Part shown: positions 1 through 64,000 of the stretch, one piece after another
How positions within the stretch are numbered: the stretch's first letter is position 1
How the letters are laid out: every line of letters starts with the position of its first letter
Assembly: GCA_963844965.1 (NCBI GenBank)
Contig: CAWJQC010000007.1
Coordinates: forward strand, 224,001-288,000
DNA from: an uncultured bacterium
Lineage (GTDB): Bacteria; Patescibacteriota; Minisyncoccia; UBA6257; 2-01-FULL-56-20
Direction of reading: 5' to 3'
Length of the DNA: 64,000 nt
Program-made: the position numbers and the translations under genes
The notes under the pieces: generated by a model
The model's input: only the letters and a program-made list of their open reading frames with translations
Databases searched by the model: none
Told to the model about the DNA's origin: nothing

Positions 1-1
1 C

Positions 2-844
2 GCGGACGCCGTCATGGTGTACAACGCCATGCCGGTTAAGGTCGCGAGTGGCGCCCTTGGCGTGATGGAAGTGGACAGCGACGATGCCGTGATGGGCATG
101 GAAGAAAAACCGCGGGAGCCGAAAGAAATTCCGGGGCGGCCAGGTTTTTGCGTGGCAAATTTAGCCATGTATGCCGTTAAAATGGACGTTTTCGGCGATA
201 TGCTGGACTACGTTCAAGGGCATCACGAACCGGAAAGCACGCTTTCCAATTCCGGCATTCCCTGGCTCATTAAGAATCGGAAGGTGCTTGGCTACGATCT
301 CGGCGACAATGTGGTTGTCGGCGCTTCCGAGCGGGAAAAGAATTATTTTGCCGATACGGGAACCGTTGACGCCTGGTTTGATGTGCAGATGAAAATGTGC
401 GGCCGCAATCCCGCTTTCAATTTTTACTCGCGGGACTGGCCGATATACACCGCGCCTCGCTGGCCGATGAGTTCGGCGAAAGTGGACGACGCCAGACATA
501 TTTCCGAAGTTCTTTTCGGATGGGGCGTGATCTGCGAAGACAGAGTTGTTGTGGAAAAAAGCGTGGTGAGCACAGGAGTCAACGTGAGACACGACAGCTC
601 GATAACGAATTGCGTGATTCTTGATGGCGCGGATATAGGGCCGGGTTGCGCGTTGGACAGGGTGGTGATCGAAAAGAACATTAAGATACCTGCCGGGACC
701 AAACTCTCGCCGCTTGATCCGCCGGATTCCACGATCAAGTTCGCCGACCTCTACGCGAAGATTAAGGCCGGCGAGACCTGCGAGAACACTCCAGTTTTGA
801 CTGACGGGGGAGCGCTGGTTTTCCCCAAATTCTACAAGTTTTAG
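2..844 (+). CDS. glgC: Glucose-1-phosphate adenylyltransferase-like sugar nucleotidyltransferase; 5' end cut by the window edge
   Basis: ORF open from the window start; EKP motif and C-terminal left-handed beta-helix repeats typical of the GlgC/ADP-glucose pyrophosphorylase family. Confidence 0.6.
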   Translation, partial: ADAVMVYNAMPVKVASGALGVMEVDSDDAVMGMEEKPREPKEIPGRPGFCVANLAMYAVKMDVFGDMLDYVQGHHEPESTLSNSGIPWLIKNRKVLGYDLGDNVVVGASEREKNYFADTGTVDAWFDVQMKMCGRNPAFNFYSRDWPIYTAPRWPMSSAKVDDARHISEVLFGWGVICEDRVVVEKSVVSTGVNVRHDSSITNCVILDGADIGPGCALDRVVIEKNIKIPAGTKLSPLDPPDSTIKFADLYAKIKAGETCENTPVLTDGGALVFPKFYKF

Positions 845-850
845 TTGGCG

Positions 851-888
851 GGCGCGCTTGAGCACAAGCTTGGCGCGCCTTTTTTATT
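851..888 (+). terminator. Rho-independent terminator (GGCGCGC stem, T-run)
   Basis: Perfect 7-bp GC stem with an internal extended stem, followed by TTTTTTATTT immediately after the glgC stop. Confidence 0.6.
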
Positions 889-1010
889 TGCTGACGTTGA
901 AAATTTGGTGCAAAGAGAAGCGAGAGAATATAAGAAGCCGACTTTTCTTATGGGTTGGAATATTCATAACCCAATGTTTAGGGGAACAGAAAGCGGAAGT
1001 TGTGCCGAAT

Positions 1011-2216
1011 TCAGTCAAGAATCTGGATTTTCGCGAGATGAAAAGCGATTTTCGGATGTTTCAGAAGCGCATTCTTATCATAAAAGAAGAAGGCGTGATA
1101 TAAATCTTCCGGCGGCAGGTCGCGCACCGTTTCCGTGAACTCGTCCCATTGCTTGTCTGAGAATTTAAGCCAGTATCGTTTCGCCGCGGCTGCTATAAAA
1201 CTCCACGTTGGCTCAAAAATTTCCCTCCACCGCTGCTCATAGGTTTCTTTCAAAGCCGGCAAATCCTTGTCCGCTGATAGCCACTCGTGGACGACTTGCG
1301 CGGCTAGCCGGCCAGCTTTCATGGCGTGCCGTACGCCCTCGCCGGCAGCCGGATTGATTTGATGGGCTGCGTCTCCTATGATGATGATATTCTTGTGGAC
1401 GTGATGTTTCACGCCTCCATCGGCGTTTGCTCCGCCAGCGTGGATTTCAATGGGCTCCATGCGGGCGAAATACTTCATATTGCCGATAAATTTGTCCTGG
1501 AATTGTTTCAAATCATCGCTGTTGGCGCTGATTCCCACGGTGCATGTGCCGACCTTCGCGTGTTTGCCCCCGTCCATCGGGAATATCCATGAGTAACCGC
1601 GCGTCGCGTACTCGGAACCGACATAAAAAGCGAGCGTTCGGTTGAGTTCCAGAGGGCAACTGGTCATCATGTATTCCATGGCGGTCGCGTACATTTCTTT
1701 CGCTTCCGGGTTTATATGAAGTTTGCCGTTTGAGAATTCGTGATGGCCGCTCGCGTCAATGATGACGCGAGCTAACACCTCGCCGCTTCCCAAGGCACCA
1801 TTATATCTTACGCCGCCGAAGCGGCCGTTTCGTTCAATTAATTCTTCCACATTCGTGCCGATGAGTGCCTCCGCGCCGTTGTCGCAGGCATCGCCGGTAA
1901 GAAATTTGCGCAGTTTGGCGAAATCAAACACATATCCGGCGGTTTGCGGAAATTTCCAGGACGCTTTTGTTCGCGGCGTGGCGAAAAGTATTTCGTCCCA
2001 TTCGGCGGCAACCAATTCCATCGGCAACGAAAATTCTTCAATGGTTTCTTTGGGCGTGCCGGCGGTTGAATAGTTCGGTTCGCCGATTTCCTGCGAGCGT
2101 TCAATGACGAGAACTTTCCGCCCAAGCTTCGCGAGCTCACGCGCCGCCTCGCCGCCGGCCGGTCCGGCGCCGATGACGATAACGTCAAATTGTTCTGAAT
2201 CAACTTTTTGGCTCAT
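1011..2216 (-). CDS. FAD-dependent oxidoreductase, geranylgeranyl reductase family
   Basis: N-terminal DVIVIGAGPAGG dinucleotide-binding motif; 401 aa; overall GGR-family-like layout. Confidence 0.6.
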   Translation of the reverse strand: MSQKVDSEQFDVIVIGAGPAGGEAARELAKLGRKVLVIERSQEIGEPNYSTAGTPKETIEEFSLPMELVAAEWDEILFATPRTKASWKFPQTAGYVFDFAKLRKFLTGDACDNGAEALIGTNVEELIERNGRFGGVRYNGALGSGEVLARVIIDASGHHEFSNGKLHINPEAKEMYATAMEYMMTSCPLELNRTLAFYVGSEYATRGYSWIFPMDGGKHAKVGTCTVGISANSDDLKQFQDKFIGNMKYFARMEPIEIHAGGANADGGVKHHVHKNIIIIGDAAHQINPAAGEGVRHAMKAGRLAAQVVHEWLSADKDLPALKETYEQRWREIFEPTWSFIAAAAKRYWLKFSDKQWDEFTETVRDLPPEDLYHAFFFYDKNALLKHPKIAFHLAKIQILD

Positions 2217-2317
2217 ATTTTGTCGTGGTGTTGTTTAATTATATCAAATGACGGGTGTGGGAGTTTGCCATTACAAGCAGGACCCGAGGAAAGTTTCCGC
2301 ATAGGCATTTCCATCGC

Positions 2318-2349
2318 GCGGCACGATGATTTCGTGCCGCTTTTATTTT
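2318..2349 (+). terminator. Orphan stem-loop plus T-tract (plus orientation) upstream of tRNA-Thr
   Basis: Perfect 9-bp stem GCGGCACGA/TCGTGCCGC, 5-nt loop, then TTTTATTTT. Confidence 0.4.
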
Positions 2350-2395
2350 CTTGTCTTTTATTGAAAAATTTGCTAAATTTTATACGTAAAGTTGT

Positions 2396-2468
2396 GCCAC
2401 CTTAGCTCAGCGGTAGAGCAGCACTTTCGTAAAGTGACGGTCCCGGTTCAAATCCGGGAGGTGGCTCA
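2396..2468 (+). tRNA. tRNA-Thr (anticodon CGT)
   Basis: Hand-folded cloverleaf: acceptor GCCACCT/AGGTGGC, D-arm GCTC..GAGC, anticodon loop TTCGTAA, T-arm CCCGG-TTCAAAT-CCGGG, discriminator T; CCA not encoded. Confidence 0.85.
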
Positions 2469-2598
2469 AAACCGACCGGATTTGAACGAAGGGTGGGTCG
2501 GAGGGAAAGCGGCCGGGTTCCCTCCGTGCGGGAAATTATTCAGAACCGTGGGTTCTGAAAGCGCAGCCCCGAGCTTGTCGAGGGGCGAGCAGTGAAAT

Positions 2599-2615
2599 AT
2601 CCGGGAGGTGGCTCA
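2599..2615 (+). repeat. 17-bp direct repeat of the tRNA-Thr 3' end (ATCCGGGAGGTGGCTCA; first copy 2452-2468), att-like remnant
   Basis: Exact 17-mer duplicated 147 bp downstream; a degenerate T-loop (GTGAAAT vs TTCAAAT) precedes the second copy. Confidence 0.7.
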
Positions 2616-2808
2616 GAGAAGTGGCGGGGTGAAGCGGAGCAATGCTTTTCCGCCAGAGGCGGATAAACTCCAAGCAGAGGTTGGAGGCCTGCCCCGTACA
2701 ATTGCGAAGCAATTTGTTCGGGGTTCGACTCCTCCCTGCCGGCAGGCGGGCCTGCCGGCGCAGGCGGGTCTCCGGCTCCAGAAAATAAATTTAAAATATA
2801 CGTAATTA

Positions 2809-3213
2809 ATGGGGAGAAAACGTAAAGACACTTTCAGCGGAGAACTATTTCCTGCTCCCGAGGAATCGCCTTTTGCTCCTGAAGAGATGGATAAGGCGGC
2901 GGAAGCTCTCGCGGCATCCGCCGAGGATACACCTCTCGGAGAGCCGCCGCCGGAGAACGAAGGTGATGAGTGGAGAGAAGCGCCTAAAAAAGAACCGTAT
3001 GCCTTCGGCGAGAGAATCCATAAACTGGACATGGGTCGTTTGGTGCTTTGTCCGGAATGCGGCGCTAAATTCAAAGGCAAGAGGCCGAGTATCGGGTTTG
3101 GCGAGATGAAATTCACGTGCTCGGCAGATAGCAACCACCGTTGGATTTTTGTTGCGGACAAAGATCCTGCCTCCGAGGGTGGCGTTGTCAAGAACCTGAA
3201 CGAGCAGAATTAA
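2809..3213 (+). CDS. Hypothetical acidic protein with a C-terminal CxxC..C..H zinc-ribbon-like motif
   Basis: 134-aa ORF, GGGGAG RBS 6 nt upstream; CPECG...C...H motif. Confidence 0.5.
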   Translation: MGRKRKDTFSGELFPAPEESPFAPEEMDKAAEALAASAEDTPLGEPPPENEGDEWREAPKKEPYAFGERIHKLDMGRLVLCPECGAKFKGKRPSIGFGEMKFTCSADSNHRWIFVADKDPASEGGVVKNLNEQN

Positions 3214-3252
3214 TCTTCTAATCGGCTTAAGTTTTTTAAGGCAACCAGCTTC

Positions 3253-4429
3253 ATGGACTACAAACAAGAACTTCAGGAGCTTGAGGCTGAAGCCCGGCGG
3301 TTAGCCGGGCGGCTTTGACGTAGCGGGCAAGGAGCGAGAGATAGAAAAGTTGGAAGCCGAAATGTCCAGCGCAGGTTTTTGGTCGGACCGTGCGGCGGCA
3401 GACGAGAAAATAAAAACTCTTGGCGAGTTGCGTGATTTGGTTGATAAGTTTCATGTGATCGAGACCGGAATCAAAGAATTAAACGAGAAGGATATTACTC
3501 CTGCGCCTCCGAATGCCTTATCTCACGGAGTTATACCTACTCCTATTTCAAAATCTAAAGAATTAAAGGATGAGGATTTTACTTTGGTGTCTCCGGATTC
3601 CCTATCACACGGAGTTATACCCACTCCAATTTCTAAAACTTCCAAATTTTTCGAAATAAAAAAGAAACTCAGAGACCTTGAACTGACCACACTTTTTACT
3701 GGCAGGTATGACAAGCAGGCGGCCGTGCTTTCGGTGTATCCGGGCGCGGGCGGCGATGATGCCGAAGATTGGGCGCGGATGCTCGCTGAAATGTATGAAA
3801 ATTACGCCAAACGCCGCGGCTGGCAGCATAAAATGATTGACGACAATCCGCGCTCGCGAACATTTGAAGTTCGCGGCGCCTACGCTTATGGTTATCTGAA
3901 GAAAGAAGCCGGCGTTCACCGGCTCGTCAGAATTTCGCCGTTCTCGGCGAAGAAACTGCGGCACACGTCGTTCGCTTTGGTTGAGGTCGTGCCGGATCTG
4001 CCACCGGTTGAAGAGGCCAAGCTGCAAATTCCGGAAAAAGATCTGAAGCTGGAGTTTTCGCGAGCGGGCGGGCCGGGCGGCCAGAATGTGAACAAAGTGG
4101 AAACGGCGGTGCGGATAGTACACTTACCGACGGGGCTCGCCGTGAGTTCCCGCGCCGAGCGGGCGCAGGCGCAGAACCGCGAGCGGGCAATGAAACTCCT
4201 GAAGGCCAAGATATTCCAGCTGATGGAAAAGAATCAGGTGAAGGAATTGAGTGAGCTTCGGGTAAAGGTGAAACCGGAGTGGGGTAATCAGATCCGTTCT
4301 TACGTTTTGAATCCTTACCAGTTGGTGAAAGATCACAGAACCGAGGCGGAAACCGTGAGAGTTCACGAGGTTCTTGCCGGTGATTTGGACTCATTCATTG
4401 AAGCAGAGGCGGAATCCGGGCTAACTTAA
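3253..4429 (+). CDS. prfB: Peptide chain release factor 2 with a programmed +1 ribosomal frameshift (join 3253..3315, 3317..4429)
   Basis: The zero-frame [24 protein letters not shown] ends at the canonical CTT TGA C shifty stop (3313-3319) with an upstream SD-like GGGCGG. The +1 frame then continues with the SPF and GGQ motifs. Confidence 0.9.
3522..3640 (+). repeat. Imperfect tandem repeat inside the prfB N-terminal domain (two copies of [12 protein letters not shown])
   Basis: TCACGGAGTTATACC(T/C)ACTCC(T/A)ATTTC repeated about 75 bp apart; lower-GC insertion of roughly 25-30 codons relative to typical RF2 length. Confidence 0.6.
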
Positions 4430-4496
4430 CGGCCGTCTTGTCCACATAAATAATCCGTTATATAATTAAACCGTCCGGCGAGAAACTTTCGCTCAG

Positions 4497-5210
4497 ATGG
4501 AATTTCAAACAGGAAAAAATCAACCAATGGTAGTATTTCAATCCGTATCAAAGATTTACAACAGCCACGCAACCGCGCTGGAAGACGTGGATTTTCAGAT
4601 CAGTCCGGGCGAATTCGTGTCTCTGACCGGCCGTTCCGGAGCGGGGAAATCAACGGTCATTAAGCTTCTTGTCGGCGAGGAGAAGCCGTCAAAGGGCAGA
4701 ATTTTTTTCAGCCAATACGAGGTGAATAAGATAAAGGACAGCGACCTTCCGGCCTTCCGGCGGCATATCGGCGTTATTTTCCAGGATTTCCGCCTCCTGC
4801 CGACCAAGAACGCTTACGAGAACGTGGCGTTCGCGCTGGAAGTCGCCGGCCGGCCGCAGAGGGAAATTAAGGAACTTGTGCCGCAAGTGCTGGACATGGT
4901 CGGTTTGAGCGACAAGGCCGGAAATTTCCCGCACGAACTTTCGGGAGGAGAAAAACAAAGAGTGGCCATCGCGCGCGCGATGATCCACCGGCCGGAAATC
5001 ATCATCGCCGACGAGCCGACGGGAAATCTGGATCCCTTGAACACGTACGATATCATCAAGCTTCTTGAAAAGATTAACCAGCTTGGCACGACACTGCTCT
5101 TGGCCACTCACGACAGGGAAATAATCAACACGCTCGAGAGAAGAGTGATTACCTTGGATCGCGGGCGCGTGATAAGGGACGAGGCGAAAGGGAAGTACAT
5201 TCTCGTTTAA
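4497..5210 (+). CDS. ftsE: Cell division ABC ATPase FtsE
   Basis: Walker A GRSGAGKST, ABC signature LSGGEKQR, Walker B IIIADEP; followed downstream by ftsX. Confidence 0.9.
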   Translation: MEFQTGKNQPMVVFQSVSKIYNSHATALEDVDFQISPGEFVSLTGRSGAGKSTVIKLLVGEEKPSKGRIFFSQYEVNKIKDSDLPAFRRHIGVIFQDFRLLPTKNAYENVAFALEVAGRPQREIKELVPQVLDMVGLSDKAGNFPHELSGGEKQRVAIARAMIHRPEIIIADEPTGNLDPLNTYDIIKLLEKINQLGTTLLLATHDREIINTLERRVITLDRGRVIRDEAKGKYILV

Positions 5211-5301
5211 TTGTTAACCGCGGTCAACAATTAAACGAGAAATTTTTAATTTCCAATTTCTAATTTTCAAACCGGGGATAGATGAAGTTCTTAGCTTCCA
5301 A

Positions 5302-5703
5302 ATGTTTAAAAATTGCAAAATTGTAAAATTGAAAATTGCGTCGGAAAGGGGTTTCGCGCCGATTCTCATAATTCTCATCGCCGCTGCCGTCATTTTTGGC
5401 GGAGTTTTGTATTACGCGAAGGTTTTGAAAAAGCCGGCGCAGGTGGCTTGCACGCAGGAAGCAAAGCAGTGTCCTGACGGAAGTTACGTAGGCCGCGTTG
5501 GCCCTAACTGCGATTTTGCGCCTTGTCCGGTGTCGTCCTCTACGCAATCGGCGGCAACGAGTTCGGTTGATACTTCAACCTGGCAAACCTATCGCAACGA
5601 GAAGTATGGGTTTGAGATGAAATATCCTGTAGATTGGGAATTTCAAGAGTTACCATCCAACCCCGACGATTTTATGTTTAAGTCTAAGATTCGAGAAGAG
5701 TGA
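5302..5703 (+). CDS. Hypothetical membrane-anchored protein (N-terminal TM, Cys-rich linker, TSTWQTYRNEKYGF motif)
   Basis: 133-aa ORF; the motif is repeated at the start of the next ORF. Confidence 0.45.
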   Translation: MFKNCKIVKLKIASERGFAPILIILIAAAVIFGGVLYYAKVLKKPAQVACTQEAKQCPDGSYVGRVGPNCDFAPCPVSSSTQSAATSSVDTSTWQTYRNEKYGFEMKYPVDWEFQELPSNPDDFMFKSKIREE

Positions 5704-6023
5704 GGTTAGTATAACTCCGACTCGTGCTTGTGAATATGGGTCGCCGTTTGGACAACCAATAATAACAACCACCACCATTGGCGGCGCAAATACAAAAAGA
5801 GCGGACTGGCCCGACCTTTCTGAGTTGCACGTACTAGATCCGAAGCCGAATTGGTCCTTGGACAATTGTGTTGTGATTTTGCCTGGAGAATCTTGGAAAC
5901 GAAATAACTCAAATCCTCTCCACGTTCAAATTTATATCTCCGACAGCCCAGCCGCAGTCAAATCTAACAATTAACACTTCAACCTGGAAGATTTATAAAA
6001 ACGTCAAATACGGTTTCAGGTTT

Positions 6024-6437
6024 ATGTATCCGCCGGACCACACGCCGTATGTTTCGGTGGACACGGCAAACAGCAAACTTGTTCCTGCGACGACTTCAAG
6101 CGAGTCGGTGAGTATCGCCGAAGACGAAACCAATGCGATTGCGGGCGGGGGAGTCGTTCTCAAAATGCAACCTGTTCTGGTTGACGAGCGTATAAGCACC
6201 TGGCTTGACGACAATCTAAAAACTTATGTTACGGACCCGGCGGCGGTTTCACAGAAGAACATGACTGTTGCCGGGAAAACCGCGGTTGAAATTACAGTCC
6301 CCCAATCCACTGCCGGCGCGAAAGTTTACAGGCTCTGCGTGATCCAGCCCGGCAATTATTTCATCGTTATCACAGAAACCGCGCCGAGCGCGCTCTTTGA
6401 TGCTATATTTTCCACCATTTCGTTCAGCCCGTATTGA
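6024..6437 (+). CDS. Hypothetical protein whose conserved domain start (TSTWKIYKNVKYGF) lies upstream of the first ATG; the frame is open from 5877 with no ATG
   Basis: In-frame extension back to 5877 encodes a motif homologous to the preceding ORF; possible non-ATG start or 5'-damaged gene. Confidence 0.4.
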   Translation: MYPPDHTPYVSVDTANSKLVPATTSSESVSIAEDETNAIAGGGVVLKMQPVLVDERISTWLDDNLKTYVTDPAAVSQKNMTVAGKTAVEITVPQSTAGAKVYRLCVIQPGNYFIVITETAPSALFDAIFSTISFSPY

Positions 6438-6480
6438 TTGAGGTGTTGCGCGTTGCCATTATTATTGTTATAGTCATATT

Positions 6481-7389
6481 ATGTTTACCGTTATCTCCCG
6501 CATAATTCATTTCGGCTTAAAGAATTTCTGGCGGAACGGCTGGCTTTCAACGGCCACCGTGGCCATTATGGTACTGGCTTCGCTTATGCTCGTGGGGCTC
6601 GTGCTCTTCGGCGTGATTTCCAGCAGTGCGGCGGCTTCCATCCAGGACAAGATTGACATAAGCGTTTATTTCAAAACCACCACCTCCGAGGACCAGATTT
6701 TAAATATCAAACAATCGCTTGAGCAACTCTCTCAGGTGAAAAACGTTGATTATGTTTCCCAGGACCAAGCCCTCGCGATTTTCAAGGAAGCTCACAAGGA
6801 CGATCCCACCATAAGCCAGGGGATAAACGAGTTGGATACGAATCCGCTTGAAGCGTCGCTCAATATCAAAGCTAACAAGCCGGACCAGTACGGGACCATA
6901 GCCGACTACCTGAACTCGGCGAATCTGAGTTCATATATAGACAAGGTGAGTTATTCGGACACCAAGACCATGATTGACAGGTTGACCGCTATTATTAACA
7001 ACGTCACGCGCGGCGGCTTCATACTGACCGTTGTCCTCGCGCTCGTCGCCGGATTGGTGGTTTTCAACACCATACGGCTTGCCATATATTCCAATCGCGA
7101 AGAGATCGGTATTATGCGCGTCGTCGGCGCCTCCAACAGTTTGGTCCGCGGACCGCTTGTCGTTGAAGGAATAATTTCCGGCGTGCTCGCGGCAATCTTG
7201 AGCGTAGCGATCGCGGCGCCCATCGTCTATTTTCTGTCGCCGTATATCAAGATTTTCATAGCCGGTTTGGATATTTTCCAGTATTTCTACGCGAACATCG
7301 GCCGACTGTTTCTGTACCAGCTTTTGTTCGGAGTGGGTATCGCCAGTTTGTCCAGTTTGGTTGCCGTGAGAAGGTATCTGAAGAACTAG
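6481..7389 (+). CDS. ftsX: Cell division permease-like protein FtsX
   Basis: 302 aa; N-terminal TM, periplasmic domain and C-terminal 3-TM FtsX-like permease domain; downstream of ftsE. Confidence 0.85.
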   Translation: MFTVISRIIHFGLKNFWRNGWLSTATVAIMVLASLMLVGLVLFGVISSSAAASIQDKIDISVYFKTTTSEDQILNIKQSLEQLSQVKNVDYVSQDQALAIFKEAHKDDPTISQGINELDTNPLEASLNIKANKPDQYGTIADYLNSANLSSYIDKVSYSDTKTMIDRLTAIINNVTRGGFILTVVLALVAGLVVFNTIRLAIYSNREEIGIMRVVGASNSLVRGPLVVEGIISGVLAAILSVAIAAPIVYFLSPYIKIFIAGLDIFQYFYANIGRLFLYQLLFGVGIASLSSLVAVRRYLKN

Positions 7390-7441
7390 CGCGCTTCGCG
7401 TTTGCAGTCCGATTGATAAACTGATAAACCGAGCCAATCAG

Positions 7442-7717
7442 CTAAAACAACCTTGGTGCGGCATTTTCGCCGTTCGCCTTGGTTCTGCGGCGCTTGTCCC
7501 TGGTGACGTTCGCGGACGCCTCTTCGCGCGGCCGAGCGATCTTAATCTTCCGCTCTATCATTTTCTGCAGGTCTGCCACCCGGACTTTCCACTCCTTGCC
7601 GATTTTGAATCCGGGAAGCTTGCCCTTCTTGCACCACTCCCTCGCCGTTTCTTTGGTCACGCCGAAAAACTTGGCAAGCTTCTCCGCTCCGTAGATTTTT
7701 TCTCCACCTTGCGCCAT
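7442..7717 (-). CDS. Small helix-turn-helix DNA-binding protein, excisionase/AlpA-like family
   Basis: 91 aa; the motif LAKFFGVTKETAREWCKKGKLPGFKIGKEWKV resembles the Xis/MerR-type HTH_17. Confidence 0.45.
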   Translation of the reverse strand: MAQGGEKIYGAEKLAKFFGVTKETAREWCKKGKLPGFKIGKEWKVRVADLQKMIERKIKIARPREEASANVTRDKRRRTKANGENAAPRLF

Positions 7718-7859
7718 TTATGCTTGATATAAAGATTATACCACGTTTTGCCGCGAGTGGGTTCTCATTCGCTGTTTTGGTTTGCCATACCGGGACTTGA
7801 CATAAATGCCGACTTCAAAGTTGCGGCAAATTAAATAGGATAGATAATTATAGATAATC

Positions 7860-8480
7860 ATGAATTTCGGAGTAGCCATCGTGGCGATTACTGCGCTGGG
7901 GTGCGTCAGCAACTGGCTCAACTGGCGTTATTTGAATTATAAAATTACGCGGTTGCTGTATTACCTCGGCGCTTTTATTCACGAAACATCTCACGCCGTA
8001 TTTTGCGTTCTGACCGGAGCGAAGATTGTTGAATACAAAGTTCTTTCGTTGCAGCCCCGTGTCGTTCATACCAGATCCAAGCTGCCGTTCTTAGGCGAAC
8101 CACTGATTTCTTTGGCGCCAATCATGGGCGGATTGTTCTTTCTATACGCGGTCAATCGGTATTTTTTGGCCGGTTATTTCAGTGTCCCGCAATTTTCCGG
8201 CTGGCAGGATATTGTTGCTGGAATAATCCGGCTTTTCGCGCAGATTAACCTTTTGCAGTGGCAGAGCTGGGTCATGATTTTGCTTTTCTTCAACCTCGGG
8301 GCAATGATCGGATCTTCTCCGCGTGATCTGAGGAATATATGGCCGTTCATAATTCTTTCCTTTTTCGCGAGATTGGCAACGGCGAATTTCGCCCTGCTTG
8401 TCATCGCTCTCATCCTGACAAATATCGCGATTCAGACGGTTCTAATAATTTTCTTGGAAATTCTCGGATCTTTGCGGTAA
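7860..8480 (+). CDS. Polytopic membrane protein with an HExxH motif (putative membrane metallopeptidase, DUF3267-like)
   Basis: 206 aa, several TM helices, HETSH motif in the first TM region. Confidence 0.5.
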   Translation: MNFGVAIVAITALGCVSNWLNWRYLNYKITRLLYYLGAFIHETSHAVFCVLTGAKIVEYKVLSLQPRVVHTRSKLPFLGEPLISLAPIMGGLFFLYAVNRYFLAGYFSVPQFSGWQDIVAGIIRLFAQINLLQWQSWVMILLFFNLGAMIGSSPRDLRNIWPFIILSFFARLATANFALLVIALILTNIAIQTVLIIFLEILGSLR

Positions 8481-8674
8481 ATTATGCGGCCATTTTTTGG
8501 TTCCGGTTCAGGTCCAGACGCTCGGCGTCGTGGCAAGCTGCCGCATGACGCGTGGCTTGACGCATTATTTTGTACACTATACACTTTTATTTCTGAATTT
8601 TGGTTATTTTGGTTCGAATCCAGGACGGGTCGGCAAATCTGCAAAACTTGGGATAAAGTTTTATAATTATTCTC

Positions 8675-9490
8675 ATGAACGCATCGAATACCGTTCCCAT
8701 CATCGAAGTCACTCGTCTCGTGAAGCGGTTCAAGAATTTCGCCGCGGTTGACGACATATCGTTCACCGTAGAAACCAGAGAAATCTTCGCGTTCCTGGGA
8801 CCGAACGGCGCAGGGAAGTCTACGACCATCAAGATGCTCATTACACTGCTTGCGCCCACAAGCGGTACGGCCACGATTGATGGGCACGATATTGTGCACC
8901 ACGCTTCCGAGGTACGCAATACAATTGGCTACGTACCGCAGATGATTTCTGTGGACGGTACACTTACGGCCTACGAGAATCTGATGCTTATGGCGCGTCT
9001 CTATGACATCCCGAAAGCGGAGCGGAAAGACCGCATCCGGGAAATGCTTTCGTTTCTCAAACTGGAAGAGCATACGGACGCACTCGTGCGCACGTTCTCT
9101 GGCGGGATGATCCGCAAGATGGAGGTTGGGCAAGCCATGCTCCATCGCCCCAAGGTGTTATTGCTTGATGAGCCGACGACCGGTCTTGATCCTGTTGGGC
9201 GGCAGAGCGTGTGGGAGCATCTCTTTGAACTACGCAACCGGTTTGGTACTACCATTTTCTTCTCTACGCACAACATGGAAGAGGCAGATGAGGTGAGTGA
9301 CCACGTCGCGGTGATGAACAGAGGGAAAATCGCGGCGATGGGTACAGCAGAAGAACTGAAAGCGAAAACAGGGAAGTTCGATGCTACGCTTGAGGACGCT
9401 TTCATTTTCCTTACTGGCAACAAGTTGGATGAAACCGGCAATTTTCGAGAAATTCGCAGGGCCAGACGGATTGAACGACGATTAGGATAA
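8675..9490 (+). CDS. ABC transporter ATP-binding protein (ABC-2 / DrrA-like exporter)
   Basis: Walker A GPNGAGKST, signature FSGGMIRK, Walker B LLLDEPT. Confidence 0.85.
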   Translation: MNASNTVPIIEVTRLVKRFKNFAAVDDISFTVETREIFAFLGPNGAGKSTTIKMLITLLAPTSGTATIDGHDIVHHASEVRNTIGYVPQMISVDGTLTAYENLMLMARLYDIPKAERKDRIREMLSFLKLEEHTDALVRTFSGGMIRKMEVGQAMLHRPKVLLLDEPTTGLDPVGRQSVWEHLFELRNRFGTTIFFSTHNMEEADEVSDHVAVMNRGKIAAMGTAEELKAKTGKFDATLEDAFIFLTGNKLDETGNFREIRRARRIERRLG

Positions 9491-9504
9491 TAGTCGTCAC
9501 GCAT

Positions 9505-10281
9505 ATGCTCCACTACCTTTCACAAACGATCAAAAAATCATATGTGCTCGCAGAGATGGAAACGCGCAAGCTTCTCCACGATCCCACAGAGCTCATCTCC
9601 CGCGCCGTGCAGCCGATTTTGTGGCTGGGTATTTTCGGAGAAGCATTGAGTAAGGTGCGGGCGATACCGACGCCCGGTGTAACCTATCTCCAGTTCATCG
9701 CGCCTGGTATTCTTACGCAATCCGTCGTCTTCGTTGCCATCTTTTACGGCCTGTATATCATCATGGACCGAGACACTGGCATATTACAGAAACTACTGGT
9801 CACTCCCACGCCGCGTCTGGCCTTGGTCTGGGGGAAAATGATCTCCGCGGGCGTGAGGGGTCTTTCCCAGGCGCTAATCGTTTTCTTATTCGCCATCATT
9901 CTCGGCATTCAATTGCATATCACCTCGTGGTCAATCCTCGGAGTGGTTGTTATTGTCATGCTTGGCGCGGGCTTCTTCACGGGCCTTTCCATGATCATCG
10001 CCGCGATCGTGAAAACCCGGGAGCGGTTCATGGGTATTGGCCAAGTGATCACCCTCCCATTATTCTTCGCCTCGAATGCCATTTATCCGATCGCGATCAT
10101 GCCCGCATGGCTCCAGGTAGTAGCAAACGTAAACCCCTTGAGTTATATGGTGGACGGATTGCGGGCGCTCATGCTCTCGGGCAGTACTGCGGGGGTGGGC
10201 CTTGATATTGGCATACTTGTTGTTGTTACACTGCTTATATCAATGCTCAGCGCGTGGTTCTATCCAAAGGTGGTAATATAA
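9505..10281 (+). CDS. ABC-2 type transporter permease
   Basis: 258-aa six-TM protein immediately downstream of the ABC ATPase. Confidence 0.75.
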   Translation: MLHYLSQTIKKSYVLAEMETRKLLHDPTELISRAVQPILWLGIFGEALSKVRAIPTPGVTYLQFIAPGILTQSVVFVAIFYGLYIIMDRDTGILQKLLVTPTPRLALVWGKMISAGVRGLSQALIVFLFAIILGIQLHITSWSILGVVVIVMLGAGFFTGLSMIIAAIVKTRERFMGIGQVITLPLFFASNAIYPIAIMPAWLQVVANVNPLSYMVDGLRALMLSGSTAGVGLDIGILVVVTLLISMLSAWFYPKVVI

Positions 10282-10286
10282 CAGGT

Positions 10287-10859
10287 ATGAACAACCCATC
10301 TATCGATAAATCAAAGACGGCACTGGTCGTGATTGATCTCCAAAAAGGCATCGCGGGACGGAAAACCGCTCCATATGCGTCTGCGGTCGTAATAAGGAAC
10401 GCGGCGGCGTTGGCCAATGCTTTCAGGGAGAATGGCATGCCGGTGTTCTTGGTGCGCGTCACACCGTCCCCGGATGGGAAAGATGCGTTGCGTCCAATTG
10501 TCGATGCAGCCATGCCGGTGTACACCCCGCCGCCGGACTGGGCAGAAATTGTTCCGGAAATGGGACCGAAGCAGGGTGATTTTATCATCACCAAACATCA
10601 GTGGGGCGCGTTCTACGGTACGGAACTCGACTTGGAGCTCCGAAGGCGGGGAATCACCACCATTGTGTTGTGCGGCATCTCGACGAATATCGGCGTGGAG
10701 AGCACCGCGCGGTTCGCGTATGAATATGGCTACCATCAAATTTTTGCGGAAGACGCCATGGCTGCCATGTCAGTCGAAGAGCATGCGTTCACGATCGCCA
10801 GGACGTTTCCACGTATTGGTCTTGTAAGGAAGACCGAAGACATATTGGCTTGCCTATAA
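10287..10859 (+). CDS. Isochorismatase-family cysteine hydrolase
   Basis: ALVVIDLQ start motif and catalytic Cys in IVLCGISTN; AAGGTGG RBS before the ATG at 10287 (the ORF track starts earlier at 10254). Confidence 0.7.
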   Translation: MNNPSIDKSKTALVVIDLQKGIAGRKTAPYASAVVIRNAAALANAFRENGMPVFLVRVTPSPDGKDALRPIVDAAMPVYTPPPDWAEIVPEMGPKQGDFIITKHQWGAFYGTELDLELRRRGITTIVLCGISTNIGVESTARFAYEYGYHQIFAEDAMAAMSVEEHAFTIARTFPRIGLVRKTEDILACL

Positions 10860-10992
10860 AAGAATCATAGTCATAGTTCGGACTCTAAGAATATCACTAG
10901 GTCTGGTACCAGACTCAGACCCGACCTGTCTTGGACTATGCCATCGGTTCAAAAAATCCTGATAGCACTTGGTCCATCGTACAAAAACTCGG

Positions 10993-11066
10993 TGGCTGCG
11001 GGGCAGGGACTCGAACCCCGATACCGGCGTCCAGAGCGCCGTGTCCTACCGTTAGACGACCCCGCA
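10993..11066 (-). tRNA. tRNA-Gln (anticodon CTG), CCA encoded
   Basis: Reverse-complement cloverleaf: acceptor TGCGGGG/CCCCGCA, anticodon loop CTCTGGA, T-arm CGGGG-TTCGAGT-CCCTG, 3' GCCA. Confidence 0.85.
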
Positions 11067-11161
11067 ATAGCTTTTGTATTATAAGTCCGGCGGCGAAAAT
11101 TTCAACTTCCGGTTTTTTGTATGTCTGTTGTTTTGGGTTATAATATGATTATAATAATCAA

Positions 11162-11565
11162 ATGCCTCAGCGTGAAAAACCATTGATACTCGTCACCGAC
11201 GACGATAAGGACTACCGCGAAGCCGTTGTTCTGCAATTGCAGGCGGCCGGCTTTGACACCATCCAGGCAAAAGACAGCAAGGACTCAATTCAAAAAGCCA
11301 AGGAATCCAGCCTGATCTTATTCTTATGGACGTTAACATGCCGCCGGGTCTTAACGGCATTGATACCGCACTGGAGCTCAAAGAAACGCCCGAAACGAAG
11401 GATATTAAGATCGTTTTTCTGAGCGGTTTGGAGAATCCGTGGCCGCTTTTCGGCGGAGAAAGGGGAGACGTGAGCAGGGAAATGGGAATGGAGGATTACT
11501 TCATAAAGACGAAGGATTTCAGCGAACTGGTGGCGAAAATCAAGAAGATTTTGAACGTAACGTAG
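11162..11565 (+). pseudogene. Single-domain CheY-like response regulator receiver, frame broken by a 1-nt indel near 11298
   Basis: Two overlapping ORFs whose translations join into one receiver domain (LILVTDDD...KESS / PDLILMDVNMPP...). Confidence 0.65.
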
Positions 11566-11587
11566 GGTACCCGAGACCCATGGATGT

Positions 11588-11617
11588 CCGCCCCGACCGC
11601 AGTCGGGGCGTTTTTTG
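11588..11617 (+). terminator. Rho-independent terminator
   Basis: CCGCCCCGAC-CGCA-GTCGGGGCG followed by TTTTTT. Confidence 0.7.
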
Positions 11618-11800
11618 GCCGCGCGCACCGGCGTGTGCCCAGTAGTAGACCGAGCACCTCGCTTTCCTCAATGCCTTGAGGTTGGGCTGGGTTTTTGCAT
11701 AAAGCTGTAAATTTGTTGTTGTCAGCGCTGTGATAATGAAAGCGTGCGGGCGTTGCAGTGCTCGGCTCACTACTGGGTGTGTTATAATGTAATCAATGGT

Positions 11801-11919
11801 CCCGTTAGAAGCCGCGATCGCTTTGGCGGGACAGTTGATGTTTTTTTGGACATAAGATAGTCGTTTTCCCAAATTAAATAAATTTAGCAGGTTACTTATC
11901 GCGATCTGCTTCTAACGGG
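11801..11919 (+). promoter_or_regulatory. Structured leader of pilB: 12-bp perfect long-range inverted repeat CCCGTTAGAAGC...GCTTCTAACGGG ending at the start codon
   Basis: Arms at 11801-11812 and 11908-11919; the ATG at 11920 immediately follows the right arm. Confidence 0.5.
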
Positions 11920-13169
11920 ATGGCTGAATTAAAACGCGACGCCTCTTTTCTTAAAATAGAGATAGAAAAAGATCTCGCGCGGCAGGTGGACAAGGTCTCC
12001 GTCGTTTCCTTGGTTGACTTGCTGGTGGAGTACGCTTATATCTTGCGCGCTTCCGACATCCACATTCAACCCGAGGAAAATTCGTTGCGCATCCGTTACC
12101 GCATAGATGGTCTCCTCCAGGATATTTTCCAGAAGATGACCATTCGCAAGGACATCCAGCCCGAAATCATCAGCCGCATAAAAGTTCTCGCCGGCTTGCG
12201 CACTGACGAGCACCTTGCTTCGCAGGACGGGAGGATCAAGGTTAAGGTCAAGGATTTCGGCGAAATCAGCGTCCGTGTTTCCATCGTGCCGACGTACAAC
12301 GGGGAGAACGCCATTTTGAGGGTGCTTGCCGAAACGCAGGGATTTACCGTGAACGATTTGGGATTTTTGCCGAACGACCTGAAGAAAGTTACGCACGCCA
12401 TGACGAAGCCCTACGGTATGATCCTCGCGAACGGTCCGACCGGTTCCGGTAAGACAACGACCCTCTACACGATTTTAAAAACCTTGAACAAGCCGGATAT
12501 TTCCATAGTGACCATAGAAGACCCTATTGAGTACGCATTGCCGGGAACCTCGCAAATTCAGACCAACGCCGACATAGGATTCACGTTCGCGAGCGGTCTC
12601 AGATCAATTCTGCGCCAAGATCCTGAACATCATCATGGTGGGCGATAATCCGCGACGAAGAGACGGCGGGAATAGCGGTGAACGCGGCCCTGACCGGCCA
12701 CCTCGTGCTTTCAACTCTGCACACCAACGATTCAGCAACAACCTTTCCCCGGCTCATAGATATGGGTGTGCCGCCATTCCTCGTAGCTTCAACGGTTAAC
12801 GTGGCGATGGGCCAGCGTCTTGTCCGGATGATATGCCAGAAGTGTAAGCAGCCGCGTAATTTTAGCGAGATGGAAATAAAAAGTTTGGCGGAAATCATTC
12901 CGGAGTCGGCAAAATATCACGGCAAGTTTTTCATAGGGAAAGGATGCCCCGCCTGCAATGGAACCGGCTATATCAGCCGCACTGGCATACGCGAAGTGTT
13001 GGAAGTGAACGAGACAATCAGCCAGCTTATCATGAACCGCGCGAACGCCAAGCAGATAAAGGATGCTGCTGTCAAAGCCGGAATGACCACGATGACAGAA
13101 GATGCCTTGGAGCGCGCTTCCAAGGGAGTCACCTCCATTGAGGAAATTTTGCGCATTATACACGAGTAG
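11920..13169 (+). pseudogene. pilB: Type IV pilus assembly / type II secretion ATPase PilB/GspE, interrupted by two indels about 19 bp apart (near 12626 and 12645)
   Basis: N-terminal GspE N-domain, Walker A GPTGSGKTT; Asp box and the [13 protein letters not shown] His box lie in different frames; three frames must be spliced to recover DPDIIMVGEIRDEET. Confidence 0.8.
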
Positions 13170-13179
13170 CGCGATGAAT

Positions 13180-13308
13180 CCCGTTAGAAATCCTGCCGGC
13201 AGGCAGGCGCGGACGCTTTTCCAATGACACACCTATTGAACGGTCGAAGTATGTTAAGCAACAACGGTAGGCGCGGAGTTTTTCCGTCCGCGTCCTATTT
13301 CTAACGGG
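13180..13308 (+). promoter_or_regulatory. Structured leader of pilC: inverted repeat CCCGTTAGAAAT...ATTTCTAACGGG ending at the start codon, plus nested GCGCGGACG/CGTCCGCG stem
   Basis: Arms at 13180-13191 and 13297-13308; the ATG at 13309 immediately follows. Confidence 0.5.
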
Positions 13309-14388
13309 ATGAACAAATTTCAGAGAATTCTTTCCCGATTATTTGACAGCGTCCCGCTTCAGGACAAAATTAATTTCGCGCGGCATATGGCGCTTATCAT
13401 AAAAGCCGGATTGCCGATATACCAGGGACTGGGGATTATCCGCGCCCAAACGACTTCCAAGGTGCTCCTTAAGGTGATAGACAGCGTTATGGAAGACGTG
13501 AACAACGGGAAGTTTCTTGCCGACGGGTTGGAAAAATTTGAATATCTTTTCGGGACTTTTTTTGTGAACATCATCCGCGTGGGGGAATCGAGCGGGACCC
13601 TCGCCAAGAATTTCTTGTATCTTGCCGAAGAACTCAAAAAATCCAAAGCGCTCAAAAGCAAGGTCACTTCGGCAATGATATATCCGCTTGTGATTTTTGC
13701 TATGACTTTGGGAGTGACGGGTTTTCTGGCGTTTTTCGTTTTCCCGAAACTTCTGCCGGTATTCGCGAGCTTGAACGTCAAGCTGCCCATAACCACCGTC
13801 ATAATGATGGGCGTCCTCCAGTTTTTGCGCGAGTATTTCATAGAGCTCATAATCGGGGTCGTCATTCTTGTTGTCGCAGTTAGGATGATTATTAAGTACG
13901 TAACGCCGATAAAGTTCCTTCTGGATAAGTTGATTCTTGTAACGCCGGTAATCGGGCCGCTTTCCGTTGATGTTAATATGGTCAATTTTACGCGCGTCTT
14001 TGGATTGCTTTTGAAGAGCGGCGTAAAAATCTTGGAGGCGGCCATGATAACATCAAATACTTTTGAGAATATCGTCTACAGACGGGCGCTCGTAGCCGCG
14101 AAAGATGAAGTTCAGAAAGGCGGCCAGCTCGCGACCTATATGGGCGAAAAAAAGAGATATTTTCCTCCGCTAGTGACCGGCATGATACGCATCGGTGAGG
14201 ATACCGGCAATCTGGAAGAAAACCTGGACTACCTTTCGGAATATTACGAGGACGAAGTTGATACCAAGCTGCACGTTTTGACGAGCGTTCTTGAACCCTT
14301 GATGCTGCTTTTCATGGGGCTTCTCGTCGGATTCGTTGCTTTGTCCATTATCACGCCAATTTACTCCATTTCGCAGGGCATCCAGTAG
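13309..14388 (+). CDS. pilC: Type IV pilus assembly / type II secretion platform protein PilC/GspF
   Basis: 359 aa; duplicated GspF domains, three TM segments, conserved GESSG motif. Confidence 0.85.
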   Translation: MNKFQRILSRLFDSVPLQDKINFARHMALIIKAGLPIYQGLGIIRAQTTSKVLLKVIDSVMEDVNNGKFLADGLEKFEYLFGTFFVNIIRVGESSGTLAKNFLYLAEELKKSKALKSKVTSAMIYPLVIFAMTLGVTGFLAFFVFPKLLPVFASLNVKLPITTVIMMGVLQFLREYFIELIIGVVILVVAVRMIIKYVTPIKFLLDKLILVTPVIGPLSVDVNMVNFTRVFGLLLKSGVKILEAAMITSNTFENIVYRRALVAAKDEVQKGGQLATYMGEKKRYFPPLVTGMIRIGEDTGNLEENLDYLSEYYEDEVDTKLHVLTSVLEPLMLLFMGLLVGFVALSIITPIYSISQGIQ

Positions 14389-14393
14389 CTCCA

Positions 14394-14528
14394 ACTTTCT
14401 ATTTTTGAGAACCGGCGTCACGAATGCTCCAGCGGCATTCGTGCGCCTGCATCTCGCTCCGACGGCGTCCGATTAAAATCGGACGACCAAGCCCGTCGGA
14501 GCTCCGATAGCTTCTCAAAAATAGAAAG
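14394..14528. repeat. About 135-bp palindromic element: 19-bp perfect terminal inverted repeats (AACTTTCTATTTTTGAGAA / TTCTCAAAAATAGAAAGTT) enclosing three internal hairpins
   Basis: Seen directly in sequence; MITE-like or complex terminator/structured RNA. Confidence 0.6.
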
Positions 14529-14639
14529 TTTCCGCGATGGGATTAAGGTGTTTTGCTGACGCAAAACAGCCTTTGTGAAGCAACACCCGGCGCTTTTGGA
14601 AATAAAAATCGCCCCGATCTGTCTGATCGGGGCGCGCTG

Positions 14640-15173
14640 TCAGGGTTTCCACTCTGGCGGAAATTTGTAAATGTCGTATGTCTCAAGGAGTACGCCGAAA
14701 GTCTCACTTTCTATACGGCGTTTTTCAAGTACGGCTTCAAAGACCAGTTCCAGCCCGGCTTTTTTATAGTAGGGCTGGTGACCGCGAGCGAGAACCCGGG
14801 CCACATCCAGGACTGTTTCCGGCGCAGATTGTCCCGCTAATTGTACGATGTCCGAAAATTGGTATGTTCGCCGACCGCCTACATCGCAGTGATTCACAAT
14901 AACGTACTCAATGCTGTAACTTATGCCGTCTCCATCCTGTCCCCATATGGGGTTGATCTTGAATTCTCGGAAAACAGGTCTGAGTGAAAGATTAAGATTG
15001 TCAAATGGCCGGACTGCTATGTATTTTACTTTGTCGGTAATCCAGCGGCGCAGAAGTTCGCTTTCGCTTACATTTCTTCGCGACGCTTCCGCGATTCTCT
15101 CCGAAGGATTGCCGATTTTCCTTGAGAGCCATGGTATCTCGGATAAGTATTCTCGTGCCTTTGACCACTTCAT
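14640..15173 (-). CDS. Hypothetical protein (177 aa) on the opposite strand inside the pilus locus
   Basis: Long ORF with no recognisable family. Confidence 0.4.
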   Translation of the reverse strand: MKWSKAREYLSEIPWLSRKIGNPSERIAEASRRNVSESELLRRWITDKVKYIAVRPFDNLNLSLRPVFREFKINPIWGQDGDGISYSIEYVIVNHCDVGGRRTYQFSDIVQLAGQSAPETVLDVARVLARGHQPYYKKAGLELVFEAVLEKRRIESETFGVLLETYDIYKFPPEWKP

Positions 15174-15346
15174 ATTGCCTCCTCACCCTGTAGGATATTG
15201 GTTTGTGTGCAACTCCCCGTCAATCGCTCTATAAGGTCATGTCGGAGAGCTGGATAAAGTTTAGCGTCGGTATTCACTATGTGTCAAGCGAAAAATTATT
15301 GTTATGAGTCGCGCGGCAGGTACGGCATGCAAAATCAATATTGAAA

Positions 15347-15357
15347 ACGTGTTAGAA
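15347..15357 (+). promoter_or_regulatory. Candidate extended -10 promoter element (TGTTAGAAT) for the minor-pilin operon
   Basis: TGnTAGAAT about 20 nt upstream of an AAGTGGAG RBS and the ATG at 15378. Confidence 0.3.
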
Positions 15358-15377
15358 TATAAGTGGAGTATCTTCTG

Positions 15378-17159
15378 ATGCGCAACAGGAATTTGCTTAA
15401 ATTTTATTCGCGGCGAGGCACGACTTTTATAGACTTGGCGATCGCCATGGGCATTATCGCCGTTCTTTTCAGCGCGATTTTCAGCGTGTATTTTTCCATT
15501 CTGACTTCCATAAACAACATCGGATTACGCACGTCGGCGACGCAGCTCTTGAGCCAGCAGATAGAAATTATTCGGAACCTGCCGTATGCCTCCGTGGGAA
15601 CGGTCGGCGGCGTACCAGCCGGCATTATTCCGCAGCAGCAGACCTTGTCCATAGGGAACAACAGCTTCGTTATCCAGGCCGATATCCGCAACATTGACGA
15701 TTCTTTTGACGGTACTCTCGGCGGAAATCCCAACGACACGGCGCCGAACGATTACAAACTCGTGACGCTTGTGGCCAGCTGTTCGTGGTGCGCGAATTTT
15801 TTCCCCCTCGCAATTACCACCACCGTTGCTCCAAAAAATCTTGAGTCAGCCGGATTGAGCGGTGATCTTTTCATCAATGTTCTGAATGCCTTCGGCATCG
15901 GCGTGCCGCTCGCGAATGTTCAGGTGACGAACGCATCCGTGACGCCGTCAATCAGTCTTACGGATACGACCAACGTAAGCGGAGTACTGCAGCTTGTGGG
16001 GGTCCCTACCAGTACGCAATCCTATCACATTGTTGTGACCAAGAGCGGTTATTCTTCCGATCAGACATATCCCTTGGGAGCGCCGTCAAACCCGCATCCT
16101 CTGAAGCCCGACGCCACAGTCGCGCAGCAACAGGTGACAAGCGTGACGTTTCTCATAGACAAGACGAGCGTTCTTAACGTTTCCACCGAAAACAATGTCT
16201 GCGTTCCCGTCCCCGCAGTTCATTTCTCCACTACAGGGTCAAGCACCATCGTTTCCAATCCGACCGTGTATAAATTTTCCACGAGCTCGGTGACGGGTGC
16301 CGGCGGAACGTTTTCTTTCCCGAGCTTGGGGTGGGATACGTACGCGTTATCGCTTTCCGAATCCTCGTACAATCTTCTGGGAACTATTCCGCTCGGCCCG
16401 CTTATAATCAATCCGAGCTCAACCGCGAGTTTCACTTTTGTGCTGCAATCGGCGGCTAACCCGTCGCTTCTCATCGGCGCGGTTGACGCCGTGACGGGAG
16501 CGGGATTGCAGAACGCCACGGTCACGATAACCACTACCGGTTTTTTGGCCGCGAGAACAACAGGACACGCGTTCGTTACACAGTCCAACTGGGCAGGAGG
16601 CCAATACACAAGTCAAAACGGCATCAATCCCAACACGTCGGGGACTCTGACTATGATGCAAAACGCTTCCGGAACTTACAGCACGACTACGACGGCTTGG
16701 CTTATTTCAAATACGATGGATTTGGGAAGTTCAAGTTCAACATTATATTCGTTTTCCTGGAATCCTCAGTCGCAACCGCCGAGTACTGGTCCGAATAGCG
16801 TGAAATTCCAGCTTGCTGCGAACAATGATCAGGCAACGTGGAATTTTATCGGTCCCGATGGAACTGCAGGTTCGTTCTACACCGCGTCGTCAACGCTGGG
16901 TGGCCGTTTTGACGGTAATCGTTACGTGCGCTACGAGGTGTACATGAGTACGCAGGACGCGAATACGTCTCCCAGCGTTACGAGCGCTTCACTTGAATTC
17001 AATGCCATCTGCGTCCCCCCCGCGCAGACGCTGTTCACTAATTTAAGTCAGGGAACGTACGTAGTTGACGTGACCGCGCCGAGCCATATTGAAACGACAA
17101 GCACCGTATCTGTCGGGTCAGGATTCAACCAGACGACCATTTCTCTTACTCACACATAA
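15378..17159 (+). CDS. Large Thr/Ser-rich minor pilin-like protein with a prepilin-type N-terminal hydrophobic segment
   Basis: N-terminus RRGTTFIDLAIAMGIIAVLF; AAGTGGAG RBS 9 nt before the ATG at 15378 (the ORF track begins at GTG 15363). Confidence 0.55.
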   Translation: MRNRNLLKFYSRRGTTFIDLAIAMGIIAVLFSAIFSVYFSILTSINNIGLRTSATQLLSQQIEIIRNLPYASVGTVGGVPAGIIPQQQTLSIGNNSFVIQADIRNIDDSFDGTLGGNPNDTAPNDYKLVTLVASCSWCANFFPLAITTTVAPKNLESAGLSGDLFINVLNAFGIGVPLANVQVTNASVTPSISLTDTTNVSGVLQLVGVPTSTQSYHIVVTKSGYSSDQTYPLGAPSNPHPLKPDATVAQQQVTSVTFLIDKTSVLNVSTENNVCVPVPAVHFSTTGSSTIVSNPTVYKFSTSSVTGAGGTFSFPSLGWDTYALSLSESSYNLLGTIPLGPLIINPSSTASFTFVLQSAANPSLLIGAVDAVTGAGLQNATVTITTTGFLAARTTGHAFVTQSNWAGGQYTSQNGINPNTSGTLTMMQNASGTYSTTTTAWLISNTMDLGSSSSTLYSFSWNPQSQPPSTGPNSVKFQLAANNDQATWNFIGPDGTAGSFYTASSTLGGRFDGNRYVRYEVYMSTQDANTSPSVTSASLEFNAICVPPAQTLFTNLSQGTYVVDVTAPSHIETTSTVSVGSGFNQTTISLTHT

Positions 17160-17163
17160 TTTT

Positions 17164-17790
17164 ATGAAAGAAAATCTTTACATTCAGGCAACTTATGAAC
17201 AAAACGGCTTCGGGCTTATGGAGGTCATCATTGTCATCGCGCTGACCGGTCTCGTCGTGCTCGTTGTCACGAGCTTCAGCGGGAATTTGGGTGTGCTGCA
17301 GAATCTTGTTAGCCAGCAATTACAATCCCGCTCCGACATTGATGAGGCGATTCAGATAATGACGACGGAAATTCGTTCGGCGGGACCGTCGGGTCTCGGA
17401 GCGTATCCCGTAGATTCGGCGAGCACGAGCAGTTTCGCTTTCTACAGCGACATAAACAAGAATGGCACGTTTGAGCACGTGCGCTATTTTCTCGGAACGA
17501 GCACGATACAGAAAGGAGTTATAACGCCGCTGGGAAATCCGCTCGTGTACGCAACCTCAACGGAAGTCATAACCACAGCCGTGAACAACCTTACATATAC
17601 GAGCACGACTCCGCTGTTCGCGTATTATGGGCCCGCATACACCGGCTCGGGGCCGTCTCTCACTTCTACGGACGTGACTCAGGTGCGGATTGTCCAAATT
17701 ACTTTTTACGCGGACGTGAATCCGGGGAAAGCGCCCCAGCCGCTATTTTTCTCGGACACGGTGGATTTGAGGAATCTGAGAAGCAACTGA
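17164..17790 (+). CDS. Minor pilin / pseudopilin (PilW-like) with a prepilin cleavage motif
   Basis: NG|FGLMEVIIVIALTGLVV matches the class III signal peptide (G-F-x-L-x-E); start chosen after the upstream stop at 17159. Confidence 0.65.
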   Translation: MKENLYIQATYEQNGFGLMEVIIVIALTGLVVLVVTSFSGNLGVLQNLVSQQLQSRSDIDEAIQIMTTEIRSAGPSGLGAYPVDSASTSSFAFYSDINKNGTFEHVRYFLGTSTIQKGVITPLGNPLVYATSTEVITTAVNNLTYTSTTPLFAYYGPAYTGSGPSLTSTDVTQVRIVQITFYADVNPGKAPQPLFFSDTVDLRNLRSN

Positions 17791-17851
17791 AAAATTAGCG
17801 GGTGGTGGGTAGTAAGTAGTAGCAGGGGATAATCAAAAACTGGGAACTGAA

Positions 17852-19282
17852 ATGAGAATAAAGAAAAATAATAAGGGCCAATTATCCGTGGAGCTTATAC
17901 TTTTCTCCGCCGTAGCGGTGATTTTGATAAGCGGATTCGTTTCGCTCGCGGCGTCTTTTGTCCAGCTTTCCGTGCGCAATCTCAATAAACTGCAGGCGTT
18001 TTCCATCGCTGAATCCGGTATTGAATACTACAGGTGGCACCTGGCGCACGCGCCGACCGATTATCAGGACGGGACGGGGCACGCTGGACCGTATGTTCAC
18101 AATTATTACGATAAGAACGGCGTGCTTATCGGAGCGTTTACCCTGACCATTACTCCGCCTCCAGCCGGTTCAACGGTCGTGACGATCCAGAGCGCCGGAT
18201 CCATACTCGCAGATCCATCCATCAATAAGATTATCAGCGTGAAGATGGGTGTTCCCTCGTTCGCGCAGTACGCGTGGGTTCTGAACGACAACGTTTTTTT
18301 CGGCAGCACGGCGCAGGTGTACGGAACCATCCAGTCGAACGCCGGCATTCACTTTGACGGAGTCGCCCACAATCTCGTTTCAAGCGCGCTTACGACATAC
18401 ACCGATCCGGACAGCGGACTCAACGAATGGGCGGTTTACACGGATGGGCCTCCCGCCGATTCGCAGCCGCCGACGGCGATGGCCAACGCCTCAAACACTT
18501 TTTTGGCGGGGCGCGCGGTGGGGGTGCCGATGGTTGATTTCACGGCTATCACGCAAAACCTTTCCAACATAAAGGCAGCCGCGCAGGCGAGCGGCACTTA
18601 TTTCGGAAGCTCAACCGTTCAGGGATGGAACCTCCAATTGGCAACGAGCGGTGTTTACAGCGTGTATAAGGTTACTTCTTTGGTTTCCACCCCGAGCAGG
18701 TGCACGAATGATTTGAGTCAGACGAATTGGGGATTGTGGAGCGTTGGGTCGTCAACCTTGTACGCGACAGGCACTATACCCGCTAACGGTCAGATGTTTT
18801 TTGAAGATAACCTCTGGGTACAGGGGCAAATCAACAACAAACGGCTGACGATCGGCTCCGCGCGGTTTCCGGACAACGCAAGCACGCGCTCAAGCATCAC
18901 CGTCAATCACAATCTTCTTTACACGAATTTCAACGGCAGCGATACCATATCGCTTATCGCCCAAAACAACATCAATGTCGGTCTTATGAGCGACGATAAC
19001 CTTTACATTGACGGGGCGCTAATTGCGCAAAACGGCTGGGTGGGGCGTTATTACTATAATTCCAACTGCGGCACCACGCAGCTGCGCACGTCGCTCAACA
19101 CGCTGGGCATGTTGGGGACCAGCATCAGATCGGCGTTTTATTATTCCGGCTACGGCGGAGGCGATAGCGGATATCAGACAAGAATTTACACTTACGATTC
19201 AAACTTGCTGTACGCGCCGCCGCCAGGGTTTCCGCTTACAACGGCGCAGTATACGCCGATTTCCTGGACGGAGGTACAATAA
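17852..19282 (+). CDS. PilX-like / pilus-associated large protein with an N-terminal pseudo-prepilin hydrophobic segment
   Basis: N-terminus KGQLSVELILFSAVAVILISGFV; 476 aa; position within the pilin operon. Confidence 0.5.
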   Translation: MRIKKNNKGQLSVELILFSAVAVILISGFVSLAASFVQLSVRNLNKLQAFSIAESGIEYYRWHLAHAPTDYQDGTGHAGPYVHNYYDKNGVLIGAFTLTITPPPAGSTVVTIQSAGSILADPSINKIISVKMGVPSFAQYAWVLNDNVFFGSTAQVYGTIQSNAGIHFDGVAHNLVSSALTTYTDPDSGLNEWAVYTDGPPADSQPPTAMANASNTFLAGRAVGVPMVDFTAITQNLSNIKAAAQASGTYFGSSTVQGWNLQLATSGVYSVYKVTSLVSTPSRCTNDLSQTNWGLWSVGSSTLYATGTIPANGQMFFEDNLWVQGQINNKRLTIGSARFPDNASTRSSITVNHNLLYTNFNGSDTISLIAQNNINVGLMSDDNLYIDGALIAQNGWVGRYYYNSNCGTTQLRTSLNTLGMLGTSIRSAFYYSGYGGGDSGYQTRIYTYDSNLLYAPPPGFPLTTAQYTPISWTEVQ

Positions 19283-19320
19283 TTTATCAATTATAATAAA
19301 ATAATATTAATCGGTTTGCC

Positions 19321-19353
19321 GGTTAACGAGTTAACTCGTTAACGCGTTAATCC
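19321..19353. promoter_or_regulatory. GTTAAC-rich palindromic motif cluster (GGTTAACGAGTTAACTCGTTAACGCGTTAA) upstream of the pilin gene
   Basis: Perfect 12-bp palindrome CGAGTTAACTCG flanked by further GTTAAC copies, 30 nt before the pilin ATG. Confidence 0.4.
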
Positions 19354-19383
19354 CCCAGCCATTAATTTTAATAATTAAATAAT

Positions 19384-19845
19384 ATGATTGGAAATAACCG
19401 AAACGGAATGACGCTTGTGGAAATTGTTATTACCATGGCACTTTTGGCGATCGTCCTTGGCGTCAGCGTTGTGGTCATGAATCCAGCGGGCCAGCTCGCG
19501 AGTTCGCGCAACAGCAAGAGAACGTTGGATTTGCAGACGATCATGAACGGTATCCGCGCTAACATTGCCGACCAGTCGGGACAGACGTTTTCCTGCGCCG
19601 CCGGTCCGGTGCCGACGTCCACGAAACGAATGGCGCCCGGCACCGGAAACTACGACATAGCATCATGCCTTGTGCCCACATATCTTTTGGCTCTGCCGTT
19701 TGACCCCTCCACCTCGAGCGCGCACTATACCTCAAACAGCAATTACGATACTGGATATTACATAATGCAGAATTCCTCCACGGGTCAGATCACCTTGACC
19801 GCGCCGGCGGCGGAACTCCAGAAAACGATTTCAATAACGCGATAG
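19384..19845 (+). CDS. Type IV pilin (prepilin; leader MIGNNRNG then MTLVEIVITMALLAI)
   Basis: Canonical G|(M/F)TLVE prepilin peptidase site and hydrophobic alpha1 helix; 153 aa. Confidence 0.8.
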   Translation: MIGNNRNGMTLVEIVITMALLAIVLGVSVVVMNPAGQLASSRNSKRTLDLQTIMNGIRANIADQSGQTFSCAAGPVPTSTKRMAPGTGNYDIASCLVPTYLLALPFDPSTSSAHYTSNSNYDTGYYIMQNSSTGQITLTAPAAELQKTISITR

Positions 19846-19955
19846 AAAAGCGCACATCATGTATCACATAGCATATAGCACGAGGTACGCATCACGAAGC
19901 GTGATAACAAAACAGGAAACGCGTGCTTCATGCTACGTGTTATGTGTTTCGTGGT

Positions 19956-21094
19956 TCATTGTCCGAGCGCGGGCAGGTATTCCGGTCCATAGGTGGCGGT
20001 AATGTCGCCGTCCGCGTCGTAGACATCCATCTTATAGTAGTATGGATCGTATAGCGTTTGGTCCAGGATTTTTATGGAGTAGGGACCGCCTGACGGCGGA
20101 TTTTCTTGCGTAAGCACCGCTAGCCACGGTCCGTTTTGGTCAGCCGAGCGCGAAACCACGAATTTCTCCGTTCCCAAGGGAAGGTTCTGCCAACCGATGT
20201 CAATATTGTTATCCATATGGTCTACCCAAAAATTCTCAGTTTGCGGCTGGCCGTAGCCCGAAATGCCGCCTTGCGGATTGTAATAGGGAATTCCGGACGG
20301 CTTTGGCGTAGGCGTCGGCGTCTGAGTTGGCGTCGTTGATGTCGGCGTTGGGGATGGCGATTGGCTTGGGGTGCCCGTGCTTTGCGTCGTTGATGATGGC
20401 TGCGTACTTGGAGGCGTCGTTGGCGGAGGAGTGTTGGTTCCCGTGGTCGGCGTCGGTGCCGTGGTAGATGGCGTGGATGTTGAAATTACCGTCGGCGTTA
20501 TGGGCGATGTCCAGAGAACGGTTTCTTCGGACGGTCCGCCGGTTTCGGTGCTTGAACCGGTGCCGGCGCCGTTATTTGTTCCGCTTGTGCCACTAGCAAC
20601 TGCCTCCACGTAATAAACGTACGTCTCCATTCCCCTCGCTTGTTTTGCCGAGTGAGATGGAAAAATTCCCGCTTTCTATGTCGCCTGAGAATATTCCGCC
20701 ATCTATGTTAATTCCGCCAGCCGTTCCTGCGCCGGTCGCGCCACCACCTCCCGTGCCCCCGCTGATTCCGCCGCCTTTACCAGAAACAATATCTTGCAGG
20801 TTAACGGTTTTCCAGAGCTCCCACTGCGTTGTCCCGGCCTTCGCGCGGTAGAATATTTATGCGTGCGGTGTTCGCCGGTATATTATCCCAGCGCATGATC
20901 AGGACATCCTCACCGCCGCTCCGCTGAATTTCTACGGTCAGTTTCGGTTCGTTGGGCTTGGCAACGGGCGTGACAGTTTCTTGGCGAAAAATCGTGAAAA
21001 TATCCTGTCCGGTGATTCTGTAGTATATGAAAGTAACGCTCGCAAGCCCGACGACAAAAAGGATGGCGAAGTAAATTTTGCTTTTTACTGTCAC
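19956..21094 (-). pseudogene. Membrane-anchored Gly/Thr/Pro-rich low-complexity surface protein; single gene spread over three frames (breaks near 20630 and 20830-20880)
   Basis: Signal-anchor ORF 20801..21094, a Gly-rich bridging frame, and the Thr/Pro-rich ORF 19956..20630 are contiguous only if two 1-nt shifts are allowed. Confidence 0.5.
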
Positions 21095-21172
21095 GCATTT
21101 ATTTTAACACAAAAAGCGTGCCATAGTGATTTTATGACCGCAACCCAGGACAATATCTCTTCGTTTCTGTTT

Positions 21173-22334
21173 CTATTTTCTGGATTCCAGGTTCTCTATC
21201 AGCGCGATTTCCAAGGGTACAACCGCGAATGGGCTGTAGCGCATTTCGGAGTAGGCGCGGATGAGGGACTGGAGAAGTTTTACGGCGGATGCCGGTTCAA
21301 TAAGCGTGCCGAGTTGTTTGACTCTTTCTATCTCTTCGCCGGTCAACTCGCCGCGGAGCGCGGTTTCCGTGGCCGGACTTATCTTCAGCGCCAGAATTTT
21401 CCTTACATAATGGATTAGGTCTTTCGTGAATTGGGTCAAATTTTGCCCTTCTTCGTTAAGTTCCGCGAGATAGTTGATGCTTCCTTTGAGGTCTTTTTTT
21501 AAAATTAATTCCGCCAGCCCATCCACTTTTTTGAGGCCGACGCGGCCGGTGATTTCTTTCGGCCGCTGCCAGATCAATCCCGACGTGTTTTGCGGTCGGG
21601 ACTCCGACCCCGCCAGTGGCGGGCGTCGGAGTTTCCAATGAACTTATCTGGTCTAAGAGCGATTCGGCGTCGCGGAAACTTCCTTCCGCGGCGGCTGCGA
21701 TGAGCTCAAGCGCCGGTTTGTCAATCTGAATTTTTTCCGCTTTCGCCATCATCGCCAGTTTTTCCATGATCTTCGTTTTCGGAAGTTTTTTAAAGAGGAA
21801 ACGCTGAGTGCGCGAAACAATGGTCGCGGGCAATTTTTCGTATTCGGTCGTCGCGAGTACGAGAACGGCGTGCGCAGGCGGCTCTTCCAGGGTTTTGAGG
21901 AGCGCGTTAAAAGCGGGCGTCGTGAGCATGTGTACCTCGTCTATGATGTAAACTTTGTATTCGCCGGACGCCGGAGAGGTTCTGATGCTGTCTTTGAGGT
22001 TGCGGATCTCGTCAATGCCGCGGTTGGAGGCGGCGTCTATTTCAATGACGTCAAAAGAATTCTGCGCGTCAATTTCTTTGCAATGGCGGCATTCATTACA
22101 TGGTTCGCCAAGCTTTCGGAATTCGGCGTCGTCGCGGCGCTTCTCGCAGTTTAATAGCTTGGCGATGAGCCGCGCAGTCGTGGTTTTTCCGGTCCCACGC
22201 GAGCCGTAAAACAAATAGGCGTGGCCAAGCCGCCCCGCCTTTGCGGCGTTCTTCAGAATTTGCGCGTTCGTTTCCTGCCCAAAAGCTCGTCAAGTCTCTT
22301 TGGGTCGGTATTTGCGATAGAGGGCGAGTGCCAT
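21173..22334 (-). CDS. dnaX: DNA polymerase III subunit gamma/tau; frame disrupted by an in-frame TGA at codon 15 (22290-22292) and a 1-nt frameshift around 21580-21660
   Basis: MALALYRKYRPKET*RAFGQETNAQILKNAAKAGRLGHAYLFYGSRGTGKTT (conserved N-terminus and Walker A), DEVHML Walker B, SRTQ sensor; the C-terminal domains continue in another frame. Confidence 0.8.
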
Positions 22335-22382
22335 CTCCTAAATTATAAATGAAATATCCGTAGAAAACAAAGGTCGTAGAAG

Positions 22383-23798
22383 TTGCCAAACGCAGTCAAA
22401 TTTTTTAAAATTATATCGATGAAATTGATTTTATTGTGCGGTGCAATAATAACGGTTTTAGTCGCCGCCGTTTTTTTATTTTTGCCCTCGGATGAAGTGA
22501 TTGTTGTTGGCAACGGCGCAACCACCGGCTCGGCGATTGCGACAAGCACCGCCGTATCCTCAACCCTGCTTTCCGTGCCGGAGGCGCCGACTTCATCGCA
22601 AGCGGCCTTGAGTTATGCGACAAATTCCGCCTCGGCATCGTTTTCCGACATAGGGCCGCAGCAGCCGCTCGTGAATCCACCGACAGTCATGAAGGGTGTG
22701 TATATGACCGAATCGTCCGCGGGCTACGCTCCGAAAGTCAACTATATAATTGACTTGGCCAATAAGACCGAAATCAACGCTGTGGTCATAGATATAAAGG
22801 ATTACTCCGGTTATGTTTCCTATCGCACAACCGTTCCGGCGACAAAGGAAACTGGAGCCGAGGGAGAGATAAGAATCGCCCAACCGAACGCTCTGCTTAA
22901 AAAATTTCACGACGCGGGAATTTACGTTGTCGGAAGGATTACCGTGATGCAGGACCCTGTGCTGGCTAAAGCCCATCCGGAGTGGGCGCTTATAAACAAA
23001 ACAACAGGCAAGACATGGACTGATAATAATGGACTTGCCTGGATGGACCCTGCGGCGGAACCGGTTTGGGAATACAACGCGGCAATTGCCAATGACGCCA
23101 TCGCGCGCGGATTTGACGAGGTGCAGTTTGACTATGTTCGTTTCGCCTCCGATGGCGACCTCACGAATATCGGATATCCATACTGGGACGGGAAAACGGC
23201 CAAGCACACGGTTATAAAAAATTTCTTCGCATATCTGCGGGGGAATTTACCGGAAGCTAAACTTTCCGCCGACGTCTTCGGACTTACGACGGTTGACACT
23301 GACGACTTGGGCATCGGCCAGGTTATTGAAGATGCCTACAAATATTTTGATTACGTGTCGCCGATGGTGTATCCTTCCCACTATGCCCCCGGGTTTTTGG
23401 GCTATGCGAATCCGGCGAAATATCCATACGAGGTTATAAAATATTCAATGGACCATGCGCTCGCGCGGCTCAAGGCCGGTGAAGAGGTTACAGAAAACGT
23501 TTCTTCGACTTCGGCAACGTCCACGGCCACGGTTACGGTCAATGTGCCGTACCGGGCCAAGCTTCGTCCTTGGCTTCAGGATTTTGATTTGGGCGCGACC
23601 TACGACGCCACGATGGTGAAAAAAGAAATGCAAGCGACCTACGATGCTTTGCTGAATTTCATATCTACGCCACCCTCGATGATAACCGCAACTTCAACGC
23701 TTATAGAAGCTCCCGGCTCTTCGAATGCAGATTACGGCGGCTGGCTCCTCTGGGACCCGGCGAATATTTATACGGAAGGAGCGCTAAATAGTAAATAG
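22383..23798 (+). CDS. Secreted putative glycoside hydrolase (TIM-barrel, DUF4015/GHL10-like)
   Basis: N-terminal TM/signal, Ser/Thr-rich linker, VVIDIKDYSGYVSY and GIYVVGRITVMQD motifs; 471 aa. Confidence 0.5.
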   Translation: MPNAVKFFKIISMKLILLCGAIITVLVAAVFLFLPSDEVIVVGNGATTGSAIATSTAVSSTLLSVPEAPTSSQAALSYATNSASASFSDIGPQQPLVNPPTVMKGVYMTESSAGYAPKVNYIIDLANKTEINAVVIDIKDYSGYVSYRTTVPATKETGAEGEIRIAQPNALLKKFHDAGIYVVGRITVMQDPVLAKAHPEWALINKTTGKTWTDNNGLAWMDPAAEPVWEYNAAIANDAIARGFDEVQFDYVRFASDGDLTNIGYPYWDGKTAKHTVIKNFFAYLRGNLPEAKLSADVFGLTTVDTDDLGIGQVIEDAYKYFDYVSPMVYPSHYAPGFLGYANPAKYPYEVIKYSMDHALARLKAGEEVTENVSSTSATSTATVTVNVPYRAKLRPWLQDFDLGATYDATMVKKEMQATYDALLNFISTPPSMITATSTLIEAPGSSNADYGGWLLWDPANIYTEGALNSK

Positions 23799-23815
23799 GT
23801 ATAGCCAATATCAAA

Positions 23816-24550
23816 ATGGTTTACGAACTAAAAACCGAAAAGTTTTCCGGCCCGCTGGAAAAACTTCTTGAGCTTATTGAGGCCAAACAGCTTACCATCA
23901 ACGAAATCAGCTTGGCCGAAGTTACGGAAGATTTTTTGAAGTATCTTGAAGCGCTTACGGACGCCGATATGCGCCTTGTGGCCGACTTTATTGCGGTCGC
24001 GAGCCGGCTTGTTCTCATCAAGTCAAAGTCGCTCTTGCCGGACCTCAGTTTAACGAGCGATGAGGAGTCGGACATCAAGGACCTGGAGAAACGCCTTAAA
24101 ATTTATCAGGAGCTGAAGCCGGTGATGAAAATGCTCGATACTCTTTGGAAAAAGGCGGGGCGCGAATTCAGCCGGCCGTATTTTTTGGAACAGGGCGCGC
24201 CGCTCGCGGGCGGCGCCAAGGTGTTTTATCCGGGCGAAGGCCTGGAAATTCAGGCGCTTTTCGGGGCACTTCACAAGATTTTTGAAAGTTTCGTGAATCT
24301 GGAGCTGGAAACCAAATCCATCAAGGAAAAAATCGTCACCATAGAGGAAAAAATAGCCGAAGTCGTTGAACGGCTGGCAAAGGAAGGCGAGTCAACATTC
24401 AAAAATCTTTCTTCGGCGAAATCGCGCTCGGAAGTCATCATAATTTTTCTCGCGATACTACATCTTGCCCGCGAGCGGCTCATCGCACTCGAGCAATCCG
24501 AAAGATTTTCTGATATAATAATCAAGCGACAAGCGGCAGGTAACAAGTGA
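23816..24550 (+). CDS. scpA: Segregation and condensation protein A
   Basis: 244-aa kleisin-like protein; immediately followed by scpB. Confidence 0.8.
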   Translation: MVYELKTEKFSGPLEKLLELIEAKQLTINEISLAEVTEDFLKYLEALTDADMRLVADFIAVASRLVLIKSKSLLPDLSLTSDEESDIKDLEKRLKIYQELKPVMKMLDTLWKKAGREFSRPYFLEQGAPLAGGAKVFYPGEGLEIQALFGALHKIFESFVNLELETKSIKEKIVTIEEKIAEVVERLAKEGESTFKNLSSAKSRSEVIIIFLAILHLARERLIALEQSERFSDIIIKRQAAGNK

Positions 24551-24551
24551 C

Positions 24552-25163
24552 ATGGAAAATTTGGATAAAAAAATAGCGGAACTGGAGGCTTTGCTCTTCA
24601 TCCATGGAGAGCCGCTCTCGGTGAAGAAAATCGCGCCGATTTTGGAACTTAAGATTGAAGAAGCGAAAGAGGTTGTTGAGGAACTCAAGAAGCGTCTGGA
24701 ATCGGACGAGAGGGGATTGGCGTTGGTTTCCGACGAAGAGCGCGTTCAACTCACGACAAAACCGCAGTTCGGAAAAATCCTGGAGAAGTTCATCAAGGAA
24801 GAGCTTTCGGAGGATTTGACGCCGGCGAGTTTGGAGGCTCTGGCGATCGTGGTGTACTTTGCGCCGATTTCGCGCAGCCGACTTGAGTATTTGCGCGGAG
24901 TAAACTCCATTTTCATTTTGCGGAGCCTGCTTTTGCGTGGCCTGGTTGAGAGATATCCGGATCCCGCCCGACCGAACGCTTTCCTCTACAAGCCGACGTT
25001 CGATTTGCTGAAGCATCTTGGTCTCAAAAACCGCGAAGAACTGCCAGAATTCGGAAAATTCCAGGATTTGCTCAAAAGGTTTGAATCGTCGGGCGGTGTT
25101 GCCGTACCGCAGCAACCGCCCGAAGCGAGCTACGGCGACGTACAAAGCGAGTTGACGCAGTAG
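24552..25163 (+). CDS. scpB: Segregation and condensation protein B
   Basis: Tandem winged-helix ScpB signature (LEALLFIHGEPLSVKKI...); adjacent to scpA. Confidence 0.8.
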   Translation: MENLDKKIAELEALLFIHGEPLSVKKIAPILELKIEEAKEVVEELKKRLESDERGLALVSDEERVQLTTKPQFGKILEKFIKEELSEDLTPASLEALAIVVYFAPISRSRLEYLRGVNSIFILRSLLLRGLVERYPDPARPNAFLYKPTFDLLKHLGLKNREELPEFGKFQDLLKRFESSGGVAVPQQPPEASYGDVQSELTQ

Positions 25164-25193
25164 AATTCAAAGATTTTTTAACTTTACATTTGC

Positions 25194-26288
25194 ATGTCCG
25201 ACAATTTTCACAAGTTTCTGTTTCTCGGCGCGATGCTTGTGCTTACGGTTTTCGCGAGCAGAAGTTCGGGATTGGATGGCACCGCGGTCACGAACGGTTC
25301 GTCGCCGGTTGTTGCGGGAGGCGACACCTCTACTGTCGCCGTCGGCTTGCCGCCGCTCAATCCGACTGGCGATTCGTATGGCGCCGCGAGTGCCATCGGG
25401 AAAAATACCATAGATGACGCGTCGGGTGCTGATTTATCTGTGGGATCTTCAACTGATGCGGCCACTGTTCGGGATAATAAGGCCGGCGTGGGTGACGCTG
25501 GTTTTTATTCGCGGTCTGGTGCTGAAATTGTTGATTCGGTGTTCAGTCGCCTCAGTGATGAGCAGGCGCCCGAAACCGGCGCAAAGATCGCGCTCGTTGC
25601 CGACCTAGAGAGTGGCAATAATTTTTACGCGATGAACGCGGCCATGCGCTGGCCTGTGGCGTCAATCACTAAACTTATGACCGCCGAGATTATTTTCAAG
25701 AACGAGCTATTTAACGAATCAACCACGATTACCGACGCCGAATTTACCGTGGACGGTTCAACCCACGACCTGAAGGCGGGCGAAAGATACAGTTTGGCCG
25801 ATCTCCTTAATGCGATGCTTGTTGAGTCAAACAACGAAACGGCAATGGCGCTTGCCGACTCTTTCGGCTACGACGCGTTTATGAAAGCGATGAATGAAGA
25901 AGCGAAAAATTTGGGACTTGACGGTACTTATTTCAGCGATCCGGTGGGACTTGCGGCAGCGAATCAGTCCACCGCCGACGACCTTTTAGCCTTTACTCAG
26001 CACATCTATGCCGAGTACCCAGATATTCTCAGGTTAACGCGAAAAACTTCTGCTTCGCTCCGAGACCTTAACTCTGGCGCGAGGATTACGGTCAAAAGCA
26101 TAAACAATTTCGCCGGACGCGCCGATTTTTTGGGCGGTAAGACTGGTTATACCGACGACGCAAGCGGCAACCTACTCTCAATTTTTTCCTATGAAAAGCG
26201 GCCGATTTTGATTATAGTTATGGGAACAGAGGACCGCTTCGGCGACACGCAGAAGCTATTGGATTGGTTTGAGAATAACTACAAATAA
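25194..26288 (+). CDS. D-alanyl-D-alanine carboxypeptidase (class C low-molecular-weight PBP)
   Basis: Signal peptide; active-site SxxK (ASITK), SxN and KTG motifs in order. Confidence 0.8.
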   Translation: MSDNFHKFLFLGAMLVLTVFASRSSGLDGTAVTNGSSPVVAGGDTSTVAVGLPPLNPTGDSYGAASAIGKNTIDDASGADLSVGSSTDAATVRDNKAGVGDAGFYSRSGAEIVDSVFSRLSDEQAPETGAKIALVADLESGNNFYAMNAAMRWPVASITKLMTAEIIFKNELFNESTTITDAEFTVDGSTHDLKAGERYSLADLLNAMLVESNNETAMALADSFGYDAFMKAMNEEAKNLGLDGTYFSDPVGLAAANQSTADDLLAFTQHIYAEYPDILRLTRKTSASLRDLNSGARITVKSINNFAGRADFLGGKTGYTDDASGNLLSIFSYEKRPILIIVMGTEDRFGDTQKLLDWFENNYK

Positions 26289-26398
26289 CATATAACATAC
26301 GAAATTACGAAAACATACGAAAGTACGAAAAAATGCAGGAATCCTATTTCGTATGTTCGTACGGTTTCGTACTTTCGTAAGAAACGAGCAAAGCGAGT

Positions 26399-27442
26399 AT
26401 GATTTTTCAAACCGTTCGCATAATAGTTCTAACGACTATCGCATTTGTCGTCGCCCTGATCACGACGCCCTTTTGGAGCAGATTTCTCATCAAAAGTAAA
26501 CTCAGCAAGCAGATCAGGAGTGGGACGGACACGCCGATCTTCCAGAAATTCCATGAAAAGAAAGCCGGCACGCCGACTGGCGGCGGCATAATCATCTGGT
26601 CTACCGTTCTGGGTCTCGCCGTTATCTTCGGGATACTTAACAGATTTTTTGACGGTTTCTGGACGTATCTGAATTTCATCAATCGCGCGGAAACGTATCT
26701 GCCGCTCGCGACCCTTTTCATCGCTGCCATACTTGGATTGCTTGATGACTGGTTCGGGACCCTGCGCATCGGCGGCGCGGCTGGCGGCGGGCTTAAAATC
26801 AGGCACAAATCCATTTTATACATAATTATTGCGGCAATCGGCGCCTGGTGGTTTTACTTCAAGCTCGGCTGGGATGTGATAAACGTCCCACTGGTAGGCA
26901 GTTTTCAGATCGGTTGGTGGTATATACCGATCTTCATATTCATCATTTTTGCAAGCGCTTTTTCGGCGAACGAAACCGACGGCTTGGACGGGCTTTTGGG
27001 CGGCGTTTCGCTCTTCGCTTTCGTCGCCCTGACTACCGTCGCTTTCGTGCTTCACCGTTACGATCTCGCGGCTTTCGGCGGCGCGATGATCGGGGCACTC
27101 CTGGCATTTCTCTGGTACAATATTTATCCCGCGAAGTTTTTCATGGGCGACACCGGCTCAATGTCCCTGGGTATCACGATAGGCGTGACTTCCATGCTCA
27201 CGAACACCACCCTGCTCCTGCCGTTTTTCGCGATAATTCTGGTTATTGAATCCATTTCTGTGCTTGTGCAGGTCTTGAGCAAAAAACTGCGGCACAAGAA
27301 AATTTTTCTCTCAACGCCGATCCATCATCATTTTGAAGCGCTCGGCTGGCCCGAGTCGCAGGTGACGATGAGGTTTTGGATCATTTCGGCGGTGTTCGCC
27401 TCGTTGGGACTCGTGATTTTCTTTTTGTCCAGATTCCTGTAG
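26399..27442 (+). CDS. mraY: Phospho-N-acetylmuramoyl-pentapeptide transferase
   Basis: Ten-TM protein with NETDGLDGL and other MraY signatures. Confidence 0.9.
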   Translation: MIFQTVRIIVLTTIAFVVALITTPFWSRFLIKSKLSKQIRSGTDTPIFQKFHEKKAGTPTGGGIIIWSTVLGLAVIFGILNRFFDGFWTYLNFINRAETYLPLATLFIAAILGLLDDWFGTLRIGGAAGGGLKIRHKSILYIIIAAIGAWWFYFKLGWDVINVPLVGSFQIGWWYIPIFIFIIFASAFSANETDGLDGLLGGVSLFAFVALTTVAFVLHRYDLAAFGGAMIGALLAFLWYNIYPAKFFMGDTGSMSLGITIGVTSMLTNTTLLLPFFAIILVIESISVLVQVLSKKLRHKKIFLSTPIHHHFEALGWPESQVTMRFWIISAVFASLGLVIFFLSRFL

Positions 27443-27476
27443 GAAGGTGCTAAGTGTTTTGCTTTTTGAGTGAGAT

Positions 27477-27505
27477 TTGACGAGGAATGTCTGGGTTGAT
27501 ATAAG
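27477..27505 (+). promoter_or_regulatory. Candidate sigma70-like promoter (TTGACG, 17 nt spacer, TATAAG)
   Basis: Consensus-like hexamers with 17-bp spacing upstream of the small zinc-ribbon gene. Confidence 0.4.
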
Positions 27506-27555
27506 TATAGTAGCGATAAATCAAATACTATTACTATCCTTGCGAGGAGGTAGCT

Positions 27556-27777
27556 ATGGCGCAACGCCCGCCAGTGGCCTTTGTGATACTTCTGCGAGTG
27601 CAGGAGATTGACATGACCGGAAAGATAGAACAACTTTTAAAAGAACTCCGTCTCGGGATAGAAGGAGAAGGCAGATTTAATTCCTTGCCGCGTCGATGCG
27701 GCAAGTGCGGGACGATAGTATATGCCAACAGGACAAAATTCCGTTGCCCATATTGCGGAAAAGTTATCAAGTTGTAG
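27556..27777 (+). CDS. Small zinc-ribbon protein (CxxC...CxxC)
   Basis: GAGGAGG RBS 6 nt before the ATG; RRCGKCG...CPYCGK motifs. Confidence 0.5.
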   Translation: MAQRPPVAFVILLRVQEIDMTGKIEQLLKELRLGIEGEGRFNSLPRRCGKCGTIVYANRTKFRCPYCGKVIKL

Positions 27778-27851
27778 TTTTTCAAAAGCTTCTCTGTTGG
27801 CTGCAGTTTAAGGCCGCGCATTAGACGGAGCAACAGAAGTAAGACAGAATG

Positions 27852-27886
27852 CCCGCGGGCGTGATACCCGCGGGATTTATTTTTGC
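27852..27886 (+). terminator. Rho-independent terminator (CCCGCGGG stem)
   Basis: CCCGCGGG-CGTGATA-CCCGCGGG followed by ATTTATTTTTG. Confidence 0.7.
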
Positions 27887-27954
27887 CAATGCAAAATTAT
27901 CATCGGGCCTCACCATTTTCTCTCCAGATCTTTATAGAAGCGTTCCTACTGGTA

Positions 27955-27984
27955 TTGACAAAGAGCGGCATTGCGCCGCATACT
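27955..27984 (+). promoter_or_regulatory. Candidate promoter (TTGACA, 18 nt spacer, CATACT)
   Basis: Perfect -35 hexamer; downstream AAGGAGG RBS and the ATG at 28022. Confidence 0.35.
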
Positions 27985-28021
27985 TTCTACGGTTGGTATT
28001 TTACAACCAAGGAGGATAGTT

Positions 28022-28390
28022 ATGCGCAGGAATGACGCTGGTTCCGGCTTGTCCAAAGTATTAATTGTGGTAGCTGTAGTAGCTGCGATTTCATTCATCA
28101 TTGCGATGGTTGTCCTTGAATATCAATCACATGCCAGGCCCGATGTGGAGTTGAGCGGCTGGGTCAGGAACGTAAACATTGTTTATGACTCTACTATTGT
28201 CGCTGTTGAGAAAGACGGCGACATCACGCCGCAGTCATATGAGCTGATCGGCAAACACTCTGAACTTTGGAAGGGCGAGCATGTTTGGCTAAGGCTTCAC
28301 TTCCGTCCTTACAGAGAGGAATACGAAATCGTCGGCTTCAAGCGACTCGGCCCCGACGACAAATCCAGGCCGTTGATAGTAAGTCATTGA
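28022..28390 (+). CDS. Hypothetical membrane-anchored protein
   Basis: AAGGAGG RBS; N-terminal TM helix; 122 aa (the ORF track extends it upstream without RBS support). Confidence 0.45.
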   Translation: MRRNDAGSGLSKVLIVVAVVAAISFIIAMVVLEYQSHARPDVELSGWVRNVNIVYDSTIVAVEKDGDITPQSYELIGKHSELWKGEHVWLRLHFRPYREEYEIVGFKRLGPDDKSRPLIVSH

Positions 28391-28403
28391 GTTTTCGCGG
28401 AAA

Positions 28404-28436
28404 AGCCCCACCATTTGGTGGGGCGGTTCTTTTGCG
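28404..28436 (+). terminator. Rho-independent terminator
   Basis: CCCCACCA-TTTG-GTGGGGCGG followed by TTCTTTTG. Confidence 0.65.
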
Positions 28437-28460
28437 GCGCATATTTTTATAAAAAAAGAG

Positions 28461-28486
28461 CCCTCGCCGGTTCCGACCGGCGAGGG
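28461..28486 (-). terminator. Rho-independent terminator for the minus strand (CCCTCGCCGG stem with an A-run on plus = U-run on minus)
   Basis: Perfect 10-bp stem; AAAAAAAG immediately 5' on the plus strand. Confidence 0.5.
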
Positions 28487-28515
28487 GTTTGGAGAATTGA
28501 AAGTGAGCGGGGTGC

Positions 28516-28644
28516 TCAAGAAGCGTGGACGATGTAGTCCTTATGACTGGAATACGGCGCCAGCCCGAAGGGCGCAGCGGCTCCGTGAGTGAACCAGAAC
28601 GCCCTTTTGGAACTTTGAACATTGTTCTCGGCCATCCTCAACAT
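28516..28644 (-). CDS. Candidate small protein (42 aa, MLRMAENNVQSSKRAFWFTHGAAAPFGLAPYSSHKDYIVHAS)
   Basis: Not in the ORF track (under 60 aa); GGAAAGG RBS-like sequence upstream; stop sits directly before the minus-strand terminator. Confidence 0.25.
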   Translation of the reverse strand: MLRMAENNVQSSKRAFWFTHGAAAPFGLAPYSSHKDYIVHAS

Positions 28645-28857
28645 TTTAAGCTGGCCTTTCCCGTGGTCATAGTCCTTTTTGGGGTTAAAGCCGTCCCTGA
28701 GTATTTCTTCCTCTGAGCTGTCTTAATTATAGCAGATAACAAATTTAATGTCAAGCCCATTCCCAAGCGCCAAAAGCGGTGTTAATCTTTATAAAACAAG
28801 TCGTTTATTGGATGGTTTTTTCTATTTTCTACTTTCTAATTTCTATTTTCTAAACCA

Positions 28858-30105
28858 ATGCTTCAATCCGAACTTTTCACCAAGGTTTCGCGGGACGCGC
28901 CCAGCGATGAAGCCGCTTTGAGCGCCAAACTGCTCACGCGGGCGGGATTTGTGAGTAAGGTGATGGCCGGCGTTTACGAGTTTATGCCGCTCGGTTTGCG
29001 CGTCTTGAACAAGATCAACGCCGTCATCCGCGACGAGATGGACAAAACGGGCGCGCAGGAAATTTTCATGTCCGTTTTGCAGAACAAGGAGACATGGGCG
29101 AAGAGCGGGCGGTGGGAAACGGCGAAAGACGTCATGTATCAATTCAAGGACGCTTCCGGCAAAGAAGTCGGTCTCGGCTGGACGCACGAGGAGCCGCTCA
29201 CGGTCGCTGCCAAGAAATATATAAGTTCCTATCGGGACTTGCCGCGCGCCGTCTACCAGATCCAGACGAAGTTCAGGAACGAACCGCGGGCGAAGTCCGG
29301 CCTTTTGCGCAGCAAGGAATTTTTAATGAAGGATTTGTATAGTTTCCACGCCAGCGAAGAATGCCTGAATAAATATTACGAGCGCGTTGCCGTCGCTTAC
29401 GGCAATATATTCAAGAGAATTGGTCTGAACGCGCTGCGCACGGTGGCTTCCGGCGGTCTGTTCTCAAAATATTCCGACGAATTCCAGGTGCTTTGCGACG
29501 CCGGCGAGGATACGATTTTCCATTGCGAGAATTGTCCTTATGCCGCCAATCTTGACGTAGCCGAAGAACTTAAACTTAAGAATAAATGTCCAGCCCGCCT
29601 GCCGGACGGGCAGGAATGCGGGGGAAAGATAAAAAAGGCGAAAAGCATAGAAGTCGGCAATATTTTCAAGCTGGGAACGAAGTTCTCGGAAGCGTTCGGC
29701 CTGACTTTTAAGGATGAAAAAGGCGCCGAAAAACCGGTGATTATGGCTTCATACGGCATAGGGCCGGGGAGAGTGCTAGCGACTATCGTGGAAATTCATC
29801 ATGACGAAGCGGGAATTATCTGGCCGGAGGCGGTCGCGCCCTTCCGGGTGCATTTATTGGAGCTTGGCGGTGCGAAGGGCGAAGAGTTGTACAAATCTTT
29901 ACAAAAAGGTGGAATTGACGTACTCTATGACACGAGAGACATGTCGGCGGGCGAGAAATTCGCCGAGGCCGATCTTATCGGAATTCCTTGGCGCGCAGTC
30001 GTAAGCCAGAAAACCGGCGACAAAGTGGAGATAAAAAAACGTGGCGAAAAGGAGACGAAGCTAATGGACGTCAAGGAAGTCATCAAACAAATAAGTAATT
30101 CGTAA
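28858..30105 (+). CDS. proS: Proline--tRNA ligase (short form without editing insertion)
   Basis: Class II aaRS motifs with ProRS-specific sequence and anticodon-binding domain; 415 aa. Confidence 0.9.
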   Translation: MLQSELFTKVSRDAPSDEAALSAKLLTRAGFVSKVMAGVYEFMPLGLRVLNKINAVIRDEMDKTGAQEIFMSVLQNKETWAKSGRWETAKDVMYQFKDASGKEVGLGWTHEEPLTVAAKKYISSYRDLPRAVYQIQTKFRNEPRAKSGLLRSKEFLMKDLYSFHASEECLNKYYERVAVAYGNIFKRIGLNALRTVASGGLFSKYSDEFQVLCDAGEDTIFHCENCPYAANLDVAEELKLKNKCPARLPDGQECGGKIKKAKSIEVGNIFKLGTKFSEAFGLTFKDEKGAEKPVIMASYGIGPGRVLATIVEIHHDEAGIIWPEAVAPFRVHLLELGGAKGEELYKSLQKGGIDVLYDTRDMSAGEKFAEADLIGIPWRAVVSQKTGDKVEIKKRGEKETKLMDVKEVIKQISNS

Positions 30106-30185
30106 TTGGTAACTGGTAATTGGCTGGTTCGGAAAAGATCCAAACAACCTAATCAGCCGATTACCAATTACTATTTACCGCTTTC

Positions 30186-31229
30186 ATGAAATTTTTTGAT
30201 AAAATTTTCAACGACATTGGTATTGACCTCGGTACGGCGAATTCGCTCGTGTATTTCAGGAATCGCGGCATTGTCGTGAACGAGCCGACGGTTGCCGCGG
30301 TGAATAACAAGACGAACAAGATCTTGTCCATCGGGGAAGACGCGAAAAAAATGCTCGGGCGGACTCCGGGGCACATAAACGTTATCCGGCCGCTCGTGAA
30401 CGGCGTTATTTCGGATTTTGACATGACGCAGGAATATTTGCGCGAGCTTTTGCGGCGTCCGAGAACCAACCCGATTTTAAGTTATAGAAGGGCCATTCTT
30501 TCCATTCCCAATAATCTTACGGAGGTGGAACAGAAGTCGGTTGAGGACGCCGGACTGAACGCCGGTTGCTCACGCGTTTATCTCGTGGAGTCAACGACTG
30601 CCGCGGCTCTCGGCGCCGACATGCCCATAAGCGAGCCGTCGGCGAGTTTGATAATAGATATCGGCGGCGGCACGACGGACATCGCCGTGATTTCCCTGGG
30701 AGGTACCGTTGTTTCGCGGACATTGAAAGTCGCCGGCGACAAGCTTAACGATGACATCGTCAGGTTTGTCCGCGACGAATTCCGTTTGGCAATCGGCGAA
30801 CCGACGGCCGAGTACGCGAAGATCGCCGTTGGTTCCGCCGTTCCCATGGACGACAGATTGGAAGTGCCGATACGCGGGCGCGATTACACCTCCGGTCTTC
30901 CGAAAGAGGTCATCATAAAGAACAATCACATACGCGCCGCGATCCAGAAATCGCTGCGCACCATAACGGATTCCGTGCGGGAGGTGATAGAGGAAACGCC
31001 GCCGGAGCTCGTGGGCGATATTTTGAGTCATGGGATCTACGTTTGCGGCGGCGGCGCGATGCTCCGCGGCTTGGACGAACTTTTGGGCAAGGAAGCGGCC
31101 GTACCCGTGCGCATCGTGGATGAGCCCCTGACCTGCGTGGCGCGCGGACTGGGCAGAATGGTTGAAGATTTTGACGCCTACAGAGCATTGCTCAATAACC
31201 CGCCAAAGCCGCTGTCAATCAACTTGTAG
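30186..31229 (+). CDS. mreB: Rod shape-determining protein MreB
   Basis: Actin-fold motifs IGIDLGTANS and DIGGGTTD; 347 aa. Confidence 0.9.
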   Translation: MKFFDKIFNDIGIDLGTANSLVYFRNRGIVVNEPTVAAVNNKTNKILSIGEDAKKMLGRTPGHINVIRPLVNGVISDFDMTQEYLRELLRRPRTNPILSYRRAILSIPNNLTEVEQKSVEDAGLNAGCSRVYLVESTTAAALGADMPISEPSASLIIDIGGGTTDIAVISLGGTVVSRTLKVAGDKLNDDIVRFVRDEFRLAIGEPTAEYAKIAVGSAVPMDDRLEVPIRGRDYTSGLPKEVIIKNNHIRAAIQKSLRTITDSVREVIEETPPELVGDILSHGIYVCGGGAMLRGLDELLGKEAAVPVRIVDEPLTCVARGLGRMVEDFDAYRALLNNPPKPLSINL

Positions 31230-31274
31230 TTGCGCGGATGAACGCGGATTTCCACGCTGATTAGCGTTGATAAA

Positions 31275-31973
31275 ATGCACAGAACTAACTGGATATTGAT
31301 TATACTCATAGTCGTTTTGGCGGCCTTAATTTTATTCCAGCCGCATTACGGCTGGGAGGTGAGGAAATTTCTGGCGCCGAGCTCAACGCAGCTGAACGGC
31401 GCTTCCGGCAATCTGGCGGCCGAGAACGAGAAGCTGAAAGCCGAGCTCGCGAAGCTCCGAAGTATTCAGGCCCAATTCCCGGATAGATCGCCGGATTATA
31501 TCGGCGCCATGGTTTACTCGCGCTACCCGCTGAACTTCAAGAACGAGCTTCTGCTCAACGCAGGAACGCACGACGGCGTGGTGGTGGATAAGGCTGTTAT
31601 CGCGGACGGAATTCTGATCGGCAAGATTAGCCAAGTTTTTGACACCACCGCGCTCGTTCAGACCATGTTTGACAGCGATTTTCAAACCGCCGTGCGGATT
31701 GGTTCTGCCGGCTTGCCCGCCGGAGCCTTGGCGAAGGCGGGAACGCAGTCGCTTTTGCGCGGCGGAACACTGCCGAAGCTTACTCTTATCCCATTGAACG
31801 CGGGCGTTTCAAGCGGCGACATCGTCTATTCCGCCTCGCCGGATTTTCCCTACGGCCTGCCTATCGGCGAAGTCGCAACGGTCGCGACTTCTTCCGATAA
31901 TCTCTTCCGCGAGGCGACGCTTAACTTCGCTTACGATATAAATTCCGTGAGCGCGGTTCTTGTTGCGAAATAA
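31275..31973 (+). CDS. mreC: Rod shape-determining protein MreC
   Basis: N-terminal TM, coiled-coil (ENEKLKAELAKL), C-terminal beta domain; position after mreB. Confidence 0.8.
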   Translation: MHRTNWILIILIVVLAALILFQPHYGWEVRKFLAPSSTQLNGASGNLAAENEKLKAELAKLRSIQAQFPDRSPDYIGAMVYSRYPLNFKNELLLNAGTHDGVVVDKAVIADGILIGKISQVFDTTALVQTMFDSDFQTAVRIGSAGLPAGALAKAGTQSLLRGGTLPKLTLIPLNAGVSSGDIVYSASPDFPYGLPIGEVATVATSSDNLFREATLNFAYDINSVSAVLVAK

Positions 31974-31999
31974 TATTTTAATTTGCTAGCCAGTTAGAC

Positions 32000-32066
32000 G
32001 GTTAAAGGGTTAACATGTTAACGAGTTGATGACTTTAAACCCGTTAACCAGTGGACTCGTTAACTG
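32000..32066. promoter_or_regulatory. GTTAAC-rich motif cluster upstream of mreD (perfect 14-bp palindrome GTTAACATGTTAAC plus CCCGTTAACC and CTCGTTAACTG)
   Basis: Four GTTAAC copies within 60 bp; shares GTTAACGAGTT with the pilin upstream region. Confidence 0.4.
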
Positions 32067-32094
32067 ATTAATCGGTCAATTATTTATTATAAGT

Positions 32095-32529
32095 ATGAAG
32101 TTATTGGTTGCCGTTATATTTCTCATACTTGGAATATTTCTCCAGCTTTTAGTCGGGGGAGCGAGCGGCGTCTGGCTTAATTTCTCGCTCGCCGCGCTCG
32201 TCACAGCCGCGCTCTTCTTGAATTTCTTGGAGTTATTGCTTCTTTGCCTAATCGCTATTTTTATCTTGAATTGGCAGCCGGCATTCAGTTTGGAAATCGC
32301 GCTTTATATTGTTCTGCCATTTCTTGTTTTTGCGTTGCGAAAATTTTTTCCCGTTAAGGCCTGGACCTGGGGACCGGTGGTAATTTTTTTGTCTTTCCTG
32401 ATTTTTTACCTTGCGGCCGGCCCGCGTTTCCTAGTGGCCGCTCCGGCCATATTTCTGTGGGATATTATCGGCGGATTGGCGTTCGGAGGCATATTTTTCA
32501 AGGCCTGCGCGGCGGTTGCAAAAACTTGA
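32095..32529 (+). CDS. mreD: Rod shape-determining protein MreD-like small polytopic membrane protein
   Basis: 144-aa, highly hydrophobic, five TM segments; position after mreC. Confidence 0.55.
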   Translation: MKLLVAVIFLILGIFLQLLVGGASGVWLNFSLAALVTAALFLNFLELLLLCLIAIFILNWQPAFSLEIALYIVLPFLVFALRKFFPVKAWTWGPVVIFLSFLIFYLAAGPRFLVAAPAIFLWDIIGGLAFGGIFFKACAAVAKT

Positions 32530-32555
32530 CAGATTGTGTTGCGCAAACATATAGT
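32526..32555 (+). promoter_or_regulatory. Candidate promoter (TTGACA, 18 nt spacer, TATAGT)
   Basis: Perfect -35 and 5/6 -10 overlapping the mreD stop; GAGGAGGGA RBS before the next gene. Confidence 0.4.
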
Positions 32556-32652
32556 GTAATCGCAAACCACCGGGGTTTGCTGCCTGAAAAGCCCTACCGC
32601 TCCAACCTGTAAGGTTAGGAAGACGAGGAGGGATGGCAACGGGAGAAGTAAG

Positions 32653-33213
32653 ATGTACCTTGAAATGCCGATTGTAAGTGCTATAAACTCGGGCTTGGAT
32701 TGGCGTGCCCTCTATGCCGTTTGTATCCTTGCTGTCTTTATTGTTCCCTTCTGGTGGGAGCGCTACGGAAATAATTGGAGACATCGAAGAGAGCGGCGGC
32801 GTAAGGAATCCCTTCCCCGCTTGCGGGCGAAGCGCTACAAAGACAGCATCGCGTTGGTTCGCGAGGACGACTATCTGGAGGTGTGCAGGGAATATGAAGA
32901 GAAGGCACGCCGCGGGGAAATCAAGCCGTGGGAAAAAATGGTAGTTATCGTGCAGCGCACTTTTACCTTTTATGTGCATGAGGCTGACAAAACGCTCATG
33001 CACGTTGGTGGTTTTGATAAATACCACAGTTTGATTGGGGAGTTTTATCCTCGTGAACAACGCAGTGAGCCAGAAGATGCACCCAATCTCTTTCTCCCGT
33101 TCCTTAACGAGACAATTATGAAGTTTGAGGAGCAGGCAAAGATGTTCAAGCGCTATTCTCTAGAGGAGGTACGCAATTATCTTCTCACAAAGCAACTTCC
33201 GCAGCTTCCTTGA
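32653..33213 (+). CDS. Hypothetical membrane-anchored protein with an Arg-rich juxtamembrane region
   Basis: 186-aa ORF between the promoter/RBS and a strong terminator. Confidence 0.5.
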   Translation: MYLEMPIVSAINSGLDWRALYAVCILAVFIVPFWWERYGNNWRHRRERRRKESLPRLRAKRYKDSIALVREDDYLEVCREYEEKARRGEIKPWEKMVVIVQRTFTFYVHEADKTLMHVGGFDKYHSLIGEFYPREQRSEPEDAPNLFLPFLNETIMKFEEQAKMFKRYSLEEVRNYLLTKQLPQLP

Positions 33214-33237
33214 TTATGGTTACTGATTTTCAGTGCC

Positions 33238-33275
33238 ACCACCGGTCGCCCAAGGCGACCGGTTTTCTTTTTGCC
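33238..33275 (+). terminator. Rho-independent terminator
   Basis: CACCGGTCGCC-CAA-GGCGACCGGT followed by TTTCTTTTT. Confidence 0.7.
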
Positions 33276-33307
33276 AACAAAAAATTTCGGTGATAAGCTA
33301 AGGAGTG

Positions 33308-33418
33308 GTCGCGAATAACGCGAATGGCGGCAAATAATGCGAATAAATCTTACTTTTGTTTTTCGCGGGTATCTTTCATAATTCGCGTTATTAAATAAAA
33401 ATTCGCATTATTCGCGAT
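33308..33418. promoter_or_regulatory. Four copies (two per orientation) of a 12-bp motif AATAACGCGAAT / ATTCGCGTTATT upstream of mrdA; operator-like
   Basis: Copies at about 33311, 33334, 33380 and 33401, arranged as a large imperfect palindrome ending 7 nt before the ATG. Confidence 0.45.
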
Positions 33419-33424
33419 TACTCC

Positions 33425-35329
33425 ATGTTCTCAAAAAAGGAACAAAAAGACCTCGCTCTTGAAGAAGCGCTCCGCGACAGCGTGTCTTCGGATTTTGACG
33501 TCGTGGAGGTGCCCATCGGTGCGAAGCCGTTCCTTTATCTTGGCGGCGTGCTTGTTCTGGTCGGCCTTGTCCTTGCCGGGCGTATCCTGTATCTCAACAT
33601 TTTCGGCGCGCAGTTATACGTTTCGCAGGCGCAGGCGAATTTGAGCAGTTTGCAAAAGCTTACGGCGCCGCGCGGTTTGATCTACGACAGGCAGGGCGAT
33701 GTTCTTGCCGAAAATGTCGCCACATTCGCGGCCGTGCTTAACGCGAAAGAGTTCGCGAACCATCCGGAACTGCAGGAAAACACGTTGAGGACGATTACCG
33801 ACGTTCTCGGAATTTCCGCCGATGATGTGCGCGGTTTGATGAACAGCGGCTCGTCTTCTCCCGCGTCCGTTGTCCTAGCCGACAATCTTATGCAGGGTGA
33901 GATAGTTGGAATTGACGGCGCGAACCTTCCGACACTTTCGGTTGAGCGCGAATTCGGAAGAAAATACAACGAGGGTCCGGTTTTTGCGTCCGTCGTGGGT
34001 TATGTAGGGAGGCCGAGCGCCAATGACCTCAAAACCAACCCCGACCTTGCGGGCGATGACTTTGTCGGCAAGGCGGGAGTCGAGGCGTTTCACGACAAAT
34101 CTTTAAGGGGCAGTGACGGAACGGTGGAGACCATCAGGGATTCCAAGGGGCAGGTTTTGAGCGAGAAAAAGAAAAGTGATCCAGCGCCAGGCGAGCCGCT
34201 TCGTCTCACCATTGACGGAGATTTTCAGAGATACTTTTATTACCGTCTGGAGGAGGGACTTCAGTCGTTGGGGAAGCGGATAGGCGCGGGAATTGCCATT
34301 GATCCGCGGAACGGTGAGGTGCTCGCGCTCGTGAACTTGCCGTCGTTTGACCCAAATGTTCTCTCGGGTCCTGGCAATAATGACATAAAGACCGAGATCT
34401 TTAATTCCGCGGACAAACCGCTTTTCAATCGCGCAGTTAGCGGCTACTACAGTCCCGGTTCAACCATCAAGCCCTTGGTCGGCGTCGCGGCATTGGCGGA
34501 AGGCGTGATTGACCCGCAACGGGAAATTTTTTCGCCGGGCTACATGGATTTTCCGAATCCTTACAACGCCAGCGAGACAACCCGTTATTTGGACTGGCGC
34601 TATCAGGGAAACGTGAATTTGGCTTCGGCGATTGCCCAGTCGTCGGACGTTTACTTTTATCTTGTCGGCGGCGGTTCGCCTCCCGAAATTTCGCCGCCGG
34701 AAATTCTGAACGGTGGCGGCACCGTAAAGGGACTGGGCATCAGCCGGCTAATTGACTGGTGGGAAAAATTCAATTTGGGCAAACCGACCGGCGTTGATCT
34801 GCCCGGAGAAGGCGACGGTTTCCTGCCGTCACCGGATTGGAAAGAAGCGAAAACGAAGAAACCGTGGCTTTTGGGCGATACATATAATGTTTCCATCGGC
34901 CAGGGCGATTTGCTTCTGACGCCGATTCAGCTTCTTTCCTACACGGACGCGATAGCGAACGGCGGAAAAATTTACGAGCCGGTTTTGAATTTGGACTCGC
35001 GCCATCCGAGTACGACCGCTGACCTTTCCGCGTTCCAGCCGGAAATAAAAGAAGTGCAGAAGGGGATGGTGGAGGGCGTTACGTCGCCTCTCGGCACGGC
35101 GCACTCCTTGGCGGACCTTGGTTTCTCTGTCGGCGCGAAGACTGGCAGCGCGCAGGTGATGAACAACGCCCAGGAGAACGCGTGGTTTGTTGGCTACACG
35201 CCTACCGATAATCCGCAGATTGCCATTTTGGTTCTTGTGGAAAATTCCAAAGAAGGAAGTTTGAACGCCGTGCCGATAGCGAAAGATATCTTAAATTGGT
35301 ATTATTGGAATAGGATTTATAAACCATGA
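33425..35329 (+). CDS. mrdA: Penicillin-binding protein 2 (elongasome transpeptidase)
   Basis: N-terminal TM; transpeptidase motifs STIKP (SxxK), SSD (SxN) and KTGS; position after mreBCD. Confidence 0.9.
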   Translation: MFSKKEQKDLALEEALRDSVSSDFDVVEVPIGAKPFLYLGGVLVLVGLVLAGRILYLNIFGAQLYVSQAQANLSSLQKLTAPRGLIYDRQGDVLAENVATFAAVLNAKEFANHPELQENTLRTITDVLGISADDVRGLMNSGSSSPASVVLADNLMQGEIVGIDGANLPTLSVEREFGRKYNEGPVFASVVGYVGRPSANDLKTNPDLAGDDFVGKAGVEAFHDKSLRGSDGTVETIRDSKGQVLSEKKKSDPAPGEPLRLTIDGDFQRYFYYRLEEGLQSLGKRIGAGIAIDPRNGEVLALVNLPSFDPNVLSGPGNNDIKTEIFNSADKPLFNRAVSGYYSPGSTIKPLVGVAALAEGVIDPQREIFSPGYMDFPNPYNASETTRYLDWRYQGNVNLASAIAQSSDVYFYLVGGGSPPEISPPEILNGGGTVKGLGISRLIDWWEKFNLGKPTGVDLPGEGDGFLPSPDWKEAKTKKPWLLGDTYNVSIGQGDLLLTPIQLLSYTDAIANGGKIYEPVLNLDSRHPSTTADLSAFQPEIKEVQKGMVEGVTSPLGTAHSLADLGFSVGAKTGSAQVMNNAQENAWFVGYTPTDNPQIAILVLVENSKEGSLNAVPIAKDILNWYYWNRIYKP

Positions 35330-36315
35330 GTGAACTACGCCAAGACCCTGTTTCCGGCGACTGGATTATTATGGCGCCGGAACGTGGCGGCAGACCGCAC
35401 AATATCGGCGGCAAAAAAGCGGCACGGAAGCCATCGCCCAAAAAAGACTGCCCATTTGAGAATCCGAAGAAATCAGGCAACTGGCCGCCGATTTTGAGCT
35501 GGCCGAACGAAAAGAAATGGCAAATACTTCTGACCCCCAACAAGTTTCCCGCTCTGTCGCATGCCGACGGCTGCGCCCAAAACTTTAGAGTCGGTCCCTA
35601 CGATTTGAAAAATGGAACTGGCAGACATGACCTTTTGATAACGCGCGACCATCGCAAGAATTTCGGCGACCTCGCGCCCGCCATGGCAACGAAAGTTTTG
35701 GAAGTGCTTCAGGCGCGTTACAGAATGCTCGCCCGCGACAAGTGTCTTCTATATACATCATCGTTTTTCAATTACGGACCGACAGCCGGAGCGTCAATTT
35801 TCCATCCGCATTACCAGGTTATAACTTTGCCGATTCTCCCTTCCGATTTCAAACATTCACTTCTCGGACTTGAGGCGTATTACGAGAAGAATCATCGTTG
35901 CGCTCATTGCGTGATGCTTGCCGAGGAGTTGAGGTCAAAGACTAGAATAATAGACCAGAATAGATTCGCCGCGCTCGTTTCCCCGTTCGTTCCGCGCGAG
36001 GCCTATGAGATAAGAGTTTTCCCGAAGCGCCATCTGCCACGTTTTGAAAATACTTCTTTGCACGAGTTGCGGGATATGGCGGCGATGCTCCAGTCGGGCA
36101 TCAAGCGCCTCAAGCGGTATCTCGGCGACCCGGATTTTAATTTTTTCATCCACACCGCGCCACTCAAGAACCGCACCCGCTACCGCTACTATCATTGGCA
36201 CATAGAGATTGTTCCCAAGATCACCATTATCGGGGGGTTCGAGCTTTCCACTGGCGTTGACATTAACGTCGTTGACCCAGAGAACGCGGCGGCAGTTTTA
36301 CGCGGGGAAAAATAA
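35326..36315 (+). CDS. Galactose-1-phosphate uridylyltransferase-family (GalT-like HIT) protein
   Basis: HPHYQ (HxHxQ) active-site motif; Cys/His zinc ligands; ATGA-overlapped start with mrdA. Confidence 0.6.
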   Translation: MSELRQDPVSGDWIIMAPERGGRPHNIGGKKAARKPSPKKDCPFENPKKSGNWPPILSWPNEKKWQILLTPNKFPALSHADGCAQNFRVGPYDLKNGTGRHDLLITRDHRKNFGDLAPAMATKVLEVLQARYRMLARDKCLLYTSSFFNYGPTAGASIFHPHYQVITLPILPSDFKHSLLGLEAYYEKNHRCAHCVMLAEELRSKTRIIDQNRFAALVSPFVPREAYEIRVFPKRHLPRFENTSLHELRDMAAMLQSGIKRLKRYLGDPDFNFFIHTAPLKNRTRYRYYHWHIEIVPKITIIGGFELSTGVDINVVDPENAAAVLRGEK

Positions 36316-36342
36316 GCCGGAATTTCGCAGCCACATTTTTCT

Positions 36343-36685
36343 ATGCTAAAAAAGATTTTAAAATCCAGGATAGTCAGCTCTATTTTTTTGCTGGATCCTG
36401 CTTTTGGTTCTGGGCGGAACGATCTGGGTGTATTTCGCCCTGCGTCATATCGCGCCGCCGCTGATTCTTCATTTCAACAACCTCGCCGGGATTAACCAGA
36501 CCGGGAATTTGGCGGATTTATTGGAGATCGGTGCCACCGGCATTGTTTTCGTGCTCGTGAACTTTTTTATAGCGTTGGAGCTGGAGAATAGGGACGCGTT
36601 CGGCGGCAAGCTTCTGGCCGCGGCGACCCTATTCCTCGCGATTTTGATTTTCATTGGCTTTGCCGCTATAATTTCTGCAAATTAG
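36343..36685 (+). CDS. Small polytopic membrane protein; ATG at 36343 and body (from 36404) are in different frames, joined if the T7 run at 36383-36389 were T6
   Basis: ORF track body 36404..36685 starts on TTG; an upstream ATG ORF ([15 protein letters not shown]...) ends shortly after the T7 run; removing one T fuses them. Confidence 0.4.
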
Positions 36686-37174
36686 TATCGATGCTAATAT
36701 ACGAATGAGTACTAATGATACGAATAACCGAAACAGGAAACTTATTTATCCGGAATTATCATATACGATTGTCGGCATTTGCTTTGAAGTTCATAATCAG
36801 CTCGGGAGATTTGAGAGGGAAAAACAATACGGGGATTTGACAGAAAAGAAGTTAAAAGAGTCCGGTATTTCATACGAGCGCGAACGCGAGATTTTGAAAA
36901 CGGGAAACCGGGTTGATTTTTTGATTGATGGTAAGATCATCTTAGAAGTCAAAGCAAGAAAACTTGTTTTAAAAGATGATTTTTATCAACTGCAGCGCTA
37001 TCTTCAGGCTGCTGGTAAAAAGCTCGGTTTGATAGTAAATTTTAGAAACCGCTATTTGAAACCAATCAGGATTATCCGCATTGATACTGACGCAAGGAAA
37101 AAATTTCAATAACTTGCAAAAATTGTCATTATAGATTAGTATAATTAGCATCATTAGTATATTAGCATCGATAC
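36685..37174. mobile_element. 490-bp cassette bounded by 18-bp perfect terminal inverted repeats (GTATCGATGCTAATATAC / GTATATTAGCATCGATAC), carrying a GxxExxY-family gene
   Basis: TIRs at 36685-36702 and 37157-37174 with an imperfect extension (TACTAATGAT); the right TIR ends 1 nt before the rplU ATG. Confidence 0.45.
36705..37112 (+). CDS. GxxExxY-family protein (PD-(D/E)xK nuclease-like)
   Basis: [19 protein letters not shown] motif and overall 135-aa architecture typical of the GxxExxY family. Confidence 0.7.
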
Positions 37175-37175
37175 C

Positions 37176-37488
37176 ATGTCTAAATTTTCGATAATCGAGA
37201 CGGGAGGAAAACAATATAAAGTTTCCGCCGGTCAAAAAATTAAGGTGGAAAAACTGAACGCGGAGGCGGGCGATTCTTTTGTTTTTGACAAGGTTTTGCT
37301 TGTTGTGGATGGCGAAAAAGTTGAGATTGGCACGCCATATATCGCCGGCGCGAAAGTGGAAGCCAAAGTTTTGCGCCAAGCCCGCGAACGCAAGAAAATC
37401 GTTTTCAAATACCATTCCAAAACGAGATATAAAAAAGAAAAAAGGACACCGACAACATTTTACGGAGGTGTTAGTGGAGAAAATTTGA
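37176..37488 (+). CDS. rplU: 50S ribosomal protein L21; frame shifts within the A6-G-A6 tract at 37431-37443 and the true C-terminus (KKKKGHRQHFTEVLVEKI) is in the +1 frame
   Basis: N-terminus MSKFSIIETGGKQYKV is canonical L21; the conserved C-terminal tail is only found in the overlapping ORF ending at 37488. Confidence 0.85.
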
Positions 37489-37545
37489 TTTGTTATAATT
37501 AATCGCAGTAATCTTTATACGGGCCGCTTTCGGGGGTGATGTGGC

Positions 37546-37800
37546 ATGTCCGAACTTGTCTATGACCTGGAGGTCGCTTTTGTGCTGCTCGTGATAGCAG
37601 CTTTGTTCTTTGCCGCCGCTACTATTTTTTTGGCTTATGCCTTACCGAGCCACACCGCAAGAATGCATAAAAAAGTCAACGGCTGGTTGCAGAACGATAG
37701 AGTTCTCGGGTCAATTTCCGCCCACTATCGTTTTTTGGAAAAAAAATTGAAGGATTTTTCCCGCACCATTCATTTGCCAAGAATGCCTCGCCGCAAATGA
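37546..37800 (+). CDS. Hypothetical small membrane protein
   Basis: 84 aa, one TM helix, basic C-terminus. Confidence 0.4.
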   Translation: MSELVYDLEVAFVLLVIAALFFAAATIFLAYALPSHTARMHKKVNGWLQNDRVLGSISAHYRFLEKKLKDFSRTIHLPRMPRRK

Positions 37801-37857
37801 GCCCGGTCGCGCTTTATGCGATCGGGATTTTTATTATTTCTGTCGGTTTGGGCGGCC

Positions 37858-39429
37858 CTATTTTATATAAAACTTCAACGCGTCTGCCGGAATATCCTTT
37901 TCGTCCTGCGGCAGGACGTAGTGGACGTTTTTGGCTTGTTGGTCTTGTGGCAGATAAGTATTTGTAATGAACATAACGGTTTCGGCGGGCATGGGAATGC
38001 CGTGGACGAGCACGCCGCCTGCCTCTACGATAATGTATTTGGGCGCGTCGGGCGGAAGCGCATTTATCTCGCGCCCGATTTCAACGTAGTTGGAACTGAA
38101 CGCATCGTAGACGTTCGGATTTTTCGCCCAGACGATGAAATAGGAATTGTATGCTTCCAAAATAAGCAGAGCGAAGAAAAAACAGACGCAGCATTTTACG
38201 ACCATCCGCATTTTCGTGCCCTCTTTGTACATCGCTGCCAGTTTGTTGTAAAGCCATATCCCTCCGGCCGCAGCGAGCATTATGACCGGCGGTATCATGA
38301 GAATGGAGCGCAGAGCGTGTGGCAGGGCTTCGTTTGAAATTACGACGGGCAGGGCCGCGAGAAAAAGCCAGCCGAACGTGGTCCAATAACCGAAGTCGGA
38401 TTCCTGAAACAATTTTGAGAAATTGATATCACGGCGGTCGGCGTGTTTGTTCTCTAGAATAGTTACTTGCTTAGCATTTCGGATTCTGTGTTGAATTGCC
38501 CGGTAAATTTGCTTCAGGCCCAAGAATAACCCGAGTAGGAATATTATGCCTACAGGCCAGAACAGTTCGGGCGCGCCGCTTATGTTGTGCCGCCAGTTCC
38601 AGTCGCCGTGAATATTGAACATGCCCGCGGTTTTGAGGATATTCACCCCGAGATCCTTAAGCGGCGTTGGCGAGCTGAAGATGGAGATTTGGGAAGTGCG
38701 TCCGAGGAAATCCGCCGGATTGTGGAGGAAATAAACGCCGATGGGCAACGCCGTGAGAAAGGCGAGAAGCAGGAAGAGAGAGGATAGAAGGTAAAATTTT
38801 TTTTGCCACCCCTCGCTTTTAGATTTCTGCCAGAAATATATCAATATGAACAAAACCAAAAGCGGCGTGTCGCGATAGGCGATATAGGTGTAGAAACCGA
38901 GGCCGTAGAGAATACCAGCAAATATAGAACACATAACATAGAGCAGGGGTTTTTGGGCGCGGAATGTTTTTATCAGCAGATAGACGGCCCAGACGAGTAT
39001 CAGTGGCGCCATGATGGCGCGGAAGCTGATGCGCGAGAAATTTATGTGCCAGAAATTCGTGGCGAGAAGGAACGCCGAAAGCAGGCCGACGCTTACGGAG
39101 CCGAAGAGTTCGGTCGCGAGGAAATAAATTCCGAGAACGGTTAGGATGCCGTAAATCGCCGAAGGCAAACGCAGAACCCACGGCTCGTTAACGCCGAAAA
39201 ATTTCAGAAAGACGGCTTGAACGTTCATGAATAGTCCTTCGCGTCCGTTGTTTTCGGGATAAAAAACCTTAAACTGACCGGTGTGCAGCGCCTCAGTGGC
39301 GTTGTTGCCATCCATCGCCTCATCGGGATACAGACCTGGCGGGACGGTCGTTATTTTGTATAGCCGCAGGAAGCTTGCTATAATAATAATTGCAAGCAAT
39401 AACCAAAAGATTTTTGATTTCGTACCCAC
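37858..39429 (-). CDS. Glycosyltransferase family 39/83 (ArnT / PMT-like dolichyl-phosphate-mannose-type glycosyltransferase)
   Basis: 523 aa, polytopic; N-terminal YPDEA-like motif region and overall ArnT-like topology. Confidence 0.75.
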   Translation of the reverse strand: MGTKSKIFWLLLAIIIIASFLRLYKITTVPPGLYPDEAMDGNNATEALHTGQFKVFYPENNGREGLFMNVQAVFLKFFGVNEPWVLRLPSAIYGILTVLGIYFLATELFGSVSVGLLSAFLLATNFWHINFSRISFRAIMAPLILVWAVYLLIKTFRAQKPLLYVMCSIFAGILYGLGFYTYIAYRDTPLLVLFILIYFWQKSKSEGWQKKFYLLSSLFLLLAFLTALPIGVYFLHNPADFLGRTSQISIFSSPTPLKDLGVNILKTAGMFNIHGDWNWRHNISGAPELFWPVGIIFLLGLFLGLKQIYRAIQHRIRNAKQVTILENKHADRRDINFSKLFQESDFGYWTTFGWLFLAALPVVISNEALPHALRSILMIPPVIMLAAAGGIWLYNKLAAMYKEGTKMRMVVKCCVCFFFALLILEAYNSYFIVWAKNPNVYDAFSSNYVEIGREINALPPDAPKYIIVEAGGVLVHGIPMPAETVMFITNTYLPQDQQAKNVHYVLPQDEKDIPADALKFYIK

Positions 39430-39468
39430 ACATACATTTTATATTTTATATTCTATATTCTCAAACTT

Positions 39469-39882
39469 ATGCCCGATCAACAATTCCAATCGTTTGAACA
39501 TGCGGCTCTTGAAGCGGATATCAAAGTCTTGGCCGAGGAGATACGAAAGCACCGCGAGTCGCCCGAGGGCGAGAATTTGGCCGGGAAAGAACTATTGAAG
39601 CAGGCAATCAAATTGTTGCCGCAGACCGGTCCTCAAGATCAGACGTCACCGCCACCGTCTCCGTCTTCTTCCGCCAAGAATCCTCTGCCGGATTATGCCC
39701 AGAACGCGTCGGCCGAGGTGAAACTTGAAATTGAATATCTCTTGGATGTGGCTTTCCATCAAGGCATCGCGAAAGCTAACGCCGAAGCGCAAAAATCGCC
39801 GCCGTTTATTTTGGATGCGTTCCACGACGCTCTGGCCGGAAAACTTTATCCGGAGTTGCAGAGAAGGGGAATGCTGAAGTAA
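39469..39882 (+). CDS. Hypothetical protein with a Pro/Ser-rich linker, 12 nt upstream of the T4CP-like ATPase
   Basis: 137-aa ORF, probably cotranscribed with the following gene. Confidence 0.45.
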   Translation: MPDQQFQSFEHAALEADIKVLAEEIRKHRESPEGENLAGKELLKQAIKLLPQTGPQDQTSPPPSPSSSAKNPLPDYAQNASAEVKLEIEYLLDVAFHQGIAKANAEAQKSPPFILDAFHDALAGKLYPELQRRGMLK

Positions 39883-39894
39883 TTTCAGGGCTCA

Positions 39895-42288
39895 ATGGCC
39901 ATTTATCTCGTAATTTCATTTTCGATCGGCGCCGTCTTGGGCGTTTGCGTTTATTTTATAGGGAGATTTTTCGTCAGGCGCAGGTTATTTGAATCCCTGA
40001 ATTACGCGCTGTTTTTGGTCAAGCTCCCGCGGGAGGCGGTTCCCGAAAAAACCGAGAGTGCTGAAGGGCGTGATTTCAAAGTTCAACTCGCCCACTTTGA
40101 GCAGCTCTTGGGCGGTCTCCTGGCCATAAAGAAACCGGTTGTTTTTGAAGTGGCCGTTCCGCACCTCGGCGAGGAGATACATTTTTACATGTCGGTTCCG
40201 AAGTTTTCTGGCGAGACCGCTACGAAGCTGATCCAGGGTTTGTGGAGCGGCGCAAGCGTTGAGCTCGCGCCGGACGATTTTAATATATTTAACGTTAATG
40301 GTGCGGCTGCGGCGGCGTACTTGGAGCAAAAAGAAAGTTACGCCTTGCCGGTGAGAACTTACAGCGAACTGGGGATTGACTCTTTTGAATCCATCGTCGG
40401 CGCGTTTTCAAAGATAAAGGAAATAGGTGAAGGAGCCGCTTTGCAGTTGGTTTTCCGTCCGGCTCCCGCCAAGCTGAAGAGAAAAGTGCACGGTTACATA
40501 AACCTGCTCAAAAAGGGGGTGCCGCTCAAAAAAGTTCTGAATTACGAGTTTCCGGTTGGCATTTCGGATATCGGAGAGATATTCAATCCGAAGACGAAGG
40601 AGAAAATACAGGAAGAGAAAAGCGAACGCGTGATTGACGAAGAAGCCGTGAAAGCGCTCACGGCGAAGATCACGAAGCCGCTTTTTGAGGTCAACGTGCG
40701 GCTCGTCGCCTCGGCGCCGTCGGAATTCCAGGCGAAGGATATCCTGGACGGTATGACGGCTGGTTTCAGCCAGTTTGCCGCACCGCTCAGGAACAGTTTC
40801 AAGATTATAAGGGCGCGCAACCCTAAGGGTCTGATTCGCCAGTTTATTTTCCGAAATTTTGACGCCGGCAAGAAGATGGTGTTGTCAAGCGAAGAAATCG
40901 CGAGCATTTATCATTTGCCAATCTCTTCCACCGAGACGCCGAAAATAAAATGGCTGAAGTCAAGGGAGGCGCCGCCGCCGCCGAATCTGCCCGCGACAGG
41001 CGTTCTCGTGGGCGAGAGCGTTTTTCGTGGTCAGAGAAAACCCATTTATATCACGGACGCGGATCGCAGACAGCACGTGTATATTATCGGTCAGACCGGC
41101 ACGGGCAAAACGACCTTGATCGGCGACATGGTGCTTGAAGATATCAAAAGCGGCAAAGGAGTCGCGATAATTGACCCGCACGGCGATCTGGTCGCGAACG
41201 CCCTGAGCTTCGTTCCCAAGGAGCGCATTGACGACTTGATTTATTTCAATACGGGAGATTTAGAACGTCCGCTCGGTTTGAATATGATTGACTACAATTT
41301 CAACCGCCCGGAAGAAAAGACGTTCATTGTGAACGAGATGCAGGGCATTTTCAACAGGTTGTTCGTCGCCGAGACCATGGGGCCGATGTTTGAACAGTAC
41401 ATGAGGAACGCTCTCCTGCTTCTCATGGAAGATATGCCTAACGAGCCGGCGACCCTGATAGAAGTGCCGCGGGTTTTTACGGACACAGAGTACCGCATGC
41501 GCAAGCTTGAAAGGATCCAGAACCCGGTGGTCGTTGACTTCTGGGAAAAAGAAGCGGTAAAAGCCGGCGGCGAAGCGTCATTGGCGAACATGACGCCCTA
41601 CATCACCTCCAAGTTCAACAATTTTATCGCCAACGACTATGTCCGCCCGATTATCGGGCAGGCGAAGTCGGCGTTCAACTTCAGGCAAGCGATGGACGAA
41701 GGAAAAATTTTGCTCATAAACCTGTCAAAAGGAAAGATAGGGGATATCAACGCCGGACTTCTCGGCATGATATTCACGGGAAAACTTTTGATGGCTGCTC
41801 TTTCGCGCGTGGACGTGCCGGATATTTCTAAACGCCGCGACTTTTATCTTTATATAGACGAGTTCCAGAACTTCACGACCGATTCCATTTCCACGATCCT
41901 CGCCGAAGCGCGGAAGTACCGTCTGAATTTGACTATGGCCCACCAGTTCATCGCCCAGCTTACGGAGAAAATACGCGATTCCGTTTTCGGCAACGTCGGT
42001 TCACAGCTCGTCTTCCGCGTTGGCGCGCAGGACGCGGAATTTCTCGTCAAGCAGTTTGAACCGACGTTCAATCAGAACGATCTGTCAAATATAGACAACC
42101 TGAACGCCTACGCGAAGATTCTCATAAACGGCATGACCTCAAAGCCGTTCAATTTGAAAATTCTGGGCACTTCCTGGAACCACGGCGACCGCGAACTCGC
42201 GGAGAAGCTTAAAGAGTATTCGCGCACGAAGTACGGCATGGACCGGCACGTAATAGAAGAGGAAATTTACAGAAGGTTGAGAGAATAA
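39895..42288 (+). CDS. TraD/TraG/VirD4-like type IV coupling protein-type P-loop ATPase with an N-terminal TM anchor
   Basis: HVYIIGQTGTGKTT Walker A followed by AIIDPHGDL and YFNTGDLERPLGLNMIDYN (T4CP-like DPKGE / NPL region); Walker B LYIDEFQNF; 797 aa. Confidence 0.6.
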   Translation: MAIYLVISFSIGAVLGVCVYFIGRFFVRRRLFESLNYALFLVKLPREAVPEKTESAEGRDFKVQLAHFEQLLGGLLAIKKPVVFEVAVPHLGEEIHFYMSVPKFSGETATKLIQGLWSGASVELAPDDFNIFNVNGAAAAAYLEQKESYALPVRTYSELGIDSFESIVGAFSKIKEIGEGAALQLVFRPAPAKLKRKVHGYINLLKKGVPLKKVLNYEFPVGISDIGEIFNPKTKEKIQEEKSERVIDEEAVKALTAKITKPLFEVNVRLVASAPSEFQAKDILDGMTAGFSQFAAPLRNSFKIIRARNPKGLIRQFIFRNFDAGKKMVLSSEEIASIYHLPISSTETPKIKWLKSREAPPPPNLPATGVLVGESVFRGQRKPIYITDADRRQHVYIIGQTGTGKTTLIGDMVLEDIKSGKGVAIIDPHGDLVANALSFVPKERIDDLIYFNTGDLERPLGLNMIDYNFNRPEEKTFIVNEMQGIFNRLFVAETMGPMFEQYMRNALLLLMEDMPNEPATLIEVPRVFTDTEYRMRKLERIQNPVVVDFWEKEAVKAGGEASLANMTPYITSKFNNFIANDYVRPIIGQAKSAFNFRQAMDEGKILLINLSKGKIGDINAGLLGMIFTGKLLMAALSRVDVPDISKRRDFYLYIDEFQNFTTDSISTILAEARKYRLNLTMAHQFIAQLTEKIRDSVFGNVGSQLVFRVGAQDAEFLVKQFEPTFNQNDLSNIDNLNAYAKILINGMTSKPFNLKILGTSWNHGDRELAEKLKEYSRTKYGMDRHVIEEEIYRRLRE

Positions 42289-42642
42289 AAACCACCGCCT
42301 TAGCGGTGGCACGGGAGCCGTCCTCTGTTCTAGTCTTTTTTTTGCGGTTTTTCTTTTCCGGTTTTTCCCGGAAAAGAGAAAATTTGCCGAACGCATTTTG
42401 CCGTTGCCCTCCTGAACGAAGATGTTGAACTTCAGGCCCAGCGATTCTTTGCTGTCCACGAAAGTTCTGACCTTGCGAGCGTCGCCGTCCACAAGCCAAA
42501 CGTCGTGTTTCCCTCCTTCGTTGTCAGGGACGCCGCGAAAAGCGTTTTCTTCTGGAAACTCTCTGGAGAAGAACGTATTAGTATGTGCGTTAAGCGGTTC
42601 CACAAACCATCTATACTGGCGGCCTTTCTCCTCTTTAGCCAA
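42139..42642 (-). CDS. Hypothetical ORF; only the N-terminal ~85 codons lie in intergenic space, the rest reads through a hairpin and overlaps the T4CP gene 3' end
   Basis: ORF track entry; the C-terminal half has a basic low-complexity composition suggesting read-through. Confidence 0.25.
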   Translation of the reverse strand: MAKEEKGRQYRWFVEPLNAHTNTFFSREFPEENAFRGVPDNEGGKHDVWLVDGDARKVRTFVDSKESLGLKFNIFVQEGNGKMRSANFLFSGKNRKRKTAKKRLEQRTAPVPPLRRWFLFSQPSVNFLFYYVPVHAVLRARILFKLLREFAVAVVPGSAQNFQIERL

Positions 42643-42820
42643 CTGGCACCTCCTTGTTGTTGATCCTGCTGATTTGAACTGGTTTGATAGTAGAGGAAAT
42701 ATTTCCTCCGGTCAACTGCGCGGGGCATTCCGCGGGGAGCGGAGAACGCGGCCCTGGTCCGTTTGCTACAATCTTGCGGCAGTAATATTATTTAAAGCAA
42801 CATCTGAAAACCTCAAATAA

Positions 42821-43993
42821 ATGAAGAATTTTATGAAGACGGTTTGTTTCACTATAGCGGCGGTTGTCCCGCTCGGTTGCATTTCCGCTGTTTTTGCCGC
42901 CGCGCCGTTTTACTACGCCGGTTGGATACCATTTTGGCAGGAGCAGAGCGGGGCGCACGACATCGCGCCGCATCTCGGCAACGTTCGTGAGGTAAGCCCG
43001 TTCTCTTATGAAGTGAATTCCGACGGCACGCTTGTGGACGACCTGCATATCAACCAAGGTTTTTGGCCGGCGTGGCTCGCCGCCGTGCGCGACGGCGGCG
43101 TAAAGGTAATCCCGACCATCGCCTGGTTTGACGGGAGCAGTATCCAAAAACTACTCTCCAACAAAACGCTTCGCATAAAACACGAAGACATAATCGCAAA
43201 GTTGGTTAAGGACAATAAATTTGACGGCATTGACATTGACTATGAAGGTAAGCTCGCGGCAACGAAGCCCTATTTTTCGCTTTTAATCCAAGGACTCGCG
43301 ACGCGTTTGCACGGAATGAAAAAAACTCTTTCCTGCACGGTTGAAGCGCGCACGCCGCCCGCGTCCATATATGTCACAGTTCCCAATCCGCTCCGCTACG
43401 CCAATGATTACGCGGTTCTGAACAAATATTGCGACGAGGTGCGCATAATGACTTATGACCAGGGGACGATTGATTTGAAATTGGACGCCGCTAAGGGCAA
43501 CGGGAAACTCTACGCGCCGGTCGCGGATACGGATTGGGTTGAAAAGGTCATCAAGGAGACGATAAAAACGATAAGCCGCAAGAAAATAATGCTCGGCGTT
43601 CCAACATATGGTTATGAATATGAAGCTACGTGGTCGGAAGGAGTGACGACTTATCGCCGGCTGCGCAGTCTGAATTATTTCACCGCCATGCAACTAGCGA
43701 ACTCCGCTGGCGCGGTCGCTTTGCGCAATAACGCCGGCGAGCTCGGTTTTTGGTACACTTCAAGCACGCTTATAGAGACATCGGCGGCGCTCCGCACAGA
43801 TGTCTCATCAACAATTCCTTTGGAGATTGTCTCTTCCACCGCCAATGGCGGCATAACGCGCTTCGCGTCGTTCAGCGACGCGGGATCCGCCGCGGCGAAG
43901 ATCGCGCTTGCCAAACATTACGGTCTCCGCGGGGTCGTTTTCTTCAAATTTGACGGCGGTTTTGACCCCTTGCTTTGGTCAAAGATGAACTGA
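42821..43993 (+). CDS. Secreted glycoside hydrolase family 18 (chitinase / peptidoglycan hydrolase-like)
   Basis: Signal peptide; GH18 catalytic motif DGIDIDYE (DxxDxDxE). Confidence 0.8.
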   Translation: MKNFMKTVCFTIAAVVPLGCISAVFAAAPFYYAGWIPFWQEQSGAHDIAPHLGNVREVSPFSYEVNSDGTLVDDLHINQGFWPAWLAAVRDGGVKVIPTIAWFDGSSIQKLLSNKTLRIKHEDIIAKLVKDNKFDGIDIDYEGKLAATKPYFSLLIQGLATRLHGMKKTLSCTVEARTPPASIYVTVPNPLRYANDYAVLNKYCDEVRIMTYDQGTIDLKLDAAKGNGKLYAPVADTDWVEKVIKETIKTISRKKIMLGVPTYGYEYEATWSEGVTTYRRLRSLNYFTAMQLANSAGAVALRNNAGELGFWYTSSTLIETSAALRTDVSSTIPLEIVSSTANGGITRFASFSDAGSAAAKIALAKHYGLRGVVFFKFDGGFDPLLWSKMN

Positions 43994-44183
43994 GGCCGGA
44001 GCTTATTTATGCTTTGCCGCAAACTTCGTTTTGCTCCGCCTCAAGTTGCGCGAAATACATTTATAATCTATATTATCTTCAGTCGCCTTTTGAGATTATA
44101 GTTCGTAAGTTCGGAAAAGGGGGTGCCTTACGGAAAAAATCTGCGACCTTGATTACTTTTTCGCGAGGGACGGCATCGTTTAT

Positions 44184-45080
44184 TTGGTGAGGGGATATTA
44201 TCATCCGTCTGAGGGAGTTCTCGCTTACCCCGTTTTTTGGCCAGACGAGAGTGGCGACCGTTTGCATCCTTGGCGCGGCAGATACCGGAAAGACGTTAAA
44301 GAGTTCAATGAGAAAATTTTTTCGCTGCATCCGGAATATCGCCACAATTTCGTTCCGCGCAATTGTCCGCTCGTGCCTTGGAGCGATATTGATGAAGTTC
44401 TCCATCCGAGGAGCAAGACGCGGATATTTCTGGAGCGGGAGAAGCGAACGGTGTGGCACGCCATAATTCTTTACCTGGCGGAGAAACTCTCCGTTCCGCT
44501 TGAAGACATAGGAATTTTCGGCTCGTACCTTGTGGACCTCAACAGGAATATGGATGGCCAGCACGTAAAAGACGTTGATATCGCCATTTACGGGTTTGAT
44601 AATTTTGTCGCCGTAAAGAACGGTATGGAAAAGCTGCTTCACCACTTCGGATTCGGGCATATTTCCGAAGACCATATCCGCTACCACGCGGAGAAATTCG
44701 GCAGAGAGTTTTCTCCTCGGGCTAATTCGTTCGAGAAGACGCTTGCGAACAAATGGTCGTCAATCCAGATCAGACCTGGACTTTTGAGCACGCTCCGGTT
44801 CGTGTATAAAGAAAACGAGATTCCGCCGAATCCGGTGCAAAGCGGTATCGTGGATGTTTGCAGGATCGTCGGTGAAGTTACGGATGACTCCGGTTGTAAT
44901 TTCGTGCCGCGAGTTTTCAGAGTGAACGCGGGCGGGACGGAGTGCACCGTGGTTACGTATTGCTGGGCGTTCCAGGCGTGCGTGAAGAAGGGCGACCGCG
45001 TGGCAGTTACAGGAAACTTGCACGAAGATCGCCGTACCGTGAGCATTGACGCCCCCCAGCAAGGCATAAAGATCCTATGA
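44184..45080 (+). CDS. Predicted nucleotidyltransferase (Pol-beta superfamily fold) with a C-terminal OB-fold-like region
   Basis: GIFGSYLVDLNRNMDGQHVKDVDIAIYG matches the GS...DhD nucleotidyltransferase motif; TTG start, N-terminus uncertain. Confidence 0.5.
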   Translation: MVRGYYHPSEGVLAYPVFWPDESGDRLHPWRGRYRKDVKEFNEKIFSLHPEYRHNFVPRNCPLVPWSDIDEVLHPRSKTRIFLEREKRTVWHAIILYLAEKLSVPLEDIGIFGSYLVDLNRNMDGQHVKDVDIAIYGFDNFVAVKNGMEKLLHHFGFGHISEDHIRYHAEKFGREFSPRANSFEKTLANKWSSIQIRPGLLSTLRFVYKENEIPPNPVQSGIVDVCRIVGEVTDDSGCNFVPRVFRVNAGGTECTVVTYCWAFQACVKKGDRVAVTGNLHEDRRTVSIDAPQQGIKIL

Positions 45081-45112
45081 GAACTTTTTCTGGAAAAAAG
45101 AACGCCACGGAG

Positions 45113-45784
45113 TTAAACCGTGGCATTTTTTCGAACCCGTTCTTGTTTTTTGAGACAATCAACGAGATATTTTACGATCTTTTCGCAATTTTCTTCCGGA
45201 GTGGTGCTCACAAAAACTGCGACATTATGCTTCCTGGCGTCATCAATAAGGAAGTTTTGCTGTATCTTTTCAATGCGCCAGATCTTTTCGCTTAGCCAAG
45301 CCTTCTGAACGCCATGGCGCCTGTCGAATTTCTTCGCCAGAAGTTCCTTGTGGTGAGCGTGGTTTCTGGCGATAAGCAAGATGTGGAATACCCTTGCTTC
45401 CGGGATGTTTTGGTATAGGGACGGGAGAAGATGCACTCCTTCAATCATTGTGTTTTCCCCGACTCTAATGATATTTTTTCGGATAATCGCCCTGGCGCCT
45501 CTCCGCAACGCGCGGCAGTGGCCGAGAAAACCTTTCGCGAAATTGCTTTCTGTGGACTTGCCGAACAATCTCCAGCGGTTATGGCTTCTGCCTTGTATAA
45601 TCGGCCGGCGGTCGTAAAGGCGCATGACGTCGCGTATTTCGTCCATGCCGATGACGGTGGCGAACCTGAGGGCAGCGGCGAGCAGCACGGCCGTTGACGA
45701 TTTTCTGGTCCCGGCCATGCCGCAGATGAGGATCAATACCGGCCTCTTTCCTTCCGTGAATTTCTTCACGAGCCATTTGTTCAT
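45113..45784 (-). CDS. P-loop kinase, 2-phosphoglycerate kinase-like (COG2074)
   Basis: Walker A ILICGMAGTRKSS and VIGMDEIRDVMR motif typical of the 2PGK family. Confidence 0.55.
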   Translation of the reverse strand: MNKWLVKKFTEGKRPVLILICGMAGTRKSSTAVLLAAALRFATVIGMDEIRDVMRLYDRRPIIQGRSHNRWRLFGKSTESNFAKGFLGHCRALRRGARAIIRKNIIRVGENTMIEGVHLLPSLYQNIPEARVFHILLIARNHAHHKELLAKKFDRRHGVQKAWLSEKIWRIEKIQQNFLIDDARKHNVAVFVSTTPEENCEKIVKYLVDCLKKQERVRKNATV

Positions 45785-46087
45785 TTATGCCTCCTTTCGC
45801 TTAGCGGTGCATCTTTTCAATTTTCGCAAGACCATCGCTAGTGCGCAATAAGCATTTACATCGGTCTTTTTCGCGAGTTCAAGGAACGCTTCCGCTTCTT
45901 TTATCCAGCGGGGAAATTTAGCGCGATTGGGATTTGATCGCGGTATGAGCGGGGCGCGCCTTATCGTGTCATACTTGTCGGCAATGCCAAGGAGTTTTAT
46001 TCCCCGGCTTCCGTTGCGGACAAAATCATTGAAGAACCGCGCCTTGAGGATTTTCTTCTCGGCTTCGGTTTCGTGGGCTTCTGGCAT
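45785..46087 (-). CDS. C-terminal half of an HD-domain (p)ppGpp-hydrolase-like (SpoT/Mesh1-type) protein
   Basis: IKLLGIADKYDTIRR resembles the IKLADRLHNMRTL region; own AAGGAG RBS; starts 8 nt after the stop of the N-terminal half. Confidence 0.5.
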   Translation of the reverse strand: MPEAHETEAEKKILKARFFNDFVRNGSRGIKLLGIADKYDTIRRAPLIPRSNPNRAKFPRWIKEAEAFLELAKKTDVNAYCALAMVLRKLKRCTAKRKEA

Positions 46088-46092
46088 CCGAG

Positions 46093-46419
46093 TTACTCCT
46101 TTAACGATATCGTGTGTTTCGGGACGAATAGGTGCTCAATCGTTTCCAGCGCAACGCCGCCGTCTTCCACGACGTCGTGCAGAAGGGCGGCGGCAAGCAG
46201 ATGGTAATCGCGGACACGGAACGTTTCAAAGAGAAAATTGAACACGGCGAGCGGATGGACGAAGTACGGATATGATTCAATTCCGAATTTTTTCTGCCCC
46301 CGATGCGCCGCTTCAGCCATGTTGTATGCCCGCCAGAGCGCCGATTGTTCGGCGCAGGTAAGTTGCCTGGCGTTCTTCATGAATCGGCGCTTTGCGGCTT
46401 TGAGCGATGGGTAACGCAT
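46093..46419 (-). CDS. N-terminal half of an HD-domain (p)ppGpp-hydrolase-like protein
   Basis: AHRGQKKFGIESYPYFVHPLAV...LLAAALLHDVVED matches the RelA/SpoT HD hydrolase N-terminus; ends at TAA in the middle of the domain. Confidence 0.55.
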   Translation of the reverse strand: MRYPSLKAAKRRFMKNARQLTCAEQSALWRAYNMAEAAHRGQKKFGIESYPYFVHPLAVFNFLFETFRVRDYHLLAAALLHDVVEDGGVALETIEHLFVPKHTISLKE

Positions 46420-46440
46420 GCGGCCTCCTTTCTTTGCGGG

Positions 46441-47640
46441 CTAAAACCCGAAGTGATTTAGAAGAATTGCTTTAAGATCCATTTTCCGCAACGATTGCCA
46501 GAAAATCTTATGCGAAAGCTTTTTCTTTCTGCGGATTTTTTCTTCCTCGGTCACTTTGCCGCCCATTGAGTGCGCGAGAGTGCCGTGGCGGTCGCTATAG
46601 GGGAAGATTTTCACCTTGTTGAAGTGGAATTTATCTAAGACTGCGGAGGTCGCAAGAAAGTCCGCTTCGGTTTCGCCCGGAAATCCGACGATGATGTGGG
46701 TGTTGATCTTGAGGCGAGGATTTGCCTCCCGGATGCGCTCAAGAAGAGGGAGCACGCGTTCCATGGCATACGGCCGCTGCATCAGGTTGAGAATCCTTTG
46801 ACTGCCGCTTTCAATGGGAATGGTGATGAAGATAATTTTTGGCGAGGAAAGCGCCGCGAAAAGCCGTTTTTCGTATCTAACAAGCGCGGCTGGATTGAAT
46901 TCGGTGAGCACCAATCTGAAGTCCTGTTTCATCGCGAGGATTTGCTCTAGAAGATCGGCGATGCTCTCGCCGCGGTCTTGGCCGAACATTCCTACGTCAT
47001 CTGCGTTGAGGGAAAAAATACAGTATCCTTCCTCAAGACCGCACAGGAATTCACGCATAATATCCGCTGTTGGCTTTGATACCAGTTTGCCGCGGGCAAG
47101 CCGTTCGGCGCAGTAGGTACAGGTTCCGAGGCATCCTTCTGAAATTTTGAGATGGAAGACTTTTTCCTTGTCGTAGAGATACGTAAAGTAATCGTCGCGC
47201 AGGAACACGCGGTTCAGCAGCCGCATCAATCTTCCGCCGCGAGACCACTCCCTATGCACTTTGTGACCTATCTTGCGTTCGGCACGACTGAGATTGAACA
47301 TATTTATCGCTTCTTCCAGATTTCGGCCGGAGAAAAATCTCCCTTCGGCATTTATCTCGCGCAATCTTTGAGGATTGATGTCGGGCAGACAGCCGAAAAC
47401 GACCACCTCCTGGTTTTTTCGTTTGGCGTTGAGGAGCTTCGTGATCTCGCTGACGGCTTTTTCTTCGGCGCTTTCCATGAACGCGCAGCTGTTGATGAGG
47501 ATGATATCTGCTTCGTTCGCGCTTGGCGCTTCAATCCAGTTGTTCGCGCTGAGCAGTTCTTTCACGTCCTCTCCACAGAGCATCAGTCGGACGCACACAT
47601 TCTCGTTGACCAGGTGAAATTTCCGCGGAAGTTTGCCCAT
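46441..47640 (-). CDS. Radical SAM methylthiotransferase (MiaB/RimO family)
   Basis: MTTase N-domain (INSCAF), radical SAM CLGTCTYC cluster, C-terminal TRAM-like region; 399 aa. Confidence 0.8.
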   Translation of the reverse strand: MGKLPRKFHLVNENVCVRLMLCGEDVKELLSANNWIEAPSANEADIILINSCAFMESAEEKAVSEITKLLNAKRKNQEVVVFGCLPDINPQRLREINAEGRFFSGRNLEEAINMFNLSRAERKIGHKVHREWSRGGRLMRLLNRVFLRDDYFTYLYDKEKVFHLKISEGCLGTCTYCAERLARGKLVSKPTADIMREFLCGLEEGYCIFSLNADDVGMFGQDRGESIADLLEQILAMKQDFRLVLTEFNPAALVRYEKRLFAALSSPKIIFITIPIESGSQRILNLMQRPYAMERVLPLLERIREANPRLKINTHIIVGFPGETEADFLATSAVLDKFHFNKVKIFPYSDRHGTLAHSMGGKVTEEEKIRRKKKLSHKIFWQSLRKMDLKAILLNHFGF

Positions 47641-47805
47641 TTTTCGTTTCCTTTTATGGTTAAAATTTCAACGGAACCTATAGCTACCTGATTATTAGCA
47701 TAAAGTTGGGTCGTGAGTCAATTTTAAGTTTCGGATAGGCTTTGAAGTTTTCAGGGAACATATCGGTCCCAACATGCGAACCGGAAAGGTTCGCTGAACG
47801 AAATA

Positions 47806-47836
47806 AAGGGCCTGGATTCCCGGGCCCTTTTTCTGT
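47806..47836 (+). terminator. Stem-loop plus T-tract in a gene-free plus-strand region (possible sRNA end or attenuator)
   Basis: GGGCC...CGGGCCC followed by TTTTT; preceded by the perfect hairpin GCGAACC-GGAAA-GGTTCGC at 47776-47794. Confidence 0.5.
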
Positions 47837-47908
47837 GTGAAAAACCGCAATTTGCTCTATATAAAACCAAAATGAAACTTTTTACCGGCACTTATCGTAT
47901 GTATAAGT

Positions 47909-48850
47909 ATGAAAAACAACAAATTGTGGTTTCTGGTGTCGGCTTTAGGGGTTGTGATGGCGGTTGGTTTCGCTTTCAGCGCGGCGCACGCTCAAATGCC
48001 GCAGGGTAATTTTGGCCAACCGGGCCAACAGGGAGGCGGTTTTGGCCAGGGAAACCCGGCAGGAGGACCAAATTCCGCGCGTCACAACATGAAGATGCCG
48101 TTCTCCGGCGTGACCGGCACCGTGACGGCGGTGAATGGCATGACGATAAGTGTTCAAAGCTCGCGTGCGTCAAGCACGATTTACGCCGTTGATGCGAGCA
48201 ATGCGACGGTGAGGAAAAATAACGCTACAAGTACGGTTTCCGCGATCGCGGTGGGGGACAGGGTGCTCGTCAGGGGCACGGTGAACGGCACTTCCGTTAC
48301 CGCCGCGAGCATTATTGATGGAAATTTTGGTCGCGGTTTCGCTGGGAACGGGAATCCGTTCAATGCCAGTTCGTCGGCCAACGGAATGCCATTCGGTCGC
48401 GGCAGAGGCGGCCGTCCGTTCGGCGCGGTGAGTGGAACAATGCCGTTCGTGAGCGGTACATTTCCTTTTGCGAGCGGGACATCGCCGTTCGCCAGCGGCA
48501 CGCCGCCGTTCGGCAGATTCGGCGGGCTTGGCGGAGAAAGCATCACGGGCACCGTGGCCTCGGTTGGCAATTCAACGCTAACCGTGACTGGGAATAACGG
48601 GACAACGTACACAGTGGATATTTCAAGCGCCACGCTCGTGAAGCAGGGGAACGCGACAAGTTCGGTCTCGGCTATCAACGTCGGCGACAGTGTGCAGATC
48701 CAGGGTAACGTGAGCGGCACTTCTGTCACCGCGAACATAATTGTTGATAATGTCAGCCAGAGTTCTTCCAATCGGGGGTTCTTCGGCACCATCGAAGGCG
48801 CTATCGGAAACCTTTTCTCCAAACTGTTTCATTTCAATTTCAGGTTCTAA
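47909..48850 (+). CDS. Secreted protein with two DUF5666-like beta domains separated by a Gly/Phe/Pro-rich linker
   Basis: Signal peptide; internal duplication ITGTV..V...T..V......Y.VD.S.AT....NATS.VSAI.VGD.V...G.V.GTSVTA..I. Confidence 0.6.
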   Translation: MKNNKLWFLVSALGVVMAVGFAFSAAHAQMPQGNFGQPGQQGGGFGQGNPAGGPNSARHNMKMPFSGVTGTVTAVNGMTISVQSSRASSTIYAVDASNATVRKNNATSTVSAIAVGDRVLVRGTVNGTSVTAASIIDGNFGRGFAGNGNPFNASSSANGMPFGRGRGGRPFGAVSGTMPFVSGTFPFASGTSPFASGTPPFGRFGGLGGESITGTVASVGNSTLTVTGNNGTTYTVDISSATLVKQGNATSSVSAINVGDSVQIQGNVSGTSVTANIIVDNVSQSSSNRGFFGTIEGAIGNLFSKLFHFNFRF

Positions 48851-48985
48851 CTCCAAAAATTATCTGGCAGTCGTCAGCAAAGCCCCGAATGAATCGGGGC
48901 TTTGTTGATTGTTCTAAAATAAAAAGCGCCGTCCGGTTGGGCGGCGCGCGCTGTAATGTGTGGTGAATAAGCCGTAATTTCTTAA

Positions 48986-50563
48986 TCAACGCAGCCCCGC
49001 AGACTTTTCGTTCGCGTATTTTTCTATGTCGGCCAGAAAAGAACCGCCCTTCTGTTTTTTCTGCCACTGCCGGATAAGAAGATGCCCTCCGTACTTTATG
49101 AAATCCCGGAGCCAGGCGCGCTCAAAGTAGTGCTTCCACCCCTTAAAGAAATAGTGTAGATGGAAAGTTTTGAAGATGAGCTTGAAGAGGCTGAACGAGC
49201 TGTAAAACCATTTCATAATCTCAATTGGTTTTTCCTGAAATTCCTTGAGCGTCATGTTGTCTGGAATGAAGCAGGGGTAATTCCCGTCGTAGTATCTCCA
49301 ACGGACGATATTGAGCGGAAAGATTCTTCCTTCTCTATCAAGCCTCTTCCGAAGGTCTGTCCCCACCAAGGGCACGGGGTGCAGAACCTGAATGCTGTCT
49401 ATTTTGGCTTCGCGAATGAACACCTTGAAGCGCCTAACCATTTCTGAAACGCTTATTTCGGATCGCTGTTCGTTTGGATAACCGAAGATAAACATTCCAT
49501 GCACCCAGAAATACCGGCGCAGAGTTTTTGTCCACTCCGCCATGTTCTTGGAAAGATAACCCTTGCGCATGGCTTTAAGGTCCTCATCTATCGGTGATTC
49601 ATAGCCAATGCAGACCATACTCACGCCGGCTTTTTTCATCGTCTCAAGAATCGGGATATTCCTCGCCGTTTCTAACCTTATCTGAACCGAGAAATCTAAG
49701 CTGTCTCTATATTTTTCGTGGATTAGCCTGAAGAATTCAACAACACCTTCAAGGTTTTCTTCCAGGCGGTCGTCCACGATGAAGAATTTTTTTGCGCCGT
49801 ATTTTTCCACGAGCCATTTCACCGTATTGAACACGTGCAGGGGGCTCGCCCAGCGCGGCTTGCCTTTCACACTGCAGAATTCGCAGTTCATGGCACAGCC
49901 GCGGACGCGGCCGATGGGATAGAGCTTGATCTTTTTCACGTGCCGCAGGAGACCGAAATCCGGGTAGGGAAGATCGCTCAAGTCCGGCAATTCAAGCATC
50001 TGTGGCGGATTAGTTGTCTGCTCGTAGTCCAATTCCCGGAACCAGAAGGAAATTCCAGGGATATCAGCAAGATTTCCACAGTTCTTGAGGGTTGTGAGAA
50101 TCTGCTGAATGGCGATTTCTCCATCGCCATGGACGACAATGTCGATATTATTTTTCAATGTCTCCTCCGGGCAGTAATGGGCGTGCCAGCCGCCGGCAAT
50201 GTTTATAGCTCCTTGGTCGTAGTAAAATTTGGCCAATTCAAAAACGCGATCCATAGTGGAAGAAAGTCCGCAGTAAAAACCGACAACCGAAGCCGGGTCT
50301 TCTTTTTGCAGTTTTTCGTGGTCCGGCAGACCACGTTCGTCACGTGGGCCTTTGTAATTGTTTTCGTCAATGACTTCAACTCTCCATCCCCAAACTTTAT
50401 TTGCCGCGGTCGCCACGCTTATGATTCCGAGGGGCGTGGTCTGCTCGGCAATGCGCGAAAAAATGTTCACTTCCGGGAAAGCGGGGGCGATAAAGCGAAT
50501 CAGGGGCCAGTCATCGCTCGTTATTAGCGGTTTCACTATTCTGCCTCCGATGAAAGTTCTCAA
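48986..50563 (-). CDS. B12-binding domain radical SAM protein
   Basis: N-terminal cobalamin-binding Rossmann-like domain and CAMNCEFC radical SAM cluster; 525 aa. Confidence 0.8.
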   Translation of the reverse strand: MRTFIGGRIVKPLITSDDWPLIRFIAPAFPEVNIFSRIAEQTTPLGIISVATAANKVWGWRVEVIDENNYKGPRDERGLPDHEKLQKEDPASVVGFYCGLSSTMDRVFELAKFYYDQGAINIAGGWHAHYCPEETLKNNIDIVVHGDGEIAIQQILTTLKNCGNLADIPGISFWFRELDYEQTTNPPQMLELPDLSDLPYPDFGLLRHVKKIKLYPIGRVRGCAMNCEFCSVKGKPRWASPLHVFNTVKWLVEKYGAKKFFIVDDRLEENLEGVVEFFRLIHEKYRDSLDFSVQIRLETARNIPILETMKKAGVSMVCIGYESPIDEDLKAMRKGYLSKNMAEWTKTLRRYFWVHGMFIFGYPNEQRSEISVSEMVRRFKVFIREAKIDSIQVLHPVPLVGTDLRKRLDREGRIFPLNIVRWRYYDGNYPCFIPDNMTLKEFQEKPIEIMKWFYSSFSLFKLIFKTFHLHYFFKGWKHYFERAWLRDFIKYGGHLLIRQWQKKQKGGSFLADIEKYANEKSAGLR

Positions 50564-50705
50564 ATAATCTAAGGATTATAGTACTATCTATTGGGCAAAA
50601 AAAACAAGACCCAGCTTGCCACGAGTCGCAGAAATTCTTACGCTCCGCCAAGCGAATAAAACAGGCCCGCTCGGCGTTTCGGTGTCTAAAAGCTGCTTCC
50701 AATAA

Positions 50706-51717
50706 CTATAATTTGAAAACCATTCTGGCGAACGTATAAAGAATTGCGGCTATAATGGCAGCCATGGGAATGGTTAAAACCCAGACCCAGATAATTCGCA
50801 GAGTCACGCCCCATTTTACGGCAGAAACGTGCTTGGCCGCGCCGACTCCAGAAATAGCACCGGTTATGACGTGTGTGGTTGAAACCGGCACGCCCAGATA
50901 AGTGGCGAAGAAAATGCTGATGGCGGAAGCCGACTCGGCACAGACACCGTCAATTGGTCGGAGTTTCGTGATTTTTTGGCCCATGGTTTTGACAATGCGC
51001 CAGCCGCCGGAAAGAGTGCCCATTCCAATGGCCGCGTGCGCCATAAGCACGACCCAGAGCGGAATTTTGAAAGTGCTGATAAGCCCGGCAGAAAACAAGA
51101 GGCTCGTGACAATGCCCATGGTTTTTTGTGCGTCGTTGCTGCCGTTACCCAGGCTGTACGCCGCGGCCGAAACAAGTTGCAGGCGCCTTGACCAAATATT
51201 CACCGGTCCCGGCGAAGCTTTAGTTTTATACAAAACCCAGAGAGTAGCGCTGATAAAGATCATGCCCAGGACCATGCCGATGATCGGCGCGAGAAAAATA
51301 AATATGATCGTTTTGTTCCATCCTTGCCAGATGATTACGTTTAGTCCCGCCTTGGCTACGGCCGCGCCGGCGTAACCACCGATCAGCGCGTGTGAGGAAC
51401 TAGTAGGCAACCCCAGCCGCCAAGTGATGATATTCCAGATAATTGCGCCGAGAAGCCCCACTAAAATCACATAAGGAGTTACTACGTTGATGTCTATGAG
51501 ACCCTTGCCGATGGTGGAAGCGACTGTAGTGCCGAAGATAAGGAAGGCAACGAAATTAAAAAATGCCGCCCAAACTACGGCTTGGCGCGGCGAGAGCACG
51601 CGGGTGGATACGATGGTAGCAATGGAGTTGGCCGCGTCGTGCATGCCGTTCGTGAAGTCAAAGATGCACCGCTACCAAAATGATCCCTATGACGAGCAAC
51701 AGGCTATAGCTCAGCAT
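50706..51717 (-). CDS. pitA: Inorganic phosphate transporter, PiT family; the N-terminal ~20 codons are in a different frame (1-nt indel near 51662-51668)
   Basis: MLSYSLLLVIGIILVAV (frame 1) then IFDFTNGMHDAANSIATIVSTRVL (PiT signature) in the ORF-track frame. Confidence 0.75.
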
Positions 51718-51725
51718 TCTTTTGC

Positions 51726-52349
51726 TTACGAAGATTTGACTATTATGCCCTGAATGATATCGCCTATTTGCTGAAATCTGTCCATAACGTTTTCCAGAGT
51801 TTCCAGGATGTCTTTGAGTTTAATGACCACGATGGGATCGGTGTGGTTTTGGAAAAGTTCGCCGATGGCCCGGCCGAAGATTTCATCACCCCGATCTTCC
51901 AGATGGTGCATTTTCAGTTTAATGCGGTCTAAATGTTCGGTATGCTTAAGTTTTTCCAGGCAATCCAGAAGTTCCGTTAGGCAATGGCTGGCACCGACCA
52001 TGATTTCTGCGAATTCTTTAAAAGCCGGATGGTTCTGTGTCAGGCGGTAAATTTGGATATTGTGGATGACATATTCTATCCAGTCAATGACGTCATCCAT
52101 TTCGCCGGCCAAACGGTAAATATCCTCGCGGTCAAAAGGAGTGATGAAAGTTTTGTTGAGCTTGTCTACGATGGCGTAGGTATCGGCATCGCCGCGGTGC
52201 TCCAGTTCTTTTGCCTTTTTGGCGTAGCCCTCAAAATCCTTGAAATTCTTTACCAACTCTTGAAATAAGCTGGTAATCTGCGTTATGTCCCGGTCTACAT
52301 TTTTAAACAGCTCGTTAAAGACGGGCTGTTTTGGGGCGAAGAATCTCAT
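51726..52349 (-). CDS. DUF47 / PhoU-like phosphate transport regulator (Pit accessory protein)
   Basis: 207-aa helical protein of the YkaA/TIGR00153 type, directly upstream of and co-oriented with pitA. Confidence 0.7.
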   Translation of the reverse strand: MRFFAPKQPVFNELFKNVDRDITQITSLFQELVKNFKDFEGYAKKAKELEHRGDADTYAIVDKLNKTFITPFDREDIYRLAGEMDDVIDWIEYVIHNIQIYRLTQNHPAFKEFAEIMVGASHCLTELLDCLEKLKHTEHLDRIKLKMHHLEDRGDEIFGRAIGELFQNHTDPIVVIKLKDILETLENVMDRFQQIGDIIQGIIVKSS

Positions 52350-52468
52350 GTTTACTTAAGTATACCATATGGCCGTAGATAACAGCTTTCTCGGTTGGCC
52401 GCCCGCCCGAAACTTTTATCTTCAGAAAGTCGTATAATAAAGGTAATAAATAATTAATAACAAAAACC

Positions 52469-54491
52469 ATGAAGAATACTTCCTGGACGGTGGGTGTTTT
52501 GGTGGTTTGTGTTTCTGTAAGTTTGCTTGCGGCGTCAAGCGCTTACGCGGCTACGCCGACGCTTTCGCTCGCGGTGACGAGCGGGGATTCTGTGCAGATA
52601 AACGTGATCGGCGATTCGAATTTTCCGGTCGTGTTTTATTACAATGTCGGCAGTTCTTCCGGAACGAACACAACGACGCTCGGTAGTACGAACTCCAGCG
52701 GCGTTTTTTCAACAACGATAAGCACGGGCGCGTACGCGATAAACTCCAGCTATCCGGTATATGTCGTAGTGGATGGTCAGCAGTCAGCTACACAAACCTG
52801 GCCTTACGGCGCCAGTACTTCCTCGGGTACAAGCGGTACGCCAGTACTCAGCCAGACAAGCGTTACGGTCGGTATCGGGCAGTCAGTGACCGTGACTTCG
52901 CAGGGAGGCAGCGGCATCTATTTGGTGTCCAATTCCAATTCTTCTGTGGCCGCCGCTTACGTATCTGGGACACAGGTTGTTGTTACCGGAAGCCAGCTGG
53001 GTTCAACGACAATGACAATCTGTTATGTGGGTACCGCTTCCAATTGCACGAATTTGTATGTGAATGTGCAGAGCGGAACCGTGCAGGCGCTCACGTTCAG
53101 CCCGAACAACATTTCCTTATCGGTCGGTGGCAGTCAATCTGTGACCATAAGCGGCGGGAGTGGAACGTATAGTTTGTCTTCCAATTCAAACTCCAGCGCC
53201 GTTTCCGTGAATTTATCGGGAAACACGCTTACGGTGACAGCCATCGCGGCCGGGAGCGCCAATATAACGGCATGCGACACGTCGGGAAATTGTAGTGTCT
53301 TATATGTGACGGTGGGCGGAAGCTCAACAAGCGGTTCCTTGTCTTTCAGCCAGACGAATCCGTCTATAGCGGTCGGACAGGTTATAAGCGTGAGTGTTTA
53401 CGGCGGAAGCGGCTATTACGTGTCCGCTAACACGAACTCCGGCATCGCCTCGCAAACGCTGAATGGCAACACACTCTCAATCTCTGGTCTGGCAGCCGGA
53501 GCGACGACGATCACCGTATGTTCGGCGGTGAACGGCTGCGGCTACCTTTATGTCACCGTCGGTTCGTCATCCGGCACGAGCCAGACAATTACTTTTAGCC
53601 AGACGAATCCGTCCATAGCGGTCGGACAGGTTATAAGCGTGAGTGTTTACGGCGGGAGCGGGTATTACGTAACGGGCAACACGAATTCCAGTGTCGCTTC
53701 GCAAGCCCTTAATGGGAGCATACTTTCCATCTCCGGATTGGCAAGTGGCGCCACGACTATCACGGTATGTTCCGTGGCTAATGGCTGTGGTTCGATTTAC
53801 GTCACGGTCGGTTCGTCGTCGGGCTCGAGTATGGCCATCACCTTTGGCACGACCAATCCCACTATTACAACGGGGCAAAGTATGAACATCTCGCTTTCTG
53901 GCGGTTCCGGTTATTTCGTTTCGTCTAATCCAAGTACGAATATTGCGCAGGCAAGCGTTACGGGCAATACGCTTGCGCTCTATGGCGTGGGCGTCGGCTC
54001 CGATTCGCTTACGATTTGCGCGAGTTCCGGCGGCTGCAACACGCTTTACGTCACAGCTGACAAGCGTGACGACCGTTCCGACCACCACGCAGACACAGCA
54101 AACAGTTGTTTCGAGCGCTTGGATAACCGAGATCCAGACAATGCAGACCCAGCTCACAAATATCCTCGCCCAAATCCAAACTTTACAAAGTAACCTTGCA
54201 AATCTTCTTACGCAAGTTACCGCCGGCGCGCAAAGTCCAAGCGTAAGTGGCACGACGACCGCGCAATCCAGCGGCTATAAATTCTACAGCCCGCTCTCGC
54301 TTGGCTCGAGCGGCGCAGACGTCACGGCATTGCAGACCCTCTTGGCCGCGAAGGGATATTACACTGGTTCCATAACCGGTTACTACGGTACGGCGACGAT
54401 GGACGCGGTGATGGAATACCAGACGGCTCATGGTATCACGCCGCTCGGCAACGTGGGTCCCGCCACCCGCGCGGCGCTGAACGCGGAATAA
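52469..54491 (+). CDS. Large secreted surface protein: signal peptide, multiple Ig-like repeats, Thr/Gln-rich coiled-coil linker, C-terminal peptidoglycan-binding domain; 1-nt frameshift near 54050
   Basis: Tandem near-identical ~80-aa repeats; C-terminal GADVTALQTLLAAKGYYTGSITGYYGTATMDAVMEYQ matches PG_binding_1, but only in the overlapping ORF 53943..54491. Confidence 0.7.
53320..53830 (+). repeat. Near-identical ~246-bp tandem duplication encoding Ig-like domains
   Basis: Blocks starting about 53335 and 53580 share more than 90% nucleotide identity. Confidence 0.7.
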
Positions 54492-54527
54492 CAGTGGTAT
54501 TTGTTTTTGAACCAAAAACTCTACAAA

Positions 54528-54563
54528 CTGCCCCGACTGTGTAGTCGGAGCAGTTTTTATTTT
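54528..54563 (+). terminator. Rho-independent terminator
   Basis: CTGCCCCGAC-TGTGTA-GTCGGAGCAG followed by TTTTTATTTT. Confidence 0.7.
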
Positions 54564-54597
54564 GGCGGTAGGTGGCGCTATAATTAAATTGCTTACA

Positions 54598-55692
54598 ATG
54601 ATCAAATATTTATCAAGAACAAATCCCAGACTTCTTCAAGGCACGGCGCTCCTGCGGCTTGACTTCAACACGGAAGACGACTGGCGGATGCGGGCGGTTT
54701 TGCTGACAGTCCGCTTTTTATTAAAATACGCCTCAAAGATTATTATCGTAAGCCACAGGGGGCGGCCAAAGGGCCGCGACAAGAAATTCAGCCTGAAAGG
54801 AAGCGGTTTGCGCCTGCAAAAACTTCTGGGCCGCCGGGTTAAGTTCGTGCCGGACTTAAACTTCGCTTATATTAAGAAGGCAGTCGCTGATTCGCCGCAC
54901 GGCTCCATTGTTCTTTTGGAGAATTTGAGATTTTGGAAGGGGGAGGAGGCGAATGATTCGAAGTTCGCGAAACAATTGGCGTTGCTTGCCGATTATTTTG
55001 TGAACGACGCGTTCGCGGTTTCGCATCGGGCGAACGCTTCGGTCGCGGCAATCACGAAATTCCTGCCGAGTTATGCCGGGCTTGAATTGGAAAGGGAGAT
55101 CAAGTTCCTCGGGGGCGTGATGCGCCATCCACGCCATCCGTTTGTTTTTGTCGTAGGCGGGGCGAAAGCAAGCGACAAGCTCGGAGTTATGAAATATTTC
55201 AGAAGCAAGGTCGATTGGTTCCTTGTCGGCGGCGCTGCGGGAAATACGGTTCTCGCCCTTAAAGGAATGGGTATGAAAAAATCTCTTAGGGACAAGGACA
55301 AAAAAGATTTAAAAGGACTACGCGGGATTCTGAGGTATGAGAATGTTATATTGCCTGTGGATTTGAAATGGCATAACGGCGCCGCGCTTGATATCGGTCC
55401 GAGGACAATCGGAGCGTTCACCGGGAAAATCCGCCGCGCGAGAACTATAATTTGGAGCGGTCCGGTCGGCTATTTTGAGAAGCGCGGTTTTGACAAGGGG
55501 AATCTTGCGGTAGCGCGCGCGATAGCGGCGAACCGCAAGGCGTTCAAGCTCACCGGTGGCGGCGAAACGGTGATGTTCCTAAAGAAACACCATTTAGATA
55601 AGAAGTTTAGTTTTATTTCAACCGGCGGGGGAGCAATGCTTGATTTTTTAGCCGGAAAAAAACTTCCTGGGATAGAGGCATTAAGTAAATGA
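54598..55692 (+). CDS. pgk: Phosphoglycerate kinase
   Basis: N-domain VSHRGRPKG and hinge/C-domain motifs; TATAAT at 54579-54584 upstream; the ORF track start (54562) lies inside the upstream terminator, so ATG 54598 is preferred. Confidence 0.85.
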   Translation: MIKYLSRTNPRLLQGTALLRLDFNTEDDWRMRAVLLTVRFLLKYASKIIIVSHRGRPKGRDKKFSLKGSGLRLQKLLGRRVKFVPDLNFAYIKKAVADSPHGSIVLLENLRFWKGEEANDSKFAKQLALLADYFVNDAFAVSHRANASVAAITKFLPSYAGLELEREIKFLGGVMRHPRHPFVFVVGGAKASDKLGVMKYFRSKVDWFLVGGAAGNTVLALKGMGMKKSLRDKDKKDLKGLRGILRYENVILPVDLKWHNGAALDIGPRTIGAFTGKIRRARTIIWSGPVGYFEKRGFDKGNLAVARAIAANRKAFKLTGGGETVMFLKKHHLDKKFSFISTGGGAMLDFLAGKKLPGIEALSK

Positions 55693-56316
55693 AAAGTTTA
55701 TATAAAAAAGTGGCATTGGAATTAGCGGAAAAGGCGGGTAAAACTATGCTTGCTTATTTTACATTGGGGATGAAAAAGAATTGGAAAGAAGACAACACCC
55801 CCGTTACCGCAGCCGACATTGAAATTAACAAACTCGTTATCAAAACCATCCGCAAGAATTTTCCTGATCACGACGTGCTTGGCGAAGAGTTGAGCGATAT
55901 GAAAAGAGGAAGCGAGATGGTGTGGGTGTGCGATCCGATTGACGGCACAATCCCGTTTTCTCATGGGATTCCAACGAGCACCTTCTCGCTTGCGCTTGTT
56001 TGGCGCGGGAAGCCGATTATGGGCGTTGTTTATGACCCATTTCTCAAAAGAATGTTTTTTGCAGAGAAAGGCGGAGGCGCATTTCTCTGTAGCAAGAGAA
56101 TATACGTGAATTCGAAAAAAGAATTGCGGAGCTCTCTCGTAGGTATGGAGGTATGGAGGGAGGCACAATTCAATTTATCCCCGCTTCAGATAGCCATGAA
56201 GAACGAGGGCGCAAAAATAATCATTCCTTGCTCGACGGCGTATATGGGAATGCTTGTTGCGTGTGGCGAAGCCTCGGCAAGCATTTTTCCGGGATCTACC
56301 GCGCACGATGGCGCCG
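55689..56316 (+). pseudogene. Inositol monophosphatase-family protein (SuhB-like), 3' end truncated by the IS insertion
   Basis: WVCDPIDGT metal-binding motif; sequence is homologous up to the WDxAAG-equivalent (HDGAV) and is then replaced by IS-derived sequence from 56317. Confidence 0.7.
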
Positions 56317-56376
56317 TGAAAAGGACCCTTTTCTTTAGACAGTCATTCGACGATTTTTTCGCCGATTTTTTTCACT

Positions 56377-57162
56377 TTACCACGCCGCTAACTGCTCGGC
56401 AAACACGACTGGCGGCATCTTGAGGGCGGAGTGGATCCGCGTGTGGTTGTACTGCCACAAGGTGCTGTAGATCTCCGCCACGAGCTCGCCGAAGGTCCCG
56501 AACCGGTTGGGATCACCGAGGTCAATCTTGAACTTGTCATAGAACGATTCCTGGTAGCCGTTTTCCCATGGGGCACCGGGCCGCGACCGCGAGATCGTGA
56601 TGCCACAGTCCCCCAGTGTATCGGTGAACGCTCGTGCCTTGTACTCGCTGCCGTTGTCCGAATGGAAGATGACCGGATGCGGATGGTGGAAAAGCGCGTT
56701 GGCCAGGGTCTGTATCGTGAGGGGCGATCCTTTCCGCAACGCCACATGGACGCCCATCAATCGTCTCGTGAAAAGATCGAGTATCGTGGACACGTACACT
56801 TTCTTGCCGCGATACAGGAACTCCGTGAAATCGGTTGCCCAGACGTGGTTCGCGTACGAGGGCATGATGGCAAGTAAGAGGTTCGGAAAGGCCCGCGATG
56901 CCTTTGATTTCCGGTATTTCCTGCCTCGCCTCCGGTACGGCCTTATGCCGAAGATTCGCATGACGCGCTGCGCTCGCGGACGGCTCACGCCCAGAGCTTG
57001 TCCCAAGCGCCGGGAACCGTATGCCGGATGGCGCTGCAATTCTTCTTCCATGCGGATCTTGAGCGCCCAATCTTTCTTGTCCTGCCGTGATACGTAGTAG
57101 AGCGATGCCCGCGAGACGCCCATGGCCCGCGCCATGGCGGACTTGTTCCGCTTTTCCGTCAA
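56377..57162 (-). CDS. IS3-family transposase OrfB (DDE integrase core)
   Basis: rve-type DDE motifs including HSDNGSEY; in the -1 frame relative to orfA at CAAAAAAAG. Confidence 0.85.
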   Translation of the reverse strand: MTEKRNKSAMARAMGVSRASLYYVSRQDKKDWALKIRMEEELQRHPAYGSRRLGQALGVSRPRAQRVMRIFGIRPYRRRGRKYRKSKASRAFPNLLLAIMPSYANHVWATDFTEFLYRGKKVYVSTILDLFTRRLMGVHVALRKGSPLTIQTLANALFHHPHPVIFHSDNGSEYKARAFTDTLGDCGITISRSRPGAPWENGYQESFYDKFKIDLGDPNRFGTFGELVAEIYSTLWQYNHTRIHSALKMPPVVFAEQLAAW

Positions 57163-57422
57163 TTCTTTTTTTGGGCCTGGGAGAGCTTCACGGTGAGCTC
57201 GCCCACCACTTCAAACAGCTCCCTGTTCTGCTTCTGGAGACGGCTGAACTCGCCCCAGGAAGGGACGCCCGATGCTCCTGCGCCTAGCCAATTGTAGATG
57301 GTGGACTCGTGCAAACCGTGGTCCTTCGCAGCCTGCGCTACGGGGACTCCTTCTTCCTTCACCCGGCGGAGGATGTCCGCCTTCACTTCCTTCGCAATCC
57401 GATGCCCTTTTTTGTTGCTCAT
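57159..57422 (-). CDS. IS3-family transposase OrfA (HTH)
   Basis: Helix-turn-helix (AQAAKDHGLHESTIYNW); ends LSQAQKKN at the slippery site. Confidence 0.85.
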   Translation of the reverse strand: MSNKKGHRIAKEVKADILRRVKEEGVPVAQAAKDHGLHESTIYNWLGAGASGVPSWGEFSRLQKQNRELFEVVGELTVKLSQAQKKN

Positions 57423-57436
57423 GACACAATGGTAGT

Positions 57437-57769
57437 TTGTTTCGACCTTTGTGTCTAAATTACGGGGTCCGGGTCAAAACAAAAGAGGTCGTCAGAGTCC
57501 TCTCGAAGGCCGGCTTCACGCAACAGGAGATACTTGATGCCATCTGGAACGCCGACTTTGTAAAAGATGAGAACGGCGGAGCCGTCGTGAACGCCATGTA
57601 CGAAGCAAAGATTCCGGTCGCCGATATCGTCGGAGTGCTTATGAGGGAAAAGATCGATCCCGACGACCTCGACGGCGAAATGGGCGGAGAAGAAGTTGAC
57701 ACGCGCACCCGCGTTGAGATTCTCCATTCGCTCTTTGAGGCGATTGACGGCGAGAAAGAGACAGCTTAA
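57437..57769 (+). CDS. Hypothetical acidic small protein; annotated start lies inside the IS terminal repeat
   Basis: 110-aa ORF; true start is probably downstream of 57476. Confidence 0.3.
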   Translation: MFRPLCLNYGVRVKTKEVVRVLSKAGFTQQEILDAIWNADFVKDENGGAVVNAMYEAKIPVADIVGVLMREKIDPDDLDGEMGGEEVDTRTRVEILHSLFEAIDGEKETA

Positions 57770-57859
57770 TTTTTCCACGATTACCACCAGGCCGCATATT
57801 CATATCTGCGGCCATTTTCTTTTGGTTTGAATCAGAAGTCGCTTCTCTTTCTTTATTCT

Positions 57860-57938
57860 CCGCGGAGCCATTTTTCATTTTCCGCCCGCACTGCCTACCT
57901 TCTCTAATTTTTGCCAAAGGCGGACAAGCCTGCCTGCC
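57860..57938 (+). repeat. Intergenic repeat copy A (~79 bp), promoter-proximal to the metallopeptidase gene
   Basis: About 85% identical to copy B at 58476-58553; a partial third copy lies at 59371-59400. Confidence 0.65.
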
Positions 57939-57964
57939 TCCGGCGGGAATGGTAGAATAAGCTT

Positions 57965-58369
57965 ATGCTGAAATTGGGGCGGGATGAATTTGAGAAAATC
58001 GTAGAGGAAGGAATACATGCGGTTCCGGAAAAGTTTTTACAGAAGTTGGATAACGTGGCGATCGTGATCGACGAGGAACCGACGCCGGCCCAGAAAAAGA
58101 AGCTGAATATCCATCCAAACTGGACACTCTTCGGCTTATACGAAGGCGTGCCGCAGGTATCGCGAGGGGCGAACTATACCGCTGTGCTTCCCGATAAAAT
58201 AACTATTTTCCAAAAGCCGATCGAAGACGAGGCCGTGGATAAGGAAGACATTAAAAAGATGGTGAGGGATACGGTTTGGCATGAAATTGCCCACCATTTT
58301 GGCATGGACGAATCCCGCGTGCGTGAAGCCGAAGCCAGAAGGCGAAAGCTCCGCGGCAGCGCGAAATAG
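57965..58369 (+). CDS. Small zinc metallopeptidase-family protein (HExxH; DUF1025-like)
   Basis: HEIAHHFG motif; 134 aa. Confidence 0.65.
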   Translation: MLKLGRDEFEKIVEEGIHAVPEKFLQKLDNVAIVIDEEPTPAQKKKLNIHPNWTLFGLYEGVPQVSRGANYTAVLPDKITIFQKPIEDEAVDKEDIKKMVRDTVWHEIAHHFGMDESRVREAEARRRKLRGSAK

Positions 58370-58414
58370 GCGAATGGAGGAAACCGGTCAACCCCGAACA
58401 ACCCCGCCAAATAA

Positions 58415-58456
58415 ACCATTCCAACATTCTGCAGAATGTTGGAATGATGTTTTTCA
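58415..58456 (+). terminator. 28-bp perfect palindrome (ATTCCAACATTCTG|CAGAATGTTGGAAT) plus T-run
   Basis: Perfect hairpin centred on CTGCAG, followed by GATGTTTTT. Confidence 0.6.
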
Positions 58457-58475
58457 GCCCCGCCCTCCTGCCCCT

Positions 58476-58553
58476 CCGCGGAGCCGTTTTCATTTTCCGC
58501 TCATGCCGTTTACCTTCTCTAATTTCCGTCAAAGGCGGACAAGTCTGCCTGCC
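58476..58553 (+). repeat. Intergenic repeat copy B (~78 bp)
   Basis: CCGCGGAGCC(A/G)TTTTCATTTTCCGC...CCTTCTCTAATTT...AAAGGCGGACAAG(C/T)CTGCCTGCC shared with copy A. Confidence 0.65.
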
Positions 58554-58631
58554 CTTGGCATGGCCTCTGGAGGGAGCCACATCGTCTTGGCTTGTCTTTT
58601 TTCCCCGCGACGAGAGTGGTAAAATAGTTCT

Positions 58632-59296
58632 ATGAAAAAATCATCACTTATAGCGGTGGTCGCGGTTGCCGTCGTTGCCGTCATCTCCGCCGTTCTCATG
58701 TTCAGGAACGCGCCGGCTCCGCCGGAGACCTCGCCGGTCGCGCCACAGAATCTTCAGCCCGCAACCGCGCCATCCGCGCCTTCGTCGAGCGCGGATCGCA
58801 AACCCAAACGCAAAACATGGAACATTTAATTACGCTCAGAACCACCATGGGCGATATCCAATTCGGGACCTACGACTCGGACGCTCCGAATACGGTGAAC
58901 AACTTCATCACGCTCGCGCAAAAAGGATTTTATAACAACGTCATTTTTCACCGCGTCATCAAGGGATTTATGATACAAGGCGGCGACCCTACGGGAACCG
59001 GCACGGGAGGTCCGGGGTACTCCTTTGCGGACGAACTCAATCCCGCGACGCCTTCTTACCAGGCGGGATACAAGAAGGGCGTGGTCGCGATGGCGAACGC
59101 CGGACCGAACACGAACGGCAGCCAATTTTTCATCATGCTTGCCGATTATCCGCTGGACCATAACTATACGATCTTCGGCAAGGTGGTGGCCGGACAGGGC
59201 GTCGTGGACGCGATCGGCGATCTTCCGACCGACGCGAACGACAGGCCTCTGCAACCGCCGGCGATAAAGAGCGTTGTCGTGGAAGTTGCGAAGTAG
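58632..59296 (+). CDS. ppiB: Secreted cyclophilin-type peptidyl-prolyl cis-trans isomerase; signal peptide plus Pro/Ala linker (58632-58829) is in a different frame from the catalytic domain (58817-59296)
   Basis: Catalytic-domain motifs FHRVIKGFMIQGGDP and NGSQFFI; the upstream ORF encodes a typical signal peptide and ends 13 nt into the domain ORF near an A-rich tract. Confidence 0.75.
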
Positions 59297-59463
59297 GGGA
59301 CATCCTCTTTTCGTTTTGAGTCGGTCGTAAGCAATCAGAAATTCAAAACTATCTCTCTACCCCTCGTGCCGGCCAGGTCTGCCTGTCGGTAGGCGGGCAC
59401 AGAATTGAGGTTGTTATACTCGTATGGTATGTTTAATTCATATAAATTAAACCCCATACATAC

Positions 59464-59865
59464 ATGCTTAAAGAGTTCAAACAGTTTTTGCTTCGGGGAA
59501 ATGTCGTTGATCTGGCGGTCGGAGTCGTCGTCGGCGCGGCTTTTGGCACGGTCGTTACCGCTCTTGTTTCGGACCTCCTAACCCCGTTCATCGCGGCCAT
59601 CATCAAGGTACCGGATTTTAGCGGCCTTGCGTTTACGATCAACGGCAGTAAGTTCATGTACGGCCATCTTATAAACGCCGTCATCTCGTTCATGCTTGTC
59701 GCGGCCGCCATTTTTTTCTTCGTGGTCAAACCGATAAATGTGCTCATCGCCCGATCCCGCAAAGAGCCTCCGGCGGATCCCACCACGAAAAAATGCAAAG
59801 AATGTCTGAGTGAGATCCCTATTGAAGCCAAACGCTGTTCGCACTGCGCGCAGTTGGTTGTCTAA
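59464..59865 (+). CDS. mscL: Large-conductance mechanosensitive channel
   Basis: Canonical N-terminus FKEFKQFLLRGNVVDLAVGVVVGAAF; two TM segments; C-terminal CxxC pairs. Confidence 0.9.
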   Translation: MLKEFKQFLLRGNVVDLAVGVVVGAAFGTVVTALVSDLLTPFIAAIIKVPDFSGLAFTINGSKFMYGHLINAVISFMLVAAAIFFFVVKPINVLIARSRKEPPADPTTKKCKECLSEIPIEAKRCSHCAQLVV

Positions 59866-59971
59866 ATAAGAACCTGAAATTTTTTCTCCGCCCTTCGCGC
59901 CGAAACAAGCGGCGCTCGCGCTGGGAAGGGAACTTGAACTTCTGAATCCAGCGTAGCGCGATAGGCTCATA

Positions 59972-60000
59972 GGCCGGGACTTTGTGTTCCGGCTTTTTTA
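59972..60000 (+). terminator. Probable rho-independent terminator after mscL
   Basis: GGCCGG / CCGGCT stem with an 11-nt loop, followed by TTTTTT. Confidence 0.5.
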
Positions 60001-60012
60001 TATTGCGCAGCC

Positions 60013-61137
60013 CTAATCTATTGTCTGTGTTTCTAAAGGCGGCTCCGTTTGGCTTTGGACGACATCAAACCTCAGCTGGCCGATGACGCCGCCGTCCGGC
60101 GTTTCCACGTTCACGCGCCACTCACCGGGTGTTACATATGATATCGTAGAGAAGGTCCGGTAGCCGCGCTCGTTTCCGCCGACGACGGAGAGCGCAATGC
60201 GGCTGCGGGTTGACCAGATGCCTTTCGCCTGGTCGTAGTACTGCCACTCGTGGACGATATCCGTGTTCAGAGCGGTCGGAGAGAACACGGCAGTATAGGC
60301 GTAAAGCGCGTCGCCCGCGACAATATGCGTCGTTTGATCCCAGTTGAGGAGACCGAACAGATCAAAGCCGTGCTTTTCGCTGGTCACCGTGTAATTGCCG
60401 GGTCCGTTCGCGACGAGAGAGTGATAGACAGCCCCGTCTTCCAAAGAAAGCGGCAGGGGCGGAATGAGATTCAGGAAGTAAAGCGTGTTCACCCCTGCGA
60501 GGATGAATACTATCGCGGCGACGGCCAGACGTCTGCTTCTTGCCGTGAAATTTTCGCGCAAGATGATGCGGAAGATGAAGAAGAGGACGCGGATAGCCGC
60601 CACGCTAACAACACCGCTCAAGATAAATATCCAGGGACCGATCCTGTGGAGTAGGATTGGCACGAGGTATATCGCGAAAGCATAATAGGCGAGGAAGAGC
60701 AGTGAGATCTGGAAGGAAATGCGGGCGTAGTGGCGCTTGAGCGATTCGTTGGCCACGAAGGCGGCCGCGAGGAGCAGAAGGAACGGCCAGCTCGCGGTTA
60801 TCGCGGAGCTGCGGAAATAAAAAACCAGGTATGTTGAGAGAATGCCGCCGAAAAAGAATTGCATCACGTTCACGAGCCAGAAGCGCAGCTTCTGCGGGTT
60901 TGCCTCGGGGCGCACGCCGCTCTCGTCGGCAGTATCGTCCAAAATATTTAGCCAAATGGCGCAGACGGTGACGATGGTTAGGTGCGCGACGACCCAGAAA
61001 TTTTCCCAGAACATGTCCACGCGGTGTAGCGTCAGGGCGTCAAAGACGAATCCGCCTATGAGCGAAAAGGAAGAGAGCGGCCGTTCGTAGCGTCCGTACC
61101 AGCTCCTTGCGCGCGCAAAAATGGATCCAGCCGACAT
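60013..61137 (-). CDS. Hypothetical polytopic membrane protein with a C-terminal extracytoplasmic domain
   Basis: 374 aa; about eight TM helices followed by a soluble beta-rich domain. Confidence 0.55.
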   Translation of the reverse strand: MSAGSIFARARSWYGRYERPLSSFSLIGGFVFDALTLHRVDMFWENFWVVAHLTIVTVCAIWLNILDDTADESGVRPEANPQKLRFWLVNVMQFFFGGILSTYLVFYFRSSAITASWPFLLLLAAAFVANESLKRHYARISFQISLLFLAYYAFAIYLVPILLHRIGPWIFILSGVVSVAAIRVLFFIFRIILRENFTARSRRLAVAAIVFILAGVNTLYFLNLIPPLPLSLEDGAVYHSLVANGPGNYTVTSEKHGFDLFGLLNWDQTTHIVAGDALYAYTAVFSPTALNTDIVHEWQYYDQAKGIWSTRSRIALSVVGGNERGYRTFSTISYVTPGEWRVNVETPDGGVIGQLRFDVVQSQTEPPLETQTID

Positions 61138-61208
61138 TGCAATTTGTATTTTAACATTATTCGGAGATATGATTAATGGTGGTGAAATAAATTAATACAT
61201 AAAAACAA

Positions 61209-61667
61209 ATGCGTAAATTTTATTGGAGCGAGGAATACGCCGTTGGTATCAGGATATTGGACGAACAACACAGACGCTTTTTTGAGATTGCGGACAAAAT
61301 TATAGATCTAGAGTCAAAACAGAATACTACCATGGACGAATTGCTCGCCGTCGCCGAACAGAATGCTACCAGGAACAAATTGCTCGCCGCTGCCAAGGAG
61401 CTTGAAGCGCATGCCGCGGGTCACCTGAAAACCGAGGAGGATTATTTTGACTCCCTTAATTATCCGAGCGCCCAACTTCACGTTGAGGCCCATAATTTGT
61501 TCCGGAAGAGAGTTGATAATTTTCTCGCGATGATAGCGGACGAGAATATCCATGGCGAAGATATCGCCGAAGAAATGGCTTCCTACTGCATTTTCTGGCT
61601 ATCCGACCACATCTTGCTCATGGATAAAAAGTACACCGTGTTTTTCAGGGAACACGGCCTTAAATGA
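61209..61667 (+). CDS. Hemerythrin-like metal-binding protein (bacteriohemerythrin family)
   Basis: W..Y.VGI..IDEQH N-terminal signature and spaced His/Glu ligands. Confidence 0.7.
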   Translation: MRKFYWSEEYAVGIRILDEQHRRFFEIADKIIDLESKQNTTMDELLAVAEQNATRNKLLAAAKELEAHAAGHLKTEEDYFDSLNYPSAQLHVEAHNLFRKRVDNFLAMIADENIHGEDIAEEMASYCIFWLSDHILLMDKKYTVFFREHGLK

Positions 61668-61757
61668 CTTTCTGCCGCCTGATGCCGGCTGGAAATAAAA
61701 ATTTCACCGAAAGTTCACGAACTTAGTTGGTTAATTAAAATGAGGTTTAAGAATTAA

Positions 61758-62372
61758 ATGCCCAAGCAGACATCGCCGGTAAAAATAAAAATCATTGTCG
61801 GCAGCACGCGCGAGGGCCGCTTCAGCGAGAAGCCGGCTCGTTGGATTTTTGAAGAAGCGAAAAAGAAAAACGATGTTGACGCCGAACTTCTGGACCTGCG
61901 CGACTACCCGATGCCTTTCTTTAACGATCCTGTGTCTCCCTCAATGAATAAGGGGAATTATTCAAATGAGGTCGTCGCCGCGTGGGCGAGGAAGATCGCC
62001 GAAGCGGACGCCTACATTATCGTTACGCCTGAGTATAATCACGGCTACCCAGCCGTGCTCAAGAACGCCATGGATTTTGTGTATTATGAATGGAACAGGA
62101 AACCCATTGGTTTCGTGAGCTACGGCGGCGTCGGCGGAGCGCGTTCCGTGGAACAGCTCCGGCAAGTTGCGATTGAGCTCCAAATGGCGCCCGTGAGGAA
62201 CGCCATCCATATTCCGTGGCAGGTTTATATGACGATTGTGAACGAGAAGGGGATGGTGAAACCGGAACTTTTTGAGCCGCTCAAAGATTCAAAAGACAAC
62301 TTTCTGAATCAGCTTGTTTGGTGGGCCAAGGCGCTGAAAACAGCGCGTGAAGAAGACGGTAATAGGTTATAG
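61758..62372 (+). CDS. NAD(P)H-dependent FMN reductase (flavodoxin-like fold)
   Basis: KIIVGSTREGR and IVTPEYNHGYP motifs of the NADPH-dependent FMN reductase family. Confidence 0.75.
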   Translation: MPKQTSPVKIKIIVGSTREGRFSEKPARWIFEEAKKKNDVDAELLDLRDYPMPFFNDPVSPSMNKGNYSNEVVAAWARKIAEADAYIIVTPEYNHGYPAVLKNAMDFVYYEWNRKPIGFVSYGGVGGARSVEQLRQVAIELQMAPVRNAIHIPWQVYMTIVNEKGMVKPELFEPLKDSKDNFLNQLVWWAKALKTAREEDGNRL

Positions 62373-63326
62373 ATCGCGGCCGTAACCGCGCACCATCCCG
62401 CCTCTGGTTTCCTGCCGATATGCTCCTAGATGTGAGCCGCGCCCGGGCAGGAAATTGAATGTTCCTGAAGCCGAACCGCGCGTGTGGCGGCTATAGCCGC
62501 TGATGCCGACGCCGATTCTCCAGCTCCTTCCTCTCGTGACAAAATATCTGCTGGTTCCGGACGGAGCCGCGGCCACGCTCGTGCGCGTGACGGTGAAGCT
62601 CTCGCCGTCGCCTCCCAAGGACGATGGCGAAGCCAATATCTGTCCGTTTCCGTTCGTCATTGAAAGTGGCTGTGCTCCGGAGCCCGCGATTGTTACCGTG
62701 TTTCCGTTCATGACGGCGGTGCCGCCCGCGAACGAAACCGAGCCGAAGTTATCCAGGGGAACGAGACCGCTGGCGCTACTCGGCATTTCTTCTATCCACT
62801 CGGCGGAAGAATGCGAAGACGCGTACTCAACGGAAGTTTGATAGGTTTGGTTGGTCGTGTTGTCCTTGAAAGAAATTTGCCAGTTATTGGAAGATACCTC
62901 GGTTAAAGAAACGGTAACGGAGTCCCCGGCGGAAATTGTCAAAGGAATTTGCGCCGTTGCCTGCGGCAATATTTCGTACCATGCTTCATAGGTAACGCCG
63001 CCAGAGCCGTTCGTTACCGCTTGTGTCCCAACCTGTATCAGGTCGCTTTTCGTGACCCCGCCTATCCCGACCCAGGTGACGTCGGCCTCAGTAGAACTTG
63101 CGGCGGCGACGGTTGGAACTATCCACGTGCTGCCGACCGAAGTGAAGGTTCCCTCGTCGGCAACGTAGCCGGCCCAGTTGAGCGAGGTGTTCGCGCCGGA
63201 CGGCGAATTGACCGCCGGATTGCCGATGGAATTCACCGCCACGGAACGATGTGCCGGAGAAAAGAACGAGAACGGAAGAGAAATTGTGAAAACGCCGATA
63301 GCGAATAGCTTTTTTAATTGCAACAT
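62367..63326 (-). CDS. Secreted peptidase family G1 (eqolisin / scytalidoglutamic peptidase-like)
   Basis: Signal peptide; NWAGYV...TWIVPT...WVGIGG...LIQVGTQ...YEAWYEILP matches the G1 beta-sandwich signature including the catalytic Q/E region. Confidence 0.6.
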   Translation of the reverse strand: MLQLKKLFAIGVFTISLPFSFFSPAHRSVAVNSIGNPAVNSPSGANTSLNWAGYVADEGTFTSVGSTWIVPTVAAASSTEADVTWVGIGGVTKSDLIQVGTQAVTNGSGGVTYEAWYEILPQATAQIPLTISAGDSVTVSLTEVSSNNWQISFKDNTTNQTYQTSVEYASSHSSAEWIEEMPSSASGLVPLDNFGSVSFAGGTAVMNGNTVTIAGSGAQPLSMTNGNGQILASPSSLGGDGESFTVTRTSVAAAPSGTSRYFVTRGRSWRIGVGISGYSRHTRGSASGTFNFLPGRGSHLGAYRQETRGGMVRGYGRDL

Positions 63327-63570
63327 TTTGGTTTATAATTACTGTTAATAATATGTGGAATAGTCGGCTTTCGTTACTCGCGCGCCGGTTTACCCAAAGT
63401 GAACGAACCGGCTTTGCGCTACCTGAACTACGATGCACCGGCCGATTATGGTGCGTTTTTGACGAAAAGGCGGAGATGCACCAAAAGATCTCATGAAATC
63501 GTATCAATATTGTATGCGCAAAGCGCCAACAACGTTGTAAAGGTCGCTTGTTTATTAATTCATAAAAACA

Positions 63571-63927
63571 GTGTTCAATAAAATGGAGGAGCAAAAACCG
63601 CAGGGACATCCGGAAGGATGCCGTTGTTTTCAGTGTAGGTGTGGAACCGATTGCAAGTGCGGTCACGGTTGGCATGGTCACAGACACTTCCTGCTCAGGT
63701 TCCTTGTCGGCATCATCATTCTCGTCATCGTTTTCGCGGTTGGTGTGAAGCTAGGCGAACTTAAAAGCAGTTTCGGCCACGGACACTATAGTGGCGGAAG
63801 GCACTACATGATGCAGCCGTATGGCACGATGCCGCAGTTTTACTATTATGGGGGATACGGGCAAGCCTATCCGCCGATGATGCAGCGTGGAGTTGGTACG
63901 AGCACGAGTCCCGTTGCACCGAAATAG
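63571..63927 (+). CDS. Hypothetical membrane protein with a Cys/His-rich N-terminus (CRCFQCRCGTDCKCGHGWHGHRH) and a Tyr/Gly/Met-rich C-terminus
   Basis: 118-aa ORF, one TM helix; possible metal-binding protein. Confidence 0.45.
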   Translation: MFNKMEEQKPQGHPEGCRCFQCRCGTDCKCGHGWHGHRHFLLRFLVGIIILVIVFAVGVKLGELKSSFGHGHYSGGRHYMMQPYGTMPQFYYYGGYGQAYPPMMQRGVGTSTSPVAPK

Positions 63928-64000
63928 CAATAGCGGCACCGCTGATCTGTTTTAACTGTAAAAAAGTCGGCACTTTTAAAGCGCCGGCTTTTTGGTTAGG

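Follow-up and report, generated by a model that had tools for sequence, protein, structure and literature searches.

The window, the whole 64-kb stretch of DNA analysed here, carries a tRNA-Thr gene whose last 17 nt are repeated exactly a short distance downstream, and the question raised by this locus is what produced the second copy. The preliminary description had read the arrangement as the scar left by an integrase at the tRNA 3' end, the two copies enclosing what remained of a largely deleted element, and had also allowed for a structured RNA that is missing from the annotation. The repeat itself, ATCCGGGAGGTGGCTCA at 2452-2468 and 2599-2615, was confirmed, as was the degenerate T-loop reported ahead of the second copy, where GTGAAAT precedes 2599-2615. 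The sequence occurs only twice in the 64 kb, even when three mismatches are allowed, and none of 100 shuffles contained two matches; the duplication of 17 nt is not due to chance.

The gene at the head of this arrangement was identified as tRNA-Thr(cgt) by ARAGORN and scored 64.3 bits in Rfam, against a gathering score of 29 for RF00005. Its acceptor stem is GCCACCU/AGGUGGC, and CCA is not encoded. The repeated segment, here called X, comprises the end of the T-loop, the 3' strand of the T-stem, the 3' strand of the acceptor stem, the discriminator and an A; the downstream segment is called X', and arrangements of the X' type were also found behind other tRNAs in relatives. The AT-rich stretch ahead of the gene can be aligned with three related loci and may serve as its promoter; a scan with the sigma-70 consensus found no promoter-like site. 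Within this stretch TATACGTAA at 2381-2389 recurs at 2797-2805, before the next gene (repeat D6). No terminator was found between tRNA-Thr and the segment that follows it in the window, and the two are therefore probably co-transcribed. That segment had been called unusually GC-rich; its GC content is indeed raised (0.58-0.60 versus ~0.52 in the flanks), but the increase is moderate rather than unusual. Positions 2396-2800 fold more stably than shuffled sequences (z = -4.07). Coordinates of the features discussed below are collected in Table 1.

Table 1. Features of the tRNA-Thr locus, with positions in the window and the basis of each assignment.
Feature	Position	Strand	Basis
AT-rich stretch, presumed promoter	2342-2395	+	Aligned by eye with L002, L004 and L005
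Host gene tRNA-Thr(CGU)	2396-2467 (2396-2468 including end of repeat)	+	ARAGORN; Rfam RF00005
X, upstream repeat copy	2452-2468	+	Exact 17-mer; 0/100 shuffles with two matches
Guide (rcX), locus-specific 5' segment	2471-2487	+	Inverted repeat I1, 17 nt, 88% complementary
Conserved core	2488-2592	+	Covariance-model match, 92-sequence alignment
GGGUCGG motif	2495-2501	+	Invariant in relatives, base of hairpin Pa
Hairpin Pa	2499-2507 / 2518-2526	+	Covariation
CCGU..GGA motif	2524-2533	+	Invariant in alignment
Hairpin Pb	2539-2547 / 2551-2559	+	Covariation; invariant AACCG.GGGUU
AGCGCAG	Core, between Pb and Pc	+	Conserved-core motif
Variable hairpin Pc	about 2567-2585	+	Compensatory changes
CGAGCAG	2586-2592	+	3' end of conserved core
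X'	2593-2615	+	Degenerate T-loop copy TGAAAT 2593-2598, then 17-nt repeat 2599-2615
Second tRNA-Thr relic, GCCGGAG/CUCCGGC type	2637-2781	+	Collinear blocks versus L066 tRNA-Thr

The neighbouring genes encode an FAD-dependent oxidoreductase, a hypothetical protein of 134 aa, and the products of prfB, ftsE and ftsX. The oxidoreductase, which lies upstream, is geranylgeranyl-reductase-like by Pfam, and an exact look-up of its protein gave no record. The prfB gene contains a CTTTGAC frameshift site, and the best-named relatives of its product, RF2, are from Patescibacteria (Paceibacteria, 'Liptonbacteria'). Related loci were obtained as DNA fetched around RF2 homologues. A tRNA-Thr(CGU) gene lies upstream of prfB in 59 of 83 such loci, which shows the arrangement to be old. 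Behind that tRNA, a segment homologous to the one in the window (hereafter the module) is present in only six of the 59, the window being the seventh case. In L004, whose RF2 is 75% identical, the tRNA runs directly into the start codon of the small downstream gene, which represents an empty site; comparison with related genomes, as proposed in the preliminary description, thus revealed an insertion polymorphism. In L008, whose RF2 is 68% identical, a terminator-like hairpin comes after the tRNA, and behind it lies a 145-nt homologue of window positions 2471-2615, which includes an identical 17-nt copy of the tRNA end and retains four hairpins through changes on both strands. A profile built from the window and L008 copies was searched against the prfB-linked loci and located the element in nine more of them, on either strand and behind different tRNAs. 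The downstream protein of 134 aa, for which only one homologue was found, was considered as a partner of the module and rejected, as its orthologue also follows the empty site in L004.

Sequence comparison showed positions 2469-2615 to represent an intact and complete member of a widespread family of predicted structured-RNA modules. Covariance model R1 has its sole match in the window at 2461-2620, over the full length of the model and with a score of 132.9 bits (the E-values of the model are rough, having been calibrated quickly). Members of the family are about 110-150 nt in size and consist of a locus-specific 5' guide, a conserved and strongly covarying core of ~100 nt with 3-4 helices, and a 3' direct repeat of the host gene end. 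The order of parts is gene end X, an optional terminator, the complement of X, the core and X', an order that gives two mutually exclusive helices. Within the guide of the window, CCGGATTTGAAC matches the reverse complement of tRNA positions 2446-2457 at every base (12/12), and the alternative partners of the guide are the T-loop and T-stem of the tRNA or X', the latter pairing forming helix P1 (2476-2483 with 2595-2604), which covaries in the family alignments. This inverted copy at 2471-2487 had been missed in the preliminary description and was brought out by a repeat finder.

Two of the hairpins proposed in the preliminary description, GAGGGAA/TTCCCTC and CAGAACC/GGTTCTG, are real and covary, but the proposed pairing of CCGACC with GGTCGG is not conserved in relatives; GGGUCGG forms instead an invariant motif at the base of the first hairpin. 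RNAalifold applied to ten copies recovered P1, Pa and Pb, with 28 pairs of which 17 show compensatory changes. In an alignment of 92 copies, which was fitted to the covariance model and to that extent favours the pairing figures, 94.2% of cells form standard pairs and 533 cells are changed on both sides, compared with 170 ± 13 in shuffles. When the partner was slid by 1-3 columns in the same 92 copies, pairing fell to 32-64%. For Pa and Pb taken by themselves, pairing reaches 98-99% and involves many pair types. G-U pairs are modestly more numerous than A-C mismatches (60 versus 37), which hints that the functional form may be an RNA on this strand.

An Rfam scan of the flagged region returned only the tRNA-Thr and a 14-bit tRNA-Sec-like match at 2658-2740, leaving 2469-2615 without a family. 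No model in Rfam 15 matched the module core, either in window positions 2250-2900 or in five other loci, and the latter gave only tRNAs and 'microRNA-like' matches that reflect a long hairpin. The group I intron model RF00028 had no match in 2250-2900 (E <= 10) or in the five other loci (E <= 1), and in the window and the same loci Rfam likewise gave no match to the group II intron model RF00029 or to the hammerhead, twister, pistol, hatchet and HDV-like self-cleaving ribozymes. A full-text literature search found no description of the module family, which is uncatalogued. tmRNA and related RNAs were considered on account of the T-arm-like motifs and GGAUUYGAAC. Neither ARAGORN nor Rfam (RF00023) found a tmRNA in the window, and the alanine identity pair is absent, the acceptor pair being C3:G70 and not G3:U70. 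True tmRNAs were detected in L094 and L118, and that of L094 hosts a module. tmRNA, permuted tmRNA, SRP RNA, RNase P RNA, 6S RNA and Y RNA were rejected for want of ARAGORN or Rfam support. A tag peptide in the Pc region was also rejected because the Pc hairpin varies by compensatory changes.

At least about 130 copies of the family were recovered from related genomes and metagenomes. Searches with nhmmer and the covariance model gave 13 matches in prfB-linked loci, and at least 82 plus 38 in metagenome loci, which came from a sample chosen by one sequence pattern: a pattern of core motifs that matched at least 120 stretches in JGI metagenomes. The family is assigned to Patescibacteria, to the class Paceibacteria and its relatives, with a presumed taxonomy for the contigs from metagenomes. 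In IMG/VR viral contigs the core pattern gave five matches, all of them false by the covariance model, and blastn with the window module found no match in phage and plasmid collections. A strict gapped DNA pattern derived from the window and L008 proved too specific and matched nothing in viral, metagenome or genome collections.

Module and host gene always have the same orientation, and the module lies immediately downstream, within about 100 nt of the gene 3' end. Among the modules listed, 43 of 77 have a tRNA on the same strand 7-110 nt upstream, and the tRNA hosts comprise about 18 identities (Thr, Gln, Arg, Leu, Met, Val, Glu, Asp, Tyr, Lys, Ile, Ala, Gly, Ser, Asn, Pro, Phe and Trp). The 3' flank of these modules repeats 10-26 nt of the tRNA end, sometimes extending into the trailer, and most of them carry an altered T-loop copy (GUGARAU) beside the core. 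One module, in L094, lies behind the tmRNA and repeats the tmRNA end. The remaining modules are found at the stop codon of housekeeping genes, including rpsI (five or six), gap (two), rplR, rpsE, mraY and others, and here the downstream repeat spans the stop codon together with the 6-25 codons before it. The module has no room for an ORF, no enzyme or catalytic motif could be assigned to it, and no protein family was enriched within 2.5 kb of 77 modules beyond the expected RF2, FtsE and ribosomal proteins.

A direct repeat was detected in 63 of the 98 evaluable modules listed (median 23 nt, range 13-74, median identity 95%), the other 35 having no detectable repeat. In 58 of these 63 the first part of the repeat is complementary to the 5' flank of the module; the complementary segment measures 8-18 nt, and complementarity and direct repeat begin at exactly the same point. 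For nearly all tRNA hosts, the upstream copy is a better match to the 5' flank than the downstream one. The gene-X and core-X' junctions showed no conserved nucleotide. In 30 of 73 cases the module is preceded by a terminator-like hairpin, and it would then be transcribed only by read-through or from a promoter of its own. In the rpsI modules the last codons, a bulge with the stop codon, the terminator hairpin and the complementary segment form one long hairpin, and in five of the rpsI-linked modules the complementary segment changes in step with synonymous differences between lineages.

Cores that are 85-94% identical occur with unrelated flanks and hosts, which implies mobility. Groups of near-identical cores were found behind tRNA-Asn, mraY and an unidentified gene, behind tRNA-Thr and tRNA-Ser, and behind tRNA-Thr and gap. 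The core of the window is closest, among the modules listed, to cores behind tRNA-Gln and tRNA-Leu (83%), compared with 75% for the orthologous site in L008. Perfect repeats of 62-87 nt were found in L115, where the two copies differ in their stop codons (TAA versus TGA), and in L128, whose junction shows a microhomology of 5 nt. The two gene ends of older copies are identical on their left side but differ towards the right, both with a stop codon. The upstream copy is the one that completes the tRNA or ORF. For rpsI, rplR and an unidentified gene (L106), most differences between X and X' are codon changes of a synonymous or conservative kind, with the stops kept: in L147 PQWGKR-stop is encoded by both, four or five synonymous differences notwithstanding, and the rplR pair retains 24 codons in frame at about 30% divergence. 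Divergence towards the right with both stops kept fits a cassette that arrives with a gene end of its own. In L139 a block of gene end, terminator and guide is duplicated on both sides of the core, a layout that a simple cassette model does not predict.

The explanation that we favour, and consider probable, is that the module acts as a guide-directed, ORF-less insertion cassette which keeps its host gene intact. The module would be a selfish element that enters just 5' of sequence matching its guide and carries or creates a second host 3' end, often with a terminator, so that the interrupted gene would stay functional. In the transcript, the guide could pair with the upstream copy to give a long hairpin embedding the gene end and terminator, or it could pair with the downstream copy to form P1 and close the core. 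The folded core may be a catalytic RNA or a scaffold for a protein encoded elsewhere, and either the catalytic core or the trans-acting protein would recognise the junction at the base of the helix.

Four other explanations were weighed against this cassette. An integrase scar, in which attL and attR would surround the last 130 bp of a largely deleted island, would account for the direct repeat of the tRNA 3' end behind an intact tRNA and for the polymorphism of the site among relatives. tRNA and tmRNA genes are classic integrase targets, and one module does lie behind a tmRNA; the repeats of older copies agree best at the left end, as those of a crossover segment would. However, the interval is not a random deletion remnant, because a unit of ~130 nt with equal boundaries recurs throughout the family with full-length scores, and the supposedly largely deleted element of the window is a full-length, high-scoring copy at the minimal unit size of the family. 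Nor would any single integrase specificity suffice, since the hosts include nearly all tRNA identities, tmRNA and protein genes such as rpsI, gap, rplR and mraY. With no integrase or other protein enriched within 2.5 kb, no ORF in the interval, no true match in IMG/VR and none by blastn in the phage and plasmid collections, and with a copy downstream of the core that lacks the T-stem 5' strand, and so the complete T-arm, expected of an attR core site, the scar proposed in the preliminary description is extremely unlikely. A non-mobile, cis-acting RNA element of the 3' end, serving in processing, stabilisation, termination or as a switch and co-evolving with its gene, would explain the strict co-orientation and proximity to the gene end, the retention of the gene-end/guide hairpin through two-strand changes in five rpsI modules, the switch-like choice between the X/rcX and rcX/X' helices and the fact that the hosts are highly expressed genes; the repeats would then be by-products of local duplication. 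Such an element is unlikely, given its patchy presence at orthologous sites (6/59), the near-identical cores behind unrelated genes, the perfect young repeats of 62-87 nt and the tandem copies found in L166, and one regulatory logic for tRNAs, tmRNA, ribosomal proteins and mraY is hard to see.

The order of parts is also that of engineered trans-splicing group I ribozymes, which combine an antisense guide, a structured core and a copy of the 3' portion of the target. The module might accordingly be read as an intron-like or trans-acting ribozyme with guide, catalytic core and replacement 3' exon, the guide bringing the gene-X or the core-X' junction to one active site. In a splicing form, the segment from X to the core would be removed and the gene joined to X', which in a tRNA amounts to a T-loop intron; in a trans form, 3' ends would be exchanged between the module RNA and a target RNA. 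In the minimum-free-energy fold of 2396-2800 the 5' acceptor strand of the tRNA pairs with the second copy, forming a cloverleaf with the module inside its T-loop, and this fold, together with the guide-core-3' copy order, speaks for the intron-like or end-exchange reading. Four diverged lineages share an identical acceptor-strand part of X', although it is unpaired inside the module, and in L009 it survives an 80-nt insertion; X' of protein genes keeps the reading frame and stop; and CCA is encoded in some X' copies whose tRNA gene lacks it. Set against this, a core of ~100 nt falls short of group I introns (at least about 200 nt) and group II introns (several hundred nt) and has no match among the ribozyme and intron models of Rfam, the junctions have no conserved nucleotide, a terminator lies inside the would-be intron in 30 of 73 cases, and splicing is not needed because the upstream copy already makes the gene complete. 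We hold this reading to be quite unlikely, and give a low, though not negligible, probability to a natural guide-ribozyme-3' exon RNA that docks on a specific 3' segment of a tRNA, tmRNA or mRNA and then undergoes self-splicing or a swap of 3' ends, with spread and re-specification of the guide through RNA intermediates. An element acting at the DNA level would be either folded single-stranded DNA recognised by a recombinase or transposase in trans (IS200/IS605 HUH, attC-like) or the template of a guide RNA for a trans-acting OMEGA (TnpB/IscB) or IS110 system. Hairpin-rich, ORF-less sequences in many copies are seen in REPINs and PATEs, the scaffold of TnpB omega-RNAs is followed by flank-derived sequence, the G-U excess is only modest, and L128 has junction microhomology. 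Yet such systems are not known to make a target complement of 8-18 nt together with a direct target repeat of 13-87 nt, no tnpA, tnpB or IS110 ORF is adjacent or enriched, and Rfam gave no IS605-orfB or HEARO match. The strict orientation relative to host transcription, and invariant helix-junction nucleotides that suggest a tertiary RNA fold, further argue against it, and we consider it highly improbable.

Comparison with known systems points to partial likenesses in several directions. Integrative elements at tRNA and tmRNA 3' ends share with the module the intact gene upstream, the displaced end copy downstream, the replacement end and the polymorphic presence; unlike them, the module is only about 150-250 nt, has no integrase, uses one core for dozens of unrelated targets including protein genes, and combines a reverse-complement copy of the target with covarying RNA-type structure. 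Engineered and natural group I introns, with their P1/P10 guide, resemble it in linear order and in the use of one guide with two alternative partners, whereas the ~100-nt core lacks the P3-P9 architecture and any Rfam match, the guide pairs 3' of the junction rather than 5', and catalysis by the module is hypothetical. A 2026 survey of tRNA introns in Patescibacteria reports only group I introns of the anticodon loop, and no group II introns (PMC13011429).

In the TnpB and IscB omega-RNAs of IS200/IS605 elements the scaffold is directly followed (TnpB) or preceded (IscB) by target-matching sequence, an arrangement tied, as the module's may be, to the persistence of a mobile element. The module differs from them in having no adjacent nuclease ORF, no transposon-end hairpins and no Rfam omega-RNA match, and in that its target is duplicated, with sense and antisense copies both present. 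A role for X' as a 3' guide of the TnpB type was set aside, being weakened by the altered T-loop copy that stands beside the core. REPINs, MITEs and PATEs are likewise short, ORF-less, multicopy, hairpin-forming and intergenic downstream of genes, but have fixed ends and a short target duplication or none, in contrast to module flanks that are re-specified for each host and a duplication of 13-87 nt. Endonuclease-linked insertions of organelles and phages that provide a replacement C-terminal end also leave two ends which differ synonymously and both keep their stops; these encode a homing endonuclease, whereas the module is ORF-less and also occurs in tRNA and tmRNA hosts. A template-repeat/variable-repeat pair of the DGR type was rejected, as the differences show no specificity for adenine and tRNAs and ribosomal proteins serve as hosts.

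If the description given here holds, Patescibacteria carry an abundant and overlooked element, a protein-less structured RNA with host-matched flanks that leaves the gene intact. It raises the question of how an ORF-less RNA of ~100 nt could target arbitrary sequences, for which RNA catalysis and an enzyme acting in trans are the candidates; either answer would be relevant to programmable RNA-guided insertion. Were the ribozyme reading true, the family would represent a ribozyme class not described before and, in bacteria whose genomes are minimal, a programmable mobile element that needs no protein. The family would also account for many duplicated tRNA 3' ends and pseudo-att sites that can be misread as island scars, and for the truncated second copies of gene ends that lie behind rpsI, gap, mraY and others. 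Covariance model R1 can be used to annotate such modules.

The suggestion of a structured RNA absent from the annotation therefore stands for 2469-2615 but not for 2616-2800, which holds a different feature. The second T-arm-like motif noted there, GGTTCGACTCC at 2722-2734, is real and is part of a decayed tRNA-Thr. This relic retains tRNA positions 21-32, 37-52, 53-63 and 64-73 in order and ends in CTCCGGCTCCA; it is interrupted by hairpin insertions at 2649-2671, which removes the anticodon, at 2688-2723 and at 2735-2768. Exact collinear blocks with the tRNA-Thr of L066 amount to 49 nt, compared with a maximum of 27 and a mean of 1.2 in shuffles. The weak tRNA-Sec-like Rfam match at 2658-2740 falls on this relic. 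The tandem GCCGGCAGGCGGG hairpins, which had been grouped with those of the structured segment, belong to this relic and not to the module. A tRNA-Thr of the GCCGGAG type is intact in L002, L005 and L066. L005 is the mirror case of the window, with the GCCACCT-type copy broken and the GCCGGAG-type copy intact, and L002 shows a similar mosaic. On the strength of the relic and of the patterns in L005 and L002, the locus once held two tandem tRNA-Thr(CGU) genes, of which the window kept the first.

In two related loci, a broken tRNA-Thr gene was found directly behind the presumed shared promoter, and the tRNA-Thr downstream of it, which has the other acceptor type, is intact. The first 11-13 nt of the 5' end are kept in the broken genes, and the D-loop holds an insertion. 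Two tandem tRNA-Thr(CGU) paralogues have undergone differential loss, lineage by lineage. Short GC-rich hairpins were observed as repeated insertions in tRNA relics and in modules (the structured-RNA insertions at host-gene 3' ends) of several genomes, where they occupy loop or junction positions, and some of their sequences recur. These hairpins may represent an expansion segment, or else small insertions of another type.

CCA is sometimes encoded in the tRNA-end copy downstream of the module core, while the functional upstream tRNA gene is without it. An encoded CCA is absent from about 79% of module-free tRNA genes at the same loci. Module hosts also include a standard tmRNA gene, whose 3' end (TCCCTGCATCTCCA) is found again in the module. 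More than one module can be present at a locus: two may lie in tandem downstream of a single rpsI gene, with a separate gene-end copy and terminator after each of them, several may occur inside a single ribosomal-protein operon, and convergently overlapping modules are also possible.

Coordinates of features in the window and in compared loci of relatives and metagenomes (L numbers)
Feature	Location	Detail
Broken tRNA-Thr	L005 3449-3545; L002 52-216	
GC-rich hairpin insertions	window 2649-2671, 2688-2723, 2735-2768	
GC-rich hairpin insertions	L002 63-216; L005 3462-3506; L009 about 2490-2570; L066 1192-1411	
Recurring hairpin sequences		CCGCCAGAGGCGG; GTCCCGCC..GGCGGGAC; CCCCGAC..GTCGGGG
CCA-encoding tRNA-end copies	L021, L066, L068, L109, L173; window 2769-2781	two modules in L066
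tmRNA gene	L094 482-874 and 915-1067	host gene together with its module
Multi-module loci	L166 5710-6031 (- strand); L103 5134-7956; L111 7203-7512	
Repeated motif in AT-rich context	window 2381-2389 and 2797-2805	TATACGTAA
134-aa protein gene	window 2809-3213	CxxC...C...H-like motif
prfB (RF2)	window 3253-4429	ATG start 3253, ORF through to 4429
Frameshift site	window 3313-3319	CTT TGA C

The motif TATACGTAA occurs twice in an AT-rich context, just 5' of the tRNA and just 5' of the 134-aa gene, and may be a shared promoter element; a consensus sigma-70 scan gave no promoter-like site. For the 134-aa protein, Pfam gave no match and a set of 5.8 billion clustered proteins contained just one homologue; shorter genes hold its position in three compared loci (L004, L005 and L008). 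In prfB, codons 1-20 are read from the ATG and the remainder in the +1 frame, the heptamer being the classical programmed +1 frameshift site of this gene.

Follow-up and report, generated by a model that had tools for sequence, protein, structure and literature searches.

Elements with shared inverted ends at the pilB and pilC start codons of a Patescibacteria genome: probable MITE-like relatives of GIY-YIG nuclease cassettes

In the window, the 64-kb stretch of DNA analysed here, pilB and pilC each start directly behind a short element with perfectly paired ends. Our best reading of these two elements is that they are non-autonomous, MITE-like derivatives of a mini-cassette encoding a GIY-YIG nuclease. 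Overall, we consider it probable that they arose as independent insertions of a family whose full-length members are GIY-YIG cassettes, and that they are selfish and non-regulatory.

Two elements on the start codons of pilB and pilC

The initial annotation had described a motif in front of both start codons together with an upstream inverted copy, and every sequence of this pair was found where it had been placed. CCCGTTAGAA lies at 11801-11810 and 13180-13189 and TTCTAACGGG at 11910-11919 and 13299-13308, with the ATGs at 11920 and 13309 following directly. Counting both strands of the window, this 10-mer occurs exactly four times against 0.18 expected, a number reached in none of 100 dinucleotide shuffles of the window. 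No further arm copies were detected in the window, either at one mismatch or by a fuzzy paired search. The gene identities were also correct: the ORF at 11920-12648 (+ strand, as are the other pilB and pilC features described here) encodes a T2SSE (PilB-like) protein and that at 13309-14388 a T2SSF (PilC) protein, and pilB is split into two ORFs, with an apparent frameshift in the region 12620-12650. A response-regulator gene likewise appears frameshifted, in the region 11300-11430. An exact sequence look-up of the window PilC returned no record.

Element 1 (121 nt, 11800..11920) is a non-autonomous copy of subfamily A, as assigned from its sequence, fold and subfamily alignment. It closes with the pair T11800·A11920, and its 5' arm CCCGTTAGAAGC (11801-11812) faces the 3' arm GCTTCTAACGGG (11908-11919); further in, CGCGAT (11813-11818) pairs with ATCGCG (11898-11903), leaving a 4-nt bulge, ATCT, at 11904-11907. 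Element 2 (131 nt, 13179..13309), likewise non-autonomous and placed in the different subfamily B from its sequence, fold and relatives, closes with T13179·A13309 and has the arms CCCGTTAGAAAT (13180-13191) and ATTTCTAACGGG (13297-13308). It carries an extra palindrome, CCTGCCGGCAGG (13192-13203), a bulge, TCCT (13293-13296), and the nested stem already noticed in the pilC leader, in which GCGCGGACG (13207-13215) pairs with CGTCCGCG (13285-13292). The outer stems had been put at 12 bp; they are perfect, as proposed, and their real lengths are 13 bp in element 1 (11800-11812 / 11908-11920), taking in the A of the pilB start codon, and 14 bp in element 2 (13178-13191 / 13297-13310), taking in the AT of the pilC start codon. 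RNA folding of both leaders favoured the structures, with sense-strand energies of -42.9 kcal/mol for the pilB copy and -53.3 kcal/mol for the pilC copy (z -3.3 and -3.9); the antisense folds were similar (-39.0 and -55.5 kcal/mol, respectively). The remark that the loops differ also held, since the interiors are only 55% identical, which excludes a local duplication. ORFs starting at the left ATG run for 19 codons in element 1 and 17 codons in element 2, and a consensus scan found no outward promoter inside either element.

Both elements lie between direct repeats, a feature absent from the initial annotation. The ATGG at 11796..11799, which comprises the ancestral pilB start codon and a G, recurs at 11920..11923, where it provides the rebuilt, functional pilB start codon. 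At pilC, (A)TGAA is found at 13174..13178, as the ancestral start 4 nt past the pilB stop codon (TAG, 13167-13169), and again at 13309..13313 as the rebuilt start codon. The extended -10 promoter of pilB, TGTTATAAT (11780..11788), lies 7 nt 5' of the left ATG at 11796, and because the ancestral start codon is only 7 nt 3' of this promoter, pilB must once have been leaderless. Removal of the elements predicts the empty-site junctions GTTATAATGTAATCAATGGCTGAATTAAAACG for pilB and CACGAGTAGCGCGATGAACAAATTTCAG for pilC.

Indeed, in the closest relatives (PilC identities of 83% and 76%) both sites are empty. The relatives' pilB is leaderless, with the arrangement TATAAT-N7-ATG and no element; in L121 the start region reads TGCTATAAT-GTAAATC-ATGGCTGAA. 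Element 1 is absent from L120 and L121, whose empty pilB sites each hold a single ATGGC, and element 2 is absent from L120, L121 and L122, in which pilB overlaps pilC. A conspecific contig (L123) contains element 2 in a form identical to the window copy. As judged from these comparisons, the pilB and pilC copies are recent, mutually independent insertions of a small mobile DNA element. The window elements are thus selfish inserts in a pilus operon and no pilus-specific regulator.

A dispersed family and its GIY-YIG-encoding relatives

Outside this genome, short elements with these termini number at least 137 and come from at least 119 genomes, most of them Patescibacteria. The 139 copies analysed comprise 137 from at least 119 genome stretches (8 kb each) and the window's two; their 10-bp core is common to all by construction of the search. 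The family ends read YCCCGTTAGAA...TTCTAACGGGR. In 86 of the 139 copies, the window's two included, the element directly adjoins the ATG or GTG of a long ORF, and the 84 such cases among the at least 137 copies from other genomes represent the strong enrichment at other start sites by which the initial annotation had proposed to judge the motif pair. Of these 86 gene-adjacent copies, 64 close with a T·A pair and 22 with C·G, and 58 have a perfect 4-nt direct repeat. There is a strong bias towards the orientation of the host gene (62 same, 5 opposite). Pairs of filled and empty orthologous sites exist elsewhere, e.g., L029 versus L064 and L047 versus L052, and copies within one genome are up to 96–100% identical. 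The family thus has four features expected of MITEs: small size and no mobility gene (121 and 131 nt in the window, without a nuclease match), terminal inverted repeats (perfect over 13 and 14 bp, with complementary flanking positions), a target-site duplication (ATGG and (A)TGAA in the window), and dispersed copies in at least 119 genomes with empty counterparts (L120-L122). The suggestion in the initial annotation of MITE-like inverted repeats targeted to start codons was therefore essentially right.

Host genes are diverse and of housekeeping type, including topA, pheT, lysS, atpD, secG and ribosomal protein genes, and we accordingly rejected pilus specificity: pilC is preceded by an element in 4 and pilB in 2 of the 86 gene-adjacent cases. 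Counted over all members of the family, -10-like hexamers are most frequent 6–7 nt before the left ATG, and a promoter-like TTGAAA...TATAAA is seen close to the 3' end in one subfamily from elsewhere. A weak Shine-Dalgarno-like motif lies upstream of only 12 of the 86 copies, a small sample for an upstream Shine-Dalgarno sequence bridged by the hairpin. A conserved leader peptide read from the left ATG was also rejected, as most of these upstream ORFs stop in the loop (13 of 70 end at the arm's TAA and 3 of 70 at +1) and their frames differ between the window copies. The same ends were found in Omnitrophota, Planctomycetota, Deltaproteobacteria and other MAGs, which points to a probable spread across phyla. 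Phages do not appear to be the carriers, given that 2.9 million viral contigs yielded two short copies and no full-length copy. Rfam gave no match at E < 1 for the window elements or for elements in 8 other loci, and we found no description of the family in the full-text literature, a corpus that excludes most subscription journals.

The full-length relatives are ~280-bp cassettes with a single gene for an 86–93 aa GIY-YIG nuclease between the same ends. In the cassette at L085:6216-6501, the ORF runs from an ATG in the flank through the 5' arm (MNPVRS...) to a TAA in the 3' arm, and its product contains a PF01541 GIY-YIG domain (E 2e-17, above cut-off) and has 956 homologues. Among the best 120 of these 956, an arm-encoded PVR[SN]/VPLE start is present in 75 and a final F in 91. 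When metagenomic loci were picked by the protein alone, 78 of 80 had the arm pair around the ORF, at a spacing of 278–284 bp; all 78 cassettes have a complementary closing pair, and 52 have a perfect 4-nt repeat. In the orientation of the ORF, the direct repeats are asymmetric (TGAA 20 vs. TTCA 0, TTGA 10 vs. TCAA 2, TATG 9 vs. CATA 0). Assignment of the full-length relatives to the GIY-YIG superfamily is borne out by the PF01541 match and by the conserved Tyr, Tyr-x-Gly, Arg, Glu and Asn; Y12, Y23, G25, H37, N38, E57, R68, E69 and N83 are invariant in 27 sequences and R33 nearly so. The nearest solved structure is that of the UPF0213 protein BH0048 (PDB 1zg2), and similarity to group I intron endonucleases is weak and below the family cut-off. 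The 3' arm contains the nuclease stop codon (TTC TAA), and the final codons of the ORF show covariation with the 5' arm, so that ORF and ends evolve as one unit. Beyond the arms, no similarity was detectable between the interiors of the window subfamilies and those of the full-length copies, and the link from window to cassette therefore rests on the shared ends and the junction architecture. The MNPVR... and ...F* endings of upstream ORFs in short copies are remnants of the nuclease ORF or parallel it.

Positions of the stem covary. Where the stem varies, the facing bases are complementary in 133, 127 and 117 of the 139 copies against ~64 expected, and the arm variant ...AGAG always occurs together with CTCT.... 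Positions 11–14 of the full-length copies contain, as non-Watson-Crick pairs on the sense strand, 17 G·U and 1 A·C, and the inner helix of the window's subfamily has, on this strand, 207 Watson-Crick pairs, with G·U in 14 further cases and A·C in 2. In the stem extension of all short copies the asymmetry between G·U and A·C is absent (7:6), and the sense folds of short copies are just 1.2 kcal/mol more stable than the antisense folds (p = 0.03). Taken together, the arms plus 3–4 flanking covarying positions can be seen from the alignments to pair on the sense strand. With pairing maintained specifically on this strand, the hairpin probably forms in mRNA or in top-strand single-stranded DNA. 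Copies located upstream of -35 hexamers, which do not bear on host translation, retain it just as well, and this suggests that it serves the element itself. The idea of an RNA structure in the initial annotation hence survives as sense-strand pairing, but not as a control leader of pilus genes.

Mobilisation, competing explanations and implications

Junctions compared across the family show insertion into a T-N-N-A/G tetranucleotide, which becomes duplicated. The favoured surviving sites are start codons of the A|TGAA type, TATG at start codons, and -35-like TTGAC hexamers. The last base of the element is a purine, so that together with the duplicated TG it rebuilds an ATG or GTG right behind the 3' arm, with the frame of the host gene intact. 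We propose that a GIY-YIG nuclease acting in trans would mobilise the short copies and that, in the mRNAs of pilB and pilC, the perfect stem would loop out the insert. Such looping would bring the 5' end of a leaderless pilB mRNA beside the rebuilt AUG, and the pilB stop codon beside the rebuilt AUG of pilC. With the original initiation context thus restored next to the start codon, insertion would be tolerated. Counting against our preferred reading, tblastn with the nuclease consensus found no cognate GIY-YIG gene in the 64-kb window, which is only part of the genome, and we know of no biochemical precedent for transposition driven by such a nuclease. Given the apparent frameshift in the window pilB, expression of this particular gene may not be preserved.

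We also put forward, tentatively, a more specific proposal, namely that the ~280-bp cassette could itself be an autonomous transposon, with the lone 86–93 aa GIY-YIG nuclease as a transposase acting on folded single-stranded ends, and that it would be harmless by design, the window copies being non-coding hitch-hikers. Insertion would occur on start codons and -35 hexamers that the element's own terminal base rebuilds; the host ATG may be borrowed for the nuclease; the TAA-CGGG-RTG end would allow coupled restart; and the ends would pair in the mRNA, with the insert looped out. To our knowledge, GIY-YIG is not among the prokaryotic transposase classes, and an autonomous cassette of ~280 bp would be smaller than any insertion sequence known to us.

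Among the competing explanations, we regard it as unlikely that the elements have been domesticated as regulatory hairpins controlling pilB and pilC, whether as an RNase III processing site, a 5' stabiliser or a start-occluding repressor. Correia hairpins are cleaved by RNase III, and a role of this kind would be in keeping with two copies that lie in the transcript, on start codons and with very stable stems, as well as with the maintained mRNA-strand pairing in the window's subfamily. Other bacterial MITEs can be co-transcribed and alter expression (Delihas review, PMC3184786). However, the insertions are lineage-specific, and close relatives keep the operon without them. The same element precedes unrelated genes, the two window copies belong to different subfamilies, pilB appears frameshifted, and no connection of the element with pilus biology emerged.

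An ordinary MITE of a conventional (e.g., DDE) IS family, in which the GIY-YIG ORF would be a passenger or separate tenant and the hairpin incidental, appears rather improbable to us, leaving only a small chance that a conventional transposase acts on the same ends. The signature is complete in this respect too (inverted repeats, 4-nt duplication, no ORF, many copies, filled and empty sites), the window subfamily has only its ends in common with the nuclease cassettes, and the established prokaryotic transposases that we know of all come from enzyme classes other than GIY-YIG. Yet ~1.2 Mb of loci contained no longer element with these ends and the duplication; candidates for a long autonomous element turned out to be neighbouring short copies around a host gene, e.g., that for pyruvate kinase in L067. 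Moreover, around 78 of 80 nuclease genes the ends are a fixed distance apart and the 3' arm contains the stop codon, the covariation of the last codons with the 5' arm speaks against a passenger, and an excess of G·U on the sense strand would be unexpected if the site were recognised as duplex DNA.

Conserved, host-encoded translational control of type IV pilus genes by an RNA thermometer, riboswitch or protein-binding leader, the shared control structure envisaged by the initial annotation, we consider very improbable. The occurrence of the same 12-nt stems before two adjacent pilus genes, and the recurrence of pilC and pilB among the gene-adjacent cases, would fit such control, but the reading is refuted by the empty sites in the nearest relatives together with the dozens of unrelated genes that carry the element. 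In addition, the loops are unrelated, and the pilC elements of other genomes belong to subfamilies different from that of the window. Sequestration of the start-codon context as a thermometer fails because the 3' arm and its surroundings lack a Shine-Dalgarno sequence and because perfect stems of 13–14 bp, at the fold energies given above, are far too stable for physiological melting. A curated cis-regulatory RNA was likewise rejected, as Rfam gave no match even at E < 1 and orthologous sites lack the element. Integron-type attC sites, which the GTTAGAA/TTCTAAC motifs recall through their likeness to GTTRRRY/RYYYAAC cores, and which would share a variable-length imperfect palindrome of 100–130 nt and single-strand-specific pairing, have a negligible probability, since the order GTTAGAA...TTCTAAC on either strand is the reverse of RYYYAAC...GTTRRRY, the elements are located 5' of genes and not 3' of cassettes, are scattered singly instead of in arrays, and have 4-nt duplications.

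The preferred reading, insertion of a selfish family related to GIY-YIG cassettes, has several consequences. Ultra-small Patescibacteria genomes carry many copies, positioned exactly at the starts of essential genes, on the start codon itself; a rough estimate of the density is ~20 exact-armed copies per megabase (139 elements; 119 stretches of 8 kb plus the 64-kb window). Gene callers extend host genes through the elements or miss the real starts, and the PilC homologues of 380–439 aa that occur among those of 359 aa may reflect such mis-extension. Patescibacteria seem able to initiate at an AUG or GUG directly after a very stable hairpin and with no Shine-Dalgarno sequence, and the affected genes, often formerly leaderless, amount to a natural experiment on initiation repeated dozens of times. 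If the GIY-YIG protein does mobilise the elements, it would represent a new enzyme class in prokaryotic transposition and lower the minimum size known for autonomous elements; short defined ends and a target of 4 nt would also recommend it as a tool.

Comparison with known systems

The short elements resemble the MITEs Correia/NEMIS (of Neisseria), ERIC, RUP and Nezha, which measure ~100–160 bp and have inverted repeats and duplications but no transposase ORF; like bacterial MITEs in general, they are long, stable stem-loops that lie next to genes, are co-transcribed, and occupy filled and empty sites between related genomes (PMC3184786). Unlike those of known bacterial MITEs, their duplication is 4 nt (T-N-N-A/G) instead of, e.g., TA, and their ends are unrelated. 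They differ further in their exact register at start codons or -35-like hexamers, with the motif regenerated by the element's own terminal base, in the strong bias of their orientation relative to the host gene, and in that every longer element detected with these ends codes for a GIY-YIG nuclease and none for a DDE transposase.

In REPIN-RAYT systems, a dispersed hairpin repeat is accompanied by a small nuclease-type gene that has inverted copies of this repeat on its two sides, and the presumed substrate is a single-strand hairpin. The family described here shares the dispersed short hairpin, the small nuclease gene between inverted copies of it, and the presumed kind of substrate. RAYTs, however, are HUH/Y1 enzymes related to IS200/IS605 that cause no target duplication, and REPINs are extragenic, whereas here the protein is of GIY-YIG type, the duplication is 4 nt, the sites are start codons, and the nuclease gene, too, is scattered in copies over many sites. 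Membership in REPIN-RAYT was rejected on account of the GIY-YIG identity of the flanked gene and the 4-nt duplication. The cassettes also resemble GIY-YIG homing endonucleases, both free-standing and intron-encoded (I-TevI, T4 Seg), and small UPF0213/YhbQ-type proteins in their PF01541 catalytic domain and as selfish genes between host genes. Homing endonucleases have a separate DNA-binding domain and spread by double-strand-break repair between homologous alleles, without inverted ends or duplication. In contrast, the cassette protein is a bare catalytic domain of 86–93 aa, and the cassette has inverted ends of 13–16 bp, a 4-nt duplication and many non-homologous sites, and on these grounds we rejected a homing endonuclease gene.

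With regard to the proposed looping-out, the IS10/IS50 elements offer one parallel. There, transcripts reading through from outside pair the element's end, hiding the transposase start and limiting its expression. Pairing by an element's end in read-through transcripts is common to both cases, but in IS10/IS50 it is local at one end, while here both ends of the whole element pair. A second parallel is found in phage T4, where an RNA hairpin in genes 38 and 25 shortens the distance from the initiation signal to the AUG from 22 to 5 nt and from 27 to 11 nt, respectively (PMC3014915), and where the coding gap of gene 60 is part of a mobile element able to keep its host gene expressed (bioRxiv 10.1101/2022.08.31.505936). 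As in the split ribosome-binding sites, an intervening hairpin would be looped out here. The T4 inserts are 22–50 nt and their mechanisms have been demonstrated experimentally, while the present inserts measure 120–280 nt and would presumably be looped out; and, unlike in the T4 split sites, most host genes here have no upstream Shine-Dalgarno sequence.

Paired repeats at the pilB and pilC starts

The 10-mer CCCGTTAGAA starts at 11801 and again at 13180, and copies of TTCTAACGGG, the reverse complement, run up to 11919 and 13308, immediately before the two ATGs, just as the initial annotation had placed them; by Pfam, the ORFs that these ATGs open encode a PilB-like ATPase (T2SSE) and PilC (T2SSF). 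Element 1 spans 121 nt (11800–11920) and element 2 spans 131 nt (13179–13309). Counting both strands of the window, the exact 10-mer occurs four times where 0.18 would be expected, a number reached in 0 of 100 shuffles, and we found neither one-mismatch copies nor diverged arm pairs in the window. The stems are perfect as claimed, but measure 13 and 14 bp rather than 12 bp, with the first base(s) of the start codon included. The additional nested stem described in the pilC copy is real, and the predicted folds are indeed favoured (−42.9 and −53.3 kcal/mol; z −3.3 and −3.9), with the opposite strand folding about equally well in both elements. That the loops differ also holds, since the two interiors are 55% identical, which is the background level. 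Missed by the initial annotation were direct repeats containing the start codon on either side of each element (ATGG...ATGG at pilB and ATGAA...ATGAA at pilC), as well as TGTTATAAT 7 nt 5' of the left ATG of pilB, that is, the upstream duplicate of its start codon. The left ATG of pilC follows the pilB stop codon after 4 nt.

PilC homologues place the window in Patescibacteria. In the nearest relatives with available DNA, L120 (83% PilC identity) and L121/L122 (76%), PilB is intact at 415–416 aa and its end overlaps the pilC ATG (...CATGAATAA...), leaving no room for the element. The sequence 5' of pilB in L121, TGCTATAAT-GTAAATC-ATGGCTGAA, is that of a leaderless gene with ATGG present once. 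Element 2 is found unchanged in the conspecific contig L123 (100% identical), and in L124, a 78% relative, a 3' arm precedes the pilC ATG. This patchy presence among close relatives matches the expectation for a mobile element. Judged by these sequence comparisons, the window features are insertions, and a conserved pilus leader is excluded. Seven PilC homologues (P0015, P0021, P0034, P0035, P0067, P0068 and P0081) are annotated 20–80 aa above the 359-aa norm, possibly because the gene caller began at the upstream duplicate ATG and continued across an in-frame element.

Several other irregularities were observed in the window. pilB is split into ORFs at 11920–12648 and 12678–13169, with two single-base insertions relative to L120 and L121 (CCTGAAC vs CCG-AAC near 12624; GATAATC vs GA-AATC at 12646); in the short-read contig L123 the second of these is missing and several neighbouring bases differ. 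The split reflects either a pseudogene or an error in the local assembly. The response-regulator gene 5' of pilB (11162–11565), a single gene of 134–144 aa in relatives, is split into overlapping ORFs (11162–11422 and 11326–11565), possibly a second frameshift near pilB. The spacer 3' of pilC (14380–15300) extends 975 nt to the next gene vs 182–319 nt in relatives. The spacer contains a 164-nt inverted-repeat element of another kind, which begins at the pilC stop codon and has perfect 19-bp arms (AACTTTCTATTTTTGAGAA, 14393–14411 and 14512–14530), together with a 177-aa minus-strand ORF (14640–15173) that has no Pfam match, and its content looks like a further insertion. Finally, an unrelated 123-nt inverted repeat at 33302–33427 (GGAGTGGTCGCGAATAACGCGAAT ... 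ATTCGCATTATTCGCGATTACTCC) ends exactly on the ATG at 33425. A Shine-Dalgarno-like AAGGAG shares bases with the left arm, so that in the stem GGAGT would be paired with ACTCC immediately 5' of the start codon; no direct repeat was seen around this inverted repeat.

A family of short elements at start codons

A scan for the arm pair (YCCCGTTAGAA...TTCTAACGGGR) at window-like spacing, with one genome per species, yielded at least 119 stretches; among the matches listed, most are from Patescibacteria (Saccharibacteria, Kaiserbacteria, Nomurabacteria, Nealsonbacteria and others) and some from Omnitrophota, Planctomycetota, Deltaproteobacteria and other MAGs. We analysed 139 copies, the window's two counted in and the others drawn from the matches listed. 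The arm pairs turned out to abut start codons elsewhere as well: the ATG or GTG of a long ORF directly adjoins one end in 86 of the 139 copies, the right end in 49 and the left end, on the other strand, in 37. The junction rule is that four nucleotides and Y precede CCCG...CGGG, and R and the same four nucleotides come after it, Y pairing with R. Of the 86 gene-adjacent copies, 64 have T·A and 22 have C·G as the closing Y·R pair, and 58 have a perfect 4-nt repeat, TGAA being the commonest by far. It follows that the host start codon is a hybrid of the element's last purine and the duplicated TG. Where C·G closes the element, the gene has a GTG start and the upstream duplicate has mostly stayed ATG. 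Element-free orthologues have a single-copy site, typically TGnTAnnAT-N6-7-ATG, and at filled sites −10-like hexamers peak 6–7 nt 5' of the left ATG (17/35).

The host genes are of many kinds and ordinary housekeeping in character. Within some genomes, near-identical copies occur at unrelated genes: identity is 96–100% in the stretches L091 and L050, whereas the 95th percentile between genomes is 66%. Interiors of copies oriented by their host gene gave 62 same-strand and 5 opposite-strand matches, and no reversed member was seen among the 33 gene-oriented copies compared from the window's subfamily (5' CGCGRWC ... GWYCGCG-AYCT 3'). In the window, this non-coding element has inserted twice independently, the two copies belonging to different subfamilies.

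Two variants were noted. Near-bare hairpins with the same arms, 65–77 nt between outer ends, are present at L012:7174–7238, L059:2236–2304, L036:4316–4391 and L069:434–510. In a short C·G-closed subfamily (L041, L053, L083, L092, L007 and others), a conserved promoter-like TTGAAATTAGCTA...CTATATAAAGACAGAC lies just inside the gene-proximal end and may drive the host gene, and the gene-distal end repeats, in inverted orientation, the 3' end of the nuclease gene described below, which makes the subfamily a one-end fold-back.

A GIY-YIG nuclease cassette with the same ends

Seeking longer elements in the fetched loci, we found a cassette at L085:6222–6501 that matches the short elements in its arms and in its ATGAAC...GTGAAC junction and lies behind TGTTATAAT-N7. 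It is a single ORF that runs from the flanking ATG through the 5' arm (ATG AAC CCC GTT AGA AGT, encoding MNPVRS) to a TAA within the 3' arm (GAC TTC TAA CGGG GTG). The product has a GIY-YIG catalytic domain (PF01541, E 2e-17), with UPF0213 BH0048 (1zg2) as its nearest solved relative. Its 956 homologues are 86–93 aa long, and catalytic-type residues are invariant in the 27 sequences compared; among the best 120 of the 956, the arm encodes an N-terminal PVR[SN] or, in the other frame, VPLE in 75, and a C-terminal F (TTC preceding TAA) is present in 91. The VPLE frame is that of element 1, whose left-ATG ORF begins MVPLEA. In L125 a cassette is wedged between hisF and hisH with the exact junction of the short elements. 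To remove ascertainment on the arms, 80 metagenomic loci were chosen by protein similarity alone: the arm pair encloses the ORF in 78 of them (278–284 bp overall), with a complementary closing pair in 78/78 and a perfect 4-nt repeat in 52/78. The ends and junction architecture of the window element are those of this mini-cassette.

Full-length copies sit at start codons (ATGAAC...GTGAA), at start codons in a shifted register (ATATGC...GTATG), at −35-like hexamers regenerated beside their −10 (CTTGAC...GTTGACA) and at a few further site classes. In ORF orientation the repeats are strongly asymmetric (TGAA 20 vs TTCA 0; TTGA 10 vs TCAA 2; TATG 9 vs CATA 0), with T as first base in 47/47. The family thus duplicates a T-N-N-A/G tetranucleotide, and survivors lie mainly on start codons and −35-like hexamers, both of which are rebuilt. 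Tandem or nested copies occur (L014:7674–7895; L139:~1480–1790; L067, L115, L031, L057), with a second element placed in the repeat that the first had rebuilt at the start codon or lying within another copy, which argues that the target sequence itself is recognised, beyond mere survival of harmless insertions.

The frame is open from arm to stop in 13/23 start-codon copies vs 14/48 others, and nearly all full-length copies have an internal ATG, so use of the host ATG is optional for the cassette. No copy of the nuclease gene was found within the 64-kb window. The nuclease may mobilise both short and full-length forms, probably via their folded ends, because gene and ends evolve as a unit and the search for longer elements found no other mobility gene with these ends.

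Pairing of the ends, possible roles and related systems

Flanking the 10-bp core, which is invariant, the closing pair and positions 11 and 12 are variable, yet complementary in 133, 127 and 117 of the 139 copies; independence of the two sides would predict about 68, 68 and 61. In full-length copies, with the ORF as sense strand, positions 11–14 are complementary well beyond expectation, and their non-Watson-Crick pairs comprise 17 G·U vs 1 A·C. The 3' partners are the last codons (GGT, GAC or AAT, then TTC-TAA), and thus amino-acid changes track the 5' arm. In the inner helix of the window's subfamily, read on the host-gene strand, 207 pairs are Watson-Crick, 14 are G·U and 2 are A·C (in the alternative register, G·U occurs 3 times and A·C 12 times), and the arm variant ...AGAG always has its CTCT... 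partner. The covariation and the G·U excess indicate that pairing matters on the sense strand; the ends are kept paired on one strand. The asymmetry is absent from the stem extension of all short copies (7 G·U vs 6 A·C), and the sense minus antisense fold energy of −1.2 kcal/mol (p = 0.03) is a weak signal. These sequence patterns are equally compatible with pairing in mRNA or in top-strand ssDNA.

Because inserts are present in essential genes, we propose that the transcript stem would loop out the insert and bring the original initiation context beside the rebuilt AUG; this context would be the leaderless mRNA 5' end for pilB and the pilB stop codon for pilC. Split ribosome-binding sites in T4 genes 38 and 25 offer a precedent (PMC3014915). 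Alternatively or in addition, the pairing might restrain translation of the nuclease or constitute the transposition substrate. Copies that lie upstream of promoters keep the hairpin equally well, and this speaks for a function serving the element itself.

The window copies did not fit an RNA thermometer, as considered in the initial annotation, nor an Rfam family (Rfam gave no match), an attC site, Correia elements or REPINs. They agree with every testable trait of a MITE (PMC3184786), and the window feature itself is therefore of a known kind. In the literature, mostly open full text, we found the motif, start-codon-targeting MITEs in these bacteria and inverted-repeat-bounded GIY-YIG cassettes undescribed, although an earlier description is possible. 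If the unproven reading of the family as a nuclease-driven transposon is true, it would be categorically new. Like a free-standing homing endonuclease gene, the full-length form is a selfish nuclease gene amid host genes, but its ends are inverted, its target is duplicated, its sites are non-homologous and it has no DNA-binding domain. Nearest in architecture is REPIN-RAYT, a nuclease gene flanked by a hairpin repeat that the nuclease is thought to spread. Nearest in logic is the bypass cassette of T4 gene 60, a mobile insert that brings the means of keeping its host gene expressed (bioRxiv 10.1101/2022.08.31.505936).

What the first reader, a model, noticed from the sequence alone, without database searches (positions are those of the whole stretch)
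21173..22334. dnaX carries an in-frame TGA at a conserved N-terminal position plus a frameshift before domain III
The translation reads MALALYRKYRPKET*RAFGQETNAQ..., with TGA at 22290-22292 where homologues have F/D, and the following conserved GQE is in the same frame. Later the conserved ITGRVGL...LAELILKKD...FTKDLIHYVRKIL region is only found in another frame; the switch falls between 21580 and 21660. prfB in this window shows that UGA is a stop here, so stop-codon reassignment is not an explanation. The lesions are consistent with T4-to-T2 plus C2-to-C1 homopolymer contractions (net -3) and a further 1-nt indel, i.e. either sequencing errors or a genuinely damaged essential gene. Unlike E. 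coli dnaX, frameshifting here would be needed to make full-length tau, not to truncate it.
Basis: partly seen in the sequence, partly recalled or inferred. Interest (0 to 1): 0.5.

Follow-up and report, generated by a model that had tools for sequence, protein, structure and literature searches.

The report
dnaX broken by assembly indel errors
The clamp-loader gene dnaX of this Patescibacteria (Liptonbacteria-like) genome is interrupted by three single-base insertions or deletions that are almost certainly consensus errors in the assembly, so the finding is ordinary.

Summary
dnaX (22334..21173, minus strand) has an in-frame TGA at 22292-22290, and its C-terminal third lies in the +1 frame.

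There are three 1-nt lesions:
- an insertion at about 22296-22304;
- a compensating deletion at about 22277-22279. The TGA is only the out-of-frame reading of the 24 nt between these two;
- an extra A at 21553-21555.

Removing them gives a 386-aa DnaX that is colinear with its closest homologue and 89% identical to it. dN/dS is 0.06, and there are no changes at 142 near-invariant positions.

The same kind of lesion occurs at least 11 times in 7 genes of the window, including ribosomal protein L21. For L21, an independent assembly of the same organism (Logan, run ERR10755942) carries the intact gene with exactly the predicted repair.

UGA is a stop codon here: prfB has a CTT TGA C site, and 9 of 40 genes end in TGA. 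None of the lesions lies at a slippery site.

Best explanation: uncorrected indel errors in a probably long-read assembly (about 0.85). The dnaX lesions themselves could not be checked against reads.

The parts
21173..22334 (-). dnaX (DNA polymerase III gamma/tau, short 386-aa form), interrupted as deposited
   Evidence: After repair it scores NF004046 424.9 bits (cutoff 400) and TIGR02397 393.5 bits (cutoff 250). It is 89% identical to P0001 over the full length, and both are 386 aa.
22296..22304 (-). Lesion 1: one extra base within CCCAAAGAG (the exact base is ambiguous). It shifts reading from frame 0 to frame +1.
   Evidence: The frame +1 reading PKRLDELLG matches the homologues. The frameshift-aware alignment places an insertion at 22303.
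22290..22292 (-). In-frame TGA. It is a by-product of reading the 24 nt between lesions 1 and 2 in the wrong frame.
22275..22280 (-). Lesion 2: one missing base at TTGGG^CAGG (GGG/GGC Gly followed by CAG Gln). It returns reading to frame 0.
   Evidence: The frameshift-aware alignment places a deletion at 22279.
21553..21555 (-). Lesion 3: an extra A (AA to AAA) in GCCGAAAGAAATCACC. It shifts reading to frame +1 for the last 126 codons.
   Evidence: The DNA alignment to relative L001 shows a single-base gap here. Searches agree.
21456..21458 (-). Premature TAA that ends the frame-0 reading after lesion 3. It is the end of the 252-aa fragment deposited as a protein (P0241).
3253..4429 (+). prfB (RF2) with its natural programmed +1 site CTT TGA C at 3313-3319. 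This serves as a control showing that UGA is a stop codon.
   Evidence: TIGR00020 prfB scores 353 bits against prfA at 188 bits.
37429..37441 (+). The same class of lesion in rplU (L21). The window has A6-G-A6. The independent Logan contig L085 has A5-G-A6 and an intact 103-aa L21.
12624..12648 (+). Two 1-nt insertions 22 nt apart in pilB/T2SSE, within the RQDP(D/N)IIMVGEIRD motif.
20618..20853 (-). Two 1-nt insertions (about 20850-20853 and about 20618-20644) in the secreted repeat-protein gene immediately downstream of dnaX.
11300..11306 (+). A 1-nt deletion splitting a response-regulator receiver domain.
   Evidence: The repaired protein regains Response_reg profile positions 1-111.
36383..36398 (+). 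A 1-nt insertion (in the T7 run or the adjacent GG) near the 5' end of a small membrane-protein gene.
46124..46130 (-). A 1-nt deletion splitting an HD_4-domain gene.

Best explanation
dnaX is an ordinary, functional, single-ORF gene in the organism. The three interruptions are uncorrected single-base insertion/deletion errors in the consensus of the deposited assembly. That assembly is a 331,718-nt contig, most likely built from noisy long reads. The in-frame TGA is not a mutation to a stop codon. It appears only because a spurious extra base (22296-22304) and a spurious missing base (about 22278) put 24 nt out of frame. A third spurious A (21553-21555) throws the last 126 codons into the +1 frame.

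**Shown:** the lesions, their single-base nature, the widespread occurrence of the same lesion type in the window, and the absence of one of them (rplU) from an independent assembly of the same organism.

**Inferred:** that the three dnaX lesions are also absent from the reads, and that the sequencing platform was long-read.
For: 1. **Repair restores a normal protein.** Removing or adding one base at each of the three sites gives a 386-aa protein. It is colinear with P0001, the same length, and 89% identical.
2. **No sign of decay.**
   - dN/dS against the relative is 0.062, with 0.074 before lesion 3 and 0.031 after it. Twelve intact neighbouring genes gave 0.05-0.16 where it could be computed.
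   - There are 0 deviations at the 142 columns that are at least 97% conserved in 120 homologues.
3. **The lesions are not specific to dnaX.**
   - Frameshift-aware alignment of 24 orthologues found 9 single-base frameshifts in 5 genes.
   - Pfam-split domains add a response regulator and an HD-domain gene.
   - Their repaired versions regain fuller domain hits.
   - The total is at least 11 lesions in 7 genes in 64 kb, including the essential rplU.
4. **Independent assembly.**
   - The as-is 108-aa L21 exists only on the 331,718-nt NCBI/ENA contig.
   - The predicted repaired 103-aa L21 exists exactly in a Logan contig of run ERR10755942.
   - That contig is 99.77% identical to the window and has A5 where the window has A6.
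5. **The read set is indel-prone.** The two Logan contigs differ from the window by further indels and mismatches at CGG(C/T)GCC sites. At those sites the window is the version that keeps the ORF.
6. **Known failure mode.** Published background describes long-read consensus indels causing frameshifted gene calls in MAGs (PMC9262707).
Against: - No read-level or independent-assembly evidence could be obtained for the dnaX sites themselves. No Logan dnaX fragment was retrievable.
- The lesions are clumped. Two pairs lie 22-25 nt apart, five fall within 20.6-22.3 kb, and none fall in 22.4-36.3 kb.
- The lesions are insertion-biased (8 to 3).
- Only some sit in long homopolymers. The dnaX ones are in runs of 2-4, which is not the classic homopolymer error profile.
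- The sequencing platform was not verified.
Confidence: 0.85

Rival explanations
1. The lesions are real. This population carries a recently inactivated or split dnaX, and likewise pilB, rplU and the other genes. That would fit a decaying lineage, or one in which function is supplied by a second copy or by a host or partner.
For: - Several lesions are concentrated in a few genes (3 in dnaX, 2 in pilB, 2 in the neighbouring gene) while about 20 compared genes have none. Genes released from selection would show this pattern.
- Lesion 3 lies in the variable linker between domains II and III, where a split might be tolerated.
Against: - There is no relaxation of constraint: dN/dS is 0.06, and there are 0 changes at 142 near-invariant sites.
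- The 24 nt between lesions 1 and 2 still encode the conserved LDELLG in the unread frame.
- The first usable start after the TGA (the TTG at 22214) would remove the first 40 residues, including the invariant YRP..GQ motif.
- The essential rplU is hit as well, and that lesion is absent from an independent assembly of the same organism.
- No second dnaX is present in the window.
Confidence: 0.08
2. This is programmed recoding. Ribosomal frameshifting (+1, -1, +1), transcriptional slippage or UGA read-through yields full-length DnaX from the interrupted gene.
For: - Programmed frameshifting is known in this very gene in E. coli, and a prfB +1 site is present in this window.
- The region just 5' of lesion 3 is unusually structured (z = -5.1), and lesion 3 sits in the loop of a 7-bp GC hairpin.
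Against: - None of the three sites is slippery. There is no X XXY YYZ heptamer, no CUU UGA C (the context is ACU UGA C), and no long A/T run of the kind needed for transcriptional slippage.
- Three separate events in alternating directions would be needed.
- The closest relative (L001) and all 120 listed homologues are uninterrupted at these positions, so nothing is conserved.
- UGA read-through alone would leave 8 wrong residues in an invariant motif.
Confidence: 0.02
3. This is a consensus chimera. Reads from two or more co-occurring strains were merged, and local misalignment produced clustered indels. It is a special case of artefact.
For: - The lesions cluster in pairs 22-25 nt apart and in a 1.7-kb stretch.
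- The sample contains sequence variants of the same organism at 99.8% identity.
Against: The differences from the Logan contigs are confined to one sequence motif rather than spread as strain SNPs. This cannot be told apart from plain consensus error without reads.
Confidence: 0.05

Closest known systems
Frameshifted gene calls from uncorrected indels in long-read (Nanopore/PacBio CLR) assemblies and MAGs
   Same: - Single-base insertions and deletions are scattered over unrelated genes, including essential ones.
- The coding sequence is otherwise pristine.
- At least one lesion (A5 to A6) is absent from an independent assembly.
- The contig is very long for an uncultured Patescibacteria genome.

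Background: PMC9262707.
   Different: Many of the lesions here, including all three in dnaX, sit in runs of only 1-4 bases and occur in tight pairs. The textbook case is long homopolymers. The platform was not verified.
E. coli dnaX programmed -1 ribosomal frameshift (A AAA AAG with a downstream hairpin, making gamma from the tau mRNA). Recalled from established knowledge.
   Same: The gene family is the same. A frame change occurs inside the ORF, and a stable hairpin lies nearby.
   Different: - There is no slippery heptamer at any lesion.
- Here the shifts would be needed to make any functional protein, not a shorter isoform.
- They are not conserved in the closest relative.
- This DnaX has no tau-specific C-terminal domains to truncate.
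prfB programmed +1 frameshift (CUU UGA C)
   Same: It involves an in-frame UGA early in an essential gene. The genuine example is present in this same window at 3313-3319.
   Different: The dnaX context is ACU UGA C, with no re-pairing possibility. A +1 shift there would run into a stop after 13 codons unless a second, -1, shift followed.
UGA reassignment in Patescibacteria (genetic code 25 of Gracilibacteria/Absconditabacteria). Recalled from established knowledge.
   Same: The organism is a Patescibacteria and has an in-frame UGA in a conserved gene.
   Different: RF2 is encoded and autoregulated through UGA. Nine of 40 genes end in TGA. Neither Gly nor Trp at that codon would restore the surrounding out-of-frame residues.

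Membership tests
DnaX (DNA polymerase III gamma/tau), short N-terminal form | Sequence match above the curated cut-off of the family models | tested here: met
   The repaired protein scores NF004046 424.9 bits (cutoff 400) and TIGR02397 393.5 bits (cutoff 250).
DnaX (DNA polymerase III gamma/tau), short N-terminal form | Conserved motifs: N-terminal YRP..GQ, Walker A GxxGxGKT, the Cys4 zinc module, and an SRC-type sensor | tested here: met
   YRKYRP..LLGQE, GSRGTGKTT, CNECRHC and SRTQRF are all present and invariant among the 12 aligned sequences. There are 0 deviations at 142 near-invariant columns.
DnaX (DNA polymerase III gamma/tau), short N-terminal form | A single uninterrupted ORF | tested here: not met
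   As deposited, the gene is cut into three frame segments with an in-frame TGA. The database holds it as a 252-aa fragment.
Programmed -1 frameshift of the E. coli dnaX type | A slippery heptamer X XXY YYZ at the shift site in the zero frame | tested here: not met
   The sites read CCCAAAGAG, TTGGGCAGG and GAAAGAAATC. None is a heptamer in register.
Programmed -1 frameshift of the E. coli dnaX type | Conservation of the shift site in close relatives | tested here: not met
   L001 and all listed homologues are uninterrupted at these sites.
Programmed +1 frameshift of the prfB type | CUU UGA C with an upstream SD-like element | tested here: not met
   dnaX has ACU UGA C. The motif is met only in the window's own prfB at 3313.
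UGA-sense genetic code (tables 4/25) | Absence of RF2 and use of UGA inside conserved ORFs | tested here: not met
   prfB is present. TGA terminates 9 of 40 genes. No other in-frame TGA was needed in about 30 genes aligned to relatives.
Genuine pseudogene | Relaxed selective constraint (raised dN/dS, changes at invariant sites) | tested here: not met
   dN/dS is 0.06, and 0 of 142 invariant sites are changed. The test has little power against a very recent inactivation.
Genuine pseudogene | Lesions reproduced in independent sequence of the same organism | not testable with these tools
   No independent contig covering dnaX was retrievable. For the analogous rplU lesion the test was done, and the lesion was not reproduced.
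Assembly consensus indel artefact | The same lesion type spread over unrelated genes, including essential ones | tested here: met
   At least 11 single-base indels occur in 7 genes, including dnaX, rplU and pilB.
Assembly consensus indel artefact | Lesion absent from an independent assembly or from reads | tested here: inconclusive
   Met for rplU. Untested for the three dnaX sites.

The most novel reading that the evidence does not exclude
The three dnaX lesions are real in the dominant genotype. Under that reading, this Liptonbacteria-like organism would live with a split or crippled clamp-loader ATPase. It would make an N-terminally truncated ATPase piece plus a separately translated domain III, or it would depend on a partner. 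The frameshifts in pilB, rplU and the other genes would then mark a genome in active decay.
Probability: 0.05. Interest if true: 0.6.

Novelty: not a real feature. Interest (0 to 1): 0.08.

Why it matters
The biology is of little consequence: dnaX is most probably intact.

The practical point is about data quality. At least 7 of roughly 65 genes in this window are frameshifted, including two essential ones. The public protein databases already hold the resulting fragments: a 252-aa 'DnaX' and a 108-aa 'L21' with a false C-terminus.

Any scan of this contig for pseudogenes, recoding or gene loss will produce false positives unless the assembly is polished or corrected for frameshifts.

If the lesions were real, a naturally disrupted clamp loader in an ultra-small bacterium would be remarkable. 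The evidence points the other way.

Tried and rejected
- **Genome-contig scan.** I queried with the repaired protein.
- **Metagenome contigs DNA scans.** One 26-mer gave no match. The other matched only a holB-like gene, apparently the delta-prime paralogue. No same-species contig is held there.
- **Exact look-ups of window proteins.** I tried the DUF4015 neighbour with two alternative starts, the 153-aa pilin-like gene, the 797-aa gene, the 252-aa, 134-aa and 97-aa fragments, and P0241. None is on record, and the window's own contig is not retrievable.
- **Exact look-ups of repaired proteins.** I tried dnaX, the response regulator, the HD gene, the membrane protein, pilB (5 variants) and the dnaX-downstream gene (5 variants). 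They were not found. Only the repaired L21 was.
- **Literature search for ERR10755942.** Nothing was found, so the platform is unverified.
- **A shared sequence motif at the lesions.** I considered GANTC, GATC and GGYRCC. No motif was convincing for the window's lesions. A motif (CGGYGCC) is apparent only for the errors in the Logan contigs.
- **Programmed frameshifting at lesion 3.** I considered this because of the strong local RNA structure. I rejected it because there is no slippery site and no conservation in L001.
- **Selenocysteine or read-through at the TGA.** I rejected this because the eight codons around the TGA are out of frame.

Full report
**1. Observation**

On the minus strand an ATG at 22334 opens MALALYRKYRPKET*RAFGQETNAQ..., with TGA at 22292-22290. 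The same frame then continues through the whole AAA+ module to a TAA at 21458-21456. The C-terminal domain (..EITGRVGLKKVDGLAELILKKD..FTKDLIHYVRKIL..) is in the +1 frame and ends at 21173. The finding's coordinates and its two main statements are therefore correct.

**2. Anatomy of the lesions**

- **Lesions 1 and 2.** The +1 frame across the TGA reads PKRLDELLG, against the homologues' PKKLEELLGQE. The segment from P11 to Q20 has the same number of residues as in every homologue.
  - So the N-terminal defect is one extra base within CCCAAAGAG (22304-22296) plus one missing base at TTGGG^CAGG (about 22278).
  - The TGA is merely the wrong-frame reading of the 24 nt in between.
  - It is not a net -3 contraction.
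- **Lesion 3.** A DNA alignment with the closest relative shows a single-base gap at GCCGAAAG-AATCACC against the window's GCCGAAAGAAATCACC.
- **Independent placement.** A protein-to-DNA aligner that allows frameshifts places the three events at 22303 (insertion), 22279 (deletion) and 21553 (insertion).

**3. What the gene is**

- The repaired 386-aa protein passes the NCBIfam DnaX models: NF004046 at 424.9 bits (cutoff 400) and TIGR02397 at 393.5 bits (cutoff 250).
- Its best hit is P0001. That protein is 386 aa and 89% identical, and it sits on NCBI contig JBFOMW010000736.1 of GCA_040960625.1. Next come Candidatus Liptonbacteria and other Patescibacteria DnaX proteins of 366-393 aa.
- The relative's locus is syntenic with the window over at least 12-42 kb.

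**4. UGA is a stop codon**

- prfB lies at 3253-4429 with the canonical CTT TGA C +1 site at 3313.
- It scores 353 bits on TIGR00020 prfB, against 188 bits on prfA.
- Nine of 40 genes end in TGA.

**5. No sign of decay in dnaX**

- dN/dS of the repaired gene against the relative is 0.062. It is 0.074 upstream of lesion 3 and 0.031 downstream. Twelve intact neighbours gave 0.05-0.16 where it could be computed.
- The repaired protein deviates at none of the 142 columns that are at least 97% conserved among 120 homologues. Individual homologues deviate at 0-2.
- Three neutral indels would normally be accompanied by a number of substitutions. None is visible.

**6. The lesions are not specific to dnaX**

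Frameshift-aware alignment of 24 orthologues from the relative, together with split Pfam domains, gives this census:

| Gene | Position | Lesion |
|---|---|---|
| Response regulator | about 11300-11306 | deletion |
| pilB | 12626 and 12648 | two insertions |
| Secreted repeat protein downstream of dnaX | about 20850 and about 20627 | two insertions |
| dnaX | 22303, 22279, 21553 | insertion, deletion, insertion |
| Small membrane protein | 36383-36398 | insertion at a T7 run |
| rplU (L21) | 37429-37441 | insertion, A6GA6 |
| HD_4 gene | about 46124-46130 | deletion |

- The repaired response regulator, HD protein and L21 regain longer, higher-scoring domain matches. For example, L21 goes from profile positions 2-85 to 2-99.
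- The total is at least 11 single-base indels in 7 of roughly 65 genes, or about 1 per 6 kb.

**7. Independent sequence of the same organism**

- The 252-aa DnaX fragment (P0241), the 797-aa protein and the frameshifted 108-aa L21 are in NCBI/ENA, each on a single contig of 331,718 nt. This is evidently the window's own record.
- A Logan assembly of run ERR10755942 contains the same organism.
  - L082 is 99.86% identical to the window over 2,810 nt.
  - L085 is 99.77% identical over 2,170 nt.
- My predicted repair of L21 (...TRYKKKKGHRQHFTEVLVEKI, 103 aa) exists exactly in that Logan assembly. The contig shows A5 where the window has A6. At least one lesion of this class is therefore specific to the window's assembly.
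- Conversely, the Logan contigs carry their own indels and mismatches, all at CGG(C/T)GCC sites. At those sites the window keeps the ORF.
- Both observations point to an indel-prone read set. Frameshifted gene calls from consensus indels are a documented property of long-read MAGs (PMC9262707).

**8. Recoding considered**

- None of the three sites is a slippery heptamer, a CUU UGA C site or a long homopolymer.
- Three shifts of alternating sign would be required.
- The closest relative and all listed homologues are uninterrupted.
- The strongly structured RNA around 21540-21650 (z = -5.1) belongs to a lineage-specific 20-codon linker insertion. Lesion 3 falls in a hairpin loop there, but the relative has the same region without any frameshift.

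**9. What remains open**

- I could not retrieve any independent sequence across dnaX itself.
- The sequencing platform is unverified.
- The lesions are clumped. Two pairs lie 22-25 nt apart, and five lie within 1.7 kb. They are also insertion-biased and mostly in short runs. Local low coverage, strain mixing or modified-base miscalls could explain this, but it cannot be tested here.

**10. Verdict**

The best explanation is an assembly consensus artefact (0.85). Genuine inactivation stands at about 0.08, a strain-mix chimera at about 0.05 and programmed recoding at about 0.02. Interest is low.

Noticed in passing
window 3253-4429 (+), site at 3313-3319: prfB (RF2) has the canonical programmed +1 frameshift. 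It reads [21 protein letters not shown]-stop in one frame, with CTT TGA C, then continues in the +1 frame.
   Followed up: yes
window 21540-21650 (-): The dnaX linker carries a lineage-specific insertion of about 20 codons (ETPTPATGGVGVPTAKHVG), shared only with the closest relative. It folds into three stable hairpins (-54.5 kcal/mol, z = -5.1). It is more conserved at the nucleotide level between the two species, with identical runs of 26 and 16 nt, than the rest of the gene. Most other homologues lack it, and a few carry unrelated inserts at the same position. Its purpose is unknown.
   Followed up: partly
window 39928, 40713 and 36526-36535, compared with L082 and L085: All differences between the window and the Logan contigs of run ERR10755942, apart from the L21 A-run, fall at CGG(C/T)GCC, a GGYRCC-like motif. 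This looks like motif-specific miscalling, possibly from a base modification. A third GGCGCC at 40968 is unaffected.
   Followed up: partly
window 56377-57473 (-): An IS3-family transposase has an HTH orfA (57473-57159) and an rve orfB (57210-56377) in overlapping frames, the usual programmed -1 arrangement. The adjacent inositol-monophosphatase gene (55689-56423) matches only profile positions 6-214 of 271, so the IS may have truncated it.
   Followed up: partly
window 11.3-12.7 kb and 20.6-22.3 kb: The single-base lesions are clumped. Three fall within 1.4 kb and five within 1.7 kb, with two pairs only 22-25 nt apart. The stretch 22.4-36.3 kb has none. Insertions outnumber deletions 8 to 3.
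   Followed up: partly
window 19956-21094 (-), compared with L001 11764-13356: The secreted repeat protein downstream of dnaX is about 378 aa here once repaired, against 530 aa in the relative. The middle of the relative's protein, roughly residues 210-419, which may be where its Big_7/fn3 Pfam hits lie, has no counterpart here and is replaced by a Thr/Pro/Ser-rich low-complexity stretch.
   Followed up: no
window 27442-28840 and 14388-15363: Two intervals of about 1-1.4 kb have no convincing gene and no Pfam hit. The first replaces a 646-aa gene present in the syntenic relative. They could be degraded or heavily frameshifted genes, or strain-specific DNA.
   Followed up: no
window 52454-54491 (+): A 574-aa ORF rich in Ig-like domains overlaps by about 300 nt a 182-aa ORF that ends in a PG_binding_1 domain, in another frame. 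This may be one more frameshifted gene. No relative was available to test it.
   Followed up: partly
L084 13300-13838 (JGI contig Ga0181520_10009105): A holB-like gene, apparently the delta-prime paralogue, in an unrelated metagenome shares an exact 26-nt stretch (CTTGGCCACGCCTATTTGTTTTACGG, encoding LGHAYLFYG) with the window's dnaX. This probably reflects strong codon-level conservation of the motif.
   Followed up: no

Follow-up and report, generated by a model that had tools for sequence, protein, structure and literature searches.

Fourteen single-base frame breaks in a 64-kb stretch of a Patescibacteria MAG contig, including one in rplU, are best explained as consensus indel errors

The gene for ribosomal protein L21, rplU, does not read through in a single frame in the DNA analysed here (the window, meaning the whole 64-kb stretch). 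From the ATG at 37176, frame 0 runs as MSKF...KYHSKTRYKKEKRTPTTFYGGVSGENLICYN and ends at 37502 with a non-homologous tail, and the conserved L21 C-terminus, KKKKGHRQHFTEVLVEKI, lies in the +1 frame with its stop at 37486-37488. An earlier note had described this break together with others in the window, had read them as consensus errors biased towards homopolymers rather than as biology, and had named transcriptional slippage as the alternative to be excluded. The question raised by the locus is therefore whether an essential gene is really interrupted in this organism, is rescued during its expression, or is interrupted only in the deposited sequence.

Frame breaks were located with a codon-usage HMM trained on long ORFs, by means of a seven-state Viterbi segmentation of the window, and each same-strand frame switch was inspected using three-frame translation, Pfam, and homologues. 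A total of 14 one-base frame breaks in 11 genes was found (Table 1), i.e., one per about 4.6 kb or about 0.02% of bases, a density far above that of a finished bacterial genome. Ten of them are insertions and four are deletions, they occur in mixed sequence contexts, and no motif common to the 14 breaks was found. Several breaks accumulate in the same gene in the case of dnaX (three), pilB (two), and the surface protein (two). According to the HMM, coding potential is undiminished on either side of each break. At two further positions, 28382 and 42394, possible breaks were noted for which no homologues or Pfam matches were found. The window has a G+C content of about 50%, and the best matches of its genes are in Patescibacteria MAGs (Liptonbacteria- and Paceibacteria-like).

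Not every switch proposed by the HMM corresponded to a break. The switches at 9474/10254 (an ABC permease, then an isochorismatase) and at 23793/24525 (ScpA, then ScpB) were rejected as transitions between separate genes, as was the one at 17156, where a pilin-like gene is an adjacent or overlapping separate gene. The switch at 57172/56892 was rejected as the programmed frameshift between orfA and orfB of an IS3 element.

Table 1. Genes with one-base frame breaks in the window and near-identical Logan contigs aligned to it.
Feature	Window positions	Strand	Run	Observation
Response-regulator receiver gene	11162-11565	+		1-nt deletion at about 11300-11310 (AAGGAATCCAG)
pilB/GspE-type ATPase	11920-13169	+		two 1-nt insertions, 12622-12631 and 12641-12651
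Surface protein	19959-21094	-		two 1-nt insertions, about 20845-20856 and 20622-20635
dnaX	21173-22334	-		insertion 22290-22304; deletion 22274-22284; insertion A2 to A3, 21548-21563
Small membrane protein gene	36343-36685	+		directly upstream of rplU; ATG at 36343; 114 aa when repaired
T7 run in small membrane protein gene	36383-36389	+		probable 1-nt insertion site, T6 expected
rplU (ribosomal protein L21)	37176-37488	+		first A run minus one A gives a 103-aa frame
rplU break	37431-37443	+		A6-G-A6, versus A5-G-A6 in L001; 1-nt insertion, first A run 37431-37436
HD_4-domain gene	45785-46419	-		1-nt deletion at 46124, GG to G
pitA (PHO4 family)	50706-51717	-		1-nt insertion 51657-51675 (GCGGTG[C]ATC), outside runs
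Ig-repeat/PG_binding_1 protein	52469-54491	+		1-nt insertion at about 54047-54071
Membrane-anchored cyclophilin (PPIase)	58632-59296	+		1-nt deletion at about 58788-58798 (AGCGCGGATCG)
Contig L004	12638-14615		ERR10755942	without the extra T at 12646; pilB V G E I R D E E T A in frame
Contig L086 (ScpA contig)	23296-24578		ERR10755942	1283 nt, 100% identical; no break covered
Contig L001	36425-38593		ERR10755942	A5-G-A6, intact 103-aa L21
Contig L003	44817-46254		SRR18214601 (different run)	GG at 46124, HD gene intact
Contig L002	51706-53337		ERR10755942	no break covered; stops about 30 nt before reaching the pitA break

In rplU, the frame switch must fall in TAT AAAAAA G AAAAAA GG (37428-37445), which bears out the earlier placement of the break inside A6-G-A6 and of the conserved C-terminus in the other frame. 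The repaired 103-aa product matches the Pfam profile Ribosomal_L21p in one stretch (2-99/99). Moreover, rplU was uninterrupted in 22 out of 22 Patescibacteria loci from GTDB representatives, which encode products of 95-106 aa with RY+KKKGHRQ in frame. The small membrane protein gene changes to the +1 frame between SSIF and LLLVLGG, where T7 is the sole long run, so that the frame change claimed at this tract is confirmed, with T7 as its probable site. Six Patescibacteria relatives align in one frame over residues 1-114 of the repaired protein (tblastn, MAFFT), and because the alignments extend over all 114 residues, the break is real and not a mis-chosen start codon. In the relatives, the homologue lies mostly within about 100 nt upstream of rplU.

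A syntenic 21-kb locus in a related genome (L085, GCA_040960625.1) carries intact versions of dnaX (386 aa), pilB, and a 530-aa surface protein. When the proteins of this locus were compared with the window by tblastn, frame switches were detected in these three genes only, and each of the other homologues gave one uninterrupted match. The pilB match runs in frame 1, then continues for 7 aa, and then proceeds in frame 3; the repaired product matches Pfam T2SSE at 3-370/370. In dnaX, where the frame switch was also seen by tblastn, the first two indels, which lie about 20 nt from each other, compensate in frame (+1/-1) and enclose a TGA stop, and the repaired 386-aa product aligns to an intact 386-aa homologue (P0011) with 100% coverage and 89% identity. 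The homologue of the surface protein is the 530-aa Big_7/fn3 protein, whose tblastn HSPs fall in frames -1, -2, and -3. Alignment to the L085 DNA gives ATT[C]TAC and TG[G]GAG as the insertion sites, with positions good to plus or minus a few nucleotides and an identity of only about 62-66%. The break previously reported for this protein was thus confirmed, at two sites, which lie outside runs.

The remaining junctions were spanned by Pfam profiles or homologues. In the response regulator, a -1 frame change occurs between KAKE and QPDLILMD, and the repaired product matches Response_reg in one stretch (1-111/111). The repaired pitA product matches PHO4 at 1-350/350, and two PitA homologues (P0131 and P0146) align ungapped from residue 1-2 across the repaired junction. 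In the Ig-repeat protein, the C-terminal PG_binding_1 domain (repaired residues 613-669) lies in the +1 frame; since neither frame has a stop between 53886 and 54190, the insertion site is approximate. The breaks that the earlier note listed in dnaX, pilB, the response regulator, pitA, and the Ig-repeat protein were all recovered in this way. The PPIase break stands as well, but not its attribution to an A tract at about 58805. In P0253, the closest homologue, the N-terminal anchor is the same and is followed by ...SSSAGSQTQTQNMKHLITL, and because of this reading the junction is placed between SSSA in the upstream frame and GSQTQTQ in the downstream frame, about 15 nt upstream of the tract. 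Overall, Pfam profiles span the junctions of L21, REC, T2SSE, and HD_4, homologues span those of the small membrane protein, PPIase, and pitA, and the evidence for the Ig-repeat protein junction consists only of the domain in the other frame. The break in the HD_4-domain gene, where the Pfam match of the repaired product crosses the junction, is additional to those listed earlier.

Sequences nearly identical to the window were sought among Logan contigs by exact look-ups of 20 window ORF/start-codon candidates, few of which had Logan copies. Five short contigs, 99.5-100% identical, were retrieved by exact-protein look-ups of intact neighbouring ORFs (Table 1). They cover 3 of the 14 break sites, and at all three the indel is absent and the gene is intact. 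The contig covering rplU (L001) is 99.77% identical to the window over 2170 nt by blastn, with a gap exactly at 37431-37443, and the 3' end of rplU and the next 1.1 kb are identical in both. This contig is the only one on record for the identical 103-aa L21, just as the source contig is the only one for the 108-aa frameshifted product. The contig covering the HD_4-domain gene is 99.86% identical over 1439 nt, and its sole gap is at 46124. The T7 run has no near-identical coverage, as L001 begins at 36425, 36 nt downstream of it.

The same contigs also give an indication of the quality of the reads. Their alignments to the window, 8502 nt in total, show 5 single-base gaps and 15 mismatches, and three small clusters account for 12 of the mismatches. 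One contig (L004) starts with 8 mismatches against the window in 37 nt, beside the pilB break, which represents strain-level variation. Contigs from ERR10755942 have their own 1-nt gaps at about 36535 and 52810, which break ORFs that the window has uninterrupted. In three cases (contig ends at 36425, 12638, and 51706), the distance from the end of a Logan contig to a break site is 20-36 nt. These gaps and ends suggest that the ERR10755942 contigs derive from a noisy or heterogeneous read set, and it may be the one from which the source assembly was made. A literature search on runs ERR10755942 and SRR18214601 found no paper.

Other searches yielded little. Exact look-ups of guessed repairs (five for the response regulator and four for pitA) gave no match, the junction residues not being reliably guessable and Logan contigs tending to stop at such sites. 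A homologue search with a chimeric query of six repaired segments returned PitA word matches only, and nothing useful. A pattern scan of metagenome contigs for the rplU flanks with a variable A-run length gave no match, and a scan of genome contigs found no conspecific, the best match having 72% amino-acid identity.

The proposed association of the breaks with homopolymers holds only weakly and in part. Runs of at least 6 bases occupy 1.2% of window positions and contain 2 of the 14 breaks, against 0.17 expected (binomial P = 0.012); these are the A6 of rplU and the T7 of the small membrane protein gene only. With runs of at least 3 bases (18.8% of positions), 4 of the 14 breaks are included versus 2.6 expected, a difference that is not significant. 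The other 12 breaks are located in non-repetitive sequence or where a base occurs 1-3 times in a row, and the alignments to L085 DNA likewise show most indels at runs of only 2-3 bases or outside repeats. Conversely, the window contains 124 runs of 6 or more bases, the longest of 8, and two of them coincide with a detected break. Hence, the errors seem to be enriched in long runs, yet most are not homopolymer errors. The 10:4 excess of insertions is also unlike the typical nanopore signature of homopolymer deletions.

From these comparisons of sequence, we infer that the frame breaks are very probably errors of sequencing or assembly, of one base each, in the deposited consensus. The earlier judgement in favour of consensus error over biology is thus upheld, with all three covered sites intact in near-identical contigs and the relatives examined uninterrupted. 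The scatter of the breaks over 11 unrelated genes, in both directions and sometimes several to a gene, likewise has the character of noise. The eleven breaks outside these contigs would have the same cause as the other three. The source is a Patescibacteria/Paceibacteria-like MAG contig of 331,718 bp, the single contig (NCBI and ENA) to which exact look-ups assign the predicted proteins of the window. The 1-nt indel errors in its consensus would most likely have arisen from noisy reads at modest depth, from strain-level polymorphism, or from both. The true rplU would read ...TAT AAA AAG AAA AAA GGA CAC... (Y K K K K G H) and encode an ordinary 103-aa L21, and the organism's genes would be intact, with no need for recoding, slippage, or pseudogenisation.

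Gene-fragmenting indels that are partly linked to homopolymers have been documented in long-read assemblies (PMC12007338). The pattern found here resembles the consensus errors of long-read or low-coverage assemblies (Kastor, IDEEL-type tests) in that unrelated genes are split by 1-nt indels, and those of the published long-read case in that the split genes are otherwise conserved and intact in references and the link to homopolymers is partial (PMC12007338). It differs in direction, with 10 insertions and 4 deletions in the window, whereas that assembly is dominated by deletions (PMC12007338), and in that some of the window breaks coincide with strain-polymorphic patches.

The practical value of this result lies in quality control, and it has no biological significance. 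The public record of the 331,718-bp contig holds roughly one frameshift error per 4.6 kb, and the contig needs polishing or frameshift correction before use. Bogus products, namely the 108-aa L21, whose C-terminus is false, and a 159-aa PPIase that lacks the membrane anchor, are already cluster representatives in protein collections. Pseudogene counts, completeness estimates, and gene-loss inferences drawn from this genome would be inflated.

Among the alternatives, it is improbable that the indels are real mutations, due to recent pseudogenisation or to deleterious alleles of one strain, that were faithfully assembled. Pseudogenes can be tolerated in reduced genomes, such as those of the CPR. 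The strain variation in the first 37 nt of L004, beside one break, also speaks for real alleles, as do the Logan contig ends close to three break sites, which would reflect read heterogeneity there. Since strain polymorphism is real at some sites, an individual break could indeed be a variant allele. Nevertheless, the affected genes include essential and presumably single-copy ones, rplU once and dnaX three times, and contigs 99.8-99.9% identical are intact at 3/3 testable sites. Furthermore, in the genes compared with a homologue the changes are solely 1-nt indels, with no nonsense codon or larger deletion in any of them, none of the breaks is followed by decay of the sequence, and in dnaX the compensating pair of indels encloses a stop. 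A mixed situation, in which real polymorphism of length in the population underlies a minority of the breaks and consensus error the rest, is very improbable; its best candidate would be a T6/T7 on/off switch in the small membrane protein gene.

Rescue of the rplU break, and perhaps of others, by transcriptional slippage or programmed ribosomal frameshifting is extremely unlikely. The position of the rplU break in A6-G-A6, next to a gene that breaks at T7, is what makes such a rescue conceivable, together with its precedent in reduced-genome bacteria (PMC3017870). In that precedent, the rescued frameshifts occur in the very AT-rich genomes of endosymbionts, within poly(A)/poly(T) tracts, of which many reach at least 9 bp, and for some of the frameshifts conservation extends across populations and species (PMC3017870). 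The rate of insertion during transcription climbs exponentially with run length (PMC5574713). The case of rplU resembles those of Buchnera and Blochmannia in that the bacterium has a small genome, the gene is essential, and the frameshift falls where A-rich DNA encodes lysines. It differs in that the tract is A6 (T7 in the neighbouring gene) and not 9 or more, the G+C content is about 50%, and the frameshift is not conserved, since the 99.8%-identical contig lacks it and so do all 22 relatives. To bring rplU back into frame, moreover, one A would have to be lost or two gained, and not the common +1 insertion. The twelve other breaks lie outside runs and lack a slippery motif. Consequently, the slippage alternative advanced earlier is not supported: for rplU it is as good as excluded, and for the remaining breaks it is implausible.

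Programmed frameshifting, of which the +1 CUU UGA C of prfB and the -1 A AAA AAG of IS3 and dnaX are known forms, would likewise produce adjacent ORFs in different frames that specify one protein. Two such cases were detected in the window. The prfB gene has CTT TGA C at 3313-3319, a genuine programmed frameshift, with the PCRF and RF-1 domains in the downstream frame, and in the IS3-family transposase A AAA AAG (57165-57173) lies in frame with orfA and leads to an rve-domain orfB in the -1 frame. No canonical slippery sequence, stimulator, or conservation was found at the 14 junctions, where such signals would have been seen, given that the prfB and IS3 motifs were detected in the same window.

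Finally, phase variation, by which the T7 tract or the breaks of two surface proteins would be genuine on/off length polymorphisms, is scarcely credible: the tract does lie near codon 15, early in the coding sequence of a membrane protein, and the start of a Logan contig 36 nt past it is consistent with heterogeneity in length among the reads, but T7 is short for a contingency tract, relatives do not conserve the encoded residues as a repeat, the surface-protein breaks are outside runs, and these breaks need no explanation of their own, since a dozen equivalent ones occur in housekeeping genes of the same window.

Two of the frame changes in the window are genuine recoding sites. In prfB, which encodes RF2, a short ORF0 (21 residues) precedes the main frame, and CTT TGA C at 3313-3319 is the classical signal for programmed +1 frameshifting; this frameshift is to be left out of the error count. 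The second is the programmed -1 frameshift of an IS3-family transposase, whose orfB overlaps orfA in the -1 frame and in which the canonical heptamer A AAA AAG (57165-57173), read in the orfA frame, is located within an A7 run. A search for terminal inverted repeats of at least 14 nt within 56200-57700 found none around this element.

Features of the window and sites of Logan contig gaps or mismatches
Feature	Window position	Strand	Description
prfB (RF2)	3253-4429	+	PCRF and RF-1 domains
Gap or mismatches in L001	~36525-36535		L001 position ~101-111
PDDEXK_3 ORF	36705-37112		between small membrane gene and rplU (interval 36685-37174)
P0009	37176-37502		108-aa L21, false C-terminus
Hypothetical membrane protein	37546-37800	+	84 aa, directly after rplU
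HD_4-domain gene	45785-46419	-	1-nt deletion at 46124
Gap or mismatches in L002	~52810		L002 position ~527
IS3-family transposase	56380-57473	-	orfA HTH_Tnp_1, orfB rve
P0252	58820-59296		159-aa PPIase without membrane anchor

A 1-nt deletion splits the HD_4-domain gene, where the window has G and L003, a Logan contig of run SRR18214601, has GG. This site was absent from the list in the earlier note. Codon-model segmentation detected two more same-strand frame switches, at 28083-28523 and 42142-42711, in ORFs with no Pfam match and no homologue in the fetched loci; these could be extra indel errors or merely weak gene calls.

The Logan contigs of run ERR10755942 (L001 and L002 among them) carry 1-nt gaps and mismatch clusters of their own, which break ORFs that are open in the window, and contig ends (36425, 12638 and 51706) lie 20-36 nt away from window break sites. 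These gaps, clusters and nearby ends suggest that the reads are noisy or heterogeneous at exactly these sites. Two mistaken proteins from the source contig, P0009 and P0252, serve as cluster representatives in the protein collection.

Downstream of rplU, the next gene encodes a hypothetical membrane protein, and not L27 (rpmA), commonly the next gene after rplU; tblastn against the fetched loci of relatives detected no homologue of this protein, its sole match being L001. Upstream, the PDDEXK_3 ORF is flanked by a 24-nt inverted repeat, 96% complementary (36685-36708 and 37151-37174), and bracketed by a second, 16-nt arm pair, with a G+C content of 0.44 in this interval versus about 0.51. Since rplU lies directly downstream of the small membrane gene in two relatives (L009 and L005), the intervening segment looks like an inserted cassette.
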